Below, piece by piece: positions 1 to 64,000 of a stretch of 64,000 nucleotides of DNA. Each line of letters begins with the position of its first letter. The first letter of the stretch is position 1. This DNA is from an uncultured Chthonomonadaceae bacterium (GTDB lineage Bacteria > Armatimonadota > Chthonomonadetes > Chthonomonadales > Chthonomonadaceae), in the NCBI GenBank assembly GCA_963835065.1, contig CAWIEK010000044.1, positions 1 through 64,000 of the forward strand, given 5' to 3'. The notes below the pieces were generated by a model that did not search any database, had not been told where the DNA came from, and saw only the letters and a list, made by a program, of their open reading frames with translations. Made by a program: the position numbers and the translations under genes.

Positions 1-581
1 TTCTGCGTTTCTTTGTAGGGGGGGATGCCACCGTACTTTTTCACCGCGCCCGAACCGGCGTTGTAAGCGGCGAGGGCGAGAGGCGTGTCGCCTTTATATT
101 GTTTAAGCAGGCCGGCCAGCAGGCGCGTCCCTGCCGCGATATTTTGTTCCGGGTCGAAGGCATCGGTAACGCCTAATTCCTGTATCTCTTCGGGCATCAA
201 CTGCATCAGTCCCTGCGCGCCGGCATGGGAAACGTCGCGGGGATTGCCGTCCGACTCCTGCCGAATCACGGCGCGTACCAGTTCGGGCGGAAGGCCGTTT
301 TGCCCGGCGTGTTTGGCAATCAGCGATTCGATGTAGGGCGCGAAGGGCGGGCCGCCATTGCCCGTCGGCTGCAACTGGACGCTGCCCGTCGCCTGCGCCA
401 GCGTGAGATTGAACGGCTGCTGCGCCGCGCCCGTTCCAGATGCAGGCGTTAGCCCCGGCAAACCCTTCCCGGCAGCAGGCGAAGCAACCGCAGGCAGCAT
501 CGCAGGCGGTTCCGGTTCCGCAAACATGTTCAACCGCGATTGTATCTCCTGAACGCGCGCCATCGCCGACTCATAACTCAT
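1..581 (-). CDS. Lytic transglycosylase (SLT domain); 3' end outside window
   Basis: Manual translation, absent from ORF track: MSYESAMARVQEIQSR...ELVRAVIRQESDGNPRDVSHAGAQGLMQLMP...LALAAYNAGSGAVKKYGGIPPYKETQ. Shows the ES, GLMQ and AYNAG SLT motifs; AAGGAG RBS upstream. Confidence 0.9.
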   Translation of the reverse strand, partial: MSYESAMARVQEIQSRLNMFAEPEPPAMLPAVASPAAGKGLPGLTPASGTGAAQQPFNLTLAQATGSVQLQPTGNGGPPFAPYIESLIAKHAGQNGLPPELVRAVIRQESDGNPRDVSHAGAQGLMQLMPEEIQELGVTDAFDPEQNIAAGTRLLAGLLKQYKGDTPLALAAYNAGSGAVKKYGGIPPYKETQ

Positions 582-697
582 CGTTCCTACTCCTTATGCG
601 CAGGGCGCAACAAAATGAATTTCTTTGCTGTAGGGCGTTCCGCCAAGTGTCTGCCTGCGCGGACACCAACCACGAACCACGAACCACCAGCCAGCAA

Positions 698-1156
698 TTA
701 TGCTGCTTTCTGCCTGTCAGCGCGGATGTGGCGCAGGGTGGCGAGTTCATCCAGTGTTTCCTGCTCCAGCTTTTGCGTTTGTTCCGTGTGCAGAACAAGG
801 TCTTTGTCGCGCAGTTGCGAGACGGCTTCCCGCGCCTGCCGCGCTATGAGCATTTCCTGCCGCTTTTCTTCCACGACAATCTGCGCGGCTTCCACGCGGC
901 GCGTCTGCTGTTCCATGCCCGCCTGCAGCGCCTGCAGATACCGCTCCCGGTCAAAAATAAGATGGGCGTTGAACGGCTCTCCCGTTTTGCCCGGACGCCC
1001 GGAAACGATACGCGCAAACTCGTCCTGCATTCCCATCAAGCGGGCTTGCAGCGTCTGCCAATGCCCCTGCGCATTCGCAAATTCCTGTTCGCGCAGGCTT
1101 TCCAGCGTTGCGCGATGCCGCAGAACGGTTTCCAATCGAAAGGTAAAACGGCGCAT
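698..1156 (-). CDS. fliJ: Flagellar export protein FliJ
   Basis: MRRFTFRLETVL N-terminus, coiled-coil composition, EQ..LDE C-terminus; directly downstream of fliI. Confidence 0.88.
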   Translation of the reverse strand: MRRFTFRLETVLRHRATLESLREQEFANAQGHWQTLQARLMGMQDEFARIVSGRPGKTGEPFNAHLIFDRERYLQALQAGMEQQTRRVEAAQIVVEEKRQEMLIARQAREAVSQLRDKDLVLHTEQTQKLEQETLDELATLRHIRADRQKAA

Positions 1157-1169
1157 GGCGCTCCGGGGA

Positions 1170-1280
1170 AGGTTTCAGGTTTCAGGTGTCAGGAAAAACC
1201 TTTCAACTGTTTTCATGCTTTACAGCACAAGGTAGAGGAGCAGGCGCTTCCTGACACCTGATACCTGAAACCTGAAACCT
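1170..1280. repeat. Inverted pair of heptamer tandem repeats (AGGTTTC/GAAACCT type) between fliI and fliJ
   Basis: aggtttcaggtttcaggtgtcagg ... cctgacacctgatacctgaaacctgaaacct. Confidence 0.85.
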
Positions 1281-2657
1281 AATTGGTGAATTGCGTCAGC
1301 AGCGCCCGCAGCGTGTCCATGTACGCGCTGGGCGCGTCGGCGGGCTGGCGCAGGAAGGCGTTGACCTGGTCGATTTTGGCTTTGGCGCGGTCAATGCGTG
1401 GGTTGCTGCCGTCCACATACGCGCCGATATTGATCAGGTCTTCGGCCTGCTTGTAGGTGGCGAGAATGTCGCGCAGGCTGTCCGCCGCGTGGCGCTGTTC
1501 GGGCGAGGTGATGGCGGGCATGACGCGGCTGATGCTTTGCAGCACGTCAATGGCGGGATAGTGGCCCCGGTGCGCCAGATGGCGGGAAAGGACGATATGC
1601 CCGTCCAGAATACCGCGCACCGCATCGGCAACGGGTTCGTTCATATCGTCGCCTTCGACAAGCACGGTATACAGTCCCGTAATGCTTCCCGGCCCGGTTC
1701 CCGACGTGCCCGCGCGTTCCAGCAGGCGCGGCAGCATGGCGAACACGCTGGGCGTATAGCCCCGCGTGGCGGGCGGCTCGCCAATGGCTAGACCGACTTC
1801 GCGCTGCGCCATTGCGAGACGGGTTACGGAGTCCATCATCAGCATCACGTCCGCGCCCCGGTCCCGGAAATATTCGGCAATGGCGGTTGCGACAAGCGGG
1901 GCTTTGATACGCACAAGCGCGGGCTGATCCGAAGTGGCGACCACGACAACCGACCGCTGTATGCCCTCAATGCCCAAACTCTCCTCGACAAAATCCCGCA
2001 CTTCGCGCCCGCGCTCGCCGACAAGCGCGATCACGTTCACATCCGCGCTGGAACTGCGGGCGATCATGCCCATGAGGGTGGATTTGCCGACGCCCGAACC
2101 GGCGAAAATGCCCATGCGCTGCCCCTTGCCAATCGTCAGGCAGCCATCCAGAGCGCGAACGCCGGTGGACAGGGGTTCCGTGATGCGGGGGCGCGTGACG
2201 GCGTTGGGCGGCGGGCGAATTGACGGGGTAGTAGTGGTTCAAGTCGAGGGGCGGGCCGCCGTCCATCGGCTGTCCCAGCCCGTCGAGCATCCGCCCAAGC
2301 AGCGCGTCGCCGACCTGCACCTGCTGCGTTTGGCGCGTGGCAACCACTTCGCTGCCCGGCTTGATGCCTTCCATCACGCCAAGCGGCATGAGCAGAACGC
2401 GGTTTTCCCGGAACCCGACGACTTCGGCTTTGATGGGCGGCTTCGTCGGGGTCGTAATGGTTGGCGCGGTCATAATAAATGTGGCAGATTTCCCCAAGCG
2501 CGGCGTTCGGCCCGCTGGATTCAATGACCAGGCCGATAACCTGCGTCACCTTGCCGTTCTGCTTGACCAGATCGGTGCGCAAAACGCGCTGCCGGAACCG
2601 ATCCAGATCAACGACGGGCGGCATAATGGCGGGGAAATCAAGAGAGGAAGCGTTCAT
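1279..2657 (-). CDS. fliI: FliI/YscN-family export ATPase, split over three frames (breaks near 2440 and 2215)
   Basis: GKVTQVIGLVIES, KAEVVGFRENRVLLMP, GIFAGSGVGKST (Walker A), MLMMDSVTR (Walker B) and GHYPAIDVL are spread over ORFs 2136-2729, 1967-2524 and 1279-2115. Confidence 0.92.
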
Positions 2658-2717
2658 ACCCTTAGTATCGGAAAGGCGGGCGCGGCTTTGCAGACAAAAG
2701 TTAACTTTTACAGCGCG

Positions 2718-2764
2718 TCCAAACAACATTGAACGTTGACAATGTAGTTTGGATGTGCTATGCT
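2718..2764 (+). promoter_or_regulatory. Sigma70-type promoter overlapped by a 14-bp inverted repeat (candidate operator)
   Basis: TTGACA (2736-2741), 17 bp, TATGCT (2759-2764) preceded by TGn. Inverted repeat TCCAAACAACATTG (2718-2731) / CAATGTAGTTTGGA (2740-2753), 13 of 14 positions paired. Confidence 0.75.
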
Positions 2765-2797
2765 CATAGCAGTGGAACTTTCACGGAAACATTCCCT

Positions 2798-3259
2798 ATG
2801 CCATCATCAGGCTTTTCAACAACACAGGTTGCCGATATGACAGGCTTTTCGGTGCGCCAGTTGGATTACTGGGCGCGCTACGGCATCTTTACGCCTGAAT
2901 TGCAGCAGGCAAATGGGTCAGGCACACGTAAGCGTTATTCACTCGAAGATGTCGTGCAGTTGCGTTCTCTGCGTCGTCTGCAATGTTTCCGCTGGCCCAC
3001 ACAGAAAATTCGCCGTGTCATCGTAATGCTGCGCGAGGTCATGCACGATGCAAATCCTCTGCGTCAATCTACTCTCATTTCAGACCGCAATACCCTTGTT
3101 GCTGTTTATCGAACAAAACAAGGGGAGGAATTGCTATTGGATGGATTAAAGGCCGGAGGACAACACGTTCTCAGCTTGGTTATTGAGGTGGTAGAAGCGG
3201 AAATGCAGCAACTTGTGCGGCAGTATATTTCTCAGGAAGATGTCAATGAGCAACGTTGA
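2798..3259 (+). CDS. MerR-family HTH regulator
   Basis: FSTTQVADMTGFSVRQLDYWARYG...GSGTRKRYSLEDVVQL; overlaps the start of the next gene. Confidence 0.85.
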   Translation: MPSSGFSTTQVADMTGFSVRQLDYWARYGIFTPELQQANGSGTRKRYSLEDVVQLRSLRRLQCFRWPTQKIRRVIVMLREVMHDANPLRQSTLISDRNTLVAVYRTKQGEELLLDGLKAGGQHVLSLVIEVVEAEMQQLVRQYISQEDVNEQR

Positions 3260-5905
3260 AGCGCCGAAAATGTTAGACGACGTTCGCGCCCGTTTACACG
3301 GCATCGGCTATAAGGAACCTCTGCTTATCCCTAACTATCGGTTCCGGGACATCCGTGAAAATGGTTCCACATCTGCATCGCATCACATTGATTTGGCCGC
3401 CTTTGCCCAATTTCCTCCAAGTCTACGTAGCGCCTGTATTGGCGTAACGGTATCTTCTGACACGTCACCACAGAAAATAGCAGATTTCCGTTCGCTAGGC
3501 GCACCACAAATCCTTGAGATTAACGCGGCCTCACAACAGATTACGCGCTGGAAAATGCCTGCATCCGGTTTGCCCGTATATCAGGGTAAGAGGCCCTACG
3601 CCGAAATCGAAAGGCTTTTTGAAGATTACGAAACGGATTGGTCGCCGGATACAATTTTACGCGCAAAGGAAATTGCGTACACTCCTGTTACAAGAACCCC
3701 GGACTTTATTGACATCGGCCTGATGCCCGCGCTGGAAGCGGAATTGCGCGTCAGGCTAAATGAGGATCTAAAAAACATTCTCGCTGTTTGCAAAAAGACT
3801 TTTCGGCTGCGACATTCCGAAGAAGTTTTTGAGGCCGCTTCGGAAGCCCTCTATCGTCTGTTGTTTCGGCTTGTTGCCGCAAAGTATTCGATTGACCGGG
3901 GCAAACAGCCCGAATGGGCAGAACTTTCTTCATCAGAAGTTGTGCGCGAAGTGGAAGCGTTCTTTTCTCGCGTAACCATTTTAGAACCCGCCCTGGAGGA
4001 TGTGCCGACACGCGAAGCGGCATGGAAGGCGATACGCGACGGTCTGAACCTATCCAATTTGTCGCCGGAGATATTAGCGTATGTGTATGAAAACACGCTT
4101 GTAACTCCAGCGCTTCGGAAGAAGTACAGCATTCATGCGACACCATCGGCAGTGGCAGAATACATGGTCAGCCGTTTGCCAATCCGAGAGTTGGACAAAA
4201 ACGAACGGCGCGTCTTCGAACCGTTCTGTGGCGCGGCTCCTTTTTTAGTGGCTGCATTAGGACAATTGCGAGCGGTTGAAGACGAACCTGTTTCACCCAG
4301 AAGCGCAGCACGACTATTTACAACAGATGTTGATTGGTATGGAGATCAGCGCGTTCTCCCGTGAAATCGCATTTAACTCGCTTATTTTGGCAGACGATGC
4401 GAACCGCGATAGCTGGCAGATATTCGGTGGCGATGCCTTCGTATCCACGAATTTTGAAAAGTATTTGCAGTGGGCGCAACATCGTCCTTTGCAACCCACC
4501 GCATGAAACGTTCGCCAAGGCAAAGCAGCCAAAGCCTGCCTCTGCGGTGTATGACAGTCAGGCGGCAGAAGTATTGCATCGCGTCGTGAAACGCAAACCT
4601 GTCATGTTCGGCTTCGTGCTGCCTCGCGCTTTTGCGGACGGTCAGGATTTTCGCGTGTTACGCGAAGAGGTCACCAACGCCTATGCCGATGTGTCTGTCG
4701 TAATGCTCCCGGACAAGGCGTTCGGGAAAGCAGGCCAGGAAACTGCTTTACTGATAGCGCACAATCTGCGCAAAAACAGGAACCGGTACTACTCTGCCAA
4801 TGTGAGTGAAGAGGAATGGGAAGCGTTTCTGCAAACTCGCAAGCCTTTCGACGAGTACGAAACCACTGCTTTACAGCGAAATGAGAACAACAGGCCAATC
4901 CTCTGGCATCCTCCCTTACAACGGCTTTGGGATTACCTCGATGACTGTCCCACGCTGGATGCCTATGCGGAAGTACATCGTGGCATTGAGTACAATCGCC
5001 CGGTTGAAGAATGCGTGTTCGACACGCCGCAACCCTATACGCGGACTGGTGTTCAGACAATGGACGGGTACCTGGAGGCGTTTGTAGTTAAAAGACATCA
5101 GTATCTTAGCGTTAATCCCGAGGAAATGAAGTACCTTGCATATCAGTTGCCCTGGAAATCTTCCAAAGGTGTTGGTCAACATGTCACCTACAAGTCGCGG
5201 CTATTGGCGGATTGTAGGGGCAACTGATTATGAACAACTGATTGCCTCACAAAATTTTTTTGGTATTTGGCCGAAAGCAGACGCTCCGCTGGAACTGCTC
5301 GCTGCAATCATTAACAGTCCGGTTATCAACGCCTATACGTTTGTCCATGAGGGAAAGCGGACGCATCGGGTTGAAGTACTTGCAAATGCGCCTGTTCCTT
5401 ACTTCACGCCTGAACAAGCCGAACTGATTGTTTCACTAGTTCAAGATTATGCCTCCTGTCGGCTGCGCTGGCTTAGGAAAGAGGGAGAGGAAACGTATCT
5501 GCGCGAACAGTGTCTTCAACGACTGTGGCAGATAGATGCCGCCATACTGGAAGCCTATGCGCTGCCTGATAATTTGGAACAGGAATTGCTCCAACGGTTT
5601 GAAGGGGTAAAACGCACTCCACTTCCCTTTGACTTTCCTGGATATGGGGAAGGCTATGCGTCCGCGAAAGCAGCGTTACAAACAGAAAAGGGGTTTCAGG
5701 CCGCAGTACGGCGTTACCGTGAGTTATGCAGCCAAAAGTATAGCGCCCATACAACACTTGCAGAAACTGAGGAGATGCAGCGTCTTGCGCAAATCATTGA
5801 CGCACACAAATCGGCCTCCAATCCTCTTTACGGTCTAATCGGTATCGCAGAAGGAGGCCCAACGGATGGGCGGAAAACCACGACGCCTATCTCTATCGGC
5901 CTTAA
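3246..5905 (+). CDS. N6-adenine DNA methyltransferase (type IIG/Eco57I-like MTase plus TRD) with C-terminal antitoxin-like extension; frameshifts near 4290, 4475 and 5160
   Basis: HATPSAVAEYM, VFEPFCGAAPFL (motif I), VLCNPPH (motif IV), FGFVLP and TRD-like LAAIINSPVINAY across ORFs 3213-4364, 4276-4506, 4334-5227 and 5136-6329. The end is uncertain: TAA at 5903-5905 in the shifted frame, or read-through into PIN. Confidence 0.8.
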
Positions 5906-6329
5906 ACGCCACAAGGTTTTCATTGATACAGGCGGCTGGGTGTCGGTGGAGTGGAAAGGCGACGATTACCATAAAATTGGTTCGCCTTACTATGACGATC
6001 TGCTTCGTTCAGGGGCACAGTTGTTGACTTCGGACTATGTGCTTGACGAAACCCTTACACGACTGCGGCAAAATGCCAGATTAGAAATAGCCGAAAAGTG
6101 CTGGCAGACGATTAGAGACGCCGAGAAAATCGGGCTTTTAATTGTTCTCAGTGTAGACACCTCCGTTAGGGAGGAGGCGTTCGAGATATTTCGTAAGTAC
6201 CGCGATCAGGACTTCTCATTTACGGACTGCACGAGTTTCGTCTTGGCACGGCGGCAGCAGGTGGATGTAGTATTTGCGTTCGACCACCATTTCCGGCAGT
6301 TCGGGCTGATTGTACAGCCTGTGCCTTGA
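5901..6329 (+). CDS. vapC: PIN-domain (VapC-type) ribonuclease toxin; in frame with the MTase C-terminal part as assembled
   Basis: VFIDTGGW, LTSDYVLDETLT, FSFTDCTSF, VFAFDHHF: all four acidic PIN positions present. No independent ATG/GTG seen at the domain start. Confidence 0.88.
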   Translation, partial: LKRHKVFIDTGGWVSVEWKGDDYHKIGSPYYDDLLRSGAQLLTSDYVLDETLTRLRQNARLEIAEKCWQTIRDAEKIGLLIVLSVDTSVREEAFEIFRKYRDQDFSFTDCTSFVLARRQQVDVVFAFDHHFRQFGLIVQPVP

Positions 6330-6418
6330 ATGTAGTCGCAGGCTGCCGATGTGTCTGATTCCCTTGCGGTTCCGTAGCCTATATGAGTAGAGAATAGAGA
6401 TATAGCAGGAAACTGAAC

Positions 6419-6541
6419 ATGACGATGCTGTAATTGGAACAGGCGAAACTAAATGTGAGTTATAAGACGCGGGCGAACCTGTTCAACTGGCGTAGGCAGT
6501 TTACGCCGGAACAATTCTTCAGGCGCAGTCTGTTCGTTTAG
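6419..6541 (+). pseudogene. Relic of the N-terminus of a second DNA methyltransferase
   Basis: MTML*LEQAKLNVSYKTRANLFNWRRQFTPEQF resembles the K.RSNLF.W.GQFSP start of N4-C/N6 MTases; internal stop, then truncated. Confidence 0.4.
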
Positions 6542-6576
6542 CCGGTAGAGGCAACACGGTCTGCGCAGGAGTCGTC

Positions 6577-6605
6577 TTGACGCCTGTATGCAAGGGCGGT
6601 ACACT
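6577..6605 (+). promoter_or_regulatory. Sigma70-type promoter
   Basis: TTGACG, 17 bp, TACACT upstream of the AAGGAGG RBS of the next gene. Confidence 0.55.
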
Positions 6606-6675
6606 GTAAGAAGAAGGTGTGCCGCCCTTTGTGCTCGACACCTGCATACTATGTTTTTAGAAAGGAGGGCGTCCA

Positions 6676-7305
6676 GTGGCCTATTCCGATTTCACTTTGA
6701 AGGGACTGGCCCGACAGTTCAGCTTGACCATAGATGAAACGACCGACCTCTTTGCGAACGTGACGGAAACCCTCCTGCGCCCGGAGTTTCAAGCGCGGCT
6801 CGACATCATGGTTCCTCTCGCGCTGACGACTTCGACCGAAAAAGCGCGTTCCGAGTTCATCATCGCGCCCGTTCTGCTGGAACTCTGGCTGCTCAAAAAT
6901 CGCGAGATCGGATTGCTTTCCGGCGTGGAATTCAACATAGACAGGGCGCAGGGACTGGAAGGCGTCTGTGACTACATCATTACCCGCTTTCCCGAACAAC
7001 TCTTTATCAAGGCGCCGGTTCTCATGGTGGTGGAGGCCAAGAACGAGGATATGAAGAAAGGGTACGCGCAGTGCGGCGCGGAACTCATCGCGGCACAACA
7101 GTTTAATGAGCGGGAAGGCACGACAACCGAGCGGCTTTACGGTGTGGTGACTATTGGGGAACTCTGGCGGTTTATGGAGTTGGAAGGCGCGACGCTGCGG
7201 CTCGATTCGCGCAGTTACCACATTGACCGCCTGCCCAAACTCATGGGTATTCTCCTGCACCTGACCGGAATACACGCCTCAACTGAGGGCGTAACGCAAT
7301 CCTGA
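6676..7305 (+). CDS. Restriction-endonuclease-fold (PD-(D/E)XK, HsdR-N-like) hypothetical protein of the MAYSDFTL type
   Basis: EKARSE, GVCDYII, VVEAK, QCGAELIAAQ, YGVVTIGELWRF; strong RBS. Confidence 0.7.
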   Translation: MAYSDFTLKGLARQFSLTIDETTDLFANVTETLLRPEFQARLDIMVPLALTTSTEKARSEFIIAPVLLELWLLKNREIGLLSGVEFNIDRAQGLEGVCDYIITRFPEQLFIKAPVLMVVEAKNEDMKKGYAQCGAELIAAQQFNEREGTTTERLYGVVTIGELWRFMELEGATLRLDSRSYHIDRLPKLMGILLHLTGIHASTEGVTQS

Positions 7306-7455
7306 ATGTAGGGGCAGGTGGACGCCGCTGTCGGAAAAGCAAGGATGCGCTGACTACAACCGGCAAACCGCGCGTTCTTGACATGACGCGCTTACTTAAC
7401 GGCTACAAAGACCTACAAAAGTAGACAGAAAAAAGCCAAAAAACGTGAAAACAGT

Positions 7456-7660
7456 GAACCTTTTGCCCCACTCCCCCTGTCTAAACAGTACAAGTGTCTA
7501 CTATACAACAAAGGAGGTACAGGCCCATGTCTCACCCCTCCCGTCCGCCCTGACGCTGCTGAGGTCACGACGCCTCACTCCTACAATTTGACACAACGAG
7601 ACATCGGGCTGGAAGCGCTGTATTGCCAAGATTTCGACGATGACTCTACATACCCTTTTT
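7456..7660 (+). ncRNA. Candidate small RNA / micro-ORF element, copy 1
   Basis: GAACCT, 17 bp, GTCTAA ECF-like promoter; GGAGGT; ORF 7527-7553 (MSHPSRPP*); 52 nt identical to 46087-46138. Confidence 0.5.
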
Positions 7661-7764
7661 CAACACGAGGTCCAACGAACGCTGCATCCGCAAGCCAGCG
7701 TCTGCCCTATCCTTCGTTTCCGCAGCAACGCCTATGTTTGTTCCTGCAACGCGAGAAGCAGGAA

Positions 7765-7802
7765 AAGGAAAGGAGGGGCAAACGGCCCCTCCTTTCCTTT
7801 AT
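7765..7802. terminator. Bidirectional intrinsic terminator
   Basis: AAAGGAAAGGAGGGGC-AAACG-GCCCCTCCTTTCCTTT perfect stem. Confidence 0.75.
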
Positions 7803-7831
7803 ATGGCTGAGTCCGGTATATGAAATCCGCG

Positions 7832-8845
7832 TTATTCCGGGGAACCTTCGGCTTGCAGCCATTGCGCTTTGAGGGCGTCGCCGGATTTGCCTATGGCTTC
7901 CTTTTCGGCGTCGGCGTCTTCTTTGAGTTCCAGCGCGTGATAGGCATGAAGCCGCATCATACGCGCCATCGGGGAAATGGATTTGTCGGTGAGCGGCGAC
8001 AGCGTTTGCAGGACATTGCTGTACAGGCCGGCCTTGAACAGCTGAGACGCAATCGCCATATCGGCTTCTTCCGCATCGGTAAACGTCACGCTTTTCAGCA
8101 TGTCCACTCGCTCCACCATGTCTTTTTCCTGTGCCGCTTTGACAAAGGTAAACGTGGCGGGCAGGGACGTGTCGGTGACAGCCTCACTCCCGGAGCGTCC
8201 CACCGTCCAATGGTAGGTTTCGCCCGATTTCAGCGCGGGAGCGTCGGCGGGATAAGTAAAATGATTGGCCTTGATGTCTTTTGCCTGCCAGATTTGCGTG
8301 TTCTCGCTGTCATACACGGTAATCTGAACCGGGTCGGCCGACTGCGCGCGCCAGGTGAACGCCAGGTTTTGCAGCAAAACTTTTTTGCGCGGCAGCAGGG
8401 CGTGGAACGGCTCCGAAATCTCAAACGCGCCCCGCGTAGCCCCCTGCACATTGCGGCTCGCTTTTGCCAGCCCCGCGCGCTGATCATCGAACACGGCGCG
8501 CAGCAGCCGCGATTTCACATCGTTGCTCGGCCCGATGGGAGCCGTCACGCGGCGTTTTGTCGGCGGGTCGGTATCCGCGTAGATTTGCGTTTGCCCCGTG
8601 CTGACGAACCGGGCGGTCAGCTTGCCCCCCTTGTCCAGCGTCAGCGCATCGCCGGCAAACAGGGGGCTGAACCGCTCCAGAACGCGGGGCGCGCTCGTGC
8701 CGGATTGCGCCGTCGCCTTGCCCTGCACCTGCGCCACATAGGCAATCGAAGCCCCCGCTGAAGCCGCCATTGCCGGCCTTCCTCCCGCCATCCACACCAG
8801 TAACGCCAGAAATGCCGCCAGATTCGTGTATGTTTTGGTTTGCAT
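7832..8845 (-). CDS. Secreted DUF928-like protein
   Basis: Signal peptide MQTKTYTNLAAFLALLVWMAGG; YPADAPALKSGETYHWTV and C-terminal AGLYSNVL helices typical of DUF928; follows the CHAT gene. Confidence 0.6.
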   Translation of the reverse strand: MQTKTYTNLAAFLALLVWMAGGRPAMAASAGASIAYVAQVQGKATAQSGTSAPRVLERFSPLFAGDALTLDKGGKLTARFVSTGQTQIYADTDPPTKRRVTAPIGPSNDVKSRLLRAVFDDQRAGLAKASRNVQGATRGAFEISEPFHALLPRKKVLLQNLAFTWRAQSADPVQITVYDSENTQIWQAKDIKANHFTYPADAPALKSGETYHWTVGRSGSEAVTDTSLPATFTFVKAAQEKDMVERVDMLKSVTFTDAEEADMAIASQLFKAGLYSNVLQTLSPLTDKSISPMARMMRLHAYHALELKEDADAEKEAIGKSGDALKAQWLQAEGSPE

Positions 8846-8859
8846 AATGTTCCGTCTCT

Positions 8860-11800
8860 TTATCGCCAATCGCCCATCAATACAAAGGGCGCCCAACAGA
8901 AAGGCCGGGCGAACTTTGGATCGTGGAGCAGTTTCAATTCCGCGCTTTGCAGGGCGGCGGCTTTGCTTTTGCCGTTTGCCAGTTCCGTGTAAAAGGCTAC
9001 CATCAGTTCTTTGGTGCTGTCATCGGCCACGCTCCACAGGCTTGCGATCACCGTAGCCGCGCCCGCGCGGGCAAAGGCTTCCGCCAGCGAAGCAATATCC
9101 TTGCCGTCGGGGTTGGACATTCCCAACACTGTCTGGCAGGCGGACAGCGTGACCAAATCCACTTTGTCCAGCGCCATTCCTTCCACTTCGCCCAGGGTCA
9201 ATTGCTCATCTCCGGGCTTGTCATTTTTGGCAAGGTAGATGTAGCTTTGCTCCGGCGCGCGCTGGTTCAGGACGCCATGCGTGGCGAAGTGCAAAATCCG
9301 CCGCGTCAGAGTTTTGGGGGCGTTGATAGCCGCTTTCGTCGCGTCCGCGCCCGACAGCGCTTCCGAATTGGGAAAGACGCGGGCAATGGTGTTGACTTCC
9401 TCGCGGGCAAAGGGCAGGCCCGCTCCCGTCGGATCGCCCAATGCCAATAATCCCGAACCGAGTTTGGCCTCGTCCCGCTTTTGCGCAACCGAAAGCGCAT
9501 CCCCTGCGGTCAGGCACACCACCTGCTTACCCTCAATCAAATAGCGCAGGCTGTTCCCCTGCTTTTTCGCCAATGCCTGCATCGGCAGGTAGTACAGCAG
9601 TTGCGAGGGCACAAACGCAATCGTTTTTTTGGCTGCAAGGTCGGCTTCGAGGGGCGCGATGAGCTTGTCATACAGCGCGGTCAGGTTTTGGGCCAGTGGG
9701 CTGTCAACCGGCAATGCGCCCTTCGCTTCCGGCTCATCCACGATCTGCTGCCGCGCTTCGCGGATGTGCCCATACAGTTCCGTGATGGTTCCCGGCGGCG
9801 TGTAGATTTTGAAGCCATCTCGCGTCACAAGGAAGATATAGAGTTGTTCCCCAAGCGGCGCGTATTCCACAATGGCGACATCGGCGGGAAGGTCGCGCTG
9901 CACCCGCTTCAACTCTTTGGGCGCAATCGTCACCACGCGGTCATAGTTCGGGTTGGCTTTTTTGAGTTGATCCGTAACCGTGTAAAACTCGCCCTGCGTT
10001 TGCGCGACCAATTTCGTCAGCATCTGCACGGCTTCCGGGCTGCGCTGCGCTTCCGGTTTGGATTGTTCGGCTTGCAATTGTCCCTGCGCCGTTTGCAGTT
10101 GATTTTGCAGCGCGCCGGCTTTGTCCAGCAATGCCTGCAAGGGTTTGTCGCGCGTCTTGATGCTCGACAAACGCAGCGTATCCTGAAGCTGTTTGGATTT
10201 AGCGCGGTTCAGATACTCGAACGCTTCCTCGCTGCGCCCCATCTTAATCAGCAGCTGCACAATGTATTCATATACGCGGTAATTGGCTGCGCGATTGGCG
10301 AACCCGCTTTCTGACGCTGCGGTGGCGCGAACGTTTTCCTGAATTTGGATGCTCTGCTTGTAGGCTTCCAGCGCCTCCGCCTGCTTGCCCTGCGCTTCCC
10401 ATGCTTGCCCCTTCAAGCGCAGAGTATAGGAGCGGTCTTCCACAAGGTCTATGGCTTTTTCCAGATCATCGGCCTGCGCAAGCAAGGGCAGGGCGTCGGC
10501 GGGCCGGTTTTGCTTGATATGCGCGTAGGCCAGGCTGTCGAGGGCGCCGGTCAGATAATATTTGTTGTTCAGCGCTTGCGCCATTTTCAGCGCCTGCTGC
10601 CCGTACTTTTCGGCTTCATCTCCGCGTCCGGCTTCGGCGGCAAGGGTAGACAGGCGCTGCGCGATGGAGAACAGCCCGCCGGTATTTTGCGCGGCGGCAA
10701 ACGAAACCTGCGCCTGCTTCGCATACTTTTCCGCGTTCTGTATATCGCGCCTGTCCCAGTAGATGTCCGTCATTGCCGTCAGGGTAATGCCCAATCCCTG
10801 CTCGTCTTGCGCGTTGCGATACAATTCCTGACTTTCCTGCATTTCTTTGAGCGCCTGATCCGGCATGCCCTCATAAAGATGCAGTTCGCTGACGAGTTTC
10901 AGCGTGGAAGCGCGCATGACAGCCCGCACCCGGCGCGCAAACGGCAGCGCGTCGGTGGGCGGGAGCGCGTCGGGCGCTTTGAGCGCCTGATCGTAATAAG
11001 TCTGGGCGGCGCGGTAATCCCCGCGCTGCGCTTCCAGCGAACCGATATTTTTCAGCAGCGTCACTTCATCCAGCGCGGAAAGCACAGTCTTGCCGATTTT
11101 ATAGTATTGGGTAAGCGCTTCATCCGGGACCTGGTTCCCTTTCGCGTCCAATTTTTCCGCATGTGTCTGGTCAATATCGCGCTGCCGCAGGGGGGCGTCG
11201 TCCCGAAAGGCTTGCAGCGCCTGCAGGTAGTAGGCGCGGGCGCGGGCAAAGTCGCCCGTATAGAAATGGTGCAGAAAGGCCAGCGCCTTTAAGCCTTCAA
11301 ATACCTGGCGTTCGGGCAAATCGGCGGGCAGTTGGCGGCGCAAGGCAAGCGCCTCTGTGAGCAGTTTTTCCGCCTGTGGGTAATGGACGCGCAATTCTTC
11401 TATCTGGCCGGACGTTTGCAGCAAGCCGGCAATCGCCGCTTTTTTCGGATTCAGGGCTGCATCGGGCGCTTTGTCGCGGATTAAAGCGGCAAGTTCCTGT
11501 TGGCGCAGTTCCAGTTCCTGCTGCGCGTACTTGCTTTGCGTGTCTACATCGCCATTCGGACGGGCGGCATTTTGCAGGGCCGCAAGCGCTACATAGCGGT
11601 ACGAAAAGGGCAGGCTGTCTATTTGCCACTGGAGTTTGCGGCGCGAGTCCTCATCTTTGGCCGCGTCCTGCTGCTGCTGCATGAACCGGATGTATTTTTC
11701 GATGCGCGGCGCGACGTAGTTGAGGGTTTCTACATAAAAGGCGCGTTCGCTTTGATAGGCTTCCTGCTGCAGCGTGGAATACCGCGCGAACCAGCCAGCG

Positions 11801-12201
11801 GACTCGTCGTTTTTATCCTGCTCAAAGTTTTTCCACGCGAGAAAGCGAGCGGCCTGCGCCATGCGCGCGGAAGTTTCAGCAAAGGCCAGCGAATTGGGAG
11901 GCAATGTTTTGCGTTCCGCTTCGGCTTTGGCGAAAGCAGCGCGGGCTTCGGCCCCGTCCTTGAGCGGCGGCAGACCCCGTGTGGTGTTTTCCTGGTATTT
12001 CAGGAGCATTTCGCCGCGCTTCAACACCTCCTGCAGCGTCTGAACCGCTTCGTTCGATGTGACGGGGGAGGATTTTGCCGGGGGTTGCGCCTGGGGAGCG
12101 TTTTGCGCCCAAACTCCGCCAGCCGTCGCGCTCAAAAGCGTGACGGCCAGAAGGGTATTGGCGCGCTGTAGAACAGCTAATTTCATAGTTCTATCGTTCA
12201 T
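8860..12201 (-). CDS. TPR-repeat plus CHAT (caspase-HetF) domain protease with signal peptide
   Basis: Many TPR-like helices; ILHFATHG (catalytic His), LVTLSACQT (catalytic Cys), ASLWSVAD, PFCWAPFVLMGDW. Confidence 0.92.
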   Translation of the reverse strand: MNDRTMKLAVLQRANTLLAVTLLSATAGGVWAQNAPQAQPPAKSSPVTSNEAVQTLQEVLKRGEMLLKYQENTTRGLPPLKDGAEARAAFAKAEAERKTLPPNSLAFAETSARMAQAARFLAWKNFEQDKNDESAGWFARYSTLQQEAYQSERAFYVETLNYVAPRIEKYIRFMQQQQDAAKDEDSRRKLQWQIDSLPFSYRYVALAALQNAARPNGDVDTQSKYAQQELELRQQELAALIRDKAPDAALNPKKAAIAGLLQTSGQIEELRVHYPQAEKLLTEALALRRQLPADLPERQVFEGLKALAFLHHFYTGDFARARAYYLQALQAFRDDAPLRQRDIDQTHAEKLDAKGNQVPDEALTQYYKIGKTVLSALDEVTLLKNIGSLEAQRGDYRAAQTYYDQALKAPDALPPTDALPFARRVRAVMRASTLKLVSELHLYEGMPDQALKEMQESQELYRNAQDEQGLGITLTAMTDIYWDRRDIQNAEKYAKQAQVSFAAAQNTGGLFSIAQRLSTLAAEAGRGDEAEKYGQQALKMAQALNNKYYLTGALDSLAYAHIKQNRPADALPLLAQADDLEKAIDLVEDRSYTLRLKGQAWEAQGKQAEALEAYKQSIQIQENVRATAASESGFANRAANYRVYEYIVQLLIKMGRSEEAFEYLNRAKSKQLQDTLRLSSIKTRDKPLQALLDKAGALQNQLQTAQGQLQAEQSKPEAQRSPEAVQMLTKLVAQTQGEFYTVTDQLKKANPNYDRVVTIAPKELKRVQRDLPADVAIVEYAPLGEQLYIFLVTRDGFKIYTPPGTITELYGHIREARQQIVDEPEAKGALPVDSPLAQNLTALYDKLIAPLEADLAAKKTIAFVPSQLLYYLPMQALAKKQGNSLRYLIEGKQVVCLTAGDALSVAQKRDEAKLGSGLLALGDPTGAGLPFAREEVNTIARVFPNSEALSGADATKAAINAPKTLTRRILHFATHGVLNQRAPEQSYIYLAKNDKPGDEQLTLGEVEGMALDKVDLVTLSACQTVLGMSNPDGKDIASLAEAFARAGAATVIASLWSVADDSTKELMVAFYTELANGKSKAAALQSAELKLLHDPKFARPFCWAPFVLMGDWR

Positions 12202-12573
12202 CCGTCCTCAAGAACAGAGGGAAGTACGGCACAGGAAATGTCAGTTTACACTATTTGATTGTACCCGTGTATTTGCCCTCCTGCGCCGATTTCCTGCCTG
12301 AAAAATACCGGAATTTTCAACAACAAATCGGTACGGAACGAAAACGCAAGGGCGGGGAAGCAAGCGTTTGGAGCGGCCATCCTGAGCCGAACCAAAAGCG
12401 CTTCGTTCCCGGCTGCGAGACAAACCGACTGGAATTGCGTCATGGCTCCGTCATCCGCATGTCTCTGCTGGTATGTAGTATAACCGATATTTAGGCTTGA
12501 TGGCTGTGAAGCGCGTCATACTCTGCGCGTGAACCATGTCATAGGGTTACATGAATTGATCTCACGCAGCAGT

Positions 12574-13467
12574 TTAATCAGGGTTAGGAACATACTTCGC
12601 GCGGCAGCGTTTCAGGTAGTTGAGGCCGTGTACCTGCCCGGTCATTTCCAGCTCGTTTTTGTATACGGGGTCGTGCCAGCCTTCGATGTCAATGCTGCCT
12701 TTGAACCCGCCCCGGCGCAGTTCCGAGATAATGTCCGTCCAATTGCTGTCGCCGAAACCGGGCGTCCGGTGAAAGGCGAACGTTTTGGGGCCGTGTACGC
12801 CATGCTCGCGCACCACGTCCCACAACACCGTCGCGTCCTTGCCGTGTACGTGAAAGATTTTCTTCACCCATTGGCGCAGCTGCGGCATCGGGTCAATCAG
12901 GCTGACCATCTGGTGACACGGTTCCCATTCCAGACCCATATTGTCGGCGGGAACGGCATCGAACATCATTTCCCACGCTGCCGGGCCGTGCGCGATGTTC
13001 CAATCCCCACGCCTCCAATCGCCGCCCATGTCGCAGTTCTCAAACGCGATCCGTACCCCGTTGTCCGCCGCCCGTTTTGTCAACGCCCCGAACACGTCCT
13101 TGAACCGCCCGATGGAGTCGGGAATGGGCTTGTCGCGCAAGCGCCCCGTGAATCCGGCCACAATATCGGCTCCGAAAAGCGGCGCGTGGTCAATGGCGGC
13201 TTCCCATGCGCGCAGGGTTTGCAGATCGGTTTCCTCGCCCTCCAGCGGGTTGCCGAATACGGCCAGCGAACTGACAACCGCCCTGTCGCCAAGAACATCC
13301 TTGACGCGGGGAGCCAGTTCTTTCAGGTTCGCGCCCCCAAGCGTCTGCCAGAACGAAATCTGAATGCTTTCAAAACCATGCGGCAAAATCTGCCGAATGT
13401 ATCCGGCGGGATCGGCCTGCTTGCCGTCCGCCATCGTGCCGATACGAATATCCGGCGTGTAGTCCAT
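12574..13467 (-). CDS. Sugar phosphate isomerase/epimerase (TIM barrel)
   Basis: IAFENC, GLEWEPCH, HVHGKD, PGFG, IDIEG metal-binding motifs. Confidence 0.85.
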   Translation of the reverse strand: MDYTPDIRIGTMADGKQADPAGYIRQILPHGFESIQISFWQTLGGANLKELAPRVKDVLGDRAVVSSLAVFGNPLEGEETDLQTLRAWEAAIDHAPLFGADIVAGFTGRLRDKPIPDSIGRFKDVFGALTKRAADNGVRIAFENCDMGGDWRRGDWNIAHGPAAWEMMFDAVPADNMGLEWEPCHQMVSLIDPMPQLRQWVKKIFHVHGKDATVLWDVVREHGVHGPKTFAFHRTPGFGDSNWTDIISELRRGGFKGSIDIEGWHDPVYKNELEMTGQVHGLNYLKRCRAKYVPNPD

Positions 13468-13545
13468 GCGTTTGCTCCTTCGCGAAGATGAATAACCTTC
13501 GTCTGAATGGCCTTCAAAGATGCGGAAGACGGAGAAGGAGGAAAT

Positions 13546-13643
13546 AGACAGGATTAAAAGGATTAGAAGGATTGGACAGAATTATTCTGGAGTCTTCCAA
13601 AAGAAATCCTGTCTAATCCAACTAATCCCTGTTAATCCTGTCT
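13546..13643. repeat. Imperfect inverted short-repeat pair (AGGATT units)
   Basis: gacaggattaaaaggattagaaggatt ... aatcctgtctaatccaactaatccctgttaatcctgtc. Confidence 0.6.
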
Positions 13644-15322
13644 ATTTCTGTTCCGTCTGCATCATCCATTGATTGCGCAGAACGATTTGGTCGGGTGTGG
13701 CTTGCGGCAAGGGATGCAGTTCGGCGTCCAGTCCGGCATACCCGAGACATTCCGCGAACGGCATTTCCTGCGTGGAACGCGCCAGCAGGTTGTAAAACTC
13801 CGTTAAATCCAGTTCCGCGACCCGGTTGATGGTGTCGCGCAGGCCGTCTTCGTCGTAGCCGGGGTTGGGCGGGGCGCATTGCTTGTACAACGCGCGCATC
13901 ACGTCGTCGAGCGAGCGGCGATTATGCGTGACATGGCGGATTTTTAGGTCGAGGCACAGTCCGATGAGCGCGCCCTTTTCGTAATACGACAGGCCGCCAT
14001 CTCCCTCGCTGTTGCCGCTTTCCCACACGCGCCAGCTTGCCTGATCCGCCGTGACCGTTAATCGCGCCGGGTTGCGCTGCATCGCGGCAATCGCGCGCTG
14101 CCAGTGCGCCAAAAAACGATCTTCCGTAGACAGTCCGGCGCGGCGAACGGCAACGTAGGCGTAATAATCCGTTACGCCCTCGGCAAACCACAGATTGCGG
14201 GTGCGCGGCGGATGCTCGTAATCGAACGGGCCGAGTACGCGGGGCCGGATGCGCTTCACGTTCCACTGATGGAAAAACTCGTGCGCGACAAAGGGCGCGA
14301 ACCGTTCCGCCGAGCCGCCAGGACGAAAGGGCAGGCGGCAGGCGTTGAGATGCTCCAGTCCGCCGCCCCGGCCATTCACTTCCAGCAGAAACTCGTACAG
14401 TTTGCCCGGTCGCGCCGCCCATGATTTTGGTTTCCGCCCGCGCGATTTGCAGCAGCATCTTGTTGGTGGCTTCCACATTCGCAAGGGACTGCGCAGCGCC
14501 GAAGTACACGGGCCGATACGTTGCGGACGGCAAATTGTCCAGATGCAGATCGAATGTTTGGATCGCGTCCTGCTGCGCCATGACAAGGGGCGAGTCGGCA
14601 AGCGTGTCATAATCGGGCGCATCGAACGCAGCGCTGTTGGGATTGGGCGCGGCGACAGCAACTTCCGGCTGCGCGGCTATCGGTTCTTTATGGACGGGGA
14701 GCGGCGTTTCGGCCTTCCATCCGGGCGGCAAATTGGCAATCAGGCGCGCGGGCGCGGCCTTGTGTCCGGCCACATACAGCAGCGCGGACGCGCCATTGAC
14801 GAACACATACCGGGGCCGGAAATACACGTTCTCGCTGAAATAACCGGGCGGCATTTGCGGCAGCGCGTACTCGACCCGAATTCGACCCGCTTCTCCTGTC
14901 TTGATTGTCCACGTACTCGCGTCCGGGTGCGTGACCTCAAGCATTCTCTGGTCCCGCGCCACGAGCGCATCCGAGGCTTGCAGATTTTGCGCGTACTTGC
15001 CGAAGTTCTGTACATGGTAATCGCCCGGACTCCACACCGGCATTTGCACCGTCACTTCGCCCGGCCTGCCATCCGCTTCCGTTTTTCCGCCGCTGACGGG
15101 TACGTCGAACGTCATCGTAACATGCAGCAGGGGAGGCATTGCGCCAACATCCGGCCTGACTTCGTATATGATCGGCCCCGCTTCCGCTCCACGCTTTGTC
15201 TTCGTTGCCGCCAAACCTGACTGCGTTTGCGCGACGGGAACGGTATGTCGGTAGGACGTAAAGAAGGCTAAAATAACTGTGATAGGCGCGATTAGCAGCG
15301 CGGTATTGCGGGGAAATAGCAA
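13642..15322 (-). CDS. M61-family glycyl aminopeptidase; frameshift near 14415
   Basis: MPVWSPGDY, DYDTLADSP, GGGLEH, AHEFFHQWNVKRIRP, LWFAEGVTDYY, SYYEKG. Confidence 0.9.
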
Positions 15323-15363
15323 GGTGTACCTCTTTCCTTGGCGGGAGCATTAATCCGTCGGCT

Positions 15364-16834
<1,471 letters not shown>

Positions 16835-16837
16835 CCT

Positions 16838-19645
16838 TCATCCTTGCGGCGTCACGTCCACCACCAGTGTGGTATTGTCCTGCGGCAGGGTCAGGGTCAG
16901 GACGCCACCTTCGTCGGCGGTTTGCATGCCCGTAATGGCTCCGGTCAGCAGGTATTTGCCGTTGGGCTTGCCCATAACGCACAGCGCGTTGACAACGCCG
17001 GTGGGCTGTAAGCGCTTTAAAATGATGTGCGCCGTGTCTTTTTGGCGGTCATAAGCGTGATCGAGGATGTTGACGTTCCAGCCGCCGTTGAGGGTTCCCG
17101 GCTGATGGTACGCGGCCCACAAAAACAACAGAGCGCCCGCGTCACCGGCGTAATCACTCACGCCGCCCGCAACGCCCGTATCGCCGTTGAGCCATTCGGG
17201 ACACAAACCCGTTGCGGATTGGGCGCGAACATAGCCTTGCAGCAGGTTGGAAGCCAGTTTATGCGCGGTTTCCGTTTCCCCGGCGTCCAGCAGGGTTTTC
17301 CAGAACAGCCAGTTCAGCCCGTAGCGGATGGCTCCATTCGCGCCGTCATTGGCGTGGTAGTTCGGTGATGTATGAGATACGGAGCGCAGGCCGAACGGAC
17401 TCCAGAACATCATCGGGTCGGTCAGGGCGCGCAGCAGAAACGCGCGCTGTTCGGGCGTTTGCGCGCCCGCTCCCGCCATCAGGGGCAGCAATCCCGCGAG
17501 AGTATCGGCATGGGAGAAAGGCTGCGGCTTTGCTCCCTGCGGGCGCGGCGCGTAAACTTTCCGGTCGGCGTCCCATAGCGTAGTGTTCAGGGCGCGAATG
17601 ATTTCTACTGCGTCCTGCACATACTCGTGGATTTCTTCGGCAGGCTGATCGGTCAGTTCGGCAAGCGCGCGCATGATCCGGGCGGAAGCGATCAGGTACG
17701 CGGCGTAATCCGGCGCGGCAACAAGAGAAGCCGCATTAGCATCAGCATCGCCATTGGAAACGGCAAGCAGGACGCTGTTTGCCGCCATGCCGGGGGGAAG
17801 CGAACCGGGTAAAAACACCCCATCGCGCGCTTCACCAGGCCAGGCAAACAGCCAGCCGTCCTTTGCAATGCGCCCTGCCGCAAGAAGTTCCTGATAGCGG
17901 CGTTGCGCGTAGGGATAATAACGTTTCAGCAGGGGGCGGTCATGGGTGCGCTGAAACAATTCCCAGAGCGCGAACAAATTGGTCGGCACAACGGCGCGGG
18001 GATTGCGCAGGGGAATACCGGAAAGCGCGTCCGGGTCCGTGCGGGTCTGGAACCAGGCGTTGAGCTGCGCGGCGGCAAAATCGGGGCGCGAATCAATCCA
18101 GCCGAGCGCCATCAGGCCATCGCGGGACGGCTCGTATAATGCGCCGCGCGCATTGACGCGCAGGCGCGTTCCCACGCCGATGCGCTGTTCGTCCATATTA
18201 GGCGCGTTTGCAAACATCTGCGCCATCAATTCATCAATAGCCGGAACACCTGTATGCGGGCGAGCGGCTTCATGCGCCTTCAGTGCGGCCAAATAGGCGC
18301 TTCCGCTGCCTGCCCTGCCGTTTTTGGCCCCGTCGGCAATGTGCAGCAGGGTTTGGGCGGCGTCACGGGCGGTATCGGCGTCACTCCCGACCCCGATACT
18401 GAGGTAAAGCGTCACGGACTGGCCGGCAGGAACTTCCACGCTGTCCACGCGGGTCAGCGCGTACTGTCCTTCGCTTGTCGGAAGGGCGTCGTCGGGAAGT
18501 CTGTCCGTCTGCGGGGAAACGGCAGCGTCCGGCGGAGCGGCAATCGCGGACTTAGGGTTTACAGCATTGTCCTTTCGGATGACCGCCTCATTCGCTCCCG
18601 GTTCGGCTTGCCGGCTTTGGTCCTTATCTTTGTTCGTTCGGTTTTTATTCGCTTTGTCGGCTTTTTCCTGTTCGCGCTTGCCTTTTGCTTTTTCCCGCTG
18701 CGCCTGTTTGATCTGCTCTTTTTTATCGGCTTCGGCGTCCGAATTCGGGCCGGTTTGCGGAGTGGAGGACGCCAGTACGCCTGCGGGCAACAGCGCGCCC
18801 GACTCGGAACGGCGGGCAACATTGCCGTCCGCCCCGAAGTAAGCGTCACTGACCCGGTAGGAGTGCGTTCGATACGCCGCACTCGGCCCGGCCAACGCGA
18901 ATACGGCGCGGCTTTTGTTGTGCTGAATGATAGCGGCGCTCGTGCCCGCTTCCGCCTGAATTTGCAGGTCTTCCGAGCCGAAGCCCAATCCGGGCGTATC
19001 CATGCTGCCCAATAAATCCACGCCGTAAAGCTGCGCCTGCGAAGACGGATTGACCAGCGTGACGCGGATCAGCAAGCCGTCGCCTGCGGGTTCGGCAAAC
19101 GCGGGGAAACACTCGATGGTCGCTTCCCCCTCGCCCCACGCGCTTGCCGCGGAAGCAGACGGCGCGGCAGCCACGAGCCTGTTTGCCGCCCAACCCGCCG
19201 GGGCGAATCTGATGCGCGTTGTCCACAGAGTTCCCTCGCCATCCGCGTCCACCATCTGCGCGCGGCGGTTCAAAGCGGCAAACGGGCCGCTTGCGCCCCG
19301 ATCATCTGCCCCGGCGCGTACCGGCGACAGGCCAACCCCGCGCCGCTGCGCCATCACTGGCGTCAGGCGCGTTTGCACAACGCCTGTCGCGCCCCGAACG
19401 CGCTGCGAAAACATGGCCGCCTGCTGCTGCGAAATCACGATGGGAAACACGAACTGCTGGCGCAGGGGCTGCCCGATGAGGCAGCACGGCGCGAGATTGG
19501 CGCGGGCATACGGCCCCCACCCTTTGAGCGGAAGTTCCGGCAGGGAAGACGCCGCCACTACGGACTGCGTTTTCGACTGCGCCAAGACGCTCACTCCATT
19601 CCATAAGAAGAGGGTCAGCACACTCACATAGATGCCAATTGCCAT
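16838..19645 (-). CDS. Secreted protein with MGH1/GH63-like (alpha/alpha)6 glycoside hydrolase domain
   Basis: Signal peptide at MAIGIYVSVL; LTDPMMFWSPFGLRSVS, GAIRYGLNW, PEWLNGDTG. The longer ORF-track N-terminus is made of translated repeats. Confidence 0.65.
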   Translation of the reverse strand: MAIGIYVSVLTLFLWNGVSVLAQSKTQSVVAASSLPELPLKGWGPYARANLAPCCLIGQPLRQQFVFPIVISQQQAAMFSQRVRGATGVVQTRLTPVMAQRRGVGLSPVRAGADDRGASGPFAALNRRAQMVDADGEGTLWTTRIRFAPAGWAANRLVAAAPSASAASAWGEGEATIECFPAFAEPAGDGLLIRVTLVNPSSQAQLYGVDLLGSMDTPGLGFGSEDLQIQAEAGTSAAIIQHNKSRAVFALAGPSAAYRTHSYRVSDAYFGADGNVARRSESGALLPAGVLASSTPQTGPNSDAEADKKEQIKQAQREKAKGKREQEKADKANKNRTNKDKDQSRQAEPGANEAVIRKDNAVNPKSAIAAPPDAAVSPQTDRLPDDALPTSEGQYALTRVDSVEVPAGQSVTLYLSIGVGSDADTARDAAQTLLHIADGAKNGRAGSGSAYLAALKAHEAARPHTGVPAIDELMAQMFANAPNMDEQRIGVGTRLRVNARGALYEPSRDGLMALGWIDSRPDFAAAQLNAWFQTRTDPDALSGIPLRNPRAVVPTNLFALWELFQRTHDRPLLKRYYPYAQRRYQELLAAGRIAKDGWLFAWPGEARDGVFLPGSLPPGMAANSVLLAVSNGDADANAASLVAAPDYAAYLIASARIMRALAELTDQPAEEIHEYVQDAVEIIRALNTTLWDADRKVYAPRPQGAKPQPFSHADTLAGLLPLMAGAGAQTPEQRAFLLRALTDPMMFWSPFGLRSVSHTSPNYHANDGANGAIRYGLNWLFWKTLLDAGETETAHKLASNLLQGYVRAQSATGLCPEWLNGDTGVAGGVSDYAGDAGALLFLWAAYHQPGTLNGGWNVNILDHAYDRQKDTAHIILKRLQPTGVVNALCVMGKPNGKYLLTGAITGMQTADEGGVLTLTLPQDNTTLVVDVTPQG

Positions 19646-19662
19646 AAAGGAGCGCGATTTTA

Positions 19663-19805
19663 CCTCACCCCCGGCCCCTCTCCTTGCCGCGCAACGCGCT
19701 AGGAGAGGGGAGGCTGTTGATTGAACACTATTTCTGACCGCGCAGGCGCCAGGCAGATTAGGTTTTGTGTTCCATTTGCGTTTATTTGCGTTCATTCGCG
19801 GCTAA
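19663..19805. repeat. REP-like CCTCACCCCCGGCCCCTCTCC...GGAGAGGGG element plus ATTTGCGTT(C/T) tandem units
   Basis: Seen directly; the ATTTGCGTTCATTCGCG-type motif recurs at about 61488-61520. Confidence 0.65.
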
Positions 19806-19820
19806 ATCCTATAAATCATT

Positions 19821-20774
19821 CTAATACAAAATGTGCCTGTGCAGCGTGTTTATGCCCCAACCCTCGAAGCCGAGCCGTTGGTAGACCTGTTCGCCCGCGC
19901 TGCCGCGTTCCGTATACAGGTAGGTGAGCGCGTTGCCGAGCCGCATGGAATCGGCAACGGCCTGCGCGATCACCTGCGAAGCAAAGCCGCGCCGCCGAAA
20001 ATTGGGATGGGTAATCACGCTGTCAATCAGGCCCCAACCGGCATGAGAAAACAGTTGGCAGGCGGCGACAGGCTGCTCTTCGCCACGCGCCAGGTACAGG
20101 CGGCAATCCGGCGAAAGCGCTTCCCGCATGGCAACCCTGCGCCAGAACGCGGCATCGGCCTCATTGTCCTCATCACTGCCGGCAAGGTCAACCCATGCCT
20201 GCATGTCCGCCGTCATGTTTTCTTTCAGCGCGACTTGCTTTGTTGAGTCTGCCTTTGTCACGGGTTTTTGTGTCGGGTCTTGCTTTGTGTTGACACCGAA
20301 ATTGGCCTCGTTGTTACCGGAGTTTGACGGGGAGGGGCGGGAAACAACGGAAACGACACAGGAAGCCTCCGCCGACTTGAGAATCTCCACAGGCTTAACG
20401 GGAGGAACGGGCGGGGCAGTCCCGGCAAAGCGCATGAGCAGCGTATCGCCAATCACAGGAGTTACGCCGCGCCGCCGCAGGGCGCGTCCAAATCCCAAAC
20501 TTTCGGCAACCGGGTCCACGTCCACGACGACGGGCAGATTGCGTCCGCGATAATGCCCGATGATTTCTGCGACTGTGGCTTCCACTTCACGCTCTTGCGG
20601 ATTTGCATTGGAACCGCGCAGGCGCAGGGCGCGGTTTGCGCTGTGGTAATCGGGCATGTCCGGGCTGTCCAGGAACCAGGCGTGTTCCCCCCGCGTGACC
20701 TGCGACCAGAGTTCAAAGTAACGCGCTTCATGCGCCAGCAAAGTTTCCAGTTCGTTCGGAGTCGGCTGCATCAT
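19821..20774 (-). CDS. GNAT-family N-acetyltransferase
   Basis: VITHPNFRRRGFA acetyl-CoA motif; VYQRLGF. Confidence 0.85.
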   Translation of the reverse strand: MMQPTPNELETLLAHEARYFELWSQVTRGEHAWFLDSPDMPDYHSANRALRLRGSNANPQEREVEATVAEIIGHYRGRNLPVVVDVDPVAESLGFGRALRRRGVTPVIGDTLLMRFAGTAPPVPPVKPVEILKSAEASCVVSVVSRPSPSNSGNNEANFGVNTKQDPTQKPVTKADSTKQVALKENMTADMQAWVDLAGSDEDNEADAAFWRRVAMREALSPDCRLYLARGEEQPVAACQLFSHAGWGLIDSVITHPNFRRRGFASQVIAQAVADSMRLGNALTYLYTERGSAGEQVYQRLGFEGWGINTLHRHILY

Positions 20775-21030
20775 ACTTTCAGCCCTCTGCCGGTTCTCCG
20801 GCTTGTCCGCCAGTGAGTTACCGATCAAGCAGTGAGTTGTCAATTAAGGGGCTGCCAGCCGCAGCATAAGTAATGCTTCTAATTGGGTTAAGAAATTATC
20901 ACGCCCGCTGTGGCTGCTCAAAGGCCGTTTCGCCCCCTCAGCCTGCCTTGCCAATGGTAAAATAGGAGAGGAAACAGACCCGCAGCAGGGTTCCTGAAAT
21001 CAACCATGATCTGTTTGTTGGCGGAGGTGT

Positions 21031-21921
21031 TTGATGGCTATCTATTCCGGGCCGCAGAAAGCCATGCGGCGCGTTCCAGCGCTCCCTGACTTGACGCGCA
21101 AGGACAACTGGCGCGCAGCGCCCATTGCAACCGCAGTGACGTTTCTCGTGTTTGTTGTGTATTCCACGCTCCGCGCGTTTGCAGGCAACTGCTTTTCCAC
21201 GTTCGAGCATCCGGGACAGGTTTTCGATTGGGTGCGCAACAACCCCAATTTACAGGCTGTGCAGCCGCACTACTGGTCGCCGTTCTACTCGCCCTACATT
21301 CCCCTGCGCCTCAACTATCCTTTTGTGCAGCACAACGGGGAAGGCATTGCGATCAGCGCCGCGCTGTACGTGCTGATAATTCCGCTCAGTTTCCGCCTGT
21401 CCTGCTACTACTGCCGTAAGGCGTACTATCGGGCAGTCTTTGGCGACCCGTCCGCCTGCGCGGTAAAAGAGCAGTTTGCCCGCCTGAACTACCGGGGCGA
21501 AACGCGCCTGCCCGCCAAAGCGTTCAACCTGCACCGTTTCGCGCTGTACCTTGCGCTGGTTCTGGTTGCGTTTCACTGGTACCACTGGTTCGATGCGTTC
21601 CATGCCACCACTGCGGGCGGACAGCACCACTGGTACATCGGCGTCGGTACGCTGATTTTGGGGCTGGACACGCTGGCATTGACCGCCTATACGTTCTCCT
21701 GCCACTCGTTCCGGCATTTAACGGGGGGCGTTCTGGACTTCTTTTCGCGCAGCGCGGGCACAAAACAACGCCATACCGTCTGGTCAAAAGTGAGCAAACT
21801 AAACGAATATCACGGGCAGTTCTTCTGGGCGAGTTTGATTACCGTTGGCCTTGCCGATTTGTACGTGTGCCTTGTCGCGTCAGGCGTCATTCGAGACTTC
21901 GGCTTCGTGCTGCCGTTTTAA
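21031..21921 (+). CDS. Succinate dehydrogenase membrane-anchor-like protein (Rv0249c type)
   Basis: SPFYSP, FRLSCYYCRKAYYR, NLHRF, YTFSCHSFRH; several TM helices. Confidence 0.7.
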   Translation: MMAIYSGPQKAMRRVPALPDLTRKDNWRAAPIATAVTFLVFVVYSTLRAFAGNCFSTFEHPGQVFDWVRNNPNLQAVQPHYWSPFYSPYIPLRLNYPFVQHNGEGIAISAALYVLIIPLSFRLSCYYCRKAYYRAVFGDPSACAVKEQFARLNYRGETRLPAKAFNLHRFALYLALVLVAFHWYHWFDAFHATTAGGQHHWYIGVGTLILGLDTLALTAYTFSCHSFRHLTGGVLDFFSRSAGTKQRHTVWSKVSKLNEYHGQFFWASLITVGLADLYVCLVASGVIRDFGFVLPF

Positions 21922-21977
21922 GTTGGTGGTTGGTGATTGATAATGCGCTTGCCACCAATCACTAACCACCACCCACC

Positions 21978-22382
21978 CTACTTCTTCAAGCTGCCCAGAT
22001 AGGCAACCAGATTTGTCAGGTCTTTGCCTTTCACCTTGTCTTCATAGGGAGGCATGGCCGAGCTGGGGTTGTGAAGTTTGGGGTTGACAACCGCATCTGT
22101 GAGCCATTTGGACGTGTGCTTGGGATCGGCGGCCACTTTGGTCAGTTCGGGGCCGGACATGCCGCCCGTTCCCGCAATGGCATGGCAGCCCGCGCAGCCC
22201 TGCGCCTCATAGACCTTCTTGCCCGCCGCGATAGCGGCAGCCGGGTCGTCCTTTTTGACCGTGCCTTTGGTCGGGGGCTTTTTGCCTTTGGGCGGCGCGG
22301 CAAACGCCGTGCTGAACAGCAGCGAACCGAACACGCTCAGGCCAAGCATCATCGTGACAACCGTCTTGTTATTAGAGTTCAT
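21978..22382 (-). CDS. Monoheme cytochrome c
   Basis: Signal peptide; CAGCH; GPELT; MPPY distal Met. Confidence 0.9.
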   Translation of the reverse strand: MNSNNKTVVTMMLGLSVFGSLLFSTAFAAPPKGKKPPTKGTVKKDDPAAAIAAGKKVYEAQGCAGCHAIAGTGGMSGPELTKVAADPKHTSKWLTDAVVNPKLHNPSSAMPPYEDKVKGKDLTNLVAYLGSLKK

Positions 22383-22798
22383 CAAAGTCAGGCTCCTCTC
22401 CTGTAACTTCTGTGTCGCCGGTGGAGAATTTGGAAGCAACGCCTCCGTTCCATCCTTACGTAAACGCGCTCTTTTTGTGCCACTGAAGCGCGCAAACCGG
22501 CAGAGAATTCAGAGGGTTATTCACTCCAAAAGTTACAGACTCCTCCTTTGTTCGGTGTTCGGGTATTCAGGTGTTTGGTGTTCAGGTATTCGGAGTCCGG
22601 TGTTGGGCAAATTCGCGTTGATTTGCCTGTAAACTTCGGGTGCGTGGCACGTAGGGAGCGAGGTTGAAAATTGCCCCTTCCCTTTTTACGAATTTAGGGT
22701 ATAATATGCCGACAAACACAATGACGCGATCATAATTGTTGTAACTGTAGGAGTGGCGTTGAATACCTGTTGTTCTCACAGATTCCTGTCAGAAAGGC

Positions 22799-23194
22799 AT
22801 GTACGCTTGCGCGAAAGTGCAGTTACGGGCTTTGGAACTGCGCGAGGCCGGGGAGCATGTGTTTGTCAGCGTACCGACAAACCCCGAATGTCGGTATGAT
22901 ATGGTTGTAGACTGGCGCGGGAAACTGTACCGCGCGCAGATAAAATATGCGGGTGGCTCTCGCGCCAGTGTTTCCGGCGTGGCGATTGTCAGTTTGACAA
23001 AAGGCGCGCGGGGCGAACGCCGCTACACTTCTGATGAGATAGATGTGTTGTTGGTGTATGTGCCTGTCGTGGATAAACTCTGTTGGTTTGGCCCGGAGAT
23101 TTTTCATGGCAAAACAGGGCTGCACATTCGCTATGCGCCGACGCGCAACGGACAAAACAAAGGCTGTGTGCTGGTTGACAATTATGTTTGGTGA
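22799..23194 (+). CDS. Group I intron-associated-type PD-(D/E)XK endonuclease (PDDEXK_5 / I-Ssp6803I-like), free-standing
   Basis: VSVP...RYDMVVD...LYRAQIKY...YTSDEIDVLLVY; true start may lie a few codons upstream. Confidence 0.8.
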   Translation: MYACAKVQLRALELREAGEHVFVSVPTNPECRYDMVVDWRGKLYRAQIKYAGGSRASVSGVAIVSLTKGARGERRYTSDEIDVLLVYVPVVDKLCWFGPEIFHGKTGLHIRYAPTRNGQNKGCVLVDNYVW

Positions 23195-23266
23195 CGGGGT
23201 GTAGTTCAGTGGTAGAATGCGCGTCTGGGGGGCGCGTGGTCGCTGGTTCGAATCCAGTCGCCCCGA
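23195..23266 (+). tRNA. tRNA-Pro(GGG)
   Basis: CGGGGTG/CGCCCCG acceptor stem; anticodon arm CGCGT-CTGGGGG-GCGCG; GGTTCGAATCC T-loop; no encoded CCA. Confidence 0.93.
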
Positions 23267-23548
23267 TTGGAACATTTTAGAAAATATTTTTGGTTCGTGA
23301 ATTGCCCGGCGAGATGACTCGCCGGGCACATTTCTTGACTCGGTTCTGCGTGTACTACGCGCTGCACAGGCTGATACCAGGTGTAATATATCATTGCTTA
23401 GACATTTGTGTACACACTCTGACGCGCGTTGTCGTTAAAGCCGGTAGAAGCGCCTAGAAAAAACTTAAATGTTTTTTGCGTTTATTCGGCGTCACATGCA
23501 ACTTCTTTGTTTATATCCACGTAAAGCAGTCAAGAGGCACATTGTTTT

Positions 23549-24085
23549 ATGCTTACGATGCCCTCAATGTCAACTCTATCACACATCAGTAAGGAAAAGA
23601 TTTTGGACACAACAATTCAACAACGACGCAAGTACGTCGGACTCGGCAATGATGAGGCGTCTATCGGCGTCCTCGAAGGCGAAATTCTCAAGCATCTGTG
23701 GGACGCGGGCGAGCCGCAATCCTCGGTGCAAGTCTTTGAAACCATCTACTTTGCCCGCAAGGAAGCGAAGCACGAGATGGCTTCACCATCGACCATAGCC
23801 GTCACCCTGAGCCGTATGGTTCAGAAGGGACTGCTCACGATCACGTCGCAGACAGGGCACAAGGGCAAGGGCCGGGGCAAGGGCTACTACGCGCCGGCAA
23901 AAACCCGCGCCGAAATCACCCTGTCCGTTCTCGACGATACCAGCCGCCGCTTGACCGGCCAGCCGCTCGGCTACCTGCTTACCTGCCTTGACAAAGAAAA
24001 AGGCGCGGACGAGCAGATTCAGGACAAGGGCCTGTCCGATTTGATCGAAGTTTTGAAGGGATTGCAGCACGCGACCAAAGCATAA
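23549..24085 (+). CDS. BlaI/MecI/CopY-family winged-helix regulator
   Basis: IGVLEGEILKHLW...STIAVTLSRMVQKGLL...YYAPAKTRAE. Confidence 0.75.
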   Translation: MLTMPSMSTLSHISKEKILDTTIQQRRKYVGLGNDEASIGVLEGEILKHLWDAGEPQSSVQVFETIYFARKEAKHEMASPSTIAVTLSRMVQKGLLTITSQTGHKGKGRGKGYYAPAKTRAEITLSVLDDTSRRLTGQPLGYLLTCLDKEKGADEQIQDKGLSDLIEVLKGLQHATKA

Positions 24086-24171
24086 GCGCGCGTGAACATT
24101 CCTTTGTTTGGAATCAATTCAGCCTCAAAACTATACGGTTTTGAGGCTGAGGCGGTTTGGAACAGACACGC

Positions 24172-24501
24172 TTATTGTCTTGGCGGGGGCGGCGTGGAGC
24201 GCGTTTGATCCGTTGCTTCCTGTCCCTCGGGCGTGGGCATACCATGCGTGTAAGCCTGATTTTCGGTCGTGTAGTTGGTGGTGGCAGGCTTGGTGTTATT
24301 GGGATTGATGGGATCGGGCATGGTGTTGCCGCCCGCAACGTCAGGGGCACCCGTCGTGCCTTGCTGCGCATCCCCGGAGCCGTGTACCAGATTCTGGTCG
24401 GCGGACGCGCCGGGCTGATTTTCTGAGGGCTTGTTTCCCGGCGCATTGACTTCCTGCGGGTCCTGCGACAGCATCCGCGAGGGTTTCTGATCGGTGTGCA
24501 T
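24172..24501 (-). CDS. Small hydrophilic, likely disordered protein
   Basis: P/Q/N/T-rich ORF with GAAGGA RBS. Confidence 0.5.
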   Translation of the reverse strand: MHTDQKPSRMLSQDPQEVNAPGNKPSENQPGASADQNLVHGSGDAQQGTTGAPDVAGGNTMPDPINPNNTKPATTNYTTENQAYTHGMPTPEGQEATDQTRSTPPPPRQ

Positions 24502-24643
24502 GATTGTTGTCCTTCAGCGTAAACGCAACATAGCCTCAACTTCGACTTAACGACACGTTCACAACGATACTTTCATTATGAACGTATGGCATCGGTCTTC
24601 GGCGTGGTCTTCCATTTCGCCTGCAAATAGTCTATAATCAGGA

Positions 24644-25503
24644 ATGACACAAGCGCCCCCGCGTAAGTTCCCGATTTCCTCCCCGCAGCCTGCGCGCGGC
24701 AGAATCGTCATGCGTCAGCAATGGCGCGACCTGCTGTTTCTGCACTGGGAAGTATCCCCGGCGCAATTGCGAGCTTTGCTGCCTGCCGAACTTACCCTGG
24801 ATACCTTTGAAGGCAAAGCGTATGTGGGCCTGGTTCCGTTCACTATGCGCAATGTCCATCCCATCTGGTCGCCCTCCATACCGCCGCTTTCCCACTTCCA
24901 CGAAACCAACGTCCGCACGTATGCGCAATGCAAAGGCCACGATCCGGGCGTCTGGTTTTTCAGCCTGGACGCGGCCAACGCTATTGCTGTGCAGATCGCC
25001 CGCGCCTGGTTCAAACTGCCGTATTACTATGCGCGTATGGAAATGCAGAAGACAGAAGAAGAGAAGACAGAACAGGGAACAGGGAACAGGGAACAGGGAA
25101 CAGCAGCAACTCAATCCACAATCCACAATCCACAATCGAAATGCAATCGAAAATTGACTATGTGACGGAACGGCTGTGGCCTGCGCCTGTGCCGGCGCGG
25201 TGCGAGGTCAGTTGGACGCCCGAAGCAGGCATACGCCATGCGGAACCGGGAACGCTGGAACATTTTTTGATTGAGCGGTACACGCTTTATGCGTATCGGG
25301 GCGGGCGGCTGTACAATGGGCGCGTACATCATTGCCCCTATCCGATACAAAACGCGACGGTTCACAGCCTGAATGAGAATTTGATCGCGCAGGCGGGCAT
25401 CTCGCGCCCCGATACCCCGCCGCCACTGATTCATTTTTCCGCAGGCGTGGACGTGGATATTTCTCCCTTGCGGCGCGTAGTAATGGGAAATCCAACGGAA
25501 TAA
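24644..25503 (+). CDS. YqjF/DUF2071-family protein split by a repeat cassette
   Basis: MRQQWRDLLFLHW, FHETNVRTY, GVWFFSLDA in ORF 24644-25165; LEHFLIERYTLY and VHH.PYP in ORF 24928-25503. Confidence 0.85.
25040..25145 (+). repeat. Composite heptamer cassette inside the yqjF-like CDS
   Basis: Purine run, (GGGAACA)4, (AATCCAC)3, AATCGAAA; flanked by GAAATGCA at 25040 and 25138. Confidence 0.85.
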
Positions 25504-25521
25504 ATTTTTAGGATAAGGCTC

Positions 25522-26259
25522 ATGCCTCTGGAACGCCTGCTTGACTTGACTTCAAACCCGCCCGAATCGGAGGAGTTGTATACGCGCTTTGACTTCCCTG
25601 ACTTGCCCACAGACCGTCCCTATACGATAATCAATATGGTGTCTACGGTGGATGGCAAAATTGTGTTAGGAGAACCGGGAAGCGCGGCGAAAGGCTTGGG
25701 CGGACCGACGGATCAGCGCTTGTTTCGGCGTGTGCAAAAAGCCGTAGACGCCGCGATGATCGGGGGCGCGACCCTTCGCGCCAGTCAGGTGATATACCCG
25801 CCCGAAATTGCCCGGTTTGTCGTGTCGCGCAGTGGCGATTTGCCGCTGAACAATCGCTTTTTTACGGATGCGCCGGACAAAGCCACCGCGCTTGTGCCGG
25901 AAGATATGGACGCGGAAATTCTCGCCCGCCTGCGGAACCAAACCAACGTGCTGGCAGTTGGAAAAGAAACCGTAGATTTGCCCCGCGCCCTGCGTCAACT
26001 CCGGCAGCAGGGGATTCGTACCCTGCTATGCGAGGGAGGCGCGGCGCTCAACGATGATATGTTGCGCAGCGGCCTGGCAGACGAGTTGTTTCTAACCCTT
26101 GCGCCCAAACTCAAAGGCGGCGCGCGCCTGCCGACTATTGTTGCGGGGCAGGGCTTTCCACCCGGCATGTATCTGCCCCTGCATCTGCTTTCCCTCTACC
26201 GTGACGGCGAAGAGTTGTACTTTCGTTACCGGATTGATGCCCTGCCGGCCTCTTCCTGA
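25522..26259 (+). CDS. RibD C-terminal-domain reductase
   Basis: INMVSTVDGK, IGGATLR, LLCEGG, DELFLTLAPKL. Confidence 0.85.
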   Translation: MPLERLLDLTSNPPESEELYTRFDFPDLPTDRPYTIINMVSTVDGKIVLGEPGSAAKGLGGPTDQRLFRRVQKAVDAAMIGGATLRASQVIYPPEIARFVVSRSGDLPLNNRFFTDAPDKATALVPEDMDAEILARLRNQTNVLAVGKETVDLPRALRQLRQQGIRTLLCEGGAALNDDMLRSGLADELFLTLAPKLKGGARLPTIVAGQGFPPGMYLPLHLLSLYRDGEELYFRYRIDALPASS

Positions 26260-26291
26260 CAATGGCAGGAGGGTTCAGGCTCACCGGATTT

Positions 26292-26412
26292 CCGGGTACT
26301 GAAAGTACCCGGCAGGAAAGTGCAAGCGTCCGTAGGACGCGGCATTCTTAATGCAGAGAATCGCGTCTGAAAGACGCTTGTTTTTTGTTGCCGGGTACTT
26401 TCAGTACCCGGC
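26292..26412. repeat. REP/REPIN-like nested palindrome element
   Basis: CCGGGTACTGAAAGTACCCGG, GCGTCCGTAGGACGC, GCGTCTGAAAGACGC, CCGGGTACTTTCAGTACCCGG. Confidence 0.75.
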
Positions 26413-26672
26413 AAAACATGTTTTCAATCTAAAACACCCCCGAAACAGCAGAGATAGAAGGAAACGAATGGAAACAGGTTGAATATAGGAATGAAGAAGT
26501 CGCAAAAACGCGCGTTAGGACGGTGTAAGTACGTCAATAACTTGCGTTCCCATGTCGAATCTGTTACCATGAGGGCATGTACAGCGCAGACGTTCTAATA
26601 TCTATTTTAGCCCTCTGCGCTTGATAACTCCCGTATGTTCACTGTCCTTGAAGGGTGAGGTCACAGCGCAAT

Positions 26673-28328
26673 ATGAAAGTGGTTACGGCCCAGCAGATGC
26701 GCGACCTGGATCGGCGCGCGATGGAAGAATTCGGGATGCCCGGTGCGGTGCTGATGGAAAACGCAGGCCGTGCGGTGGTAGACGTGATGTTGCGCGAGTT
26801 CGGCCCGCTGGAAGGCAAGCGCATTGCCGTTTTTTGCGGCAGCGGCAACAACGGCGGGGATGGCGCGGTAATTGCGCGGCTGTTGTGGCTGATGGGCGCG
26901 GTTCCCGAAGTGGCGATGGTCGGCTCATATGACAGCCTGAAACCGGAAGCGCGAACGCATTTCAACATCCTCAACGCCCTGGAAATTGACATCAACGGTT
27001 TTGGCTACGACAGCCCCGCGCGCCCGCTGACGGAAGAATTCGGCTGGCGCGTGGACATGGTTGTGGACGCCATGCTGGGAACGGGCAGCGTGGGCGCTCC
27101 CCGCGACGGCTATGAAACGGCCATTGCCAGCATCAACAAAACCAGTTGTCCCGTGATTGCCGTAGATATTCCTTCCGGTGTAGACGCGGACACGGGCGCA
27201 ATGCCGGGGCAGGCGGTACGCGCAACGCATACCGTCACTTTTGCGTATCCGAAAGTAGGGTTGTTTTTGTTTCCGGGCGCGGCCAATGTGGGCAAACTGC
27301 ACGTAGCGGACATTGGCTTCCATTGGGACAAACTGGACTGCAAAACCCCGTTTCGCCTGTTTACTCTGCCCGGAACGTCCCGCGAGGATGTCGGGCATCG
27401 TCCGAGCAGTTTGGGAGCCGCCGCGCGCCTGTTGAAGAAACGGTATGCGGACGCCAATAAAGGAGATTATGGGCACGTCGGCATTGTGGCCGGGTCGCAG
27501 GGGATGTGCGGCGCTCCCGCCCTTGTCGCCCGCGCCGCGCAGCACGTGGGCGCGGGACTGGTCACGGTTCTGGCTCCTGAAAGCGCGCAAGTGATCCTTG
27601 CGGGTAAACTTGATGAGCAGATGACGATTCCTCTGCCCGAAGCGGATGGAGCCGTCAGCGAAGCCGCATTCGACGCGATTGCCCGCTTCGCGCAAAAGGC
27701 GACGGTGCTGTGCGTCGGGCCGGGGCTGACAACGGAACCAGGCGCGATGGCTTTGGTACATCGCCTGATTGCCGAGATTGAAAAGCCGCTCGTACTGGAC
27801 GCGGACGGTTTGAATGCCCTTGCGCAGCAGCCGGAAATCATCGCAAAACGGGCGGACAACCCGCGCTGTCCCCTGGTTCTGACGCCGCATCCGGGCGAAG
27901 CCGCGCGTTTGCTGAATCTATCCATTGAAGAAGTGCAGGCGGACCGCATCGGCGCGGTACGGGAACTGGCGAAGCGTTACAAAGCGATTGTCCTGCTCAA
28001 AGGGCGCTATACGCTGATCGCGGATCGGGACGGCGACATCGTTATCAACACGACGGGCAATCCCGGTATGGCGACGGGCGGCGCGGGCGACACGCTGACC
28101 GGAATCATCGGCGGCCTGCTGGCGCAGTACGCGCGCCTGCAAGTCAAACAGCACGGCGACGAACATGCCGAGTGGCTTGCGGACGTGAAAACCGTCGCGC
28201 TGGCCGCGTATGTGCATGGCCTTGCTGCCGACCTTGCGGCAGAAAACAGCAGCGAACCCGGCCTGGTTGCCGGCGATATAATTTCACACCTGGGACGCGC
28301 GCTGCGATTGTTGGAGGAGCAAAGTTGA
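26673..28328 (+). CDS. nnr: Bifunctional NAD(P)H-hydrate epimerase/dehydratase (YjeF)
   Basis: LMENAG, CGSGNNGGDG, AVDIPSG, NKGDYG, LDADGLN, TPHPGEAARL, MATGGAGDTLTG. Confidence 0.95.
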   Translation: MKVVTAQQMRDLDRRAMEEFGMPGAVLMENAGRAVVDVMLREFGPLEGKRIAVFCGSGNNGGDGAVIARLLWLMGAVPEVAMVGSYDSLKPEARTHFNILNALEIDINGFGYDSPARPLTEEFGWRVDMVVDAMLGTGSVGAPRDGYETAIASINKTSCPVIAVDIPSGVDADTGAMPGQAVRATHTVTFAYPKVGLFLFPGAANVGKLHVADIGFHWDKLDCKTPFRLFTLPGTSREDVGHRPSSLGAAARLLKKRYADANKGDYGHVGIVAGSQGMCGAPALVARAAQHVGAGLVTVLAPESAQVILAGKLDEQMTIPLPEADGAVSEAAFDAIARFAQKATVLCVGPGLTTEPGAMALVHRLIAEIEKPLVLDADGLNALAQQPEIIAKRADNPRCPLVLTPHPGEAARLLNLSIEEVQADRIGAVRELAKRYKAIVLLKGRYTLIADRDGDIVINTTGNPGMATGGAGDTLTGIIGGLLAQYARLQVKQHGDEHAEWLADVKTVALAAYVHGLAADLAAENSSEPGLVAGDIISHLGRALRLLEEQS

Positions 28329-28333
28329 ACGTT

Positions 28334-29912
28334 ATGCTGTTACACACCACTGCCAATCAACGACGATTTTCCGGCAGAACCCGGCCTGTAAACGCAAGCC
28401 GTCAGAATGTAAGCGGCAACAATCGGCATTTGACAGGCCGGTTCCTGCGCAGGGATGGACGCCACAGCAGTCTGGTGGCCGTTGTCGCTGTTTTTGCGCT
28501 GGCTTCCATTTCGCGCGTCGCGCAAGCGCAGGATGGCGGCAAGCCGACAACGCCCCCTGCGACAACTCCGTCTTCCGCGCCAACGCCTTCCGGCAACAGC
28601 ACAGCCGTCAAGCCGGGAACAACGCCTGCGCCCACCGCAGCGGCAGCGACTATGCAGTTGCGCCGAGAGATTTCCGGCAACTTCCTGTGCCGCTTTGTCA
28701 CGGCTACGGATGAAACCGCGCCGCTTGTCGCCCTGCCCGCTCCTATCGGCAGCGACAATGTGGTGGCAATTCCCGTTCCCTCCACGCTCAAAGCGAAAGA
28801 CGCGATGCTGGAAGTGGTGGATACGGATCACAGCCGCGTTGCCCGCCTGCCCGTAAATACGACGGGCGTGACGGCGCTCAATGACGGCGCGTTCAAATAC
28901 ATACAGACGGTGCTGGTTCCCGTGCAGGTAAAAGGCAAAGGCGGACTGACTTCGGCAACCGTAACGCTGGCAAGCAGCGACAAATCCTACAGCAAAAGCG
29001 TGACGCTCACGCCCTCGGACGCAGGCACGGCCAAGTTCGCCAATGTTCCGCTCAACACGCCGATTACGGCAACTGTGACGGAAGGGGCTAATCCGCCGTA
29101 CAGCGCCACGCAAACCCTGACGGTTCCCACCTCCCCGGAAGGCTACAAATGGCCGATTGAAGTGTCCTGGGCGGACGCGCACACGGTTGCCCTGCCTGCC
29201 ACAACTTCTGCGCCCGCACCCGGTACAACAACGCCGGGAATGTCGCCGTCTGCCTCGTCCGGTTCCTTCGTTCCGTCCGCGCCGCCGACCATGACGCTCC
29301 CTGTCGCCGCAGCGCCTACGGCAACGGCCGGAAAATCCCCTGAGCGGCATTGTCAGCACGGTTGTCAGCGTGTTGTTTTTGGGCGCAGTCGGTTATGGCC
29401 TGTTTTGGGCGTACCAGAACGGCCACATCAAAAACATGCTGGACAAGCTGAACATCCAGACGCAGCCTACCGTCGGCGTCGGCCCGCAAATCAGCCCGTT
29501 CGATAAGCCGCAGCGAACGCCCATACAGCCGATTACGGACGGCACTTCGGAACCGCTCGGCGGGGGCAATTACGCGGGCGGCGTGGCGATGGCCGCGCCT
29601 CCAATTGCAAGCGCCGGCCCGCGCATTGTCGCCACAATGGGAACCTACGCGGGCAACATTTTCCCCCTGTCCGGCGGCAGTCTCGACATTGGGCGCGACA
29701 CGAACAACGGCGTTGCCCTGCCCAACGATACCAACGCTTCGCGCCGCCACGCCACGCTGCAAGTAACAGGCGGGCAGGCAACCGTCACGGACAACGGCTC
29801 GTCCAACGGCACATTCGTCAATGGCGTCCGCATCCCCGCGCAATCCCCGCATCCCCTGAACCCCGGCGACGAAGTTCAGATCGGCATGACGCGGTTTCGG
29901 TATGAAGGATAG
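28334..29912 (+). CDS. Single-pass membrane protein with exported N-terminal region and cytoplasmic FHA domain; frameshift near 29330
   Basis: Hydrophobic signal-like segment ending VAQAQD; P/T-rich linkers; TM LSGIVSTVVSVLFLGAVGYGLFW; FHA IGRD...ASRRHA...SSNGTFVNG. Confidence 0.8.
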
Positions 29913-30025
29913 TAGTCAGTAGTCAGTAGTCAGTAGTCAGTAGAGGAACCCCCTCTTGGAAGCTATGTTTGTAATGTGAGTAGGCAGGCATTTCTACTGA
30001 CTACTGACTACTGACTACTGACTAC
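29910..30025. repeat. Inverted (TAGTCAG)n / (CTACTGA)n pair
   Basis: Starts at the stop codon of the upstream gene; the partner arm ends before the next RBS. Confidence 0.9.
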
Positions 30026-30044
30026 TTCTCCGAAGGAGTCCTCC

Positions 30045-31631
30045 TTGAGATCACGCATACTCATCGGCCTGATTATGGGAACCATTGGCGGGTTCCTGGG
30101 CTGGCTGTTACAGGAAAATCTAATTCATGCGGCGGGCGGGTATCGCGTGGAGCAGGATTTGCTCACGGGCGTAGTGCGCTCGGTGAAGCCGACGGCCACG
30201 CATATCTGGATTTTCTGCTGGTGCGTGGGCGGGCTGATCGGCATGTTTTTGGGCGCGGTAGAAGGGATTGTCGAGGGCAACTCCCGCAAACTGTGGCTCG
30301 GAATCGTGCTGGGCTTTTTCACGGGCGGCGTTTTGGGTTTTATCGGCTACGGAATTGGCGGCTCCTTATACGCCTTTCTTGGCGGCTCGGACGAAATTAA
30401 CCGCGATTCGGGTATGTTTGCGTTTGCCAGACAGGTGATCGCGCGTTCGTTCGGCTGGTCGCTGATGGGCCTGGGACTGGGCACGGGCGCGGCCCTGCCG
30501 ACGCGCTCCCTGGCCCGCATCCGCAACGGCGCTATCGGCGGCTTTTTGGGCGGCTTTTTAGGTGGCTTTGTGTTTGAAATGGTCGGCCCATTGTCCAATC
30601 AGATGCAGGGCGCAGTAGGGGGAGCCGGGGCGCGGGAAGTGGGTGGGCCGGGGCGAGCGATTGGCCTGACCGCTATCGGCGGCTTGACCGGCTTCTTCAT
30701 CGGGCTGGTCGAGGAGTGGCTGAAGCAGGCGTGGGTGAAAGTGCTGGCCGGGCGCAACGAGGGCAAGGATTTCATCCTATCCAAGCCCGTCAACATTTTA
30801 GGTCGGGACGAGCGCAGCGACGTGCCCCTGTTCGGCGACAATGCGGTTGGCGTCCAACACGCGGCCATACGCACGGATGGCTACCGGCATCATCTCATGG
30901 ACGCGGGAACGCCAACCGGAACGCTCGTCAACGGTCAACCGGTGGGACAGGGCGGGGAACTGCTGCTGCGCGACGGTGACATGATTCAAATCGGCAGCCA
31001 TCGCGTTCTGTTCCGCGAAAAGGCCACGCAAAACCGTTACGCGCCGTCTCCGGTTGACGCGCCCCGCGCCAAAGCCGCCGGTCCGAGCGGAACGCCCATG
31101 CCCGCGCACCTGTGCCCCTTCTGCGGCAGCCCCAAAGACCCGGCAGGCAATTGTCTGTGTACGCCGGCAACGGGGAATAGCAATCAGTGGGCAGGCGCGG
31201 GGGGGCAGAACCCCCAATACCAAGCACCCAACACCCAATACCCCGCTTCCGATGGCTTCATGAACATGAACGGCCAGCCGGTAGATTACGCGGGCGGACT
31301 GCCCAACACCCAATACCCAACACCCAACACCCTCTCCTCTCAACCCGCGGGGCGTCTTATCGGCATGGACGGCGCGGCGGCAGGGCAGGTATTTATGATT
31401 GCCGGCCCGAATATGACGTTGGGACGCGAAGTGGGACGCGACATTGTGGTTCTCGGCGATACGACGGTTTCGCGCACCCATGCGCGTTTGGGCAACGAAA
31501 ACGGCGTGTTCATGGTCTACGACAACAATTCCGCCAACGGCACGTTCGTCAACGGCGTCCGCGTCCAGATGCAGGCGCTCGCGCCCGGTGACGTAGTGCA
31601 GTTCGGCAACAGCAAATTCCGTTTCGAGTAG
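30045..31631 (+). CDS. Multi-TM Gly-rich membrane protein with two FHA domains and a Cys-rich zinc ribbon
   Basis: GGFLG-rich helices; LGRDE...HA..GTLVNG; CPFC..C.C; LGRE...SRTHA...SANGTFVNG. Confidence 0.88.
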   Translation: MRSRILIGLIMGTIGGFLGWLLQENLIHAAGGYRVEQDLLTGVVRSVKPTATHIWIFCWCVGGLIGMFLGAVEGIVEGNSRKLWLGIVLGFFTGGVLGFIGYGIGGSLYAFLGGSDEINRDSGMFAFARQVIARSFGWSLMGLGLGTGAALPTRSLARIRNGAIGGFLGGFLGGFVFEMVGPLSNQMQGAVGGAGAREVGGPGRAIGLTAIGGLTGFFIGLVEEWLKQAWVKVLAGRNEGKDFILSKPVNILGRDERSDVPLFGDNAVGVQHAAIRTDGYRHHLMDAGTPTGTLVNGQPVGQGGELLLRDGDMIQIGSHRVLFREKATQNRYAPSPVDAPRAKAAGPSGTPMPAHLCPFCGSPKDPAGNCLCTPATGNSNQWAGAGGQNPQYQAPNTQYPASDGFMNMNGQPVDYAGGLPNTQYPTPNTLSSQPAGRLIGMDGAAAGQVFMIAGPNMTLGREVGRDIVVLGDTTVSRTHARLGNENGVFMVYDNNSANGTFVNGVRVQMQALAPGDVVQFGNSKFRFE

Positions 31632-31756
31632 CAGCCAGACAAAAGCAGTGTGACGAGACAACGCCATGCCCGCCGCGCCGCAAGTCCATTACACCTACAG
31701 CATACTGGAAGAAGCGGAAGTATGGGCGCGTTCGTTGGGCGTGTTGGAGGACAGCA

Positions 31757-32041
31757 ATGCAGCAGCGTCAGCAGCGACCCTGGTCTTCTGATGATCCATT
31801 GCACCCATTATTACATGAAGCAGGCCATGCTCTTGTTTATAAAGCGCATCCCGGTGGATTTGCCACTCTGCGCGACTTGACGAATGCGCAAAAAACAATT
31901 GTTTCCGGCGAAGTCAGTTTTCGTGCCTGTGTTGACGGTTACGAGTTCACTGCCGAGGTATTTGCCGGCTTGCTGACAGGCAGAATTTTCAGCAAGGATG
32001 TAATGCGCTGGTACAGGTCGAGAGGAGGAGTAGACGTATGA
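31757..32041 (+). CDS. Zincin metallopeptidase toxin-like fragment
   Basis: LLHEAGHAL (HExxH) with downstream EFTAEVFA; no convincing N-terminus. Confidence 0.5.
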   Translation: MQQRQQRPWSSDDPLHPLLHEAGHALVYKAHPGGFATLRDLTNAQKTIVSGEVSFRACVDGYEFTAEVFAGLLTGRIFSKDVMRWYRSRGGVDV

Positions 32042-32289
32042 CAATTATGCCGCAATGCACCTTCTGCAAGCACTTTCAAGGTTTTCAGGGCATGGCAGGT
32101 TTGTGTAGCGCCTTTCCTAAAGGCATACCCACAAAAATTATGAACAATGAGGTAGATCATAAACACCCTTACCCCGGTGACCGCAACATCCATTGGGAAC
32201 AATCGGCGGACACACTGGAGAGCCTCGGCCCTATTGACTTATTCACCGAAACCGGACGGCCTGAGCCTGCGTTGTCGAAAGCCTCTTGA
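32038..32289 (+). CDS. Small Cys/His protein, putative immunity protein
   Basis: CTFCKHF...CSAFPKGIP...HKHPYPGD; GGAGGAG RBS; ATGA overlap with the upstream ORF. Confidence 0.65.
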   Translation: MTIMPQCTFCKHFQGFQGMAGLCSAFPKGIPTKIMNNEVDHKHPYPGDRNIHWEQSADTLESLGPIDLFTETGRPEPALSKAS

Positions 32290-32362
32290 TAAAGGATCCT
32301 GTGATTACTCAGTTCTCGGATACATTCGCAAGTTGTAGCCTTAAGTTTCAGCAGGTAGTCTT

Positions 32363-33586
32363 ATGCCGCATAAGTCCTTGATTTACCAATTGAATGGCAG
32401 CATCGCTCAACAGTGGAGTGATGTCAACAGGGCATTGGCATGTCTAGCACAAAGCAACAGGGTTTGGCTGATTGAGGCAGAAACCACCACTTACGACTTT
32501 AAACGAAATTCTGGTTCGTCCAGTCTAATTGATAGAAAACCTGCCGTCATAACGCTCCGCCAATCGGAATTCGTGTCCTGTAATCTTAATCCTTATTGTA
32601 TTCAGGCGGGTATGCAAAGAATCTTCTTTTTGCCCGATAGACTTGTACTTTGCCGTTACAACAACTACGTGGCTGTCTATTATTCTGATTTGACACTTGA
32701 CGTCAGCACTGTTTCGTTCATAGAGGAAGATCAGCCGCCGACAGATGCGCCGACAGTTGGAAGCACATGGCGATACGTAAATAAAGATGGCAGCCCGGAT
32801 TTGAGGTTTATGGACAATTGGCCTTTGCCAGTCATGGAGTATGCAACCGTCATTTTGGCTAGTTCTCACATACCTCCCCTGCAAATATACGTCAGTTCCG
32901 TTGGTGTCGCTCAAACATTTGCTGACATAATGCGGAGAGTTCAGCAGTATCCTTCGCAGGCGGCACAGGCGAACACAAAGGAGAATAAGGGGCCACAGCA
33001 GAATTGTCACATTCAAGAATCTTCTTCCGCTCAGAATTGCTATAATACACTCAACGTGTCGCCGCAATGTACATTGGAAGAGGCTTCTGTTGCCTATAGA
33101 GAGATGGCAAAACAGTACCATCCTGATACCGTGTGTCGCCTTGCGCCAGAGTTCCGCGCACTGGCACATGAGCGAATGGTAGCTATCAATGAGGCTTATG
33201 CCGAAATAAAGAGACTGCGGGCGCTCTGCAATGAAGGCGTAGCCCAAACTTCCGGCTATGCTGTCTCTGAAACTGCAAACAGTTCCATTGTCTTGCAGAC
33301 GAAACCAAGGTTAATCGGGTTAGAAGGGGCAGTAGCAGGTAAAGTCTACGAACTAGACGTACCTCACATTGTAATTGGGCGCGACGAAGGCTGCAATATA
33401 CGTTTGTTCGCTGATACCACTGTTTCACGCAGACACGCCTATATCGTCAAAAAGGACGGCTGCCATGTCGTCCATGACAATGCTTCGACAAACGGTACTT
33501 TGATTAATGGCGGACGGCTTTCTGCTCAGATTTTGAGGCCGGGAGATATTGTTCAATTCGGTAACAGCAAATTTCGTTTCGAGTAG
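32363..33586 (+). CDS. Protein with WRYVNKDGSPD-type domain, J-domain and C-terminal FHA domain
   Basis: WRYVNKDGSPDLRF; YREMAKQYHPD...INEAY; IGRD...SRRHA...STNGT...GDIVQFGNSKFRFE. Confidence 0.75.
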   Translation: MPHKSLIYQLNGSIAQQWSDVNRALACLAQSNRVWLIEAETTTYDFKRNSGSSSLIDRKPAVITLRQSEFVSCNLNPYCIQAGMQRIFFLPDRLVLCRYNNYVAVYYSDLTLDVSTVSFIEEDQPPTDAPTVGSTWRYVNKDGSPDLRFMDNWPLPVMEYATVILASSHIPPLQIYVSSVGVAQTFADIMRRVQQYPSQAAQANTKENKGPQQNCHIQESSSAQNCYNTLNVSPQCTLEEASVAYREMAKQYHPDTVCRLAPEFRALAHERMVAINEAYAEIKRLRALCNEGVAQTSGYAVSETANSSIVLQTKPRLIGLEGAVAGKVYELDVPHIVIGRDEGCNIRLFADTTVSRRHAYIVKKDGCHVVHDNASTNGTLINGGRLSAQILRPGDIVQFGNSKFRFE

Positions 33587-33595
33587 GAGGCACCA

Positions 33596-34171
33596 TTGGC
33601 GTCGGAGCAGGAACCGGTAGTGGGATTGGTCACAGCCCCGCAAACTGTTGTTGGCTATCATGGCTGTTCGCAAGAAGTGGCCCGGCTGATATTGGAGCAA
33701 CAACGGTTTGTGCCTTCCACAAAAGCGTATGACTGGTTAGGTGAAGGCATTTACTTTTGGGAATATGCGCCTTATCGCGCGCTGCAATGGGCACAGGAAA
33801 GATACACATTTCCTGAAGGTTCTGCGGCAGTAATTGGCGCTACCATTCAACTTGGCCGCTGCTTAAATCTGCTGGACACAGAATACATGACAACTATTGC
33901 AACAACATACGCGGCATTTGCCGCGTCGGGAGTGGAAACTCTGCCCCGAAATACAAATCGTGGCGCACACTATTTGGATCGGTATATCATTGATGCACAT
34001 TGTCGAGAAATTGAAGCCGCAGGGTTAGCGCCGGTGCAAACGGTGCGGGGCAGTTTCGCCGAAGGGACGCCTGTGTACCCGGGATCAAAAATTCTTGACA
34101 GGTCTCATGTGCAGATTGCCGTTCGAGACGCAAGTTGTTTGTCCAATCTACATCTGGCAAAATTGCCGTGA
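33596..34171 (+). CDS. Putative ADP-ribosyltransferase-fold protein
   Basis: VGYHGC, DWLGEGIYFWE, HVQIAVR; AGGAGG RBS with TTG start. Confidence 0.55.
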   Translation: MASEQEPVVGLVTAPQTVVGYHGCSQEVARLILEQQRFVPSTKAYDWLGEGIYFWEYAPYRALQWAQERYTFPEGSAAVIGATIQLGRCLNLLDTEYMTTIATTYAAFAASGVETLPRNTNRGAHYLDRYIIDAHCREIEAAGLAPVQTVRGSFAEGTPVYPGSKILDRSHVQIAVRDASCLSNLHLAKLP

Positions 34172-34216
34172 AAATCAGTATTCCCATTGGAATAGAAACA
34201 GCGCAGGGAGATTATT

Positions 34217-34450
34217 ATGGAACAGAAAGCATGGAACCCGAACAGCCCGGAAGTAAAAGCCGCTATTGTCGAAAGAATACGGCAGTTGACACCTGACGAA
34301 GCGATGGACTTTCTGGAAGCGGGAGCAGAAGGTTTGGAACAAACGAACATGACGGGGCATTTCCCCATTTGTCCTAGCCGTCCATCTCAGCACAAAGAAT
34401 ACAGGCAGGAACCGCAACCGCAGTTGGTCGAGACTGAAACCGCCGCTTGA
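34217..34450 (+). CDS. Small hypothetical protein, possible partner of the upstream gene
   Basis: GGGAG RBS; 77 aa, acidic. Confidence 0.55.
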   Translation: MEQKAWNPNSPEVKAAIVERIRQLTPDEAMDFLEAGAEGLEQTNMTGHFPICPSRPSQHKEYRQEPQPQLVETETAA

Positions 34451-34476
34451 AATAAGGAAGGTGAGGAGAAAATAGC

Positions 34477-35904
34477 ATGTCAGATGACCGCACCCGTATC
34501 ATCGGGCAGACGGGAATGCCCCTGCCGGGCGGAACCGGGCAAACGCAAATGGGCGCGAACCGGACGCAAATCATTGGGCAGCCCGGTACGCCCACCGGCA
34601 GAACGCAGATGGGCGGGCCGGGAACGCCGCCGGGATTCGACCCGATGCGGACGCAGATGAACATGCCGTCCATGCAGACCGTCGAAGTGGAGTGCCTGGC
34701 CGGGAACCGCTACGCCTATGCGCCCGAAGTGACGCGGGACAACGCCCTTGTCGTCCTCAAAGTCAGCGGGCAGCAGTTGGGACGGCGCGCGCCGATCAAC
34801 GTGTGCCTGTGCATTGACCGTTCCGGCAGCATGGAAGGCCCGCCACTCGAATACGCCAAGCGCGCCTGCGATTACGTCGTGGACATGCTGGAACCCAACG
34901 ATATTCTTTCCATCGTCACGTTTGAGGAGCAGGTAGACGTTCTGATGCCCGCCCGCCGCGTGGTCAACAAGGCGCTGGTCAAGGAACACATTCACCGGCT
35001 GGAAGTGGGCAATACGACCAATCTGTACGATGGCCTGATGGCGGGCTGTATGCAGATTGCCAGCGTACAGGCGCAAACGCCCGGTTATGTCAGCCGCGTT
35101 CTGCTGCTTACGGACGGCGAGCCGACAGTTGGGCTGAAAGATTACACGTCCATTGTGCAGCAGGTGGCGGAGCAGAAACAAAAGGGCATTTCCATAACCG
35201 CGCTTGGCTTCGGGCAGGAGTACAACGAAGAACTGATGGCCGGTATCGCGCGGCGCAGTGGCGGCAACTACTATTACATTCAGCGCCCCGACCTGCTGCC
35301 CGAAGTGTTCCGCCGCGAACTGGAAACCCTGATGACCATTGTGGCGAAAAACGTCCGCGTTCGGTTCCAGTTGTCGAAGTGGGTCAGCCTGCGGCAGGTC
35401 TATGGCGCGCAGCCCGCGTTCGGCCCGCGCATGGTGGAAGTGACCGTTCCCGATCTGGAGCGGGGCACGAGCCGCACGGTTCTGGCCGAACTGGAATTCG
35501 AGCGGCATCCCCTCGGCACGTTCCGCGTCGCCAAAGTGGAAGCGTATTACGACGATGTAATCAACAACCGCTCGGAACGCATTGCCGCCGACTGCGTGTT
35601 TGAGTTTACGCAGGATAGAAGCGTGTTGGCGGGCGGCGTCAACCCGATTGTGCGGGGAGAACTGGAACTGGCGCAGGCGTCGTCGAACTTGCAGCGCACG
35701 ATGATGGGAATGCGAACACAGCAGATTACCTCGATGGGAGCCATGACGGAACTGCAAAAAACGCGCACCATTATGATGCAGGCCGGGCAAACGCAGCAGG
35801 TGCAGCAATTGGATCAGGCCATGCAGTCGCTGCAGCGCGGCGGCGGGGACGTGGAAAAAACCCTGATGGGCACGATCATGGAGATAGATCAGGGCAAGCG
35901 TTAG
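34477..35904 (+). CDS. vWA-domain protein with Thr-motif-rich N-terminus
   Basis: CIDRSGSM (MIDAS), GNTTNL, LLTDG, ALGFG. Confidence 0.92.
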   Translation: MSDDRTRIIGQTGMPLPGGTGQTQMGANRTQIIGQPGTPTGRTQMGGPGTPPGFDPMRTQMNMPSMQTVEVECLAGNRYAYAPEVTRDNALVVLKVSGQQLGRRAPINVCLCIDRSGSMEGPPLEYAKRACDYVVDMLEPNDILSIVTFEEQVDVLMPARRVVNKALVKEHIHRLEVGNTTNLYDGLMAGCMQIASVQAQTPGYVSRVLLLTDGEPTVGLKDYTSIVQQVAEQKQKGISITALGFGQEYNEELMAGIARRSGGNYYYIQRPDLLPEVFRRELETLMTIVAKNVRVRFQLSKWVSLRQVYGAQPAFGPRMVEVTVPDLERGTSRTVLAELEFERHPLGTFRVAKVEAYYDDVINNRSERIAADCVFEFTQDRSVLAGGVNPIVRGELELAQASSNLQRTMMGMRTQQITSMGAMTELQKTRTIMMQAGQTQQVQQLDQAMQSLQRGGGDVEKTLMGTIMEIDQGKR

Positions 35905-35924
35905 CGGAAGCGGGAAGGGGCATA

Positions 35925-36296
35925 ATGAACATTTCTATTGAACTGTCTCCCGCAATCGAACAGCAACTGCGGGATGTTGCGGCACAATACCAGCTGGACC
36001 TTTCCGAATTTGCTCCGCAAGCCGTGCAAGGTTTGCTGGCGCACTCCGTAAACTGGAAGTTGGAGAACCAACCGAATGTGGAAGCCATGCTGGACGAACT
36101 GGCCTCTCGTATCAGCGCGCAGCGGGAACAAGCCCGCAGCGCGCAACGCGAAAAAAATCAAGCGGCCATTGCCTTGCTGCGCTCCTGGCGTGAAGAGGAT
36201 GCAGGCGTGAACTCTGAGGAGAAAGCAAGGCGCGAAGTGGAAGGTAAGGCTCTGGAAGCGGGACTGGCGGCGCATCCGTTTCTGCTTGAAGGCTAA
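35925..36296 (+). CDS. Putative antitoxin
   Basis: ISIELSPAIEQQL N-terminus; KNQAAIALLRSW helix; upstream of a PIN gene. Confidence 0.6.
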   Translation: MNISIELSPAIEQQLRDVAAQYQLDLSEFAPQAVQGLLAHSVNWKLENQPNVEAMLDELASRISAQREQARSAQREKNQAAIALLRSWREEDAGVNSEEKARREVEGKALEAGLAAHPFLLEG

Positions 36297-36301
36297 CGCA
36301 C

Positions 36302-36760
36302 ATGACAAGCATTGCCAGTGATGTTGTGATACTTGACAGCGCGCCGTTAGGACTTTTGGCGCGGCGTGACGGTATTCCTCCCGTAGATGCCTGTAAGCAG
36401 TGGCTGGAAGGATTATTGCTGCGCGGCGCGCGAGTGCTGATACCGGAAATTGTAGATTATGAACTGCGCCGAGAACTGTTGCGTCTGAATAACGCAGAAA
36501 GTATTGCGCGTTTGGATGCGCTTCATGCCACGATGGAGTACATGCCTTTAACCACATCCGCTATGCGCCGCGCCGCCGCGCTATGGGCGAACGCCCGACA
36601 ATCGGGGCAAGTGACTGCTTCCGAGAAGGCACTGGACGGAGATGTGATTCTGGCCGCGCAAGTTCTGGAATTGAACTTGTCCTTAACGGTTGTAGCGACA
36701 GACAACGTGAAACATCTCGCGCTGTTTACGTATGCGCAAAAGTGGCAGGATATTTCCTGA
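36302..36760 (+). CDS. PIN-domain toxin
   Basis: ILDSAPLGLL, PEIVDYELRREL, ALDGDVILAAQ, VATDNVKHL. Confidence 0.85.
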   Translation: MTSIASDVVILDSAPLGLLARRDGIPPVDACKQWLEGLLLRGARVLIPEIVDYELRRELLRLNNAESIARLDALHATMEYMPLTTSAMRRAAALWANARQSGQVTASEKALDGDVILAAQVLELNLSLTVVATDNVKHLALFTYAQKWQDIS

Positions 36761-36845
36761 GTTGTGCAGGCGAAAGTTGTATGTGCAAGAATGTTCAGGG
36801 GTGTAGTTGTGCATTGCGATGTGAACAAATGAGAAGGAGCGCGTG

Positions 36846-38156
36846 ATGAGTGACGATGCAACCCGCATGATGCCGCCTGCGAATCCAACCAGTCCGGGCG
36901 GACAAACGGGAACCTTTGACCGTACAATGGTGGCGGGCAGCGCGACGCAGATGCCGGGGGCGGCAGCTTATGGAGCGACGCAGCAGATGCCTGCGGGCGT
37001 GTCCGACCCGATGCGAACGCAGATGGGCGGAACCGCGACGTGCCCCGTCTGCAAATCCAATACGCCCTTAATGGAAGCCTTTTGCGGCGAGTGCGGCTAT
37101 CTGCTCGCGTCCGCGCCCGCTGCAAATCTGGAAGTTCCGCAGGAGGAACCGGCGGCGGCGGAACTTGTCGCCGAGTCGGACGGCCAGCGCTACAAACTGC
37201 GGGCGGGCGTCAATACATTAGGACGGCAGGGAACGGATGTGCTGCTTAACGAGGGTACGATATCGCGCGTTCACGCCAAAATCACGGTTGAAGGCAATGT
37301 CATTACTATCGAAGACATGGGCAGCACGAACGGCACGAAGGTAGGCGAACAGCGCATCGGAGCCAATCAGCCTACGCCCGCTACGCCCGGACAGACCCTG
37401 CGCTTCGGCAACTGGCGCGCGGTTTTGCAGCTTGGCAGCCTGCCTGCTTCCGTCGGGGCGGGCGCGGCAACCGGCGCGGCCCCGACCCTGATGGGCGGCA
37501 ACCAGACGGTTGTGATGCCGGCTGCGGGAAGCGGCCAAACGCCTGCCGACACTGCCGAGACGGGCGCAAACGCCACGCTGATTTACCAGCCGGGAGATTT
37601 GCACCCTGCCGACGCGCCGCTTGCCGATATGCGCAACGCGACGATTGTAGAACCGGCGGTTGCGGACGGCAACCTGGTCGCCAACCTGAATCCCACAAGC
37701 GGGCCGGGCGTTCCCATTGCCATAACCGAAGGCATGGTGTCTATAGGACGGCGGACGGGCAATACAATCGTTATCAGCAACGACGCTTACATTTCGGGAC
37801 GCCACGCGCAGTTGGAAACCGATAATACGGGCACGTACCTGACCGATGTTGGCAGCACCAATGGCACGTCCGTCAACGGCCAGAAACTTACCGCGGGCGA
37901 GCGGCAATTGCTTTTGGAAGGCGATGAAGTCCAGCTCGGGCAGACAAAATACGTGTTCGCGCTGGCGTATGAAGAAATTGCCCCGGCTGTGGACATTAAC
38001 CCCTCCGGCGAAAGCCATTACGGCGGGCAGTGGAGCAACCCGGACGGTTCGCCGCCCGGGCAGGAGTTCGGCGCGATCAACGATCCAGTCTATCCGCCCA
38101 CGTCGCCGCGCATTCAGGAAGTGTACCACGCCGTAGACAACGAGGTACCCGAATGA
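36846..38156 (+). CDS. Zinc-ribbon plus double FHA protein
   Basis: CPVC...FCGECG; LGRQ..SRVHA..STNGT; IGRR..SGRHA..STNGT. Confidence 0.9.
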   Translation: MSDDATRMMPPANPTSPGGQTGTFDRTMVAGSATQMPGAAAYGATQQMPAGVSDPMRTQMGGTATCPVCKSNTPLMEAFCGECGYLLASAPAANLEVPQEEPAAAELVAESDGQRYKLRAGVNTLGRQGTDVLLNEGTISRVHAKITVEGNVITIEDMGSTNGTKVGEQRIGANQPTPATPGQTLRFGNWRAVLQLGSLPASVGAGAATGAAPTLMGGNQTVVMPAAGSGQTPADTAETGANATLIYQPGDLHPADAPLADMRNATIVEPAVADGNLVANLNPTSGPGVPIAITEGMVSIGRRTGNTIVISNDAYISGRHAQLETDNTGTYLTDVGSTNGTSVNGQKLTAGERQLLLEGDEVQLGQTKYVFALAYEEIAPAVDINPSGESHYGGQWSNPDGSPPGQEFGAINDPVYPPTSPRIQEVYHAVDNEVPE

Positions 38157-39226
38157 GCGAGGACGCGCGGTTTGCGCAGGGAATGGGGCAGGACGACCTG
38201 GACTCGACGGCCAAGTTCGACCGGGCGGAACTGGTGCGGGGCTGGCGCGCTTACGAGGCGCGGCAGCCGCGCGTGGTTCCCGTCGTCAAATTCGGCGCGC
38301 GTACCGATATGGGGCAGGTGCGCGAAAACAACGAGGACAAGTTCGACTTTTACGAGCCGGAAACGCCCGAAATTCTGGCGGCAAGAGGCTGCCTGTATGC
38401 GGTTGCGGACGGCATCGGCGGCGCGCTTGCGGGACAAATCGCCAGCGAAATGATGCTGAAAAATGTCATCGCAAACTATTACGACAGCCCCGCTCCCGAT
38501 CTGCAAACCGCCATGCGCGACGCCATTGTGCAGACCAATGACCGCATCTTCCATCTGGCGCAAATGATCCCGGAGCGGTCGGGCATGGGCACGACGCTGG
38601 TGGGCGCGATTTTCGTCGAAGACCGGGTTGTCATTGCGCAGGTGGGAGACAGCCGCGTCTATCTGGTGCGCGACGGGCAGATTACGCAGATCACGCATGA
38701 CCATTCATGGGTGGAAGAGCAGGTTCGGGCCGGGCTGATGCGCCGCGAAGACGCAGAAATGTCACCGTTCCGCAACGTGATTACGCGCTCTATCGGCGCG
38801 GCGGCAAATGTCGTGCCGGACTTCTACGAGGAGCAGGCGCAAATCGGCGACGTGTGGGTTTTGTGTTCGGACGGCCTGACCGGGCATGTCCACGACGGCG
38901 AAATCCTGCAAATCGCCGGCAGCCACGCGCCTTCCGAAGCCGTCCGGCAACTTGTGGAACTCGCCAATGCGCGCGGCGGGCGCGACAACATCACCGTTTT
39001 CATCGTAACCGTCCGCGATCTGCTCACGCCGGACGGCAAACCCTATACTGCGAATGTTGATGCGTTAGCGTCTCACGCTTCCGAAGCGCATAATACTTAT
39101 GCCACAAACGGGCAAGGCGATCCAACGACTTTACAGGCACAATATGCGCCGAACGAAGCGCAGCAAGATACGTCCGGCGCGGCAGAGGACAATCGCCCCG
39201 GCTGGCGTAAACTATTTGGGCGCTGA
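38153..39226 (+). CDS. PP2C/Stp1-type Ser/Thr phosphatase
   Basis: RENNED, VADGIGG, MGTT, VGDSRVY, DHS, LCSDGL, GGRDNIT. Confidence 0.93.
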   Translation: MSEDARFAQGMGQDDLDSTAKFDRAELVRGWRAYEARQPRVVPVVKFGARTDMGQVRENNEDKFDFYEPETPEILAARGCLYAVADGIGGALAGQIASEMMLKNVIANYYDSPAPDLQTAMRDAIVQTNDRIFHLAQMIPERSGMGTTLVGAIFVEDRVVIAQVGDSRVYLVRDGQITQITHDHSWVEEQVRAGLMRREDAEMSPFRNVITRSIGAAANVVPDFYEEQAQIGDVWVLCSDGLTGHVHDGEILQIAGSHAPSEAVRQLVELANARGGRDNITVFIVTVRDLLTPDGKPYTANVDALASHASEAHNTYATNGQGDPTTLQAQYAPNEAQQDTSGAAEDNRPGWRKLFGR

Positions 39227-39298
39227 ATGTACCGAAAGCAATGGGTGCAAATCTTGCGGCGTATGCCGTATAATGAGAATGAGAGATTTCAAGCGTAA

Positions 39299-41401
39299 GT
39301 GCAGGTGGAGAGCAACCCCGGCGTGAATGGTACGATCATTAAAGGCAAATACCGCATTGTGCGGGAAATCGCGCGCAGCAACGACATCGTTTTTGAAGCG
39401 ATGGACGTGGCGCTGAATCGTCGCGTCGCCTTGAAAGAGCTGAACATTGCGCCCGGCATGACCGGGCAGGCCAAACGGGAGCGTATTGAGCGCTTCGAGC
39501 GCGAAGCCCGCGCAGCCGGTAAACTCAGCCACCCCAACATTGTCACCATTTACGACCACTGGGAAGAAAACGGCAGGCACTTCATTGCGATGGAGTATCT
39601 GGACGGCCAAACCCTGCGCGACGTGATGCAGGTTCGCCACACGCTGCCCCACAAAGAAGCGATTGACATTGCCGCGCAGATGCTTGCCGCGCTTGCCCAT
39701 GCCCACCACCACAAAGTCATTCACCGCGACATCAAGCCCGACAACATCTTCATTCTTCCGGGCGGGCATGTCAAACTCACGGACTTCGGCATCGCGCGCC
39801 TGTCGGAAGAACCCGCACTGACCAGCAACGGACAGGTTTTCGGTACGCCGAGTTATATGTCGCCCGAACAGATCGAGGGCAAGCACATTGACCACCGCTC
39901 CGACCTGTTTTCGCTTGGCGTACTGCTATACGAAATGCTGGCGGGGCGCAAGCCGTTTACCGGTGACAGCGTCATCAGCATTACGTATGCGATTATGAAC
40001 GCGGAACCGTCGCCCCTGATTGGCGTTCCGCAGGGGATTGAGCAGGTGATACGCCGCGCCCTGCAAAAGCGTCCCGAACAGCGCCAGATTTCCGCCGACC
40101 AGATGCGGCAGGACTTGATGTACGCCGAACAAACTCCGCAGGTGTTTCTATCCGTAAACAATTCCGGCTACAATCCGAATGTCAACCAGACGGGCATGAA
40201 CCGGATGCAAACCGGCATGAACGGGCCGTATGGCGCATCCATGCCGGGAGCCAACACGGGGTATGGAAGTCAGAACATGCCCGGTATGAATCCGATGAAC
40301 GGCATGTCGGCAATGGGCAGCCCAATGGCGCAGAACGGCGGCTACAGCAACGCCGCGCAGCCGAACACGGGCTATGTGGGTCAAAATATGGCGGGTATGA
40401 ATCCGATGAACGGCATGACGAACAACGCCGCGCCCATACCGAACCCGCAGGGCGGGGCGCAGCCCTGGGCGTGGAACACAACCGGGGCGGGATTGACGCG
40501 GGGGCAGATCAAAGCCATGCGGCGTTCCGCGCAAATGGCTGCCGCGCAGGGCATGACGCAGCAGCAATACGCCGCGATGCTGGCGCAAAACGGCCAGTTG
40601 CCGCAGGGCGTCACGCCCAATACGCCGCAAATGTCGCCCTATGCCTCGCCGCCGTTTCCCATCCGCCGCCGCGAACCGTTGATTGTGCTGTCCGACGCGG
40701 CGCGTTCCAACATTTATGCCGCGCTGATTGCCGCCGTCATCGGGTGCTGCCTCGCCTTCGGCGTGGTGGCGTTTATGAACCGCTACCAAAACTACAAGGG
40801 CACGGTCAGTTCCGAAAAAGTGCGCGGCTTGATGGCGCAGGGCAGCGCCGCCTACAACAAACAGGATTACGCCGGAGCCGCCCAATTTTTCGAGCAGGCG
40901 TTGGCAGGCAAACCCAATACAAGCGATCTGGCAAACGTCAATCAAAACCTCGGCTATGTTTATGTGCAGCTTGCCCGGCAGGCGCATGGCCGGGGCAATA
41001 TCACTGAAGCGGCTGACGATTACAACAAAGCCATCGGTTACGCGCCCGGTTATCAAGTGGCCCAAACCGAACTCAGCATTCTACGGGGCGGCACACAAGA
41101 CGCGCCCTCAGATCGCAGCGCCCTGCCCGGCACATCCACGCAGGAACCGCCCGCTTCGCTGCAAGCGCCTCCGCCCATCGTCAGCGACGATCCGGCTCCC
41201 CGCGTGTCGAATATAGACCCGGATCACCTGCTCCGCGATAAGGCCGCGCAAGCCAGCCAGCTTATCAACGATGGCGATCAGCTTTACAAGGGCGGCGACA
41301 TCAACGGCGCGGCCAAAAAATGGCGCGAAGCGCGCGACACCGCCTACGGCCTGAAGGAACACGACGACGCCATAGATCGGCTTAGTCGCTATGCGCCATG
41401 A
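39299..41401 (+). CDS. Hanks-type Ser/Thr kinase with TM helix and extracellular TPR-like region
   Basis: VALKEL, HRDIKPDN, DFGIA, GTPSYMSPEQ; TM IYAALIAAVIGCCLAFGVVAF. Confidence 0.93.
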   Translation: MQVESNPGVNGTIIKGKYRIVREIARSNDIVFEAMDVALNRRVALKELNIAPGMTGQAKRERIERFEREARAAGKLSHPNIVTIYDHWEENGRHFIAMEYLDGQTLRDVMQVRHTLPHKEAIDIAAQMLAALAHAHHHKVIHRDIKPDNIFILPGGHVKLTDFGIARLSEEPALTSNGQVFGTPSYMSPEQIEGKHIDHRSDLFSLGVLLYEMLAGRKPFTGDSVISITYAIMNAEPSPLIGVPQGIEQVIRRALQKRPEQRQISADQMRQDLMYAEQTPQVFLSVNNSGYNPNVNQTGMNRMQTGMNGPYGASMPGANTGYGSQNMPGMNPMNGMSAMGSPMAQNGGYSNAAQPNTGYVGQNMAGMNPMNGMTNNAAPIPNPQGGAQPWAWNTTGAGLTRGQIKAMRRSAQMAAAQGMTQQQYAAMLAQNGQLPQGVTPNTPQMSPYASPPFPIRRREPLIVLSDAARSNIYAALIAAVIGCCLAFGVVAFMNRYQNYKGTVSSEKVRGLMAQGSAAYNKQDYAGAAQFFEQALAGKPNTSDLANVNQNLGYVYVQLARQAHGRGNITEAADDYNKAIGYAPGYQVAQTELSILRGGTQDAPSDRSALPGTSTQEPPASLQAPPPIVSDDPAPRVSNIDPDHLLRDKAAQASQLINDGDQLYKGGDINGAAKKWREARDTAYGLKEHDDAIDRLSRYAP

Positions 41402-41413
41402 GGATATTACGAA

Positions 41414-42433
41414 TTGACAACAAACTCCGATGCCGCCGCAGTCTCGACACTGCTGGCGCAGGCGACGCCCGATGCCGCCGCGCAACTGCGCGACCTGGCG
41501 GAAAACACTGCCGAGAAAGACACGCGCAAAGCCGCGCGCCGCGCCCTGTACCTGCTGTCGCAAAAGGGCATTACGCCTCCCGAAACGGCCTTGCAGCCTG
41601 CCACATCTGTTCCGGCTGCCAGAGCAAAGCCCTCACTGACCGCCTGGGCCAGCGCTTACGATGGGGCCGGGAACCGCGTGGTGTTCCTGACATGGCCCAA
41701 CAACGACGGCGGCTCTCCCACTTTTCTGCAATCCCTCCTCAACGATGAAGAAGGCGTCCGCGACATAGAAACGCGCCGGTTGCCGCGCCGCGAACTGGAC
41801 GAACGGCTTCAGGGCTTCCTGTCGCAACTGGAAGGCGGCATTGCGCTTGCCGAAATCACCCCGGATTACGGGCGGTTTCTGCTGCATCAGGCGCGAACTC
41901 TCAGCCAACAGCAGCGGCGCAGAACGCCCATCGGCTTTACGGACCTTCTCGCCATCATTGGCGAGCCGGAACAAAACTATGCGGATGCGCCCGTATGGGA
42001 GCGCGTCACGCCCGAAGAAGTCCGCGCCGATGTGGAACCCGCTTCCGCTTCCGACCTGTTCAAGCTGCCCTGGTTTGAAGCGTGGTTTCTGGATGTCAAC
42101 GACGTGGTTCCCTGGATGTCCGACATTTACGAAGTAATCGGTGACGCGAACAGTTCCGAAGAAGCGAAAAAGCAGGGATTGGAAACCGTTGCTAAAACCG
42201 CCGCAGGCGAGTTGTTTACCGCCGACGTGAAAGCGCGTTACGTTCGCCGCCTGGAAGAAACCGCCGGCGCGCTGCATCGGCGCGGGCGCGAAACCGAAGC
42301 GCGGCAGGCGCTGCGCCACGCGCTCGGCCTGCGCGACACCCCTTCCGCCGCCGACTCCGACTTTGCCGTGACACTAGTACAGCGCACGATGCAGGCGGCT
42401 ATTGAGATGATGCGCCAGAGAGTTGATAGTTGA
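41414..42433 (+). CDS. Conserved hypothetical helical protein
   Basis: 339-aa ORF with host-like codon use; KAARRALYLL, SAYDGAGNR. Confidence 0.7.
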   Translation: MTTNSDAAAVSTLLAQATPDAAAQLRDLAENTAEKDTRKAARRALYLLSQKGITPPETALQPATSVPAARAKPSLTAWASAYDGAGNRVVFLTWPNNDGGSPTFLQSLLNDEEGVRDIETRRLPRRELDERLQGFLSQLEGGIALAEITPDYGRFLLHQARTLSQQQRRRTPIGFTDLLAIIGEPEQNYADAPVWERVTPEEVRADVEPASASDLFKLPWFEAWFLDVNDVVPWMSDIYEVIGDANSSEEAKKQGLETVAKTAAGELFTADVKARYVRRLEETAGALHRRGRETEARQALRHALGLRDTPSAADSDFAVTLVQRTMQAAIEMMRQRVDS

Positions 42434-42540
42434 TAGTTGATAGGCTTCCGGTTTCATGGTTCGCTTGTTCCAGTTACGCTGTTCAGGCAAAGTTCGCTTC
42501 TTCAGGAGGGCATTTACTATCAACTATCAACTATCAACTC
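42421..42540. repeat. Inverted (AGTTGAT)n / (CTATCAA)n pair
   Basis: The first arm contains the upstream stop codon. Confidence 0.88.
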
Positions 42541-42566
42541 ACCCAACAAGGAGAACCGGCTTTACC

Positions 42567-43352
42567 GTGAGTGATCCGTTGATTTCGATTGATACCGGGC
42601 AGAAAAATCCGTATTTGCTGCAAGTGACGCGCCATGATGTGCCGATGCGCGGGCTGTCTGCGTCCTTATACGGCAAGGTCGTCGTGCATCTGAGCGATCT
42701 GCACGGCGGGTTCGGCAACACGCGGGCGGTGCATGAAGAGGCCGTGCGGCAGGTACATGCCATCAAGCCCGACCTGATTTTGCTGACGGGCGATTATATT
42801 GACAGCAAAGTTCTCGGCAAAGATTATCCCATTCAGGAGATGCTGTGCCAACTGCGCGCCCCACTCGGCGTGTTCGGCTCCCTGGGCAACCATGACCACC
42901 GGCGCGGGCCTGTCGGAACGCGCCGGAAATTGGAACATTCGGGCGTACAGCTGCTTGTAAATGAAAATACGCCGATTGAAGGCGGGCTGCACATCGCGGG
43001 CATTGATGATCTGTTCGAGGGCAAGCCCAATATCGCGGCCACCATGCGCGGCCTGCCTCCCGACGCTACCAGTATCGTGCTTTCCCACAACCCCCGATTG
43101 ATTGAAAAAGCCGGCAAGTACGACGTGCTAATTCTATCCGGGCATACGCATGGTGGACAGATCGCGCTTCCCCTTCCGAATCCCAAAATGATTTGTATGC
43201 TGCATCTGCGCTGCCCCCAGGTGGCCGGATGGTACAAAAAGGGCAAAGCGCGTTTGTACGTCAATCGCGGCCTGGGCGTCACCGGCAAACCCTACCGCTA
43301 CCGCTGCCCCGCCGAAATCAGCGTGTTCCGCCTCGTGCCGGAGGGGGAATAG
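42567..43352 (+). CDS. Calcineurin-like metallophosphoesterase
   Basis: SDLH, TGDY, GNHD, SHNP, GHTHGGQ. Confidence 0.92.
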   Translation: MSDPLISIDTGQKNPYLLQVTRHDVPMRGLSASLYGKVVVHLSDLHGGFGNTRAVHEEAVRQVHAIKPDLILLTGDYIDSKVLGKDYPIQEMLCQLRAPLGVFGSLGNHDHRRGPVGTRRKLEHSGVQLLVNENTPIEGGLHIAGIDDLFEGKPNIAATMRGLPPDATSIVLSHNPRLIEKAGKYDVLILSGHTHGGQIALPLPNPKMICMLHLRCPQVAGWYKKGKARLYVNRGLGVTGKPYRYRCPAEISVFRLVPEGE

Positions 43353-43544
43353 AAAAGCAGTGACTTCGCGGCATGTTGTCTATTCTTTCTGCTCTTTCTT
43401 CCGGCAGTTTGGCGGCGAGAGTCTCCTTCTTCCCTCCAGTTGTGTCATACTCTTAACCATGTATGAAATGACTCAAGTATGAAACGGCTAAAGTCCAGAT
43501 GCCTAATGCCTTCATCCTTCATCCTTCATCCTTTGGAGTGCCCT

Positions 43545-44486
43545 ATGCGTCCCGTGGACTTATCGCAAGTGCGAACCATCCCGCTGCAAACGCGCCAAAA
43601 TAAAGTGGCGCGGGAGCGGTTTGCGCGGCCTGCCGCGCCGGGGCGTTCGTTTGCGGAGTTTCTGGATGCGCTGCCCAACATTTTGGCGGGGGAACAGTTT
43701 CGCGTTGTCGTAGATCGCATTGTGGCCGCGCGCAAGCGGGAGCGTCCCGTGATTGTCAGCATCGGCGGGCATGTCGTGAAATGCGGATTGGGACCATTAC
43801 TCATAGACCTGATGCGGCGCGGCATCATCACCACGCTTGCCATGAACGGGTCGGGAGCCATTCACGATTTTGAACTCGCGCTTTTGGGCGAAACCTCGGA
43901 AGATGTGGCGGCGGGGCTGGAAAACGGCACGTTCGGCATGGTGCGCGAAACGGGCGAACAAATGAATCGGGCCATCAATCGCGTACTAAGTGATAGGGAT
44001 GCGGGCATGGGGCGGCTGTTGGGCAAGGAACTGCTGGCAACGGATGCGCCGTGCCGCGAAGTGAGCCTGCTGGCGGCGGCTTGTGAATTGAATATCCCGG
44101 CGACCGTTCACGTCGCGCTGGGAACCGATATTATTCACATGCACCCGTCCGCCAATGGAGCGGCAACCGGGCAGGCGTCGTTCAACGATTTTCGGCTGTT
44201 CACGGGCGCGATACAGGAATTGAGCGGCGGCGTGTACCTCAACATCGGTTCCGCCGTGATTATGCCGGAAGTGTTTCTCAAGGCGTTCACCATTGCGCAA
44301 AATCTGGGCGCGCATTTGCAGGACTTTTGCACCGTCAACATGGACATGACTCCGCATTACCGCCCCGCTGAAAACATCGTGCGCCGCCCGCCCGCTGTCG
44401 GCGGCGAAGGCTATATGCTGATCGGGCGGCACGAAATTATGGTTCCCCTGCTGGCTCACGCCGTCGTTGAAGCCTTATCAATTTAA
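43545..44486 (+). CDS. Deoxyhypusine-synthase-like (GSU2086-type) protein
   Basis: GGHVVKCG, AMNGSGAIHDFE, GTDIIHMHP, NIGSAVIMPEVFLKA. Confidence 0.65.
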   Translation: MRPVDLSQVRTIPLQTRQNKVARERFARPAAPGRSFAEFLDALPNILAGEQFRVVVDRIVAARKRERPVIVSIGGHVVKCGLGPLLIDLMRRGIITTLAMNGSGAIHDFELALLGETSEDVAAGLENGTFGMVRETGEQMNRAINRVLSDRDAGMGRLLGKELLATDAPCREVSLLAAACELNIPATVHVALGTDIIHMHPSANGAATGQASFNDFRLFTGAIQELSGGVYLNIGSAVIMPEVFLKAFTIAQNLGAHLQDFCTVNMDMTPHYRPAENIVRRPPAVGGEGYMLIGRHEIMVPLLAHAVVEALSI

Positions 44487-44489
44487 ATT

Positions 44490-45761
44490 ATGCGACTTCT
44501 CTTTTTGACAACCTATTATCGTCCTGAAAGCGCGACCAATGCCATTTTGATTACCCTGCTGGCGGAAGAATTGGCCCGTAAAGGCCACCAGGTCACCGTT
44601 GTGACGGGTATGCCGCATTATGACAACAACAAAGTGGAAGCCAAGTACCGGGGCAAATTGTGGATGCGGGAGCGGCAGAACAATGTAGATATACGCCGCG
44701 TGTATCTATATGTGCCGGAAAACAAAAGCCGCTTAATGGGACGATTGCTGAACTATATTTCTTTCAACATCACGTCTGCCCTTGCCATTCTGCTGACGCC
44801 GCGCCATGACGTGCTGTTTGCGCCCTCGCCCCCGCTCACGAATGGCATGACCGCGTGGTTCACGAGTTGGCTGAAGCGGATGCCGTTCGTATACAACGTG
44901 CAGGACATTTACCCCGATGTGGCCGTCCGGTTGGGCGTCCTGAAAAACCCGCGCCTGATCCGCCTGTTTTCCCGCATGGAACTCTTTGTATACCGCAAAG
45001 CCGCCGCCGTGAGCGTGATTTCCGACTGCTTTCAGCGCAACCTCGCGGCCAAACAGGTTCCCGCGTCCAAATTGAAGGTAATCTCGAATTTCGTGGACGT
45101 GGACTTTGTGTATCCGCATCCGCGCCGCAACGCCTTCAGCCACGAACACAATCTGGACGACAAGTTCGTGGTCGTCTTCGCGGGCAATGTCGGGCTATCG
45201 CAGGGATTGGAAACGGTTTTGCTGGCGGCGCAAAAGCTGGTCGTCATGCCGAAAATCCATTTTCTCATCGTGGGCAACGGCGCGTCGAAAAGCGAATTGA
45301 TGCGGCAGGCCGAAGAGATGGGGCTGAACAACCTGACATTTTTGCCGCTCCAGCCGTATGAGCGCGTCCCGGAACTGTATTCCGCAGGCGATGTGTGCCT
45401 GATTCCACTGAAACGTGGCCTGACGGAAGACTCGGTTCCCAGCAAACTGTGGACAATCATGGGCGTAGCGCGTCCGGTTGTGGCGACGGTAGACAAGGCA
45501 AGCGACACGTACAAAGTGATTCAGGAAGCGGGCTGTGGCCTGTGCGCGGAAGCGGAAGACGCGGACGGCATGGCGGCGGCGATTGCCCGCCTGTACAACG
45601 ACTGCGAACTGGCGGCGAACATGGGCAAGCAGGGCCGAGCTTATGTCGAACAATTCTACACGCATGAGCGCGTTTCGGAACAGTACGAGCAGCTATTCGC
45701 CGCTTTAATCGCCGCGTCCGAACGTCCCAAAAACTTTGCCGACGCAAAACGCACGGAGTAA
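44490..45761 (+). CDS. Glycosyltransferase family 4 (WbuB-like)
   Basis: YYRPE, GMPHY, PSPP, VQDIYPD, AGNVGLSQG, VPSKL. Confidence 0.9.
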   Translation: MRLLFLTTYYRPESATNAILITLLAEELARKGHQVTVVTGMPHYDNNKVEAKYRGKLWMRERQNNVDIRRVYLYVPENKSRLMGRLLNYISFNITSALAILLTPRHDVLFAPSPPLTNGMTAWFTSWLKRMPFVYNVQDIYPDVAVRLGVLKNPRLIRLFSRMELFVYRKAAAVSVISDCFQRNLAAKQVPASKLKVISNFVDVDFVYPHPRRNAFSHEHNLDDKFVVVFAGNVGLSQGLETVLLAAQKLVVMPKIHFLIVGNGASKSELMRQAEEMGLNNLTFLPLQPYERVPELYSAGDVCLIPLKRGLTEDSVPSKLWTIMGVARPVVATVDKASDTYKVIQEAGCGLCAEAEDADGMAAAIARLYNDCELAANMGKQGRAYVEQFYTHERVSEQYEQLFAALIAASERPKNFADAKRTE

Positions 45762-45873
45762 TCGTTTTGTACGGCGTATTGGAGCAAGTACCGCGTACTG
45801 CCGCGTGTAACCGGTATATACCATTTAAATCTCTCTAAAGATAGAAAAAAGAGCCGGACAGCGCGAAAAATGC

Positions 45874-46157
45874 GAACCCTTTGCCCCCCACATCCGTCTA
45901 AACAGTAGAACAATGTCTGCGATATAGACGTTCTACCCACAGGAAGGCGGAACGTTCGCAGTTCCTATCAACCTAAAACCCTAAAACCCTAAAACCTAAC
46001 CCAGAAGGGAGGTGCCAGTCCTATGTTTCACCCCTCCCGTTCGCCTTGACGCTTCTGGAGGTCACGACGCCTCTCTCCTACAACCAGACACAACGAGACA
46101 TCGGGCTGGAAGCGCTGTATTGCCAAGATTTCGACGATCTCTCTACATACCCTTTTT
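45874..46157 (+). ncRNA. Candidate small RNA / micro-ORF element, copy 2
   Basis: GAACCC, 16 bp, GTCTAA; GGAGGT; ORF 46023-46049 (MFHPSRSP*); 52-nt core identical to 7590-7641. Confidence 0.5.
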
Positions 46158-46378
46158 TCCACCTACCCGTTTCTCAATGTTTCCCATTGGCAACAGTCAG
46201 GCTTCCCGCTGATTCGGGAACTTATAGATTTACGTATACTAATACTGTACGTTTTTGTTCCGATGATTATCAGACCCCACAAAAGCCCGTCACGGTTTGA
46301 GTAGTTCTGAAATAAGAATTCCGGTGGAGCGCATGGCTCTACCGGAATTCTTTGATTATGGCTTTTTCATCAGGGATG

Positions 46379-47281
46379 TCAGGCGGGCGTTTTGTCGCCC
46401 TCTTCCTGATAATCGTTCTGGTATTTCTTCTGGTAGCCTGCCTGATAATCTTCCCGGTACTCCGGCGCAGGCTCTTCATGGCGCGTGGCATGTTCCCGAT
46501 GCGTAAAGCCATCGGCGGACGCTTCGACATGCGCTGCGATTTGCGCTGTTGAAGCGCGGCCCAACATTCGGCGCAGCAGCGACAGCAAAACCGCGTAACC
46601 GGTTTTACACAGAACGGTCATATCGAGCCGGAAGCAGCGCTGCATCACATAATCCACGTCCATGCGGCACTTGATGGGCAGCAAATTCTGGATGTAGTAT
46701 TCTTCGCGGTTTTCCAGTCCGCGCAGCATGTTTTCTTCTTCGCGGAATTTCAGCTGTGTCGGGCCGGTAATGCCGGGGCGGACGGTGAGGATGATGGCGC
46801 GTTGATCGGCGGGAAACGCTTCCACAAAGCGCGGAACTTGGGGGCGCGGGCCGACCAGACTCATTTCGCCAATCACGACATTCCACAATTGGGGCAGTTC
46901 GTCCACCTTACAACCGCGCAGGAACCGGCCTACCCTGGTCACGCGCACATCGTCGGCAGCGGTAATGAGCGGGCCGCACTGGTCGGCGTCGTCGGTCATG
47001 GTGCGGAATTTCCAGACCCAAAAGGGACGGCCATAGCGCCCCACGCGAATCTGTTTGTAAATGACCGGTCCGCGCGACGTGCAGCGAACCGCAACCGCCG
47101 CGAAAAGCAGGCAGGGGGAAAATAGCGTCAGCAGGACCGCGCCGGCGGCCACGTCGAAGCTCCGTTTAGTGAACTCGTACATCAGTTTGGATGAGGAATT
47201 AAATCGCACTGTTGAAAAAGTTTCATCCATGCGCGGATTGTGCCTTTCCACAGGGTTTGCGTCGCAGCCGATTATTCCCAT
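46379..47281 (-). CDS. Bacterial sugar transferase (priming phosphoglycosyltransferase)
   Basis: KRSFDV, KFRTM, RVTRVGRFLR..KVDELPQLWNV, GEMSLVGPRP, RPGITG; start uncertain. Confidence 0.92.
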   Translation of the reverse strand: MGIIGCDANPVERHNPRMDETFSTVRFNSSSKLMYEFTKRSFDVAAGAVLLTLFSPCLLFAAVAVRCTSRGPVIYKQIRVGRYGRPFWVWKFRTMTDDADQCGPLITAADDVRVTRVGRFLRGCKVDELPQLWNVVIGEMSLVGPRPQVPRFVEAFPADQRAIILTVRPGITGPTQLKFREEENMLRGLENREEYYIQNLLPIKCRMDVDYVMQRCFRLDMTVLCKTGYAVLLSLLRRMLGRASTAQIAAHVEASADGFTHREHATRHEEPAPEYREDYQAGYQKKYQNDYQEEGDKTPA

Positions 47282-47642
47282 ATTTTCCTTTCGATCTTAG
47301 CTGTGATCTGCGAAAGGGATCAGGCGGCATGGCTCGCGCATCGCGCAAGCAATGGGGGGAACGCCCCTGCTCCACAAAACATCGTTCATCTCGAAACAGG
47401 ACGCAGCGGAAAGTTTACGGCCAGCGAGACTTTAGTTTTTTCGGGACTTTGTTGTGTCCTACAAGCAATGCTTTGAAGCCCGCTTCCTGCAACAGAAGTT
47501 CAAGTCATAGACGACTCACTTTCCGTAAAGGTACGTGTTGTTGCAGCGAAAGTTGCCTGTTCTTTGCGCCGGGCATGACAAAGCACTCTAATCATACCAG
47601 AATTCTGCGGGGTTTGGAGCAAACCGGCAAACTTTCCGCAAT

Positions 47643-47693
47643 AAAACATAAAAACGCTTTTGCAAAGAACTGAATTGACTTTGCAAAAGCGTT
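47643..47693 (-). terminator. Intrinsic terminator after tRNA-Pro(CGG)
   Basis: 15-bp perfect stem AACGCTTTTGCAAAG / CTTTGCAAAAGCGTT followed by a T-run on the minus strand. Confidence 0.7.
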
Positions 47694-47733
47694 GGATTAG
47701 CGGCTTCGCGCCCATGCGAAGCCCGAATGTGTA

Positions 47734-47807
47734 TCGGGGTGACAGGATTCGAACCTGCGACCTCAGCGTCCCGAACGCTGCGCTCTACCAAGCTGAGCCA
47801 CACCCCG
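47734..47807 (-). tRNA. tRNA-Pro(CGG)
   Basis: CGGGGTGTGGCTCAGCTTGGTAGAGCGCAGCGTTCGGGACGCTGAGGTCGCAGGTTCGAATCCTGTCACCCCGA; anticodon CGG. Confidence 0.96.
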
Positions 47808-47858
47808 GTGTCCGTTCCGCGTCACGGGGAAACTCTCCCGCAACACGAAACCAATACT

Positions 47859-47887
47859 AGTATAGCACAAGGGCGTAGTTTCGTCAA
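47859..47887 (-). promoter_or_regulatory. Sigma70-type promoter for tRNA-Pro(CGG)
   Basis: TTGACG, 17 bp, TATACT on the minus strand. Confidence 0.7.
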
Positions 47888-47987
47888 GGACAGACCTGTA
47901 CAGTGCTGCGGCTTCGATCTATTTTACCGGTCTCTGCCCGCGCAGGCTTGAAAGGGATTTTGAAGCGACATTTGAATCAACAACGGA

Positions 47988-48016
47988 TTGACCGCTACAG
48001 GATTGTAGGCTATACT
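47988..48016 (+). promoter_or_regulatory. Sigma70-type promoter for the STAND-WD40 gene
   Basis: TTGACC, 17 bp, TATACT; short palindrome CTACA-GGAT-TGTAG in the spacer. Confidence 0.6.
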
Positions 48017-48065
48017 GTCAGACAACAAACCTTTGTTATGAATCGTGTGAGATAAGGATGCACGG

Positions 48066-51932
<3,867 letters not shown>

Positions 51933-52034
51933 ATAATACCATCTCTGAAACCAGTTCATAACATAATCTTAATCTCTTCTTAATAGGATGTTAAACTTGC
52001 TCTGTTATTATGAAAATCCCTCACTCTTCGCTCT

Positions 52035-52200
52035 GCTAGGCGTTGAAAACGCCTGGCTCGGTGGCGTTCCGCCAGGCGTCCTACGGACGCAATACGTTGT
52101 TGTACAAAGGTTCGCGTCCGTAGGACGCTTGGCCGCAGGCCATACAGACGGTGGTTTTCAACCACTGGCTAAAGGTGTCCGGTTATGAACAACGCCTGGC
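52035..52200. repeat. REP/REPIN-like nested palindrome element
   Basis: AGGCGTTGAAAACGCCT, GCGTCCTACGGACGC (52076), GCGTCCGTAGGACGC (52114), GTGGTTTTCAACCAC. Confidence 0.7.
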
Positions 52201-52225
52201 ACACTGCTGAAGGCAAGGAAAACAA

Positions 52226-54860
52226 ATGTCAAATCAACGAGTGGTTCGTAATCTTGGTTTGCTGCTGCCTTTAGGCGCGGCGTTGCTTTATGGCGGGCTG
52301 CGATTGAGCGCGCGGCCTGCGCAGAAAACGTCCGACAAGGCCATTATCGGCAAACAGGCGGATGGAACCTACTTCGTTCCCACCGGGCAAACGCTTGCTC
52401 CCGCAGGGCGCAACCTCACGTTCGAGGGCCGGCCCGTTGATATGGCGCTGCGCCCCGACGGGAAAATCCTGGCCGTAATGCTGGCGCGCGAAGTGCGTCT
52501 GCTGGATACCGCTACCGGACAGTTTCAAACGCCCACGCTTCCCGGAACCCATAACTTCGGCGGCATTGCCTGGTCGGGCGATGGACACACGCTGTATACG
52601 ACGGGCAAGGCAACAGTGGGGAACGACGACGCGCAGGCAGGCATGGGCGTTGTTTTTGTCACGCGCTTCGATGACGCGGGCCACGCCACGCCGCAAAAGC
52701 CGATTGCTTTCGCGCTTCAATCGCGTATTCAGCCCAATCTTCAAGCCAAAGACGCCGAGCCGTGCGGACTCGCCCTCAGCCCGGACGGCAAAACGCTTTA
52801 CGTCACCCTGTTCAACAACGGCACTCTGGCGGCTGTTGACTTGGCCTCCTACAGCCCGGAAACGGGAGCCGCCAAATTCGTGGAAACGCCGGTGGGCAGT
52901 TCACCGGAACGGGTGGTCGTCAGCGCGGACGGCGCGAAAATCTATGTCGCCAACCGGGGCGGCAAAACGCCGGAAGCGGGCGACACGAAAGACTTTGCCG
53001 ACCCCGTTGCGGTGGACCCCGAAACCTACAAAGTGGCGACGGGAACCCTGTCCGTCGTAAGCGCCAGTCAGATGGCGACGGATGCCGCCCATGCCGTTAC
53101 CAAAACCATCAACGTCGGCTTGCAGCCCGCCGATTTGCTGCTGTCCCGTGACGGCAAGCGTTTGTTCACGGCCAATGCGAATGCGGAAACCGTTTCGGTT
53201 ATCAGCGTCGAAACCGACAGCGTTGTGGAAACCATTCCCACCAGTCCCGCGCCCGGACGCCTTGCCGCCGGCAGTCCCAACGGACTTGCCCAATCGCCGG
53301 ATGGACAAACGCTGTACGTATCACTCGGCGGCGACAACGCCCTCGAAGTGGTCGCGCTGGATGCCCGTGCGGGCGGCAATGCGCCCGCAAACCGCTATTG
53401 CGGGCCTGATTCCAACCGCCTGGTTCCCGCTCGGCGTGACATTGGGCGCGGACGGCAAAACGCTGTATGTTGCCAACAGCAAAGGCATCGGCTCTCTGGG
53501 GGCAACAGTAACCCGCGCGCGTACCACGCCCGGAGCCGCCACGCCGGAAATGGGGCCGGGCGGAACGGTTGAAGGCGGCAATTTCGTGGGGCATAGCGTG
53601 TACGCGGTGGTAGGCAGCCTGGGCATCGTGGAAACGCCGGACACGAAATCGCTGGCGCAGTATACCGCGCAGGTGGCGCGAAACAACCACTTTGACCGCA
53701 TGGACGCCGCGCTCAAGCAAAAGCCCGATCCGTTCTGGTCGCGCTTCAAGCATGTTGTTCTGGTTATCAAGGAAAACCGCACCTACGATCAGGTGTTCGG
53801 TGACGTAGCCGTTCCGAGTGGGCATATCGGCGGCGATCCGCATCTGGTGATGTTCGGCGCAAAGGTCACGCCCAATCACCATGCCCTTGCCCGCGAGTTC
53901 GGCCTGTTCGACAACCTGTATTGTTCGGGGGCCATCAGCGCGGACGGACACCACTGGCTCAACGAGGCGTTTGCAAGCGATTATGCCGAACGCGCCATGA
54001 ACCTTTATCCCCGCTCTTATCCCTGCTGCGGAACCGACCCGCTTGTCTACGCGGGCAACCCGTTCCTCTGGCAGGCGGCGATGCAGGCGGGGCGCACGTT
54101 CTACAATTACGGCGAGTTCGCGCCCCTGCCGAGCATTCAGCGCCACTCCGACAACCAGTACAACGCCAAATACGAAGTGACGGCGGACCGCAATGAAGAT
54201 GTTGCCCACTGCGAACGCATCCTGGCGGATATTGCAAATGAGAGCAAGCCCCTGGCGCAATTGACGACCATCTGGTTCCCCAACGATCACACGTCGGGAA
54301 CGCGGCCCGGAAGCTACACGCCCGAAGCCGATGTTGCCGACAACGATCTGGCGGTTGGCAAACTGGTGGAGGCCATCACGCACAGCAAAAAATACTGGCA
54401 GGACGAGCCAACGGTGATTTTTGTCGTGGAAGACGACGCGCAGGGCGGATTAGATCATGTGGAAGGGCATCGTACCGTAGGACTGGTTATCAGCCCGTTC
54501 AATCGGCGCAATCAAATCGTCAGCACAAACTTCAACCAGTTGAATATGCTGAGAACAATAGAGTTGATCCTCGACATGAAGCCGCTCAACCAATTCGATG
54601 CCGCCGCCCTGCCGATGCGCGGTATTTTTACGGACAAAGGCGATTTTCAGCCGTACACGGCGCGCAAGAACGAAATCGCGCTGAACCTGAAAAATCCGCC
54701 CTTGAAGCGCCTGTCGGGAACCGCCCGCCACTGGGCCGCTCTGTGCGCCGAACTGGACTTTTCCGAGCCGGACCGCGCCGACCCGGAAACTCTAACTGAA
54801 GCCCTGTGGCATCACGCGCATGGCGACGAAGCCTATCCGCCGCCCACCGCCGCGCGCTAA
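52226..54860 (+). CDS. YVTN beta-propeller / phosphoesterase (alkaline-phosphatase superfamily) protein; frameshift near 53390
   Basis: LYVANSKG, IKENRTYDQVFGD, TPNHHALA, SADGH, PNDHT, VADNDLA, EDDAQGGLDHV. Confidence 0.88.
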
Positions 54861-54890
54861 TCAATATTTGATTTATTGAAGGGATCAACT

Positions 54891-55865
54891 ATGTTCTTAT
54901 TTCGTAAGGCAACGCTGCTGACTGCTGTTTTGCTCGGCCTGGCTGCCGTTCCCGCGCTTGCCGCGCCGCCGCTCACGGCGCAGACGCCCATCGTGATTCC
55001 GGGCGGTCCCGGAGGGTTCGACTGGATGCGGGTGGATGCGCCCTCCCATCGCGTTTTCGCCACGCACAAAGGCACGAAAACCGTCGCCATCGTTGACCTG
55101 AAAACCGAGAAGGCTCTTGCGTCCGTAACCGTAGGCACAGCGCAGGGCGTGGCGTTTGACCCGAAGGACAACAAAATCTTTTTGGGTGACGACGTGGAGC
55201 ATAAAATCGTCATCCTCAATTACGCGACGCTCAAGCCCACCGGGGAAATCGCCGTGACGGGTCCTGTAGACGATATTTGCTACTGCCCCAAAAACGGCCT
55301 GATTTACGCCGACCACGATGACGGCGAGGATGTATGGGTGATTGACCCGAAAACCGAGAAGATCGTTGGAACCGTTACCATCCCCACCGCCCCGGAAAAA
55401 ATCGAGTACGACAAGGCGAGCGACCGCTTGTACCAGAATATCAAGAGCAACAGCACGGTGCAGGTGATTGACCCGGCAACAAACAAGGTGGAGAAAACGT
55501 TTGACACCGCGCCTGCAACCGGCCCGCACGGACTTGCCCTTGACAGCAAAACGCAGCGGCTCTTTGCGGCAGGCAGCAACGGCAAACTGGTCGTGATTGA
55601 CCTGAAAAGCGGCAAGGTGATTGCAACGGTTGATATTGGCAAAGGCGTGGATCAAATCGCCTTCGACCCCGGCAACAAGCGCATTTACTGCGCCTGTCAG
55701 GGCGTGATTTCCGTTGCGGAGGAAACGGCAGGCGGCGCGAAACTGATGGGCAGCGTCCCGACTCCGAAGGGAGCGCACACAATCACGGTAGACGAAAAGA
55801 CTCATGCGGTCTGGACGTGCTACGCCGACGCGCATGACAGCTATCTGTTGAAACTCTTACCTTAG
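54891..55865 (+). CDS. Secreted YncE-family beta-propeller
   Basis: Signal peptide; GGFDW; repeated V.VID blades; GAHTITVD. Confidence 0.82.
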   Translation: MFLFRKATLLTAVLLGLAAVPALAAPPLTAQTPIVIPGGPGGFDWMRVDAPSHRVFATHKGTKTVAIVDLKTEKALASVTVGTAQGVAFDPKDNKIFLGDDVEHKIVILNYATLKPTGEIAVTGPVDDICYCPKNGLIYADHDDGEDVWVIDPKTEKIVGTVTIPTAPEKIEYDKASDRLYQNIKSNSTVQVIDPATNKVEKTFDTAPATGPHGLALDSKTQRLFAAGSNGKLVVIDLKSGKVIATVDIGKGVDQIAFDPGNKRIYCACQGVISVAEETAGGAKLMGSVPTPKGAHTITVDEKTHAVWTCYADAHDSYLLKLLP

Positions 55866-55934
55866 ATATTGCAAGGAGTTGCAAAAGTTTAACCCGCCTT
55901 ATGCAAAAAAAGTGACATTATTTTGTTGTGTATC

Positions 55935-55963
55935 TTGACGCATGGTATAACGCATGGTATACT
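55935..55963 (+). promoter_or_regulatory. Sigma70-type promoter of the tail operon with tandem 12-bp repeat
   Basis: TTGACG, 17 bp, TATACT; ACGCATGGTATA twice at 55938-55961. Confidence 0.65.
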
Positions 55964-56403
55964 AAACTGTCAGGAATACTTGGTTCTCCGCTTTCCTCGC
56001 CAATTTTCCCCTGATTTATGACCTCTATCGCATTTTTGCAGCATACTTTGCGCAAAGATTGTGTTTGCAGCCGTTTTCGCAGCGATATTTTTGGCGGACG
56101 CCCGGCCATATTATTTATGGCGCTTTCGCCTTTTGCACTAATCAGCTCTACCCGAAATCAGCTCGATTCGATATTTGACCTGTCAGATATTTGTTGTGCC
56201 GGATATTTGCTCCACCCTGAATTAGTCCGCTTGTAATCAGCTCCACCCGCATCCAATTTAACAATCCAATAGCGTCCGTTTTCTGGTTGCCTGGTATTTA
56301 TTTATCCGGCACTCATTTGGTCACGCGGCGGCTGCCATCGTCGGCATACCGTCCATTGAGGGCAGCGTTCGACCGCCAAACGAAGCGCAGCAAAGGGGAA
56401 ATC

Positions 56404-58098
56404 ATGTCGGAAATGGTCATACCTGGAACGTATATCTCGGTGCGGGCGGAGGGTCTGATTACGGCAGGCCGCATCTCGTCGGGCATCGTGGGCGTGGTCG
56501 GCACGGCGGAAAGCGGGCCGATCAATACGCCGGTCACGCTTGCCAACTTCGCCGACGCCCGCGCCATCTTCGGACGCGCCGACGACCCGGCCAACGCCAT
56601 TGATCCCGGTTCGCCCATGCTGACCCTGGTGAAAGCGCTGCAATTCGCCTACGACAACGGCGCGTCGTCCATCATTGGGGTGCGGGTGGCGGGTACGGGC
56701 GCGGCTTCGGCCACATTCGCCCTGCCGGGCGAAACCGCGAACACGACGGTTGCCACGCTGACCGCCAAAACGCCCGGCACTTACGCCAACAACTTGCGCG
56801 TACAGGTCACGCCCGCGCAGGAGCGCGCCCACATCGTCGGCGAAACGAGCGCGTCCAATGTCAAACTGAACTACGGAGGCGTCGCCAGCGTACAGGGCGG
56901 CAAACTTGCCCTGCGCCGCGCCGCAACCCACAGAGTGGACACCTTCGATGTCGTGTTCCCCGCCCCTGCCCCTGCGCCCACCCCCGCGCCCGCTGTCGGA
57001 CAGGTGGTTATCAGCCCCGATACGGGCGCTCTCACCTTTGAAGCCACGCAAGTGCCGGCTGCCGGGGATCAATTGCTTGCCACCTACGATGTCGCGCCCG
57101 CAAGCGCGCGCCTAGTCACGCTTTCGCTTAACGGCACGGTGGAGCGCTATACCGTACCCGACGGCCAATCCCTCGTCAACTATATAAAGGCTGGTTCGCG
57201 CCTTGTCACGGCCATTGCCGACGCCAAAAACAGCGGCGGATTGCCCAAAGCCGGAACCGACTCATACCTGGGAACCGGAACCAATACGCAGGGCGCGGAC
57301 GGCCCCACTGCCGCCGGCGACGATTACGCGACGGGACTGGACACCCTGAGTGACCGCATGGTGAACATCGTCGTATTGGCCGGGCAGGACGCCAAAACAA
57401 TGGGCAGCCGCCTCATTTCGCATCTCAATTCTACTGAAAACAGCGACCACGAGCGCATCGGCGTGATCGGTGTGGCCGGCAACAGCGTGGATGATTATTT
57501 GGGACATGATGTTTCCAACGGGCGCGTTGTTCTCGTTGCGCCGGGTATTGCCAACATTTCGCCGAGTACCTCCAACCCGGATGGTTCTACCCTCCCGCCT
57601 GCTTACACTGCCGCCGCCGTTGCCGGCCTGATCGCTTCCCTCGACGTGCAAGCCAGCCTGACCAACAAAGCCGTCAACGTTCCCGGCCTGGACATCCGCG
57701 CCAATCGGGGCCAACAGGCGCAGTTGATTGGGCGCAGCATCCTGACCGTGATTGCCAAAGACGGCTATCGCGTCCTGAAAAGCGTGACGGCGGCGGGCGA
57801 GGGCGACCCCTTTATCAACATCACCACGCGCCGAATTGTGGATTATGCCAAGTACGGCGTCCGCTCCGCCGCCAATCCCTATCTGGGCCGTCTAAACAAT
57901 TCCCGCGTTCGGGGCGCGATGAAATCCACGCTCGACGCCTTCCTGACGGGCATGGTGGAAGACGAGGCGCTGACCGGCTACAAACTGACCGTAGACGCCA
58001 CCCGCGCTCAGGAAATCGCCGGCGAAGTCAGCGTCGTAATGATCCTTCAGCCCACGTTCAGCATTGATTACATTCGCGTAGTGATGAATCTGCAATGA
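56404..58098 (+). CDS. Contractile tail sheath protein
   Basis: IPGTYISV, IVGVVGTAESGPINTPV, AKTPGTYANNL.V, AAAVAGL, ITTRRIVD, PYLGRLNN..R..M, V..ILQPTFSIDYI.V. Confidence 0.9.
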   Translation: MSEMVIPGTYISVRAEGLITAGRISSGIVGVVGTAESGPINTPVTLANFADARAIFGRADDPANAIDPGSPMLTLVKALQFAYDNGASSIIGVRVAGTGAASATFALPGETANTTVATLTAKTPGTYANNLRVQVTPAQERAHIVGETSASNVKLNYGGVASVQGGKLALRRAATHRVDTFDVVFPAPAPAPTPAPAVGQVVISPDTGALTFEATQVPAAGDQLLATYDVAPASARLVTLSLNGTVERYTVPDGQSLVNYIKAGSRLVTAIADAKNSGGLPKAGTDSYLGTGTNTQGADGPTAAGDDYATGLDTLSDRMVNIVVLAGQDAKTMGSRLISHLNSTENSDHERIGVIGVAGNSVDDYLGHDVSNGRVVLVAPGIANISPSTSNPDGSTLPPAYTAAAVAGLIASLDVQASLTNKAVNVPGLDIRANRGQQAQLIGRSILTVIAKDGYRVLKSVTAAGEGDPFINITTRRIVDYAKYGVRSAANPYLGRLNNSRVRGAMKSTLDAFLTGMVEDEALTGYKLTVDATRAQEIAGEVSVVMILQPTFSIDYIRVVMNLQ

Positions 58099-58222
58099 AG
58101 GGGTCAGGATTCAGGGGTCAGGGATCAGGGATAATGCCGCGTTGTAAGAAACGTTGCGCATAATCAAAATTTTAGCCAACAAGATATTGCTCCTGACCCC
58201 TGACCCCTGAATCCTGACCCCT
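58099..58222. repeat. Inverted (GGGTCAG)-type heptamer pair
   Basis: aggggtcaggattcaggggtcagg ... cctgacccctgaatcctgacccct. Confidence 0.88.
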
Positions 58223-58244
58223 GCCAAGAAAGGATTGTGCGCTC

Positions 58245-58751
58245 ATGCTCAATGATGTTTTTCGCGCCTCCGACGCCGTGCTGGTGCTGGGCGTGGACGA
58301 TCCCACCGCGCCCGAAGGCGCGGCGGCGAATGGCCTGGTCGAGCAATACAGCCTGACCAATGCGGTCGGCAGGCTGCGTAATGTTTCCGTCAGCGTGTCT
58401 ACGGACGTGCAGGCATTTTATGAAATCGGCAAGCGCTATCCCACCGAACTGCGGTCCGGCGTGATTCAGGTGTCCGGCACGGCGGAACGCGCCCACATCA
58501 ACGGCGCGTTGCTGCGTCTGATGCTTGGCGACGGAGCCGTCAGCCCGCCTTCGAGCGGCAATTTCGTGCAGCCGTCCTTCAATATCATCGCCACACTGGA
58601 AGACCCGGCTCATCCCGGCCAAACGTGTACCCTGACCATCTTCAGCGTCAAGTTCGACAGTTGGAAGTACACCATACCGGGCAGCGACTTCGTGATGGAA
58701 GCCATTTCGTTCCAGGCCATGCGCCTGTCGTATGATGAAGCCGGGGCGTAG
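58245..58751 (+). CDS. Tail tube protein
   Basis: Follows the sheath; 168 aa, beta-rich; FYEIGKRYP...GVIQVSGT...VMEAISFQA. Confidence 0.75.
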   Translation: MLNDVFRASDAVLVLGVDDPTAPEGAAANGLVEQYSLTNAVGRLRNVSVSVSTDVQAFYEIGKRYPTELRSGVIQVSGTAERAHINGALLRLMLGDGAVSPPSSGNFVQPSFNIIATLEDPAHPGQTCTLTIFSVKFDSWKYTIPGSDFVMEAISFQAMRLSYDEAGA

Positions 58752-58836
58752 GAGAGATACAAGATATAAGATATAAGATAAAAGTGAACTGCCTTTCCCT
58801 CGTATCTGCTTATATCTTATATCTTGTATCTCTCCT
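58750..58836. repeat. Inverted (AAGATAT)n / (ATATCTT)n pair
   Basis: aggagagatacaagatataagatataag ... cttatatcttatatcttgtatctctcct. Confidence 0.88.
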
Positions 58837-58851
58837 ACCCAGGAGTAAGCA

Positions 58852-59364
58852 GTGGCGGACGAGGAAGCGGCGCGCGCGCTGACGGCGCAGGACTTGCTGG
58901 CGGGCGGCAAACTGGTGCATGACGTATGTATCCCGCCGGAGATATTGGCGCCGGGTGGGATGAACGGCGGAGGGGCGGGAGCATCGCTGGTGCGCCTGCG
59001 TCCGCTCAATGTCGCCATGCTTGCCCTGATTTCGCGGGCGGCGCGGGACGATGCGGGTTTGGTTCCCCTGCTGATGATTAAGGAAGCGCTGGTTGAGCCG
59101 ATGCTAAGTTTGGATCAGGCGCGTCAACTGCATGTCGGGCTGGTGCATTATCTGGTGGGGCAGATCAATGTGATTTCGGGGCTTACGGCTGAGGGCGATA
59201 CATTTGCGCAGGCGGCGTCCTCGCCCACCGGCCAGGCGTATCTGCTGCTGGCAAAGCACTTCGGCTGGACGCCCGAACAGGTCAGCCAACTAACGCCGGG
59301 GCAGGTCGCCATTTATCTGGCGGGCGTACAAGCGCTGCTGCAATATGAGGAGAAGCGGAAGTGA
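58852..59364 (+). CDS. Tail assembly chaperone-like protein (G- and T-like parts in one frame)
   Basis: Position after the tube; VRLRPL..., ALVEP.L, INVISGL; C-terminal LAKHFGWTPEQVSQLT. Confidence 0.65.
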   Translation: MADEEAARALTAQDLLAGGKLVHDVCIPPEILAPGGMNGGGAGASLVRLRPLNVAMLALISRAARDDAGLVPLLMIKEALVEPMLSLDQARQLHVGLVHYLVGQINVISGLTAEGDTFAQAASSPTGQAYLLLAKHFGWTPEQVSQLTPGQVAIYLAGVQALLQYEEKRK

Positions 59365-60614
59365 GCGAAACACAGGCGTTTCGATTGGACGCTTTGGGAC
59401 AACCCCTGTGCCGCATGGCGCAGGCGTTGTTCGCGCCCGTTGCCGCGCCTGCCTGCCTGCCCACGCTCCCCATCCTGCAAACCGACCCCGCCTTGCAAAT
59501 GAGCGCTTTGTTCCTGCCGTTGACCCATTCCACGCGCCGTCCTGTCAACGTGGTTCCACAGCCGCCGGAATCGGCTGCGGAACCGCGCCCGGACGTAACG
59601 CCTGCCCTCGTCGCTGATTGGCAGGCCAGAAATAGTGCCGGTTCGGTTGGGCTAAACCGGACGGCAGATTTGCCGGACGCAGGGCGCGAAACACCAGAGA
59701 ACGCGCGCGCGTCCCAACGCCCCGCGTCTGATTCTCTATTCCCTTCCGCTATATCCAATGCGCCACAGCGCGTAACGAAGTTTTTGCCCGGTACGCCAAT
59801 CGCGCCACCAACAGCCACGTTCGGGTTTTTACCATCAATGTCGCCGGCGTTGCCGATAGAAGCAGGCATTGCGCCGAGCGATGCGGCAAAAAACTTGCAG
59901 ACAAATACAACGCAGGCAAAAACAGCGCAGACGGCAAGCCCCGCCGTCCCGGACGTTCTTCAGGCGCTGCGCGCGCTTACCACAACCGCCCGGACAACGG
60001 CGCTGCCTTTCGCCGGGCAGAACCACGCTTCGCCCGGCCTGCCAACGCTGTCCGCAAACCCGTTCGCGCCACTGGAAGCGGCTGTCGCCTACATGCCGGA
60101 TGCCACGCTTTTTCCGTCTTTGAACGGCGAAAACGAGGTCAGTAACAATGTCAGCAGCGAAACCCAAACACCGTTTCGGGAAGCGTTTGCGCCGAGTACG
60201 GACGGCTTGATGCAGGCGCGGCAGGCCTACACAGCAGACGCGAACACCGGGCAAACTCACGTGGAACAAGCCAACGGCAGACGGGGCGAACCGCTTGAAA
60301 CCATGCCGCCAATGGCAACGCCCCCGCAGGCTGGAAACGACAACGCGCCGATGCGATTGACGCGCGAAACTGCGCCGCTTGCCGCCATGCTGCAAACACT
60401 GGTTCAGGCCGCGCCGTTCGCTTCATCGGTGGCGGCACTTTCCGAGCGACAGGCCCCGCCTACACTTCCGGCATTTACCCCGACGTTTGAAGATTTGCCG
60501 AACAATGCGCCGCCAACTGCCGCCCCTCCTCCCGACATAGACGCGCTGATACAAGCCCTAGAGGAGCATCTGGAACTGGAATTCCGCCGCGCTTACGGCA
60601 CATCGGGACGGTGA
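59361..60614 (+). CDS. Pro/Ala/Thr-rich low-complexity protein with short C-terminal helix
   Basis: GTGA overlap; ends DIDALIQALEEHLELEFRRAYG. Confidence 0.6.
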   Translation: MSETQAFRLDALGQPLCRMAQALFAPVAAPACLPTLPILQTDPALQMSALFLPLTHSTRRPVNVVPQPPESAAEPRPDVTPALVADWQARNSAGSVGLNRTADLPDAGRETPENARASQRPASDSLFPSAISNAPQRVTKFLPGTPIAPPTATFGFLPSMSPALPIEAGIAPSDAAKNLQTNTTQAKTAQTASPAVPDVLQALRALTTTARTTALPFAGQNHASPGLPTLSANPFAPLEAAVAYMPDATLFPSLNGENEVSNNVSSETQTPFREAFAPSTDGLMQARQAYTADANTGQTHVEQANGRRGEPLETMPPMATPPQAGNDNAPMRLTRETAPLAAMLQTLVQAAPFASSVAALSERQAPPTLPAFTPTFEDLPNNAPPTAAPPPDIDALIQALEEHLELEFRRAYGTSGR

Positions 60615-60747
60615 GGGGGTAGGCATCAGGCATTAGGCATTAGAGAAGAAGTGAAGAGGAGAAGAGAAGAAGATATTAGATATTAGATATTAGCCACATA
60701 GAAGAAGACGGAAGCCGTATTCACAATCGGCAATCGAAAATCCAAAC
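60615..60747 (+). repeat. Intergenic composite heptamer cassette
   Basis: AGGCATT-type units, purine run, (AGATATT)3, AATCGGCAATCGAAAATC. Confidence 0.75.
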
Positions 60748-60766
60748 ACCGGAGAGTACCGCGACA

Positions 60767-61378
60767 ATGGCTGTGGAATTGGGCAAAATCAGTTTGGAGC
60801 ATTTGACGCAGGTGAGCGTGGTGGAGGAGCCGCGCATTGCCTTTCAGTCCGTGCCGGGATTGAAAGGCGACCTGGCGCAAACGATGGGGCGCGCGTCCGT
60901 ATCCGTCAATTTTCACGGCCTGTTTTATGGTCCCAAAGCCGGGGATGATCTGGCGCAGTTACGCGCCGCTTTTGCCGAAAACGCGCCCATAGATTTCTTT
61001 ACGGAAGCGGTCGGACAGGGCTATTTCGCCAAAGTGCTGATTACCCGGCTGGAAGTGGCGCAAAAAGCCGGGTATCTGGATCAATTTGATTATCAGTGCA
61101 GCGTCCGGGAGTATGTGGAACCGCCCGCGCCCGCCGCCGACACGCTGGCTGGATTGGACGCCGGCCTGAAAACGGAAGCCGCCGGGTTTATGAAGGATGT
61201 GGAAGGCTCACTCGGCGCGGTTAGCGACCTGACCGACCTTGTGAACAACCTGCCCCTCAACCTGCCCGTTTTCAGCGACCCGACTACGAAACTCAAAACC
61301 ATCGGCGGGCCGTTCGAGAGCGCCGTCACCGATACGGGGCCATTGACCGCGTTGAGCGATGTCGCCGGGTTGTTCTAA
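60767..61378 (+). CDS. Tail hub / DNA-circularization-N-terminal-like protein
   Basis: VPGLKGDLAQTMGR.SVSVNFHG...L..L.AAF....P..F...V.I..L.V...FDY...VREY. Confidence 0.55.
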   Translation: MAVELGKISLEHLTQVSVVEEPRIAFQSVPGLKGDLAQTMGRASVSVNFHGLFYGPKAGDDLAQLRAAFAENAPIDFFTEAVGQGYFAKVLITRLEVAQKAGYLDQFDYQCSVREYVEPPAPAADTLAGLDAGLKTEAAGFMKDVEGSLGAVSDLTDLVNNLPLNLPVFSDPTTKLKTIGGPFESAVTDTGPLTALSDVAGLF

Positions 61379-61555
61379 CACATTGGTATTCTGAAAATGC
61401 CGGTATTCGGTGTTCGGTGTTCGGTATTCGGACAATCCGGCGTGTTTATGCTCGAAGGTGAGCGTAGTTCATGGGGCTATCCTGAATATTTGCGTTCATT
61501 CGCGTTCATTTGCGGCTAAATTCCCTTTGTATTTTCTTGTAAGTGGAGTGTGCTT

Positions 61556-64000
61556 GTGGCTGGTTTTCTGGCGGACCTTCCGAATATATCGCCGCTTTTT
61601 CAGGGCCGTGAAGAATTGGCGAACGCGCTCCTGGGCGCGCTTGCCAAGATCAACACGGACGATGGTTCGCCCACGCCCCTCAGCGTTGCCCTGGAAGAGT
61701 TCGACGCCCTAAATAAGAAGCTCGACATAGACGTGAGCGGCCTCACGGTTAAGCTGCCGTCCGCCCTCAAAACCATTGAAAACCTGCTGCCGTCCGATTT
61801 GTTCGACAGCATTGACTCCATACAGAAGGACTTCAACGACGCGCGCAAGTTCCTCGAAGACAGCGAACTGCGCCATGCCATAGCCGACGGCGCGGATTTA
61901 CAAACTGTCGCGCTTGCCGTGATAGACGATGTTCTGGCCCTGTTCAAAACCCGGTTGGGCGATCTTGCCAAACAGTTGATTGACCCCGCTCTGGTGGCGC
62001 AGATAACGTCGGCGTTTCAGGCGATGGAGGATTTCAAGGCCAACTTCGCCGGGAAAAAGGCAAACTTTGAAACCTTTGCCAACGACTTTCTCATCGGCAA
62101 TCCACTTGACCTGCTGAAATCGCCGCAGGACTTTCTGAACAAACTGTACGCCGACTTCGACGCGCTCAAAGATGACAATCTGAAATCGCTGCTTGGTCAG
62201 GCGCAGACCGCGCTTGCCGACGCCCTGAAAGCCCTGCAGGATCAACTGCAAAAGCCCTTCGACGCTACTGTGGACGCCGCGTACAAGACGCTGGACGATC
62301 TGGTTCTCGCGGTTGACAGCGCCCTGCATACGCTTCTGGACGCGGCCACAAAAGTGTACGGCACGGTGCAGACGGTGGTTGACAGCAGTATTTGGGATAC
62401 GTTATTCGCCACGTACAGCCAGGCGCTGGACAGCCTGCCCCTGACGCGCCCACCCAGCCTCAATGAAATGGTGGACACCATTGCTAACGCGCTGGACGGC
62501 ATCGTCGGCAAGTTCGATACGGGATTGACACCGGCGGAACTGCAAAAGCGCATGGGCGCGTTGACGCAATCCCTGCACGACTCGCTGGTGAAATCCGCCA
62601 TGTGGCAGACCCGGCAGCTGCTCATTGATTTTCTGGCGACGATACAACACGCTATCGAAGGTATCCCGCTGGAACAGGTGCGCGACAAAGTTCAAGCGGC
62701 TATGACGACGGCGCATCAGAAACTTGATGAACTGGGCGTCACCAATATCGCGCAAACTATCGCCGACGCTTTCAAAAACGCGCAGGATTTTATTACCGCC
62801 CAGATCAACGATAACCTGATTGCCACGATTAGCGCCGGCATGGATCAAGTCATTGCCGAGATGAACAAGCTGCCGATTGACAACCTGCTCAATCAAATTT
62901 CAGCGGGCGTACAAACAGTACAGGACGTGATTGACAAGGTGGACAAGGCGCTTTCCGACAAGATCGCGGAAGTCAACACCCTGCTGGAAAAATTGGACGG
63001 ACTGAGCTACGCGCCTGTCAGCAACGAAGTCATCGGGGAGATTGACAAGGTAAAGCAGAAGCTGCAGGCGATGCGTCCCGACGCGCTTTCCAGCGCGCAA
63101 AAATTGGCGATCAAGGCCGCGCTGGCCGTTCTGGAAGCCGTGAAGCTGGAAGATGTTGTAGAAACCGAAATCAAAAAGGGCTACCACGCGGCGGAAGGCG
63201 AAATCAAGAAATTACTCGATGCGCTGACCGAAAAACTAAAAGAGTTCAAGGATAAGATAGACATTTTCGATCCCAAAACGCTGCTTGCGCCGGTCAACGA
63301 AGTGTTTGCCAAAGCGAGCGCGGAACTGGAAAAGATCAACGGGCGGCTGCTTGCCAAACCCTTGTTCGCGCAGTTCGACAAGGTTTCCGGCCTGCTGGAG
63401 CATCTGTCGCCGGGCAATTTATTGCAGCCCCTGGAAGCGCCGTATCAAACGCTGATCGGGTTTGCGGACAAATTGGACCCCGACAGGTGGATCGGTTCAC
63501 TTGATGACCTGTACAAGCAACTTCAGAATTTGCTGAAGTACACGGACGTGTCGCCGCTGATGGCTGAACTTGACAAGCGCCGCGCGGCCTTGTTCGATGA
63601 TGCCCGCAAAGCGATGGGCGACGCCTTAGATCAGGCCGTGAAGAGTTTGCCCACGCCCCTGCAAGCCTCATTCGGAGCCGTCGCGCCCGTGCTGGACGAC
63701 GCGGCGACAATTTTATTCGGCGGCAAGGATACGGATTTAAGCACGGTTGGCGCAGACCTTGCCAAAAACTACAAACTCAGCGGCGTGTTCGCGCCCCTCG
63801 AATCGCTGTTTGATGAGTTCGTCGCTCTGGTCAATGCCGCGCCCCACGATGATGTAACGGCAGTCCTGAACGACATACGAGGCGGCCTGACAACCGGATT
63901 GGGCGCGCTTGATCCCGCGAATGTGGTCAGCGCCCTGCGAACCATACAGCAGCGCCTTGCCGGATTGACGCCCTCGACAATGCTGCAACTGCCTGACGCG
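61556..64000 (+). CDS. Large all-helical protein (tape-measure-like or apolipoprotein-like); runs off window
   Basis: Absent from ORF track because it has no stop. GGAG RBS, then GTG GCT GGT TTT...; same frame at 63362 and at the window end; L/D/A/K-rich with LDP..LL.P turns. Confidence 0.8.
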   Translation, partial: MAGFLADLPNISPLFQGREELANALLGALAKINTDDGSPTPLSVALEEFDALNKKLDIDVSGLTVKLPSALKTIENLLPSDLFDSIDSIQKDFNDARKFLEDSELRHAIADGADLQTVALAVIDDVLALFKTRLGDLAKQLIDPALVAQITSAFQAMEDFKANFAGKKANFETFANDFLIGNPLDLLKSPQDFLNKLYADFDALKDDNLKSLLGQAQTALADALKALQDQLQKPFDATVDAAYKTLDDLVLAVDSALHTLLDAATKVYGTVQTVVDSSIWDTLFATYSQALDSLPLTRPPSLNEMVDTIANALDGIVGKFDTGLTPAELQKRMGALTQSLHDSLVKSAMWQTRQLLIDFLATIQHAIEGIPLEQVRDKVQAAMTTAHQKLDELGVTNIAQTIADAFKNAQDFITAQINDNLIATISAGMDQVIAEMNKLPIDNLLNQISAGVQTVQDVIDKVDKALSDKIAEVNTLLEKLDGLSYAPVSNEVIGEIDKVKQKLQAMRPDALSSAQKLAIKAALAVLEAVKLEDVVETEIKKGYHAAEGEIKKLLDALTEKLKEFKDKIDIFDPKTLLAPVNEVFAKASAELEKINGRLLAKPLFAQFDKVSGLLEHLSPGNLLQPLEAPYQTLIGFADKLDPDRWIGSLDDLYKQLQNLLKYTDVSPLMAELDKRRAALFDDARKAMGDALDQAVKSLPTPLQASFGAVAPVLDDAATILFGGKDTDLSTVGADLAKNYKLSGVFAPLESLFDEFVALVNAAPHDDVTAVLNDIRGGLTTGLGALDPANVVSALRTIQQRLAGLTPSTMLQLPDA

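Follow-up and report, generated by a model that had tools for sequence, protein, structure and literature searches.

A VapB-type tail on a Type IIG-like methyltransferase with an overlapping VapC gene, a candidate anti-restriction guard from a family that pairs tail and toxin types

To our knowledge, guards of restriction–modification such as PrrC, Ronin and PARIS are known only as single cases. In Ronin, an HsdM–HsdS pair lacking HsdR suppresses the linked toxin RonA, with ArdA and Ocr as triggers (Silas et al., 10.1101/2023.04.06.535777); the accessible passages of that work propose an anti-restriction decoy comprising Type I HsdM and HsdS and one 61-aa membrane toxin, and describe no fused antitoxin domain. 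In PrrC–EcoprrI, the RNase PrrC, an ABC-ATPase–HEPN protein, is silenced by an active Type IC restriction–modification system and freed when that enzyme is inhibited; neither an antitoxin tail nor an exchange of toxin folds appears in the available parts of the two sources (PMC12707154, PMC3710099). PIN genes have additionally been reported beside Type I hsdM/hsdS, sometimes without a restriction enzyme or visible antitoxin, in a paper that reports none next to putative Type II systems and describes no fused antitoxin tail (PMC5499597).

Here, we analyzed a three-gene cassette from an uncultured Chthonomonadaceae bacterium, located in a window of 64,000 nt, the whole stretch of DNA under study. 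Its features are as follows.

2718..2753, no strand: inverted repeat, likely operator of the MerR-type protein (14-bp arms, 13 matching, 8-bp spacer, lying over the -35 box)
2736..2764, + strand: sigma-70-like promoter TTGACA-17-TATGCT (10/12 match; consensus match only)
2798..3259, + strand: MerR-type helix-turn-helix regulator, 153 aa (Pfam MerR_1, E 3.8e-9; overlaps the next start)
3246..5905, + strand: Type IIG-like N6-adenine methyltransferase/TRD, about 885 aa with the frames joined (homologues and a relative's model)
3246..3695, + strand: N-terminal PD-(D/E)xK-fold domain without catalytic motif, a predicted dead nuclease (model pLDDT 94)
4218..4232, + strand: methyltransferase motif I, EPFCG (from sequence)
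4493..4504, + strand: methyltransferase motif IV, NPPH (common to the nearest relatives)
5655..5816, + strand: helical-hairpin module, putative relic (E 2.5e-14 against an HNH-linked tail profile; tree position)
5811..5905, + strand: VapB-type C-terminal tail, LxGLIG..GGP.D and HDxYLY (related antitoxin of genome G017, profile; split near 5867)
5851..5857, + strand: Shine–Dalgarno site AAGGAGG of the PIN gene, inside the tail (same site in G017)
5866..6329, + strand: VapC/PIN ribonuclease gene, 154 aa (PF01850, E 1e-8; own ATG given a missing base)

Like Ronin, the cassette tightly links a toxin gene to a modification enzyme predicted to have no active nuclease. Unlike Ronin, with its separate HsdM and HsdS genes and RonA membrane peptide, it encodes a PIN protein and a Type IIG scaffold in which one chain carries a degenerate nuclease domain and a covalent type II toxin–antitoxin tail, and its family uses many toxin classes. 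An RNase tied to a restriction–modification enzyme recalls PrrC–EcoprrI, with silencing and release here proposed by analogy; the cassette contains neither complete Type I hsdRMS nor ABC–HEPN anticodon nuclease genes. A PIN gene adjoining modification genes is also common to the third case. Assignment to MADS was rejected (mad1 E 7e-6, mad2 E 5e-5, MAD2 14.9 bits against a cut-off of 720, and only three genes in the cassette).

The methyltransferase is 70% identical to the relative P0001 over 614 aa and 44–50% identical to full-length relatives. A predicted model of the relative P0002 resembles CamA, BpuSI, DrdV, MmeI and BrxX, and the predicted order of nuclease fold, helical domain, gamma-class methyltransferase and TRD in one chain matches that of the Type IIG/IIL enzymes BpuSI, DrdV and MmeI. 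The original prediction was right to report no nuclease motif but overlooked the nuclease-fold domain without it. In a wide structure search, the model of this N-terminal domain matched DrdV (Z 9.3, rmsd 3.8, 124 aligned) and BpuSI (Z 9.2, rmsd 2.8, 121 aligned), while Foldseek alone returned nothing at or below E 0.001. Across 59 sequences, the domain has no invariant acidic or lysine column and no conserved catalytic D or (D/E)xK; with positions assigned by reading of the fold, the likely D position is occupied by P (26), D (11) or E (7), and A-C-[FI]-G-V makes up the core strand that follows. These data point to a Type IIG architecture with a degenerate domain that is predicted to have lost nuclease activity. 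A variable C-terminal module and coupled toxin gene further distinguish the family from BpuSI, DrdV and MmeI. Motif IV reads NPPH, as had been noted; 247 of 264 sequences have NPPY or NPPF. Decay as the origin of NPPH was rejected because P0001, P0002, P0170 and L095 share it. Members of the family are currently annotated as plain N-6 DNA methylases; PADLOC gave weak generic methyltransferase matches only, and ESM Atlas returned generic N6-methyltransferase clusters only.

As assembled, the methyltransferase is split across four reading frames by breaks close to 4296, 4476 and 5156. Three features described from this assembly were seen again: a helical extension reaching NPLYGLIGIAEGGPTD, a one-frame-off reading AENHDAYLYRP* with its stop TAA at 5903–5905, and a PIN domain in the methyltransferase frame with no start codon of its own. 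Short-read contigs of run X1, from a 94–98% alike strain, show one-base differences exactly at 4296, 4476, 5156 and 5867 and are free of all four breaks; run X2 also lacks the break at 4296. Relative to these, our assembly has one extra base near each of the first three positions and one missing base near 5867. Most breaks lie in short homopolymer runs. Because X1 differs by one base at the same points and the neighboring fliI is likewise broken, with two extra bases relative to 3/3 relatives, the four frameshifts almost certainly arose in assembly.

The break at 5867 determines how tail and toxin are arranged. The X1 contig over 5752 to 5972 differs solely by one base inserted behind 5867, and alignment of a stand-alone vapBC pair from the related genome G017 requires a single one-base gap in the same place, instead of the two compensating indels proposed earlier. 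With this base restored, the ATG at 5866, 8 nt past AAGGAGG, enters the PIN frame, and the first 40 nt or so of the PIN gene coincide with the end of the methyltransferase gene; the G017 pair has the same Shine–Dalgarno site and overlap. A full methyltransferase–antitoxin–toxin fusion was, therefore, rejected, and VapC is, as judged from these sequences, encoded separately, from a start codon of its own, in a gene that overlaps the methyltransferase. The originally predicted antitoxin tail on the methyltransferase was borne out, but its joining to VapC was not.

VapC itself appears intact, as claimed, with a PIN domain (PF01850) and all four acidic active-site positions. It aligns with Mycobacterium tuberculosis VapC20 (E 3.5e-9), the four acidic positions being kept, and is 58–59% identical to the G017 PIN. 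Upstream, the methyltransferase carries what looks like the cognate toxin-binding C-terminus, with 12/20 residues identical to the G017 AbrB-type antitoxin. When a profile of 10 stand-alone antitoxin tails was compared to 403 methyltransferase tails, P0024 (E 7e-9) and this locus (E 4e-7) stood out clearly and the next-best tail reached E 0.17; the motif is more than a chance resemblance. P0024 constitutes a second, independent HDxYLY tail. The same tail class precedes PIN in 10 of the 13 examined homologues of this PIN, consistent with the earlier assignment to the antitoxins found upstream of this PIN class. The locus, thus, resembles VapBC pairs of the VapC20 class and the G017 AbrB-type pair in PIN fold, acidic positions, tail, Shine–Dalgarno site and overlap, whereas an 850-residue methyltransferase replaces the small N-terminal DNA-binding domain of the antitoxin.

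The helical extension preceding the tail was correctly recognized, but its nature was missed: it is itself an older module whose partner was an HNH nuclease, as judged with an HNH-linked tail profile that was built without the sequence of this locus. Elsewhere, this module is followed by a PtuB-like HNH nuclease gene; here, its last few residues and the HNH gene are missing. Stacked helical and VapB tails occur only here and in run X1, and the closest relatives lack the VapB tail: a search with the C-terminal part recovered 12 relatives, none with this tail at the end, and in a weak test, none of 14 candidate long proteins carried the G017 tail. An orphaned helical tail was likewise kept in L123, with a new module added behind. 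We infer that this locus descends from the HNH branch, with the VapB tail and VapC added. Tree and alignments suggest that an ancestor carrying the helical tail and an HNH gene may have recombined into a vapBC operon, exchanging HNH for VapC and gaining the VapB tail.

To place the locus in its family, we considered those 141 of 161 examined loci in which the C-terminus is complete and another gene follows. The family is larger still, with 802 clusters scoring at E 1e-30 or below. The next gene encodes PIN in 81, a metallo-beta-lactamase in 34 and HNH in 17 loci, the others being HEPN-like, RES, MazF, PIN_3 and DUF7689. In 132/141 loci, it starts between -60 and +30 nt relative to the methyltransferase stop, and active-site motifs are kept in 17/17 HNH and 31/34 metallo-beta-lactamase genes. 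Tail type follows the type of the next gene, with multi-member tail classes preceding PIN (78/78), metallo-beta-lactamase (34/34), HNH (13/14, 2/3 and 2/2) and HEPN-like genes (2/2). Toxin-free members were absent from the 141 complete loci with downstream room, and the remaining 3/144 lie at or near a contig edge. In homologous methyltransferases, hence, the tail nearly always corresponds to the toxin-type gene that follows; this lends strong comparative support to the originally proposed guard or addiction idea. On a FastTree quick tree with 87 rows, the tail–toxin pair requires at least 20 label changes, and the HNH type needs five; many loci are near-copies, with 78/128 left at 75% identity. 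This repeated exchange of tail and toxin as a pair had been overlooked.

Three tail types also occur on carriers other than methyltransferases, each before the matching toxin class. Of 26 nonmethyltransferase open reading frames (ORFs) that precede this HNH class, 21 end in the helical tail, compared with 8/15,916 ORF ends in the background, and the beta-rich tail has two other carriers, which precede the same hydrolase of the metallo-beta-lactamase class. The commonest tail was not seen outside methyltransferases in 301 genomes (4/4 PIN matches). Pfam assigned none of 19 isolated tails to an antitoxin family and gave subthreshold Xre/MbcA/ParS and PrlF matches in three of 34 proteins.

By analogy, the cassette is best read as a Ronin- or PrrC-like guard or decoy on a single-chain scaffold. 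Because relatives exchange tail and toxin gene together, the enzyme is likely a tripwire. Our tentative model, to which we assign a little less than an even chance, is that the tail binds and silences VapC, and that the Type IIG enzyme, predicted to be nuclease-dead, acts as decoy or guard and would let VapC go when bound by a phage anti-restriction protein or destroyed. The MerR-type protein would repress the promoter via the inverted repeat. The methyltransferase would occupy its DNA site, maybe methylating it, while its tail holds VapC. VapC would then be freed by a DNA mimic, for example Ocr or ArdA, or once the enzyme is degraded or shut off. VapC20 targets the 23S sarcin–ricin loop. The freed VapC would stop translation, perhaps at that same loop, and abort the infection. 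Slightly less probable is that the locus is a recent HNH-to-VapC swap within an undescribed, widespread family of nuclease-dead Type IIG enzymes that acts as a plug-in sensor platform, making anti-restriction guards of type II toxin–antitoxin pairs. Such a platform would cover several PIN classes, HNH, metallo-beta-lactamase, HEPN-like, RES, MazF and DUF7689 and would operate by grafting the toxin-binding end of an antitoxin onto the methyltransferase.

Plain addiction and passive capture would also produce the tail–toxin pairing seen across the family, since a toxin, once captured, obliges its host to retain the antidote. Addiction without sensing, in which the tail neutralizes VapC and the link only kills cells that lose the cassette, preserving a solitary methyltransferase or mobile element, is in our view unlikely but the most viable of the alternatives. 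It agrees, as does the guard reading, with the sparse, patchy distribution (10/401 and 6/401 genomes) and with absence of the cassette from the corresponding site in genome G002, and further with a variable insertion site and with members on three plasmids. The defense-island signal is also weak, which speaks against the guard reading: most family loci lie outside obvious defense islands, this one being placed between fliI and a PD-DExK gene, and PADLOC matches among 115 neighboring ORFs were present in 9/30 loci, two of these matches being to mobile-element genes, a raw count without background. The cassette had no match in a phage collection. However, antitoxins must be unstable, and a large folded enzyme is therefore an odd choice; the family-wide conservation of a dead nuclease domain better fits a decoy that keeps its shape, and 20 or more toxin exchanges suggest an arms race.

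Less probable is a DNA-sensing effector, in which the TRD reads unmethylated sites on incoming DNA and directly activates the bound toxin, the downstream gene replacing the lost nuclease. The Type IIG architecture, with its methyltransferase motifs, including the prevailing NPPY or NPPF, and TRD kept but the nuclease lost, would suit this role, and HNH partners could cut DNA. Most partners are nevertheless predicted RNases or other non-DNases, and the HNH class is paired with the same tail on small proteins without a methyltransferase and so appears to act as a toxin of toxin–antitoxin type rather than as a restriction subunit. We regard as slightly less probable still that the 3′ end of the gene is merely a recombination sink for nearby toxin–antitoxin operons, which are abundant in these genomes, with functions unconnected and the tail kept only to neutralize the toxin. 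The orphaned helical tails with new modules behind them, here and in L123, are as expected from such capture, but chance would leave many toxin-free methyltransferases, and all 141 complete loci have a partner gene. Finally, that the four breaks are real and the locus a pseudogene, its tail a chance junction of two dead genes, is very improbable: the correcting contigs come from another strain rather than from its own reads, but X1 lacks all four breaks and X2 that at 4296, most breaks fall in homopolymer runs, fliI is similarly disrupted and the PIN active-site positions are kept.

Descriptions of this family were not found in the literature searched, including passages of PMC12839542 and 10.1101/2025.09.30.679545; an earlier mention in subscription papers or supplements is possible. 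If the guard reading is true, there would be a general route to guards, in which a methyltransferase scaffold acquires an antitoxin's binding end and the toxin is swapped repeatedly, and the tails would identify antitoxins for toxin classes without described ones. An antitoxin function is predicted for several unnamed modules, among them the helical tail (PtuB-like HNH class) and the beta-rich tail (metallo-beta-lactamase class). The family offers a directly testable set, including members on plasmids of cultured Rhizobiaceae, one of which, from Sinorhizobium chiapasense, is paired with a PIN gene.

Regulation of the cassette probably falls to the MerR-type gene, whose predicted identity agreed with the Pfam match. 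Among 134 family loci with enough upstream sequence, 21 have a similar regulator gene in front. Promoter-like sites are no more numerous in the region than in shuffled sequences. For the inverted repeat, 1/300 shuffles reached 10 matches; a general repeat search, which found nothing notable in the cassette, missed this putative operator repeat. A similar repeat sequence lies upstream of a 54% identical paralogue on contig C65.

The cassette reads on the + strand and is flanked by fliI and a PD-DExK gene, and the features listed in the original prediction are present in the sequence as assembled. Its parts, and two further cassettes in the same genome that combine a MerR-type regulator with a large methyltransferase-like protein of a different family, are as follows:

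2718-2753: inverted repeat spanning the -35 box of the cassette promoter
2798-3259, + strand: MerR-type gene, first gene of the cassette
3246-5905, + strand: methyltransferase, in four frames as assembled, second gene
end at 6329, + strand: PIN domain, last part of the cassette
contig C65, about 12800-14750: MerR-type and methyltransferase-like cassette L013
contig C7, about 45650-49250: MerR-type and methyltransferase-like cassette L014

The inverted repeat recurs ahead of a paralogous regulator, and the operator and promoter sequence is common to the C65 copy. One of the two methyltransferase-like proteins of L013 and L014 has 1026 aa and the other is in pieces. Cassette G+C is 48-53% versus 57% for the genome (71 contigs, 92% complete), and Chthonomonadaceae and Armatimonadales records are among its nearest named homologues, which makes an Armatimonadota host probable.

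Frame integrity was assessed with short-read contigs. Two contigs of run X1 span 2602-6582 with 61 and 67 letters differing from the window, and therefore derive from a different strain; they carry one base fewer at each of 4296, 4476 and 5156 and one extra behind 5867. The base at 4296 is also missing from run X2. Most methyltransferase breaks fall in short homopolymer runs, and, judged from the other strain's contigs, all four are almost certainly assembly errors. Compared with three of three relatives, the neighboring fliI (1279-2660, - strand) has one surplus base near 2215 and another near 2447, which split the gene; single-base errors are therefore frequent in this assembly, and other split genes of the genome should be treated with caution.

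One extra base near 5867 carries the methyltransferase frame through AENHDAYLYRP to a stop at 5903-5905, for a total length of about 885 aa, and places an ATG at 5866, with AAGGAGG 8 nt upstream, in the PIN frame. Genome G017, from the same family, encodes a stand-alone 81-aa AbrB-type antitoxin (TIGR01439) followed by a PIN protein 58-59% identical to that of the window; across the tail-PIN junction the two DNAs align with one single-base gap and have Shine-Dalgarno site and ATG in common. Between 5680 and 6060, X1 differs from the window by a single insertion and 13 listed substitutions, of which none falls between 5752 and 5972. Because of the single-base correction and the G017 junction, we reject both the second compensating indel and the methyltransferase-antitoxin-toxin fusion proposed initially: VapC is a separate gene with its own start. 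Its nearest solved structure is M. tuberculosis VapC20 (E 3.5e-9), labelled a 23S rRNA endonuclease in the structure match, and all four acidic positions are retained.

The assignment of the methyltransferase tail to the antitoxin class upstream of this PIN class held up. In 10 of the 13 PIN homologues examined, the preceding ORF is small and has an HDxY-like motif at its end; one of the others lacks upstream sequence and two, more distant, lack such an ORF. A profile of these 10 tails, scanned against 403 methyltransferase tails, retrieved the relative P0024 (E 7e-9) and the window protein (E 4e-7; 3e-4 with G017 left out), the next-best match reaching 0.17.

The model of P0002, an intact relative (pLDDT 88.5), matches CamA, M.BseCI, BpuSI, DrdV, MmeI and BrxX, the DrdV alignment covering residues 1-772. 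Modelled alone, residues 1-150 of the window protein form a PD-(D/E)xK domain (pLDDT 94) closest to DrdV (Z 9.3, rmsd 3.8, 124 aligned) and BpuSI (Z 9.2, rmsd 2.8, 121 aligned), with no conserved acid or lysine at the catalytic positions in 59 sequences. Our best reading of the protein is a putative Type IIG enzyme whose nuclease is dead. At motif IV, 247 of 264 sequences have NPPF or NPPY; the window's NPPH is common to four near relatives.

For the wider family we examined 161 loci (the 80 best of 273 related stretches, the 80 best of a further 340, and one additional locus). Among the matches listed, the C-terminus is complete in 144, and 141 are followed by another gene, which starts -60 to +30 nt from the methyltransferase stop in 132. 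Tail class and next-gene type go together among these matches: the commonest tail precedes one PIN class in 78/78 loci (three single divergent tails also precede it), a beta-rich tail precedes a metallo-beta-lactamase in 34/34, helical tails precede a PtuB-like HNH gene in 13/14, 2/3 and 2/2 (a duplicate pair), and a fourth type precedes a presumably HEPN-like gene in 2/2, a label based on its motif, with no HEPN match in a Pfam scan. Single-case partners among the matches listed are RES, MazF, PIN_3, another PIN (weak, E 0.01) and DUF7689. Two loci are exceptions: in L076 the next ORF lies outside any cluster, and in L123 (667-5024) a helical tail is fused in frame to a domain we read as AAA-ATPase-like, followed by DUF4276, an arrangement we take to be PARIS-like. 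The 139 tails of 50%-identity representatives formed 24 clusters, and in a scan of 34 proteins three had sub-threshold matches to antitoxins of the Xre/MbcA/ParS or PrlF type. In three cultured Rhizobiaceae the enzyme is plasmid-borne and is paired with PIN, PIN and RES, the RES-paired member having a different, longer tail; Shedu adjoins one plasmid copy. In P0269, a PF13676 domain, which we take to be TIR, is joined to a TRD and helical tail, and two family members, P0174 and P0196, have C-terminal domains that we presume to be RelE/ParE-like, without Pfam match.

The tails appear to be portable partner modules. Among 31 loci of the HNH class, three follow a methyltransferase and two lack upstream sequence; 21 of the other 26 are preceded by an ORF with a helical-tail end (E below 0.001; background 8/15,916 ORF ends at 12 bits), mostly small proteins, one being a fragment at a contig end. 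The metallo-beta-lactamase hydrolase had five matches in 401 genomes, one behind a methyltransferase, two behind other beta-rich-tail carriers and two with the upstream gene not resolved. At L233 and L235, genes for proteins of roughly 250-280 aa, which we read as receiver-like and which terminate in the beta-rich tail, lie ahead of that metallo-beta-lactamase class. For the commonest tail no carrier besides the methyltransferase was found, all four PIN matches in 301 genomes following one. The window genome itself encodes small stand-alone helical-tail proteins on C37 (about 55460-56300), C7 (about 5600-6500) and C49 (about 511750-512060); two precede frameshifted HNH genes, one has no HNH behind it, and all three resemble members of a type II toxin-antitoxin class that has no name.

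A FastTree tree was built from the methyltransferase core without tails (87 rows, made up of the window, 8 proteins and the 78 of 128 loci retained at 75% identity). On it, 15 labels needed 20 changes versus a least possible 14, the HNH label alone five, four forced by starred branches. The window groups with helical-tail/HNH members at 100% support, P0024 falling outside that clade. The window's own helical extension matches the HNH-linked tail profile (E 2.5e-14), and the window protein's closest relatives end at this extension with no VapB tail behind. For these reasons the locus most likely swapped HNH for VapC through recombination into a vapBC operon, retaining the old hairpin.

Our verdict is that the cassette is a real feature; we class it as a putative restriction-modification guard that belongs to a modular family. 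Judged from homology, the tail is likely, with considerable confidence, to neutralise VapC, an expectation common to all the readings below except decay. As a guard or decoy, the mechanism that we favor, if tentatively, the tail would cage VapC, which would be freed when an anti-restriction protein acts or the methyltransferase is lost and would then stop translation. Against a defence role, only 9 of 30 loci have a PADLOC match among 115 neighbors, two of these matches being mobile-element genes, a count with no background rate for comparison. The family is sparse (10/401 and 6/401 genomes). An addiction module is unlikely; direct sensing of unmethylated DNA by the enzyme is rather improbable, passive capture of a toxin-antitoxin pair slightly more doubtful still, and decay of the locus very improbable.

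The guard or decoy would work similarly to Ronin (10.1101/2023.04.06.535777) and PrrC (PMC12707154, PMC3710099), of which the cassette is not a member; nor is its methyltransferase a canonical Type IIG enzyme or its tail and PIN a canonical VapBC pair. A PIN survey (PMC5499597) reports PIN genes next to hsdM and hsdS of Type I systems and none beside Type II systems. Supplements and subscription papers aside, we found no literature account of this methyltransferase-tail-toxin family.

Downstream, a PD-DExK family gene (6676-7305; PADLOC E 8e-47) has a counterpart at the same site in comparison genome G002. A short dispersed repeat (about 7535-7665) has 162 matches in the window genome, with numerous others in both G001 and G002. 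At the cassette site itself, G002 carries a different 1.2-kb insert and a gene that presumably resembles a REP-associated transposase. Further on (7832-12201, - strand) lies a 1113-aa TPR-rich protein with a CHAT-like C-terminal domain, as read from the translation, adjoined by a 354-aa partner.
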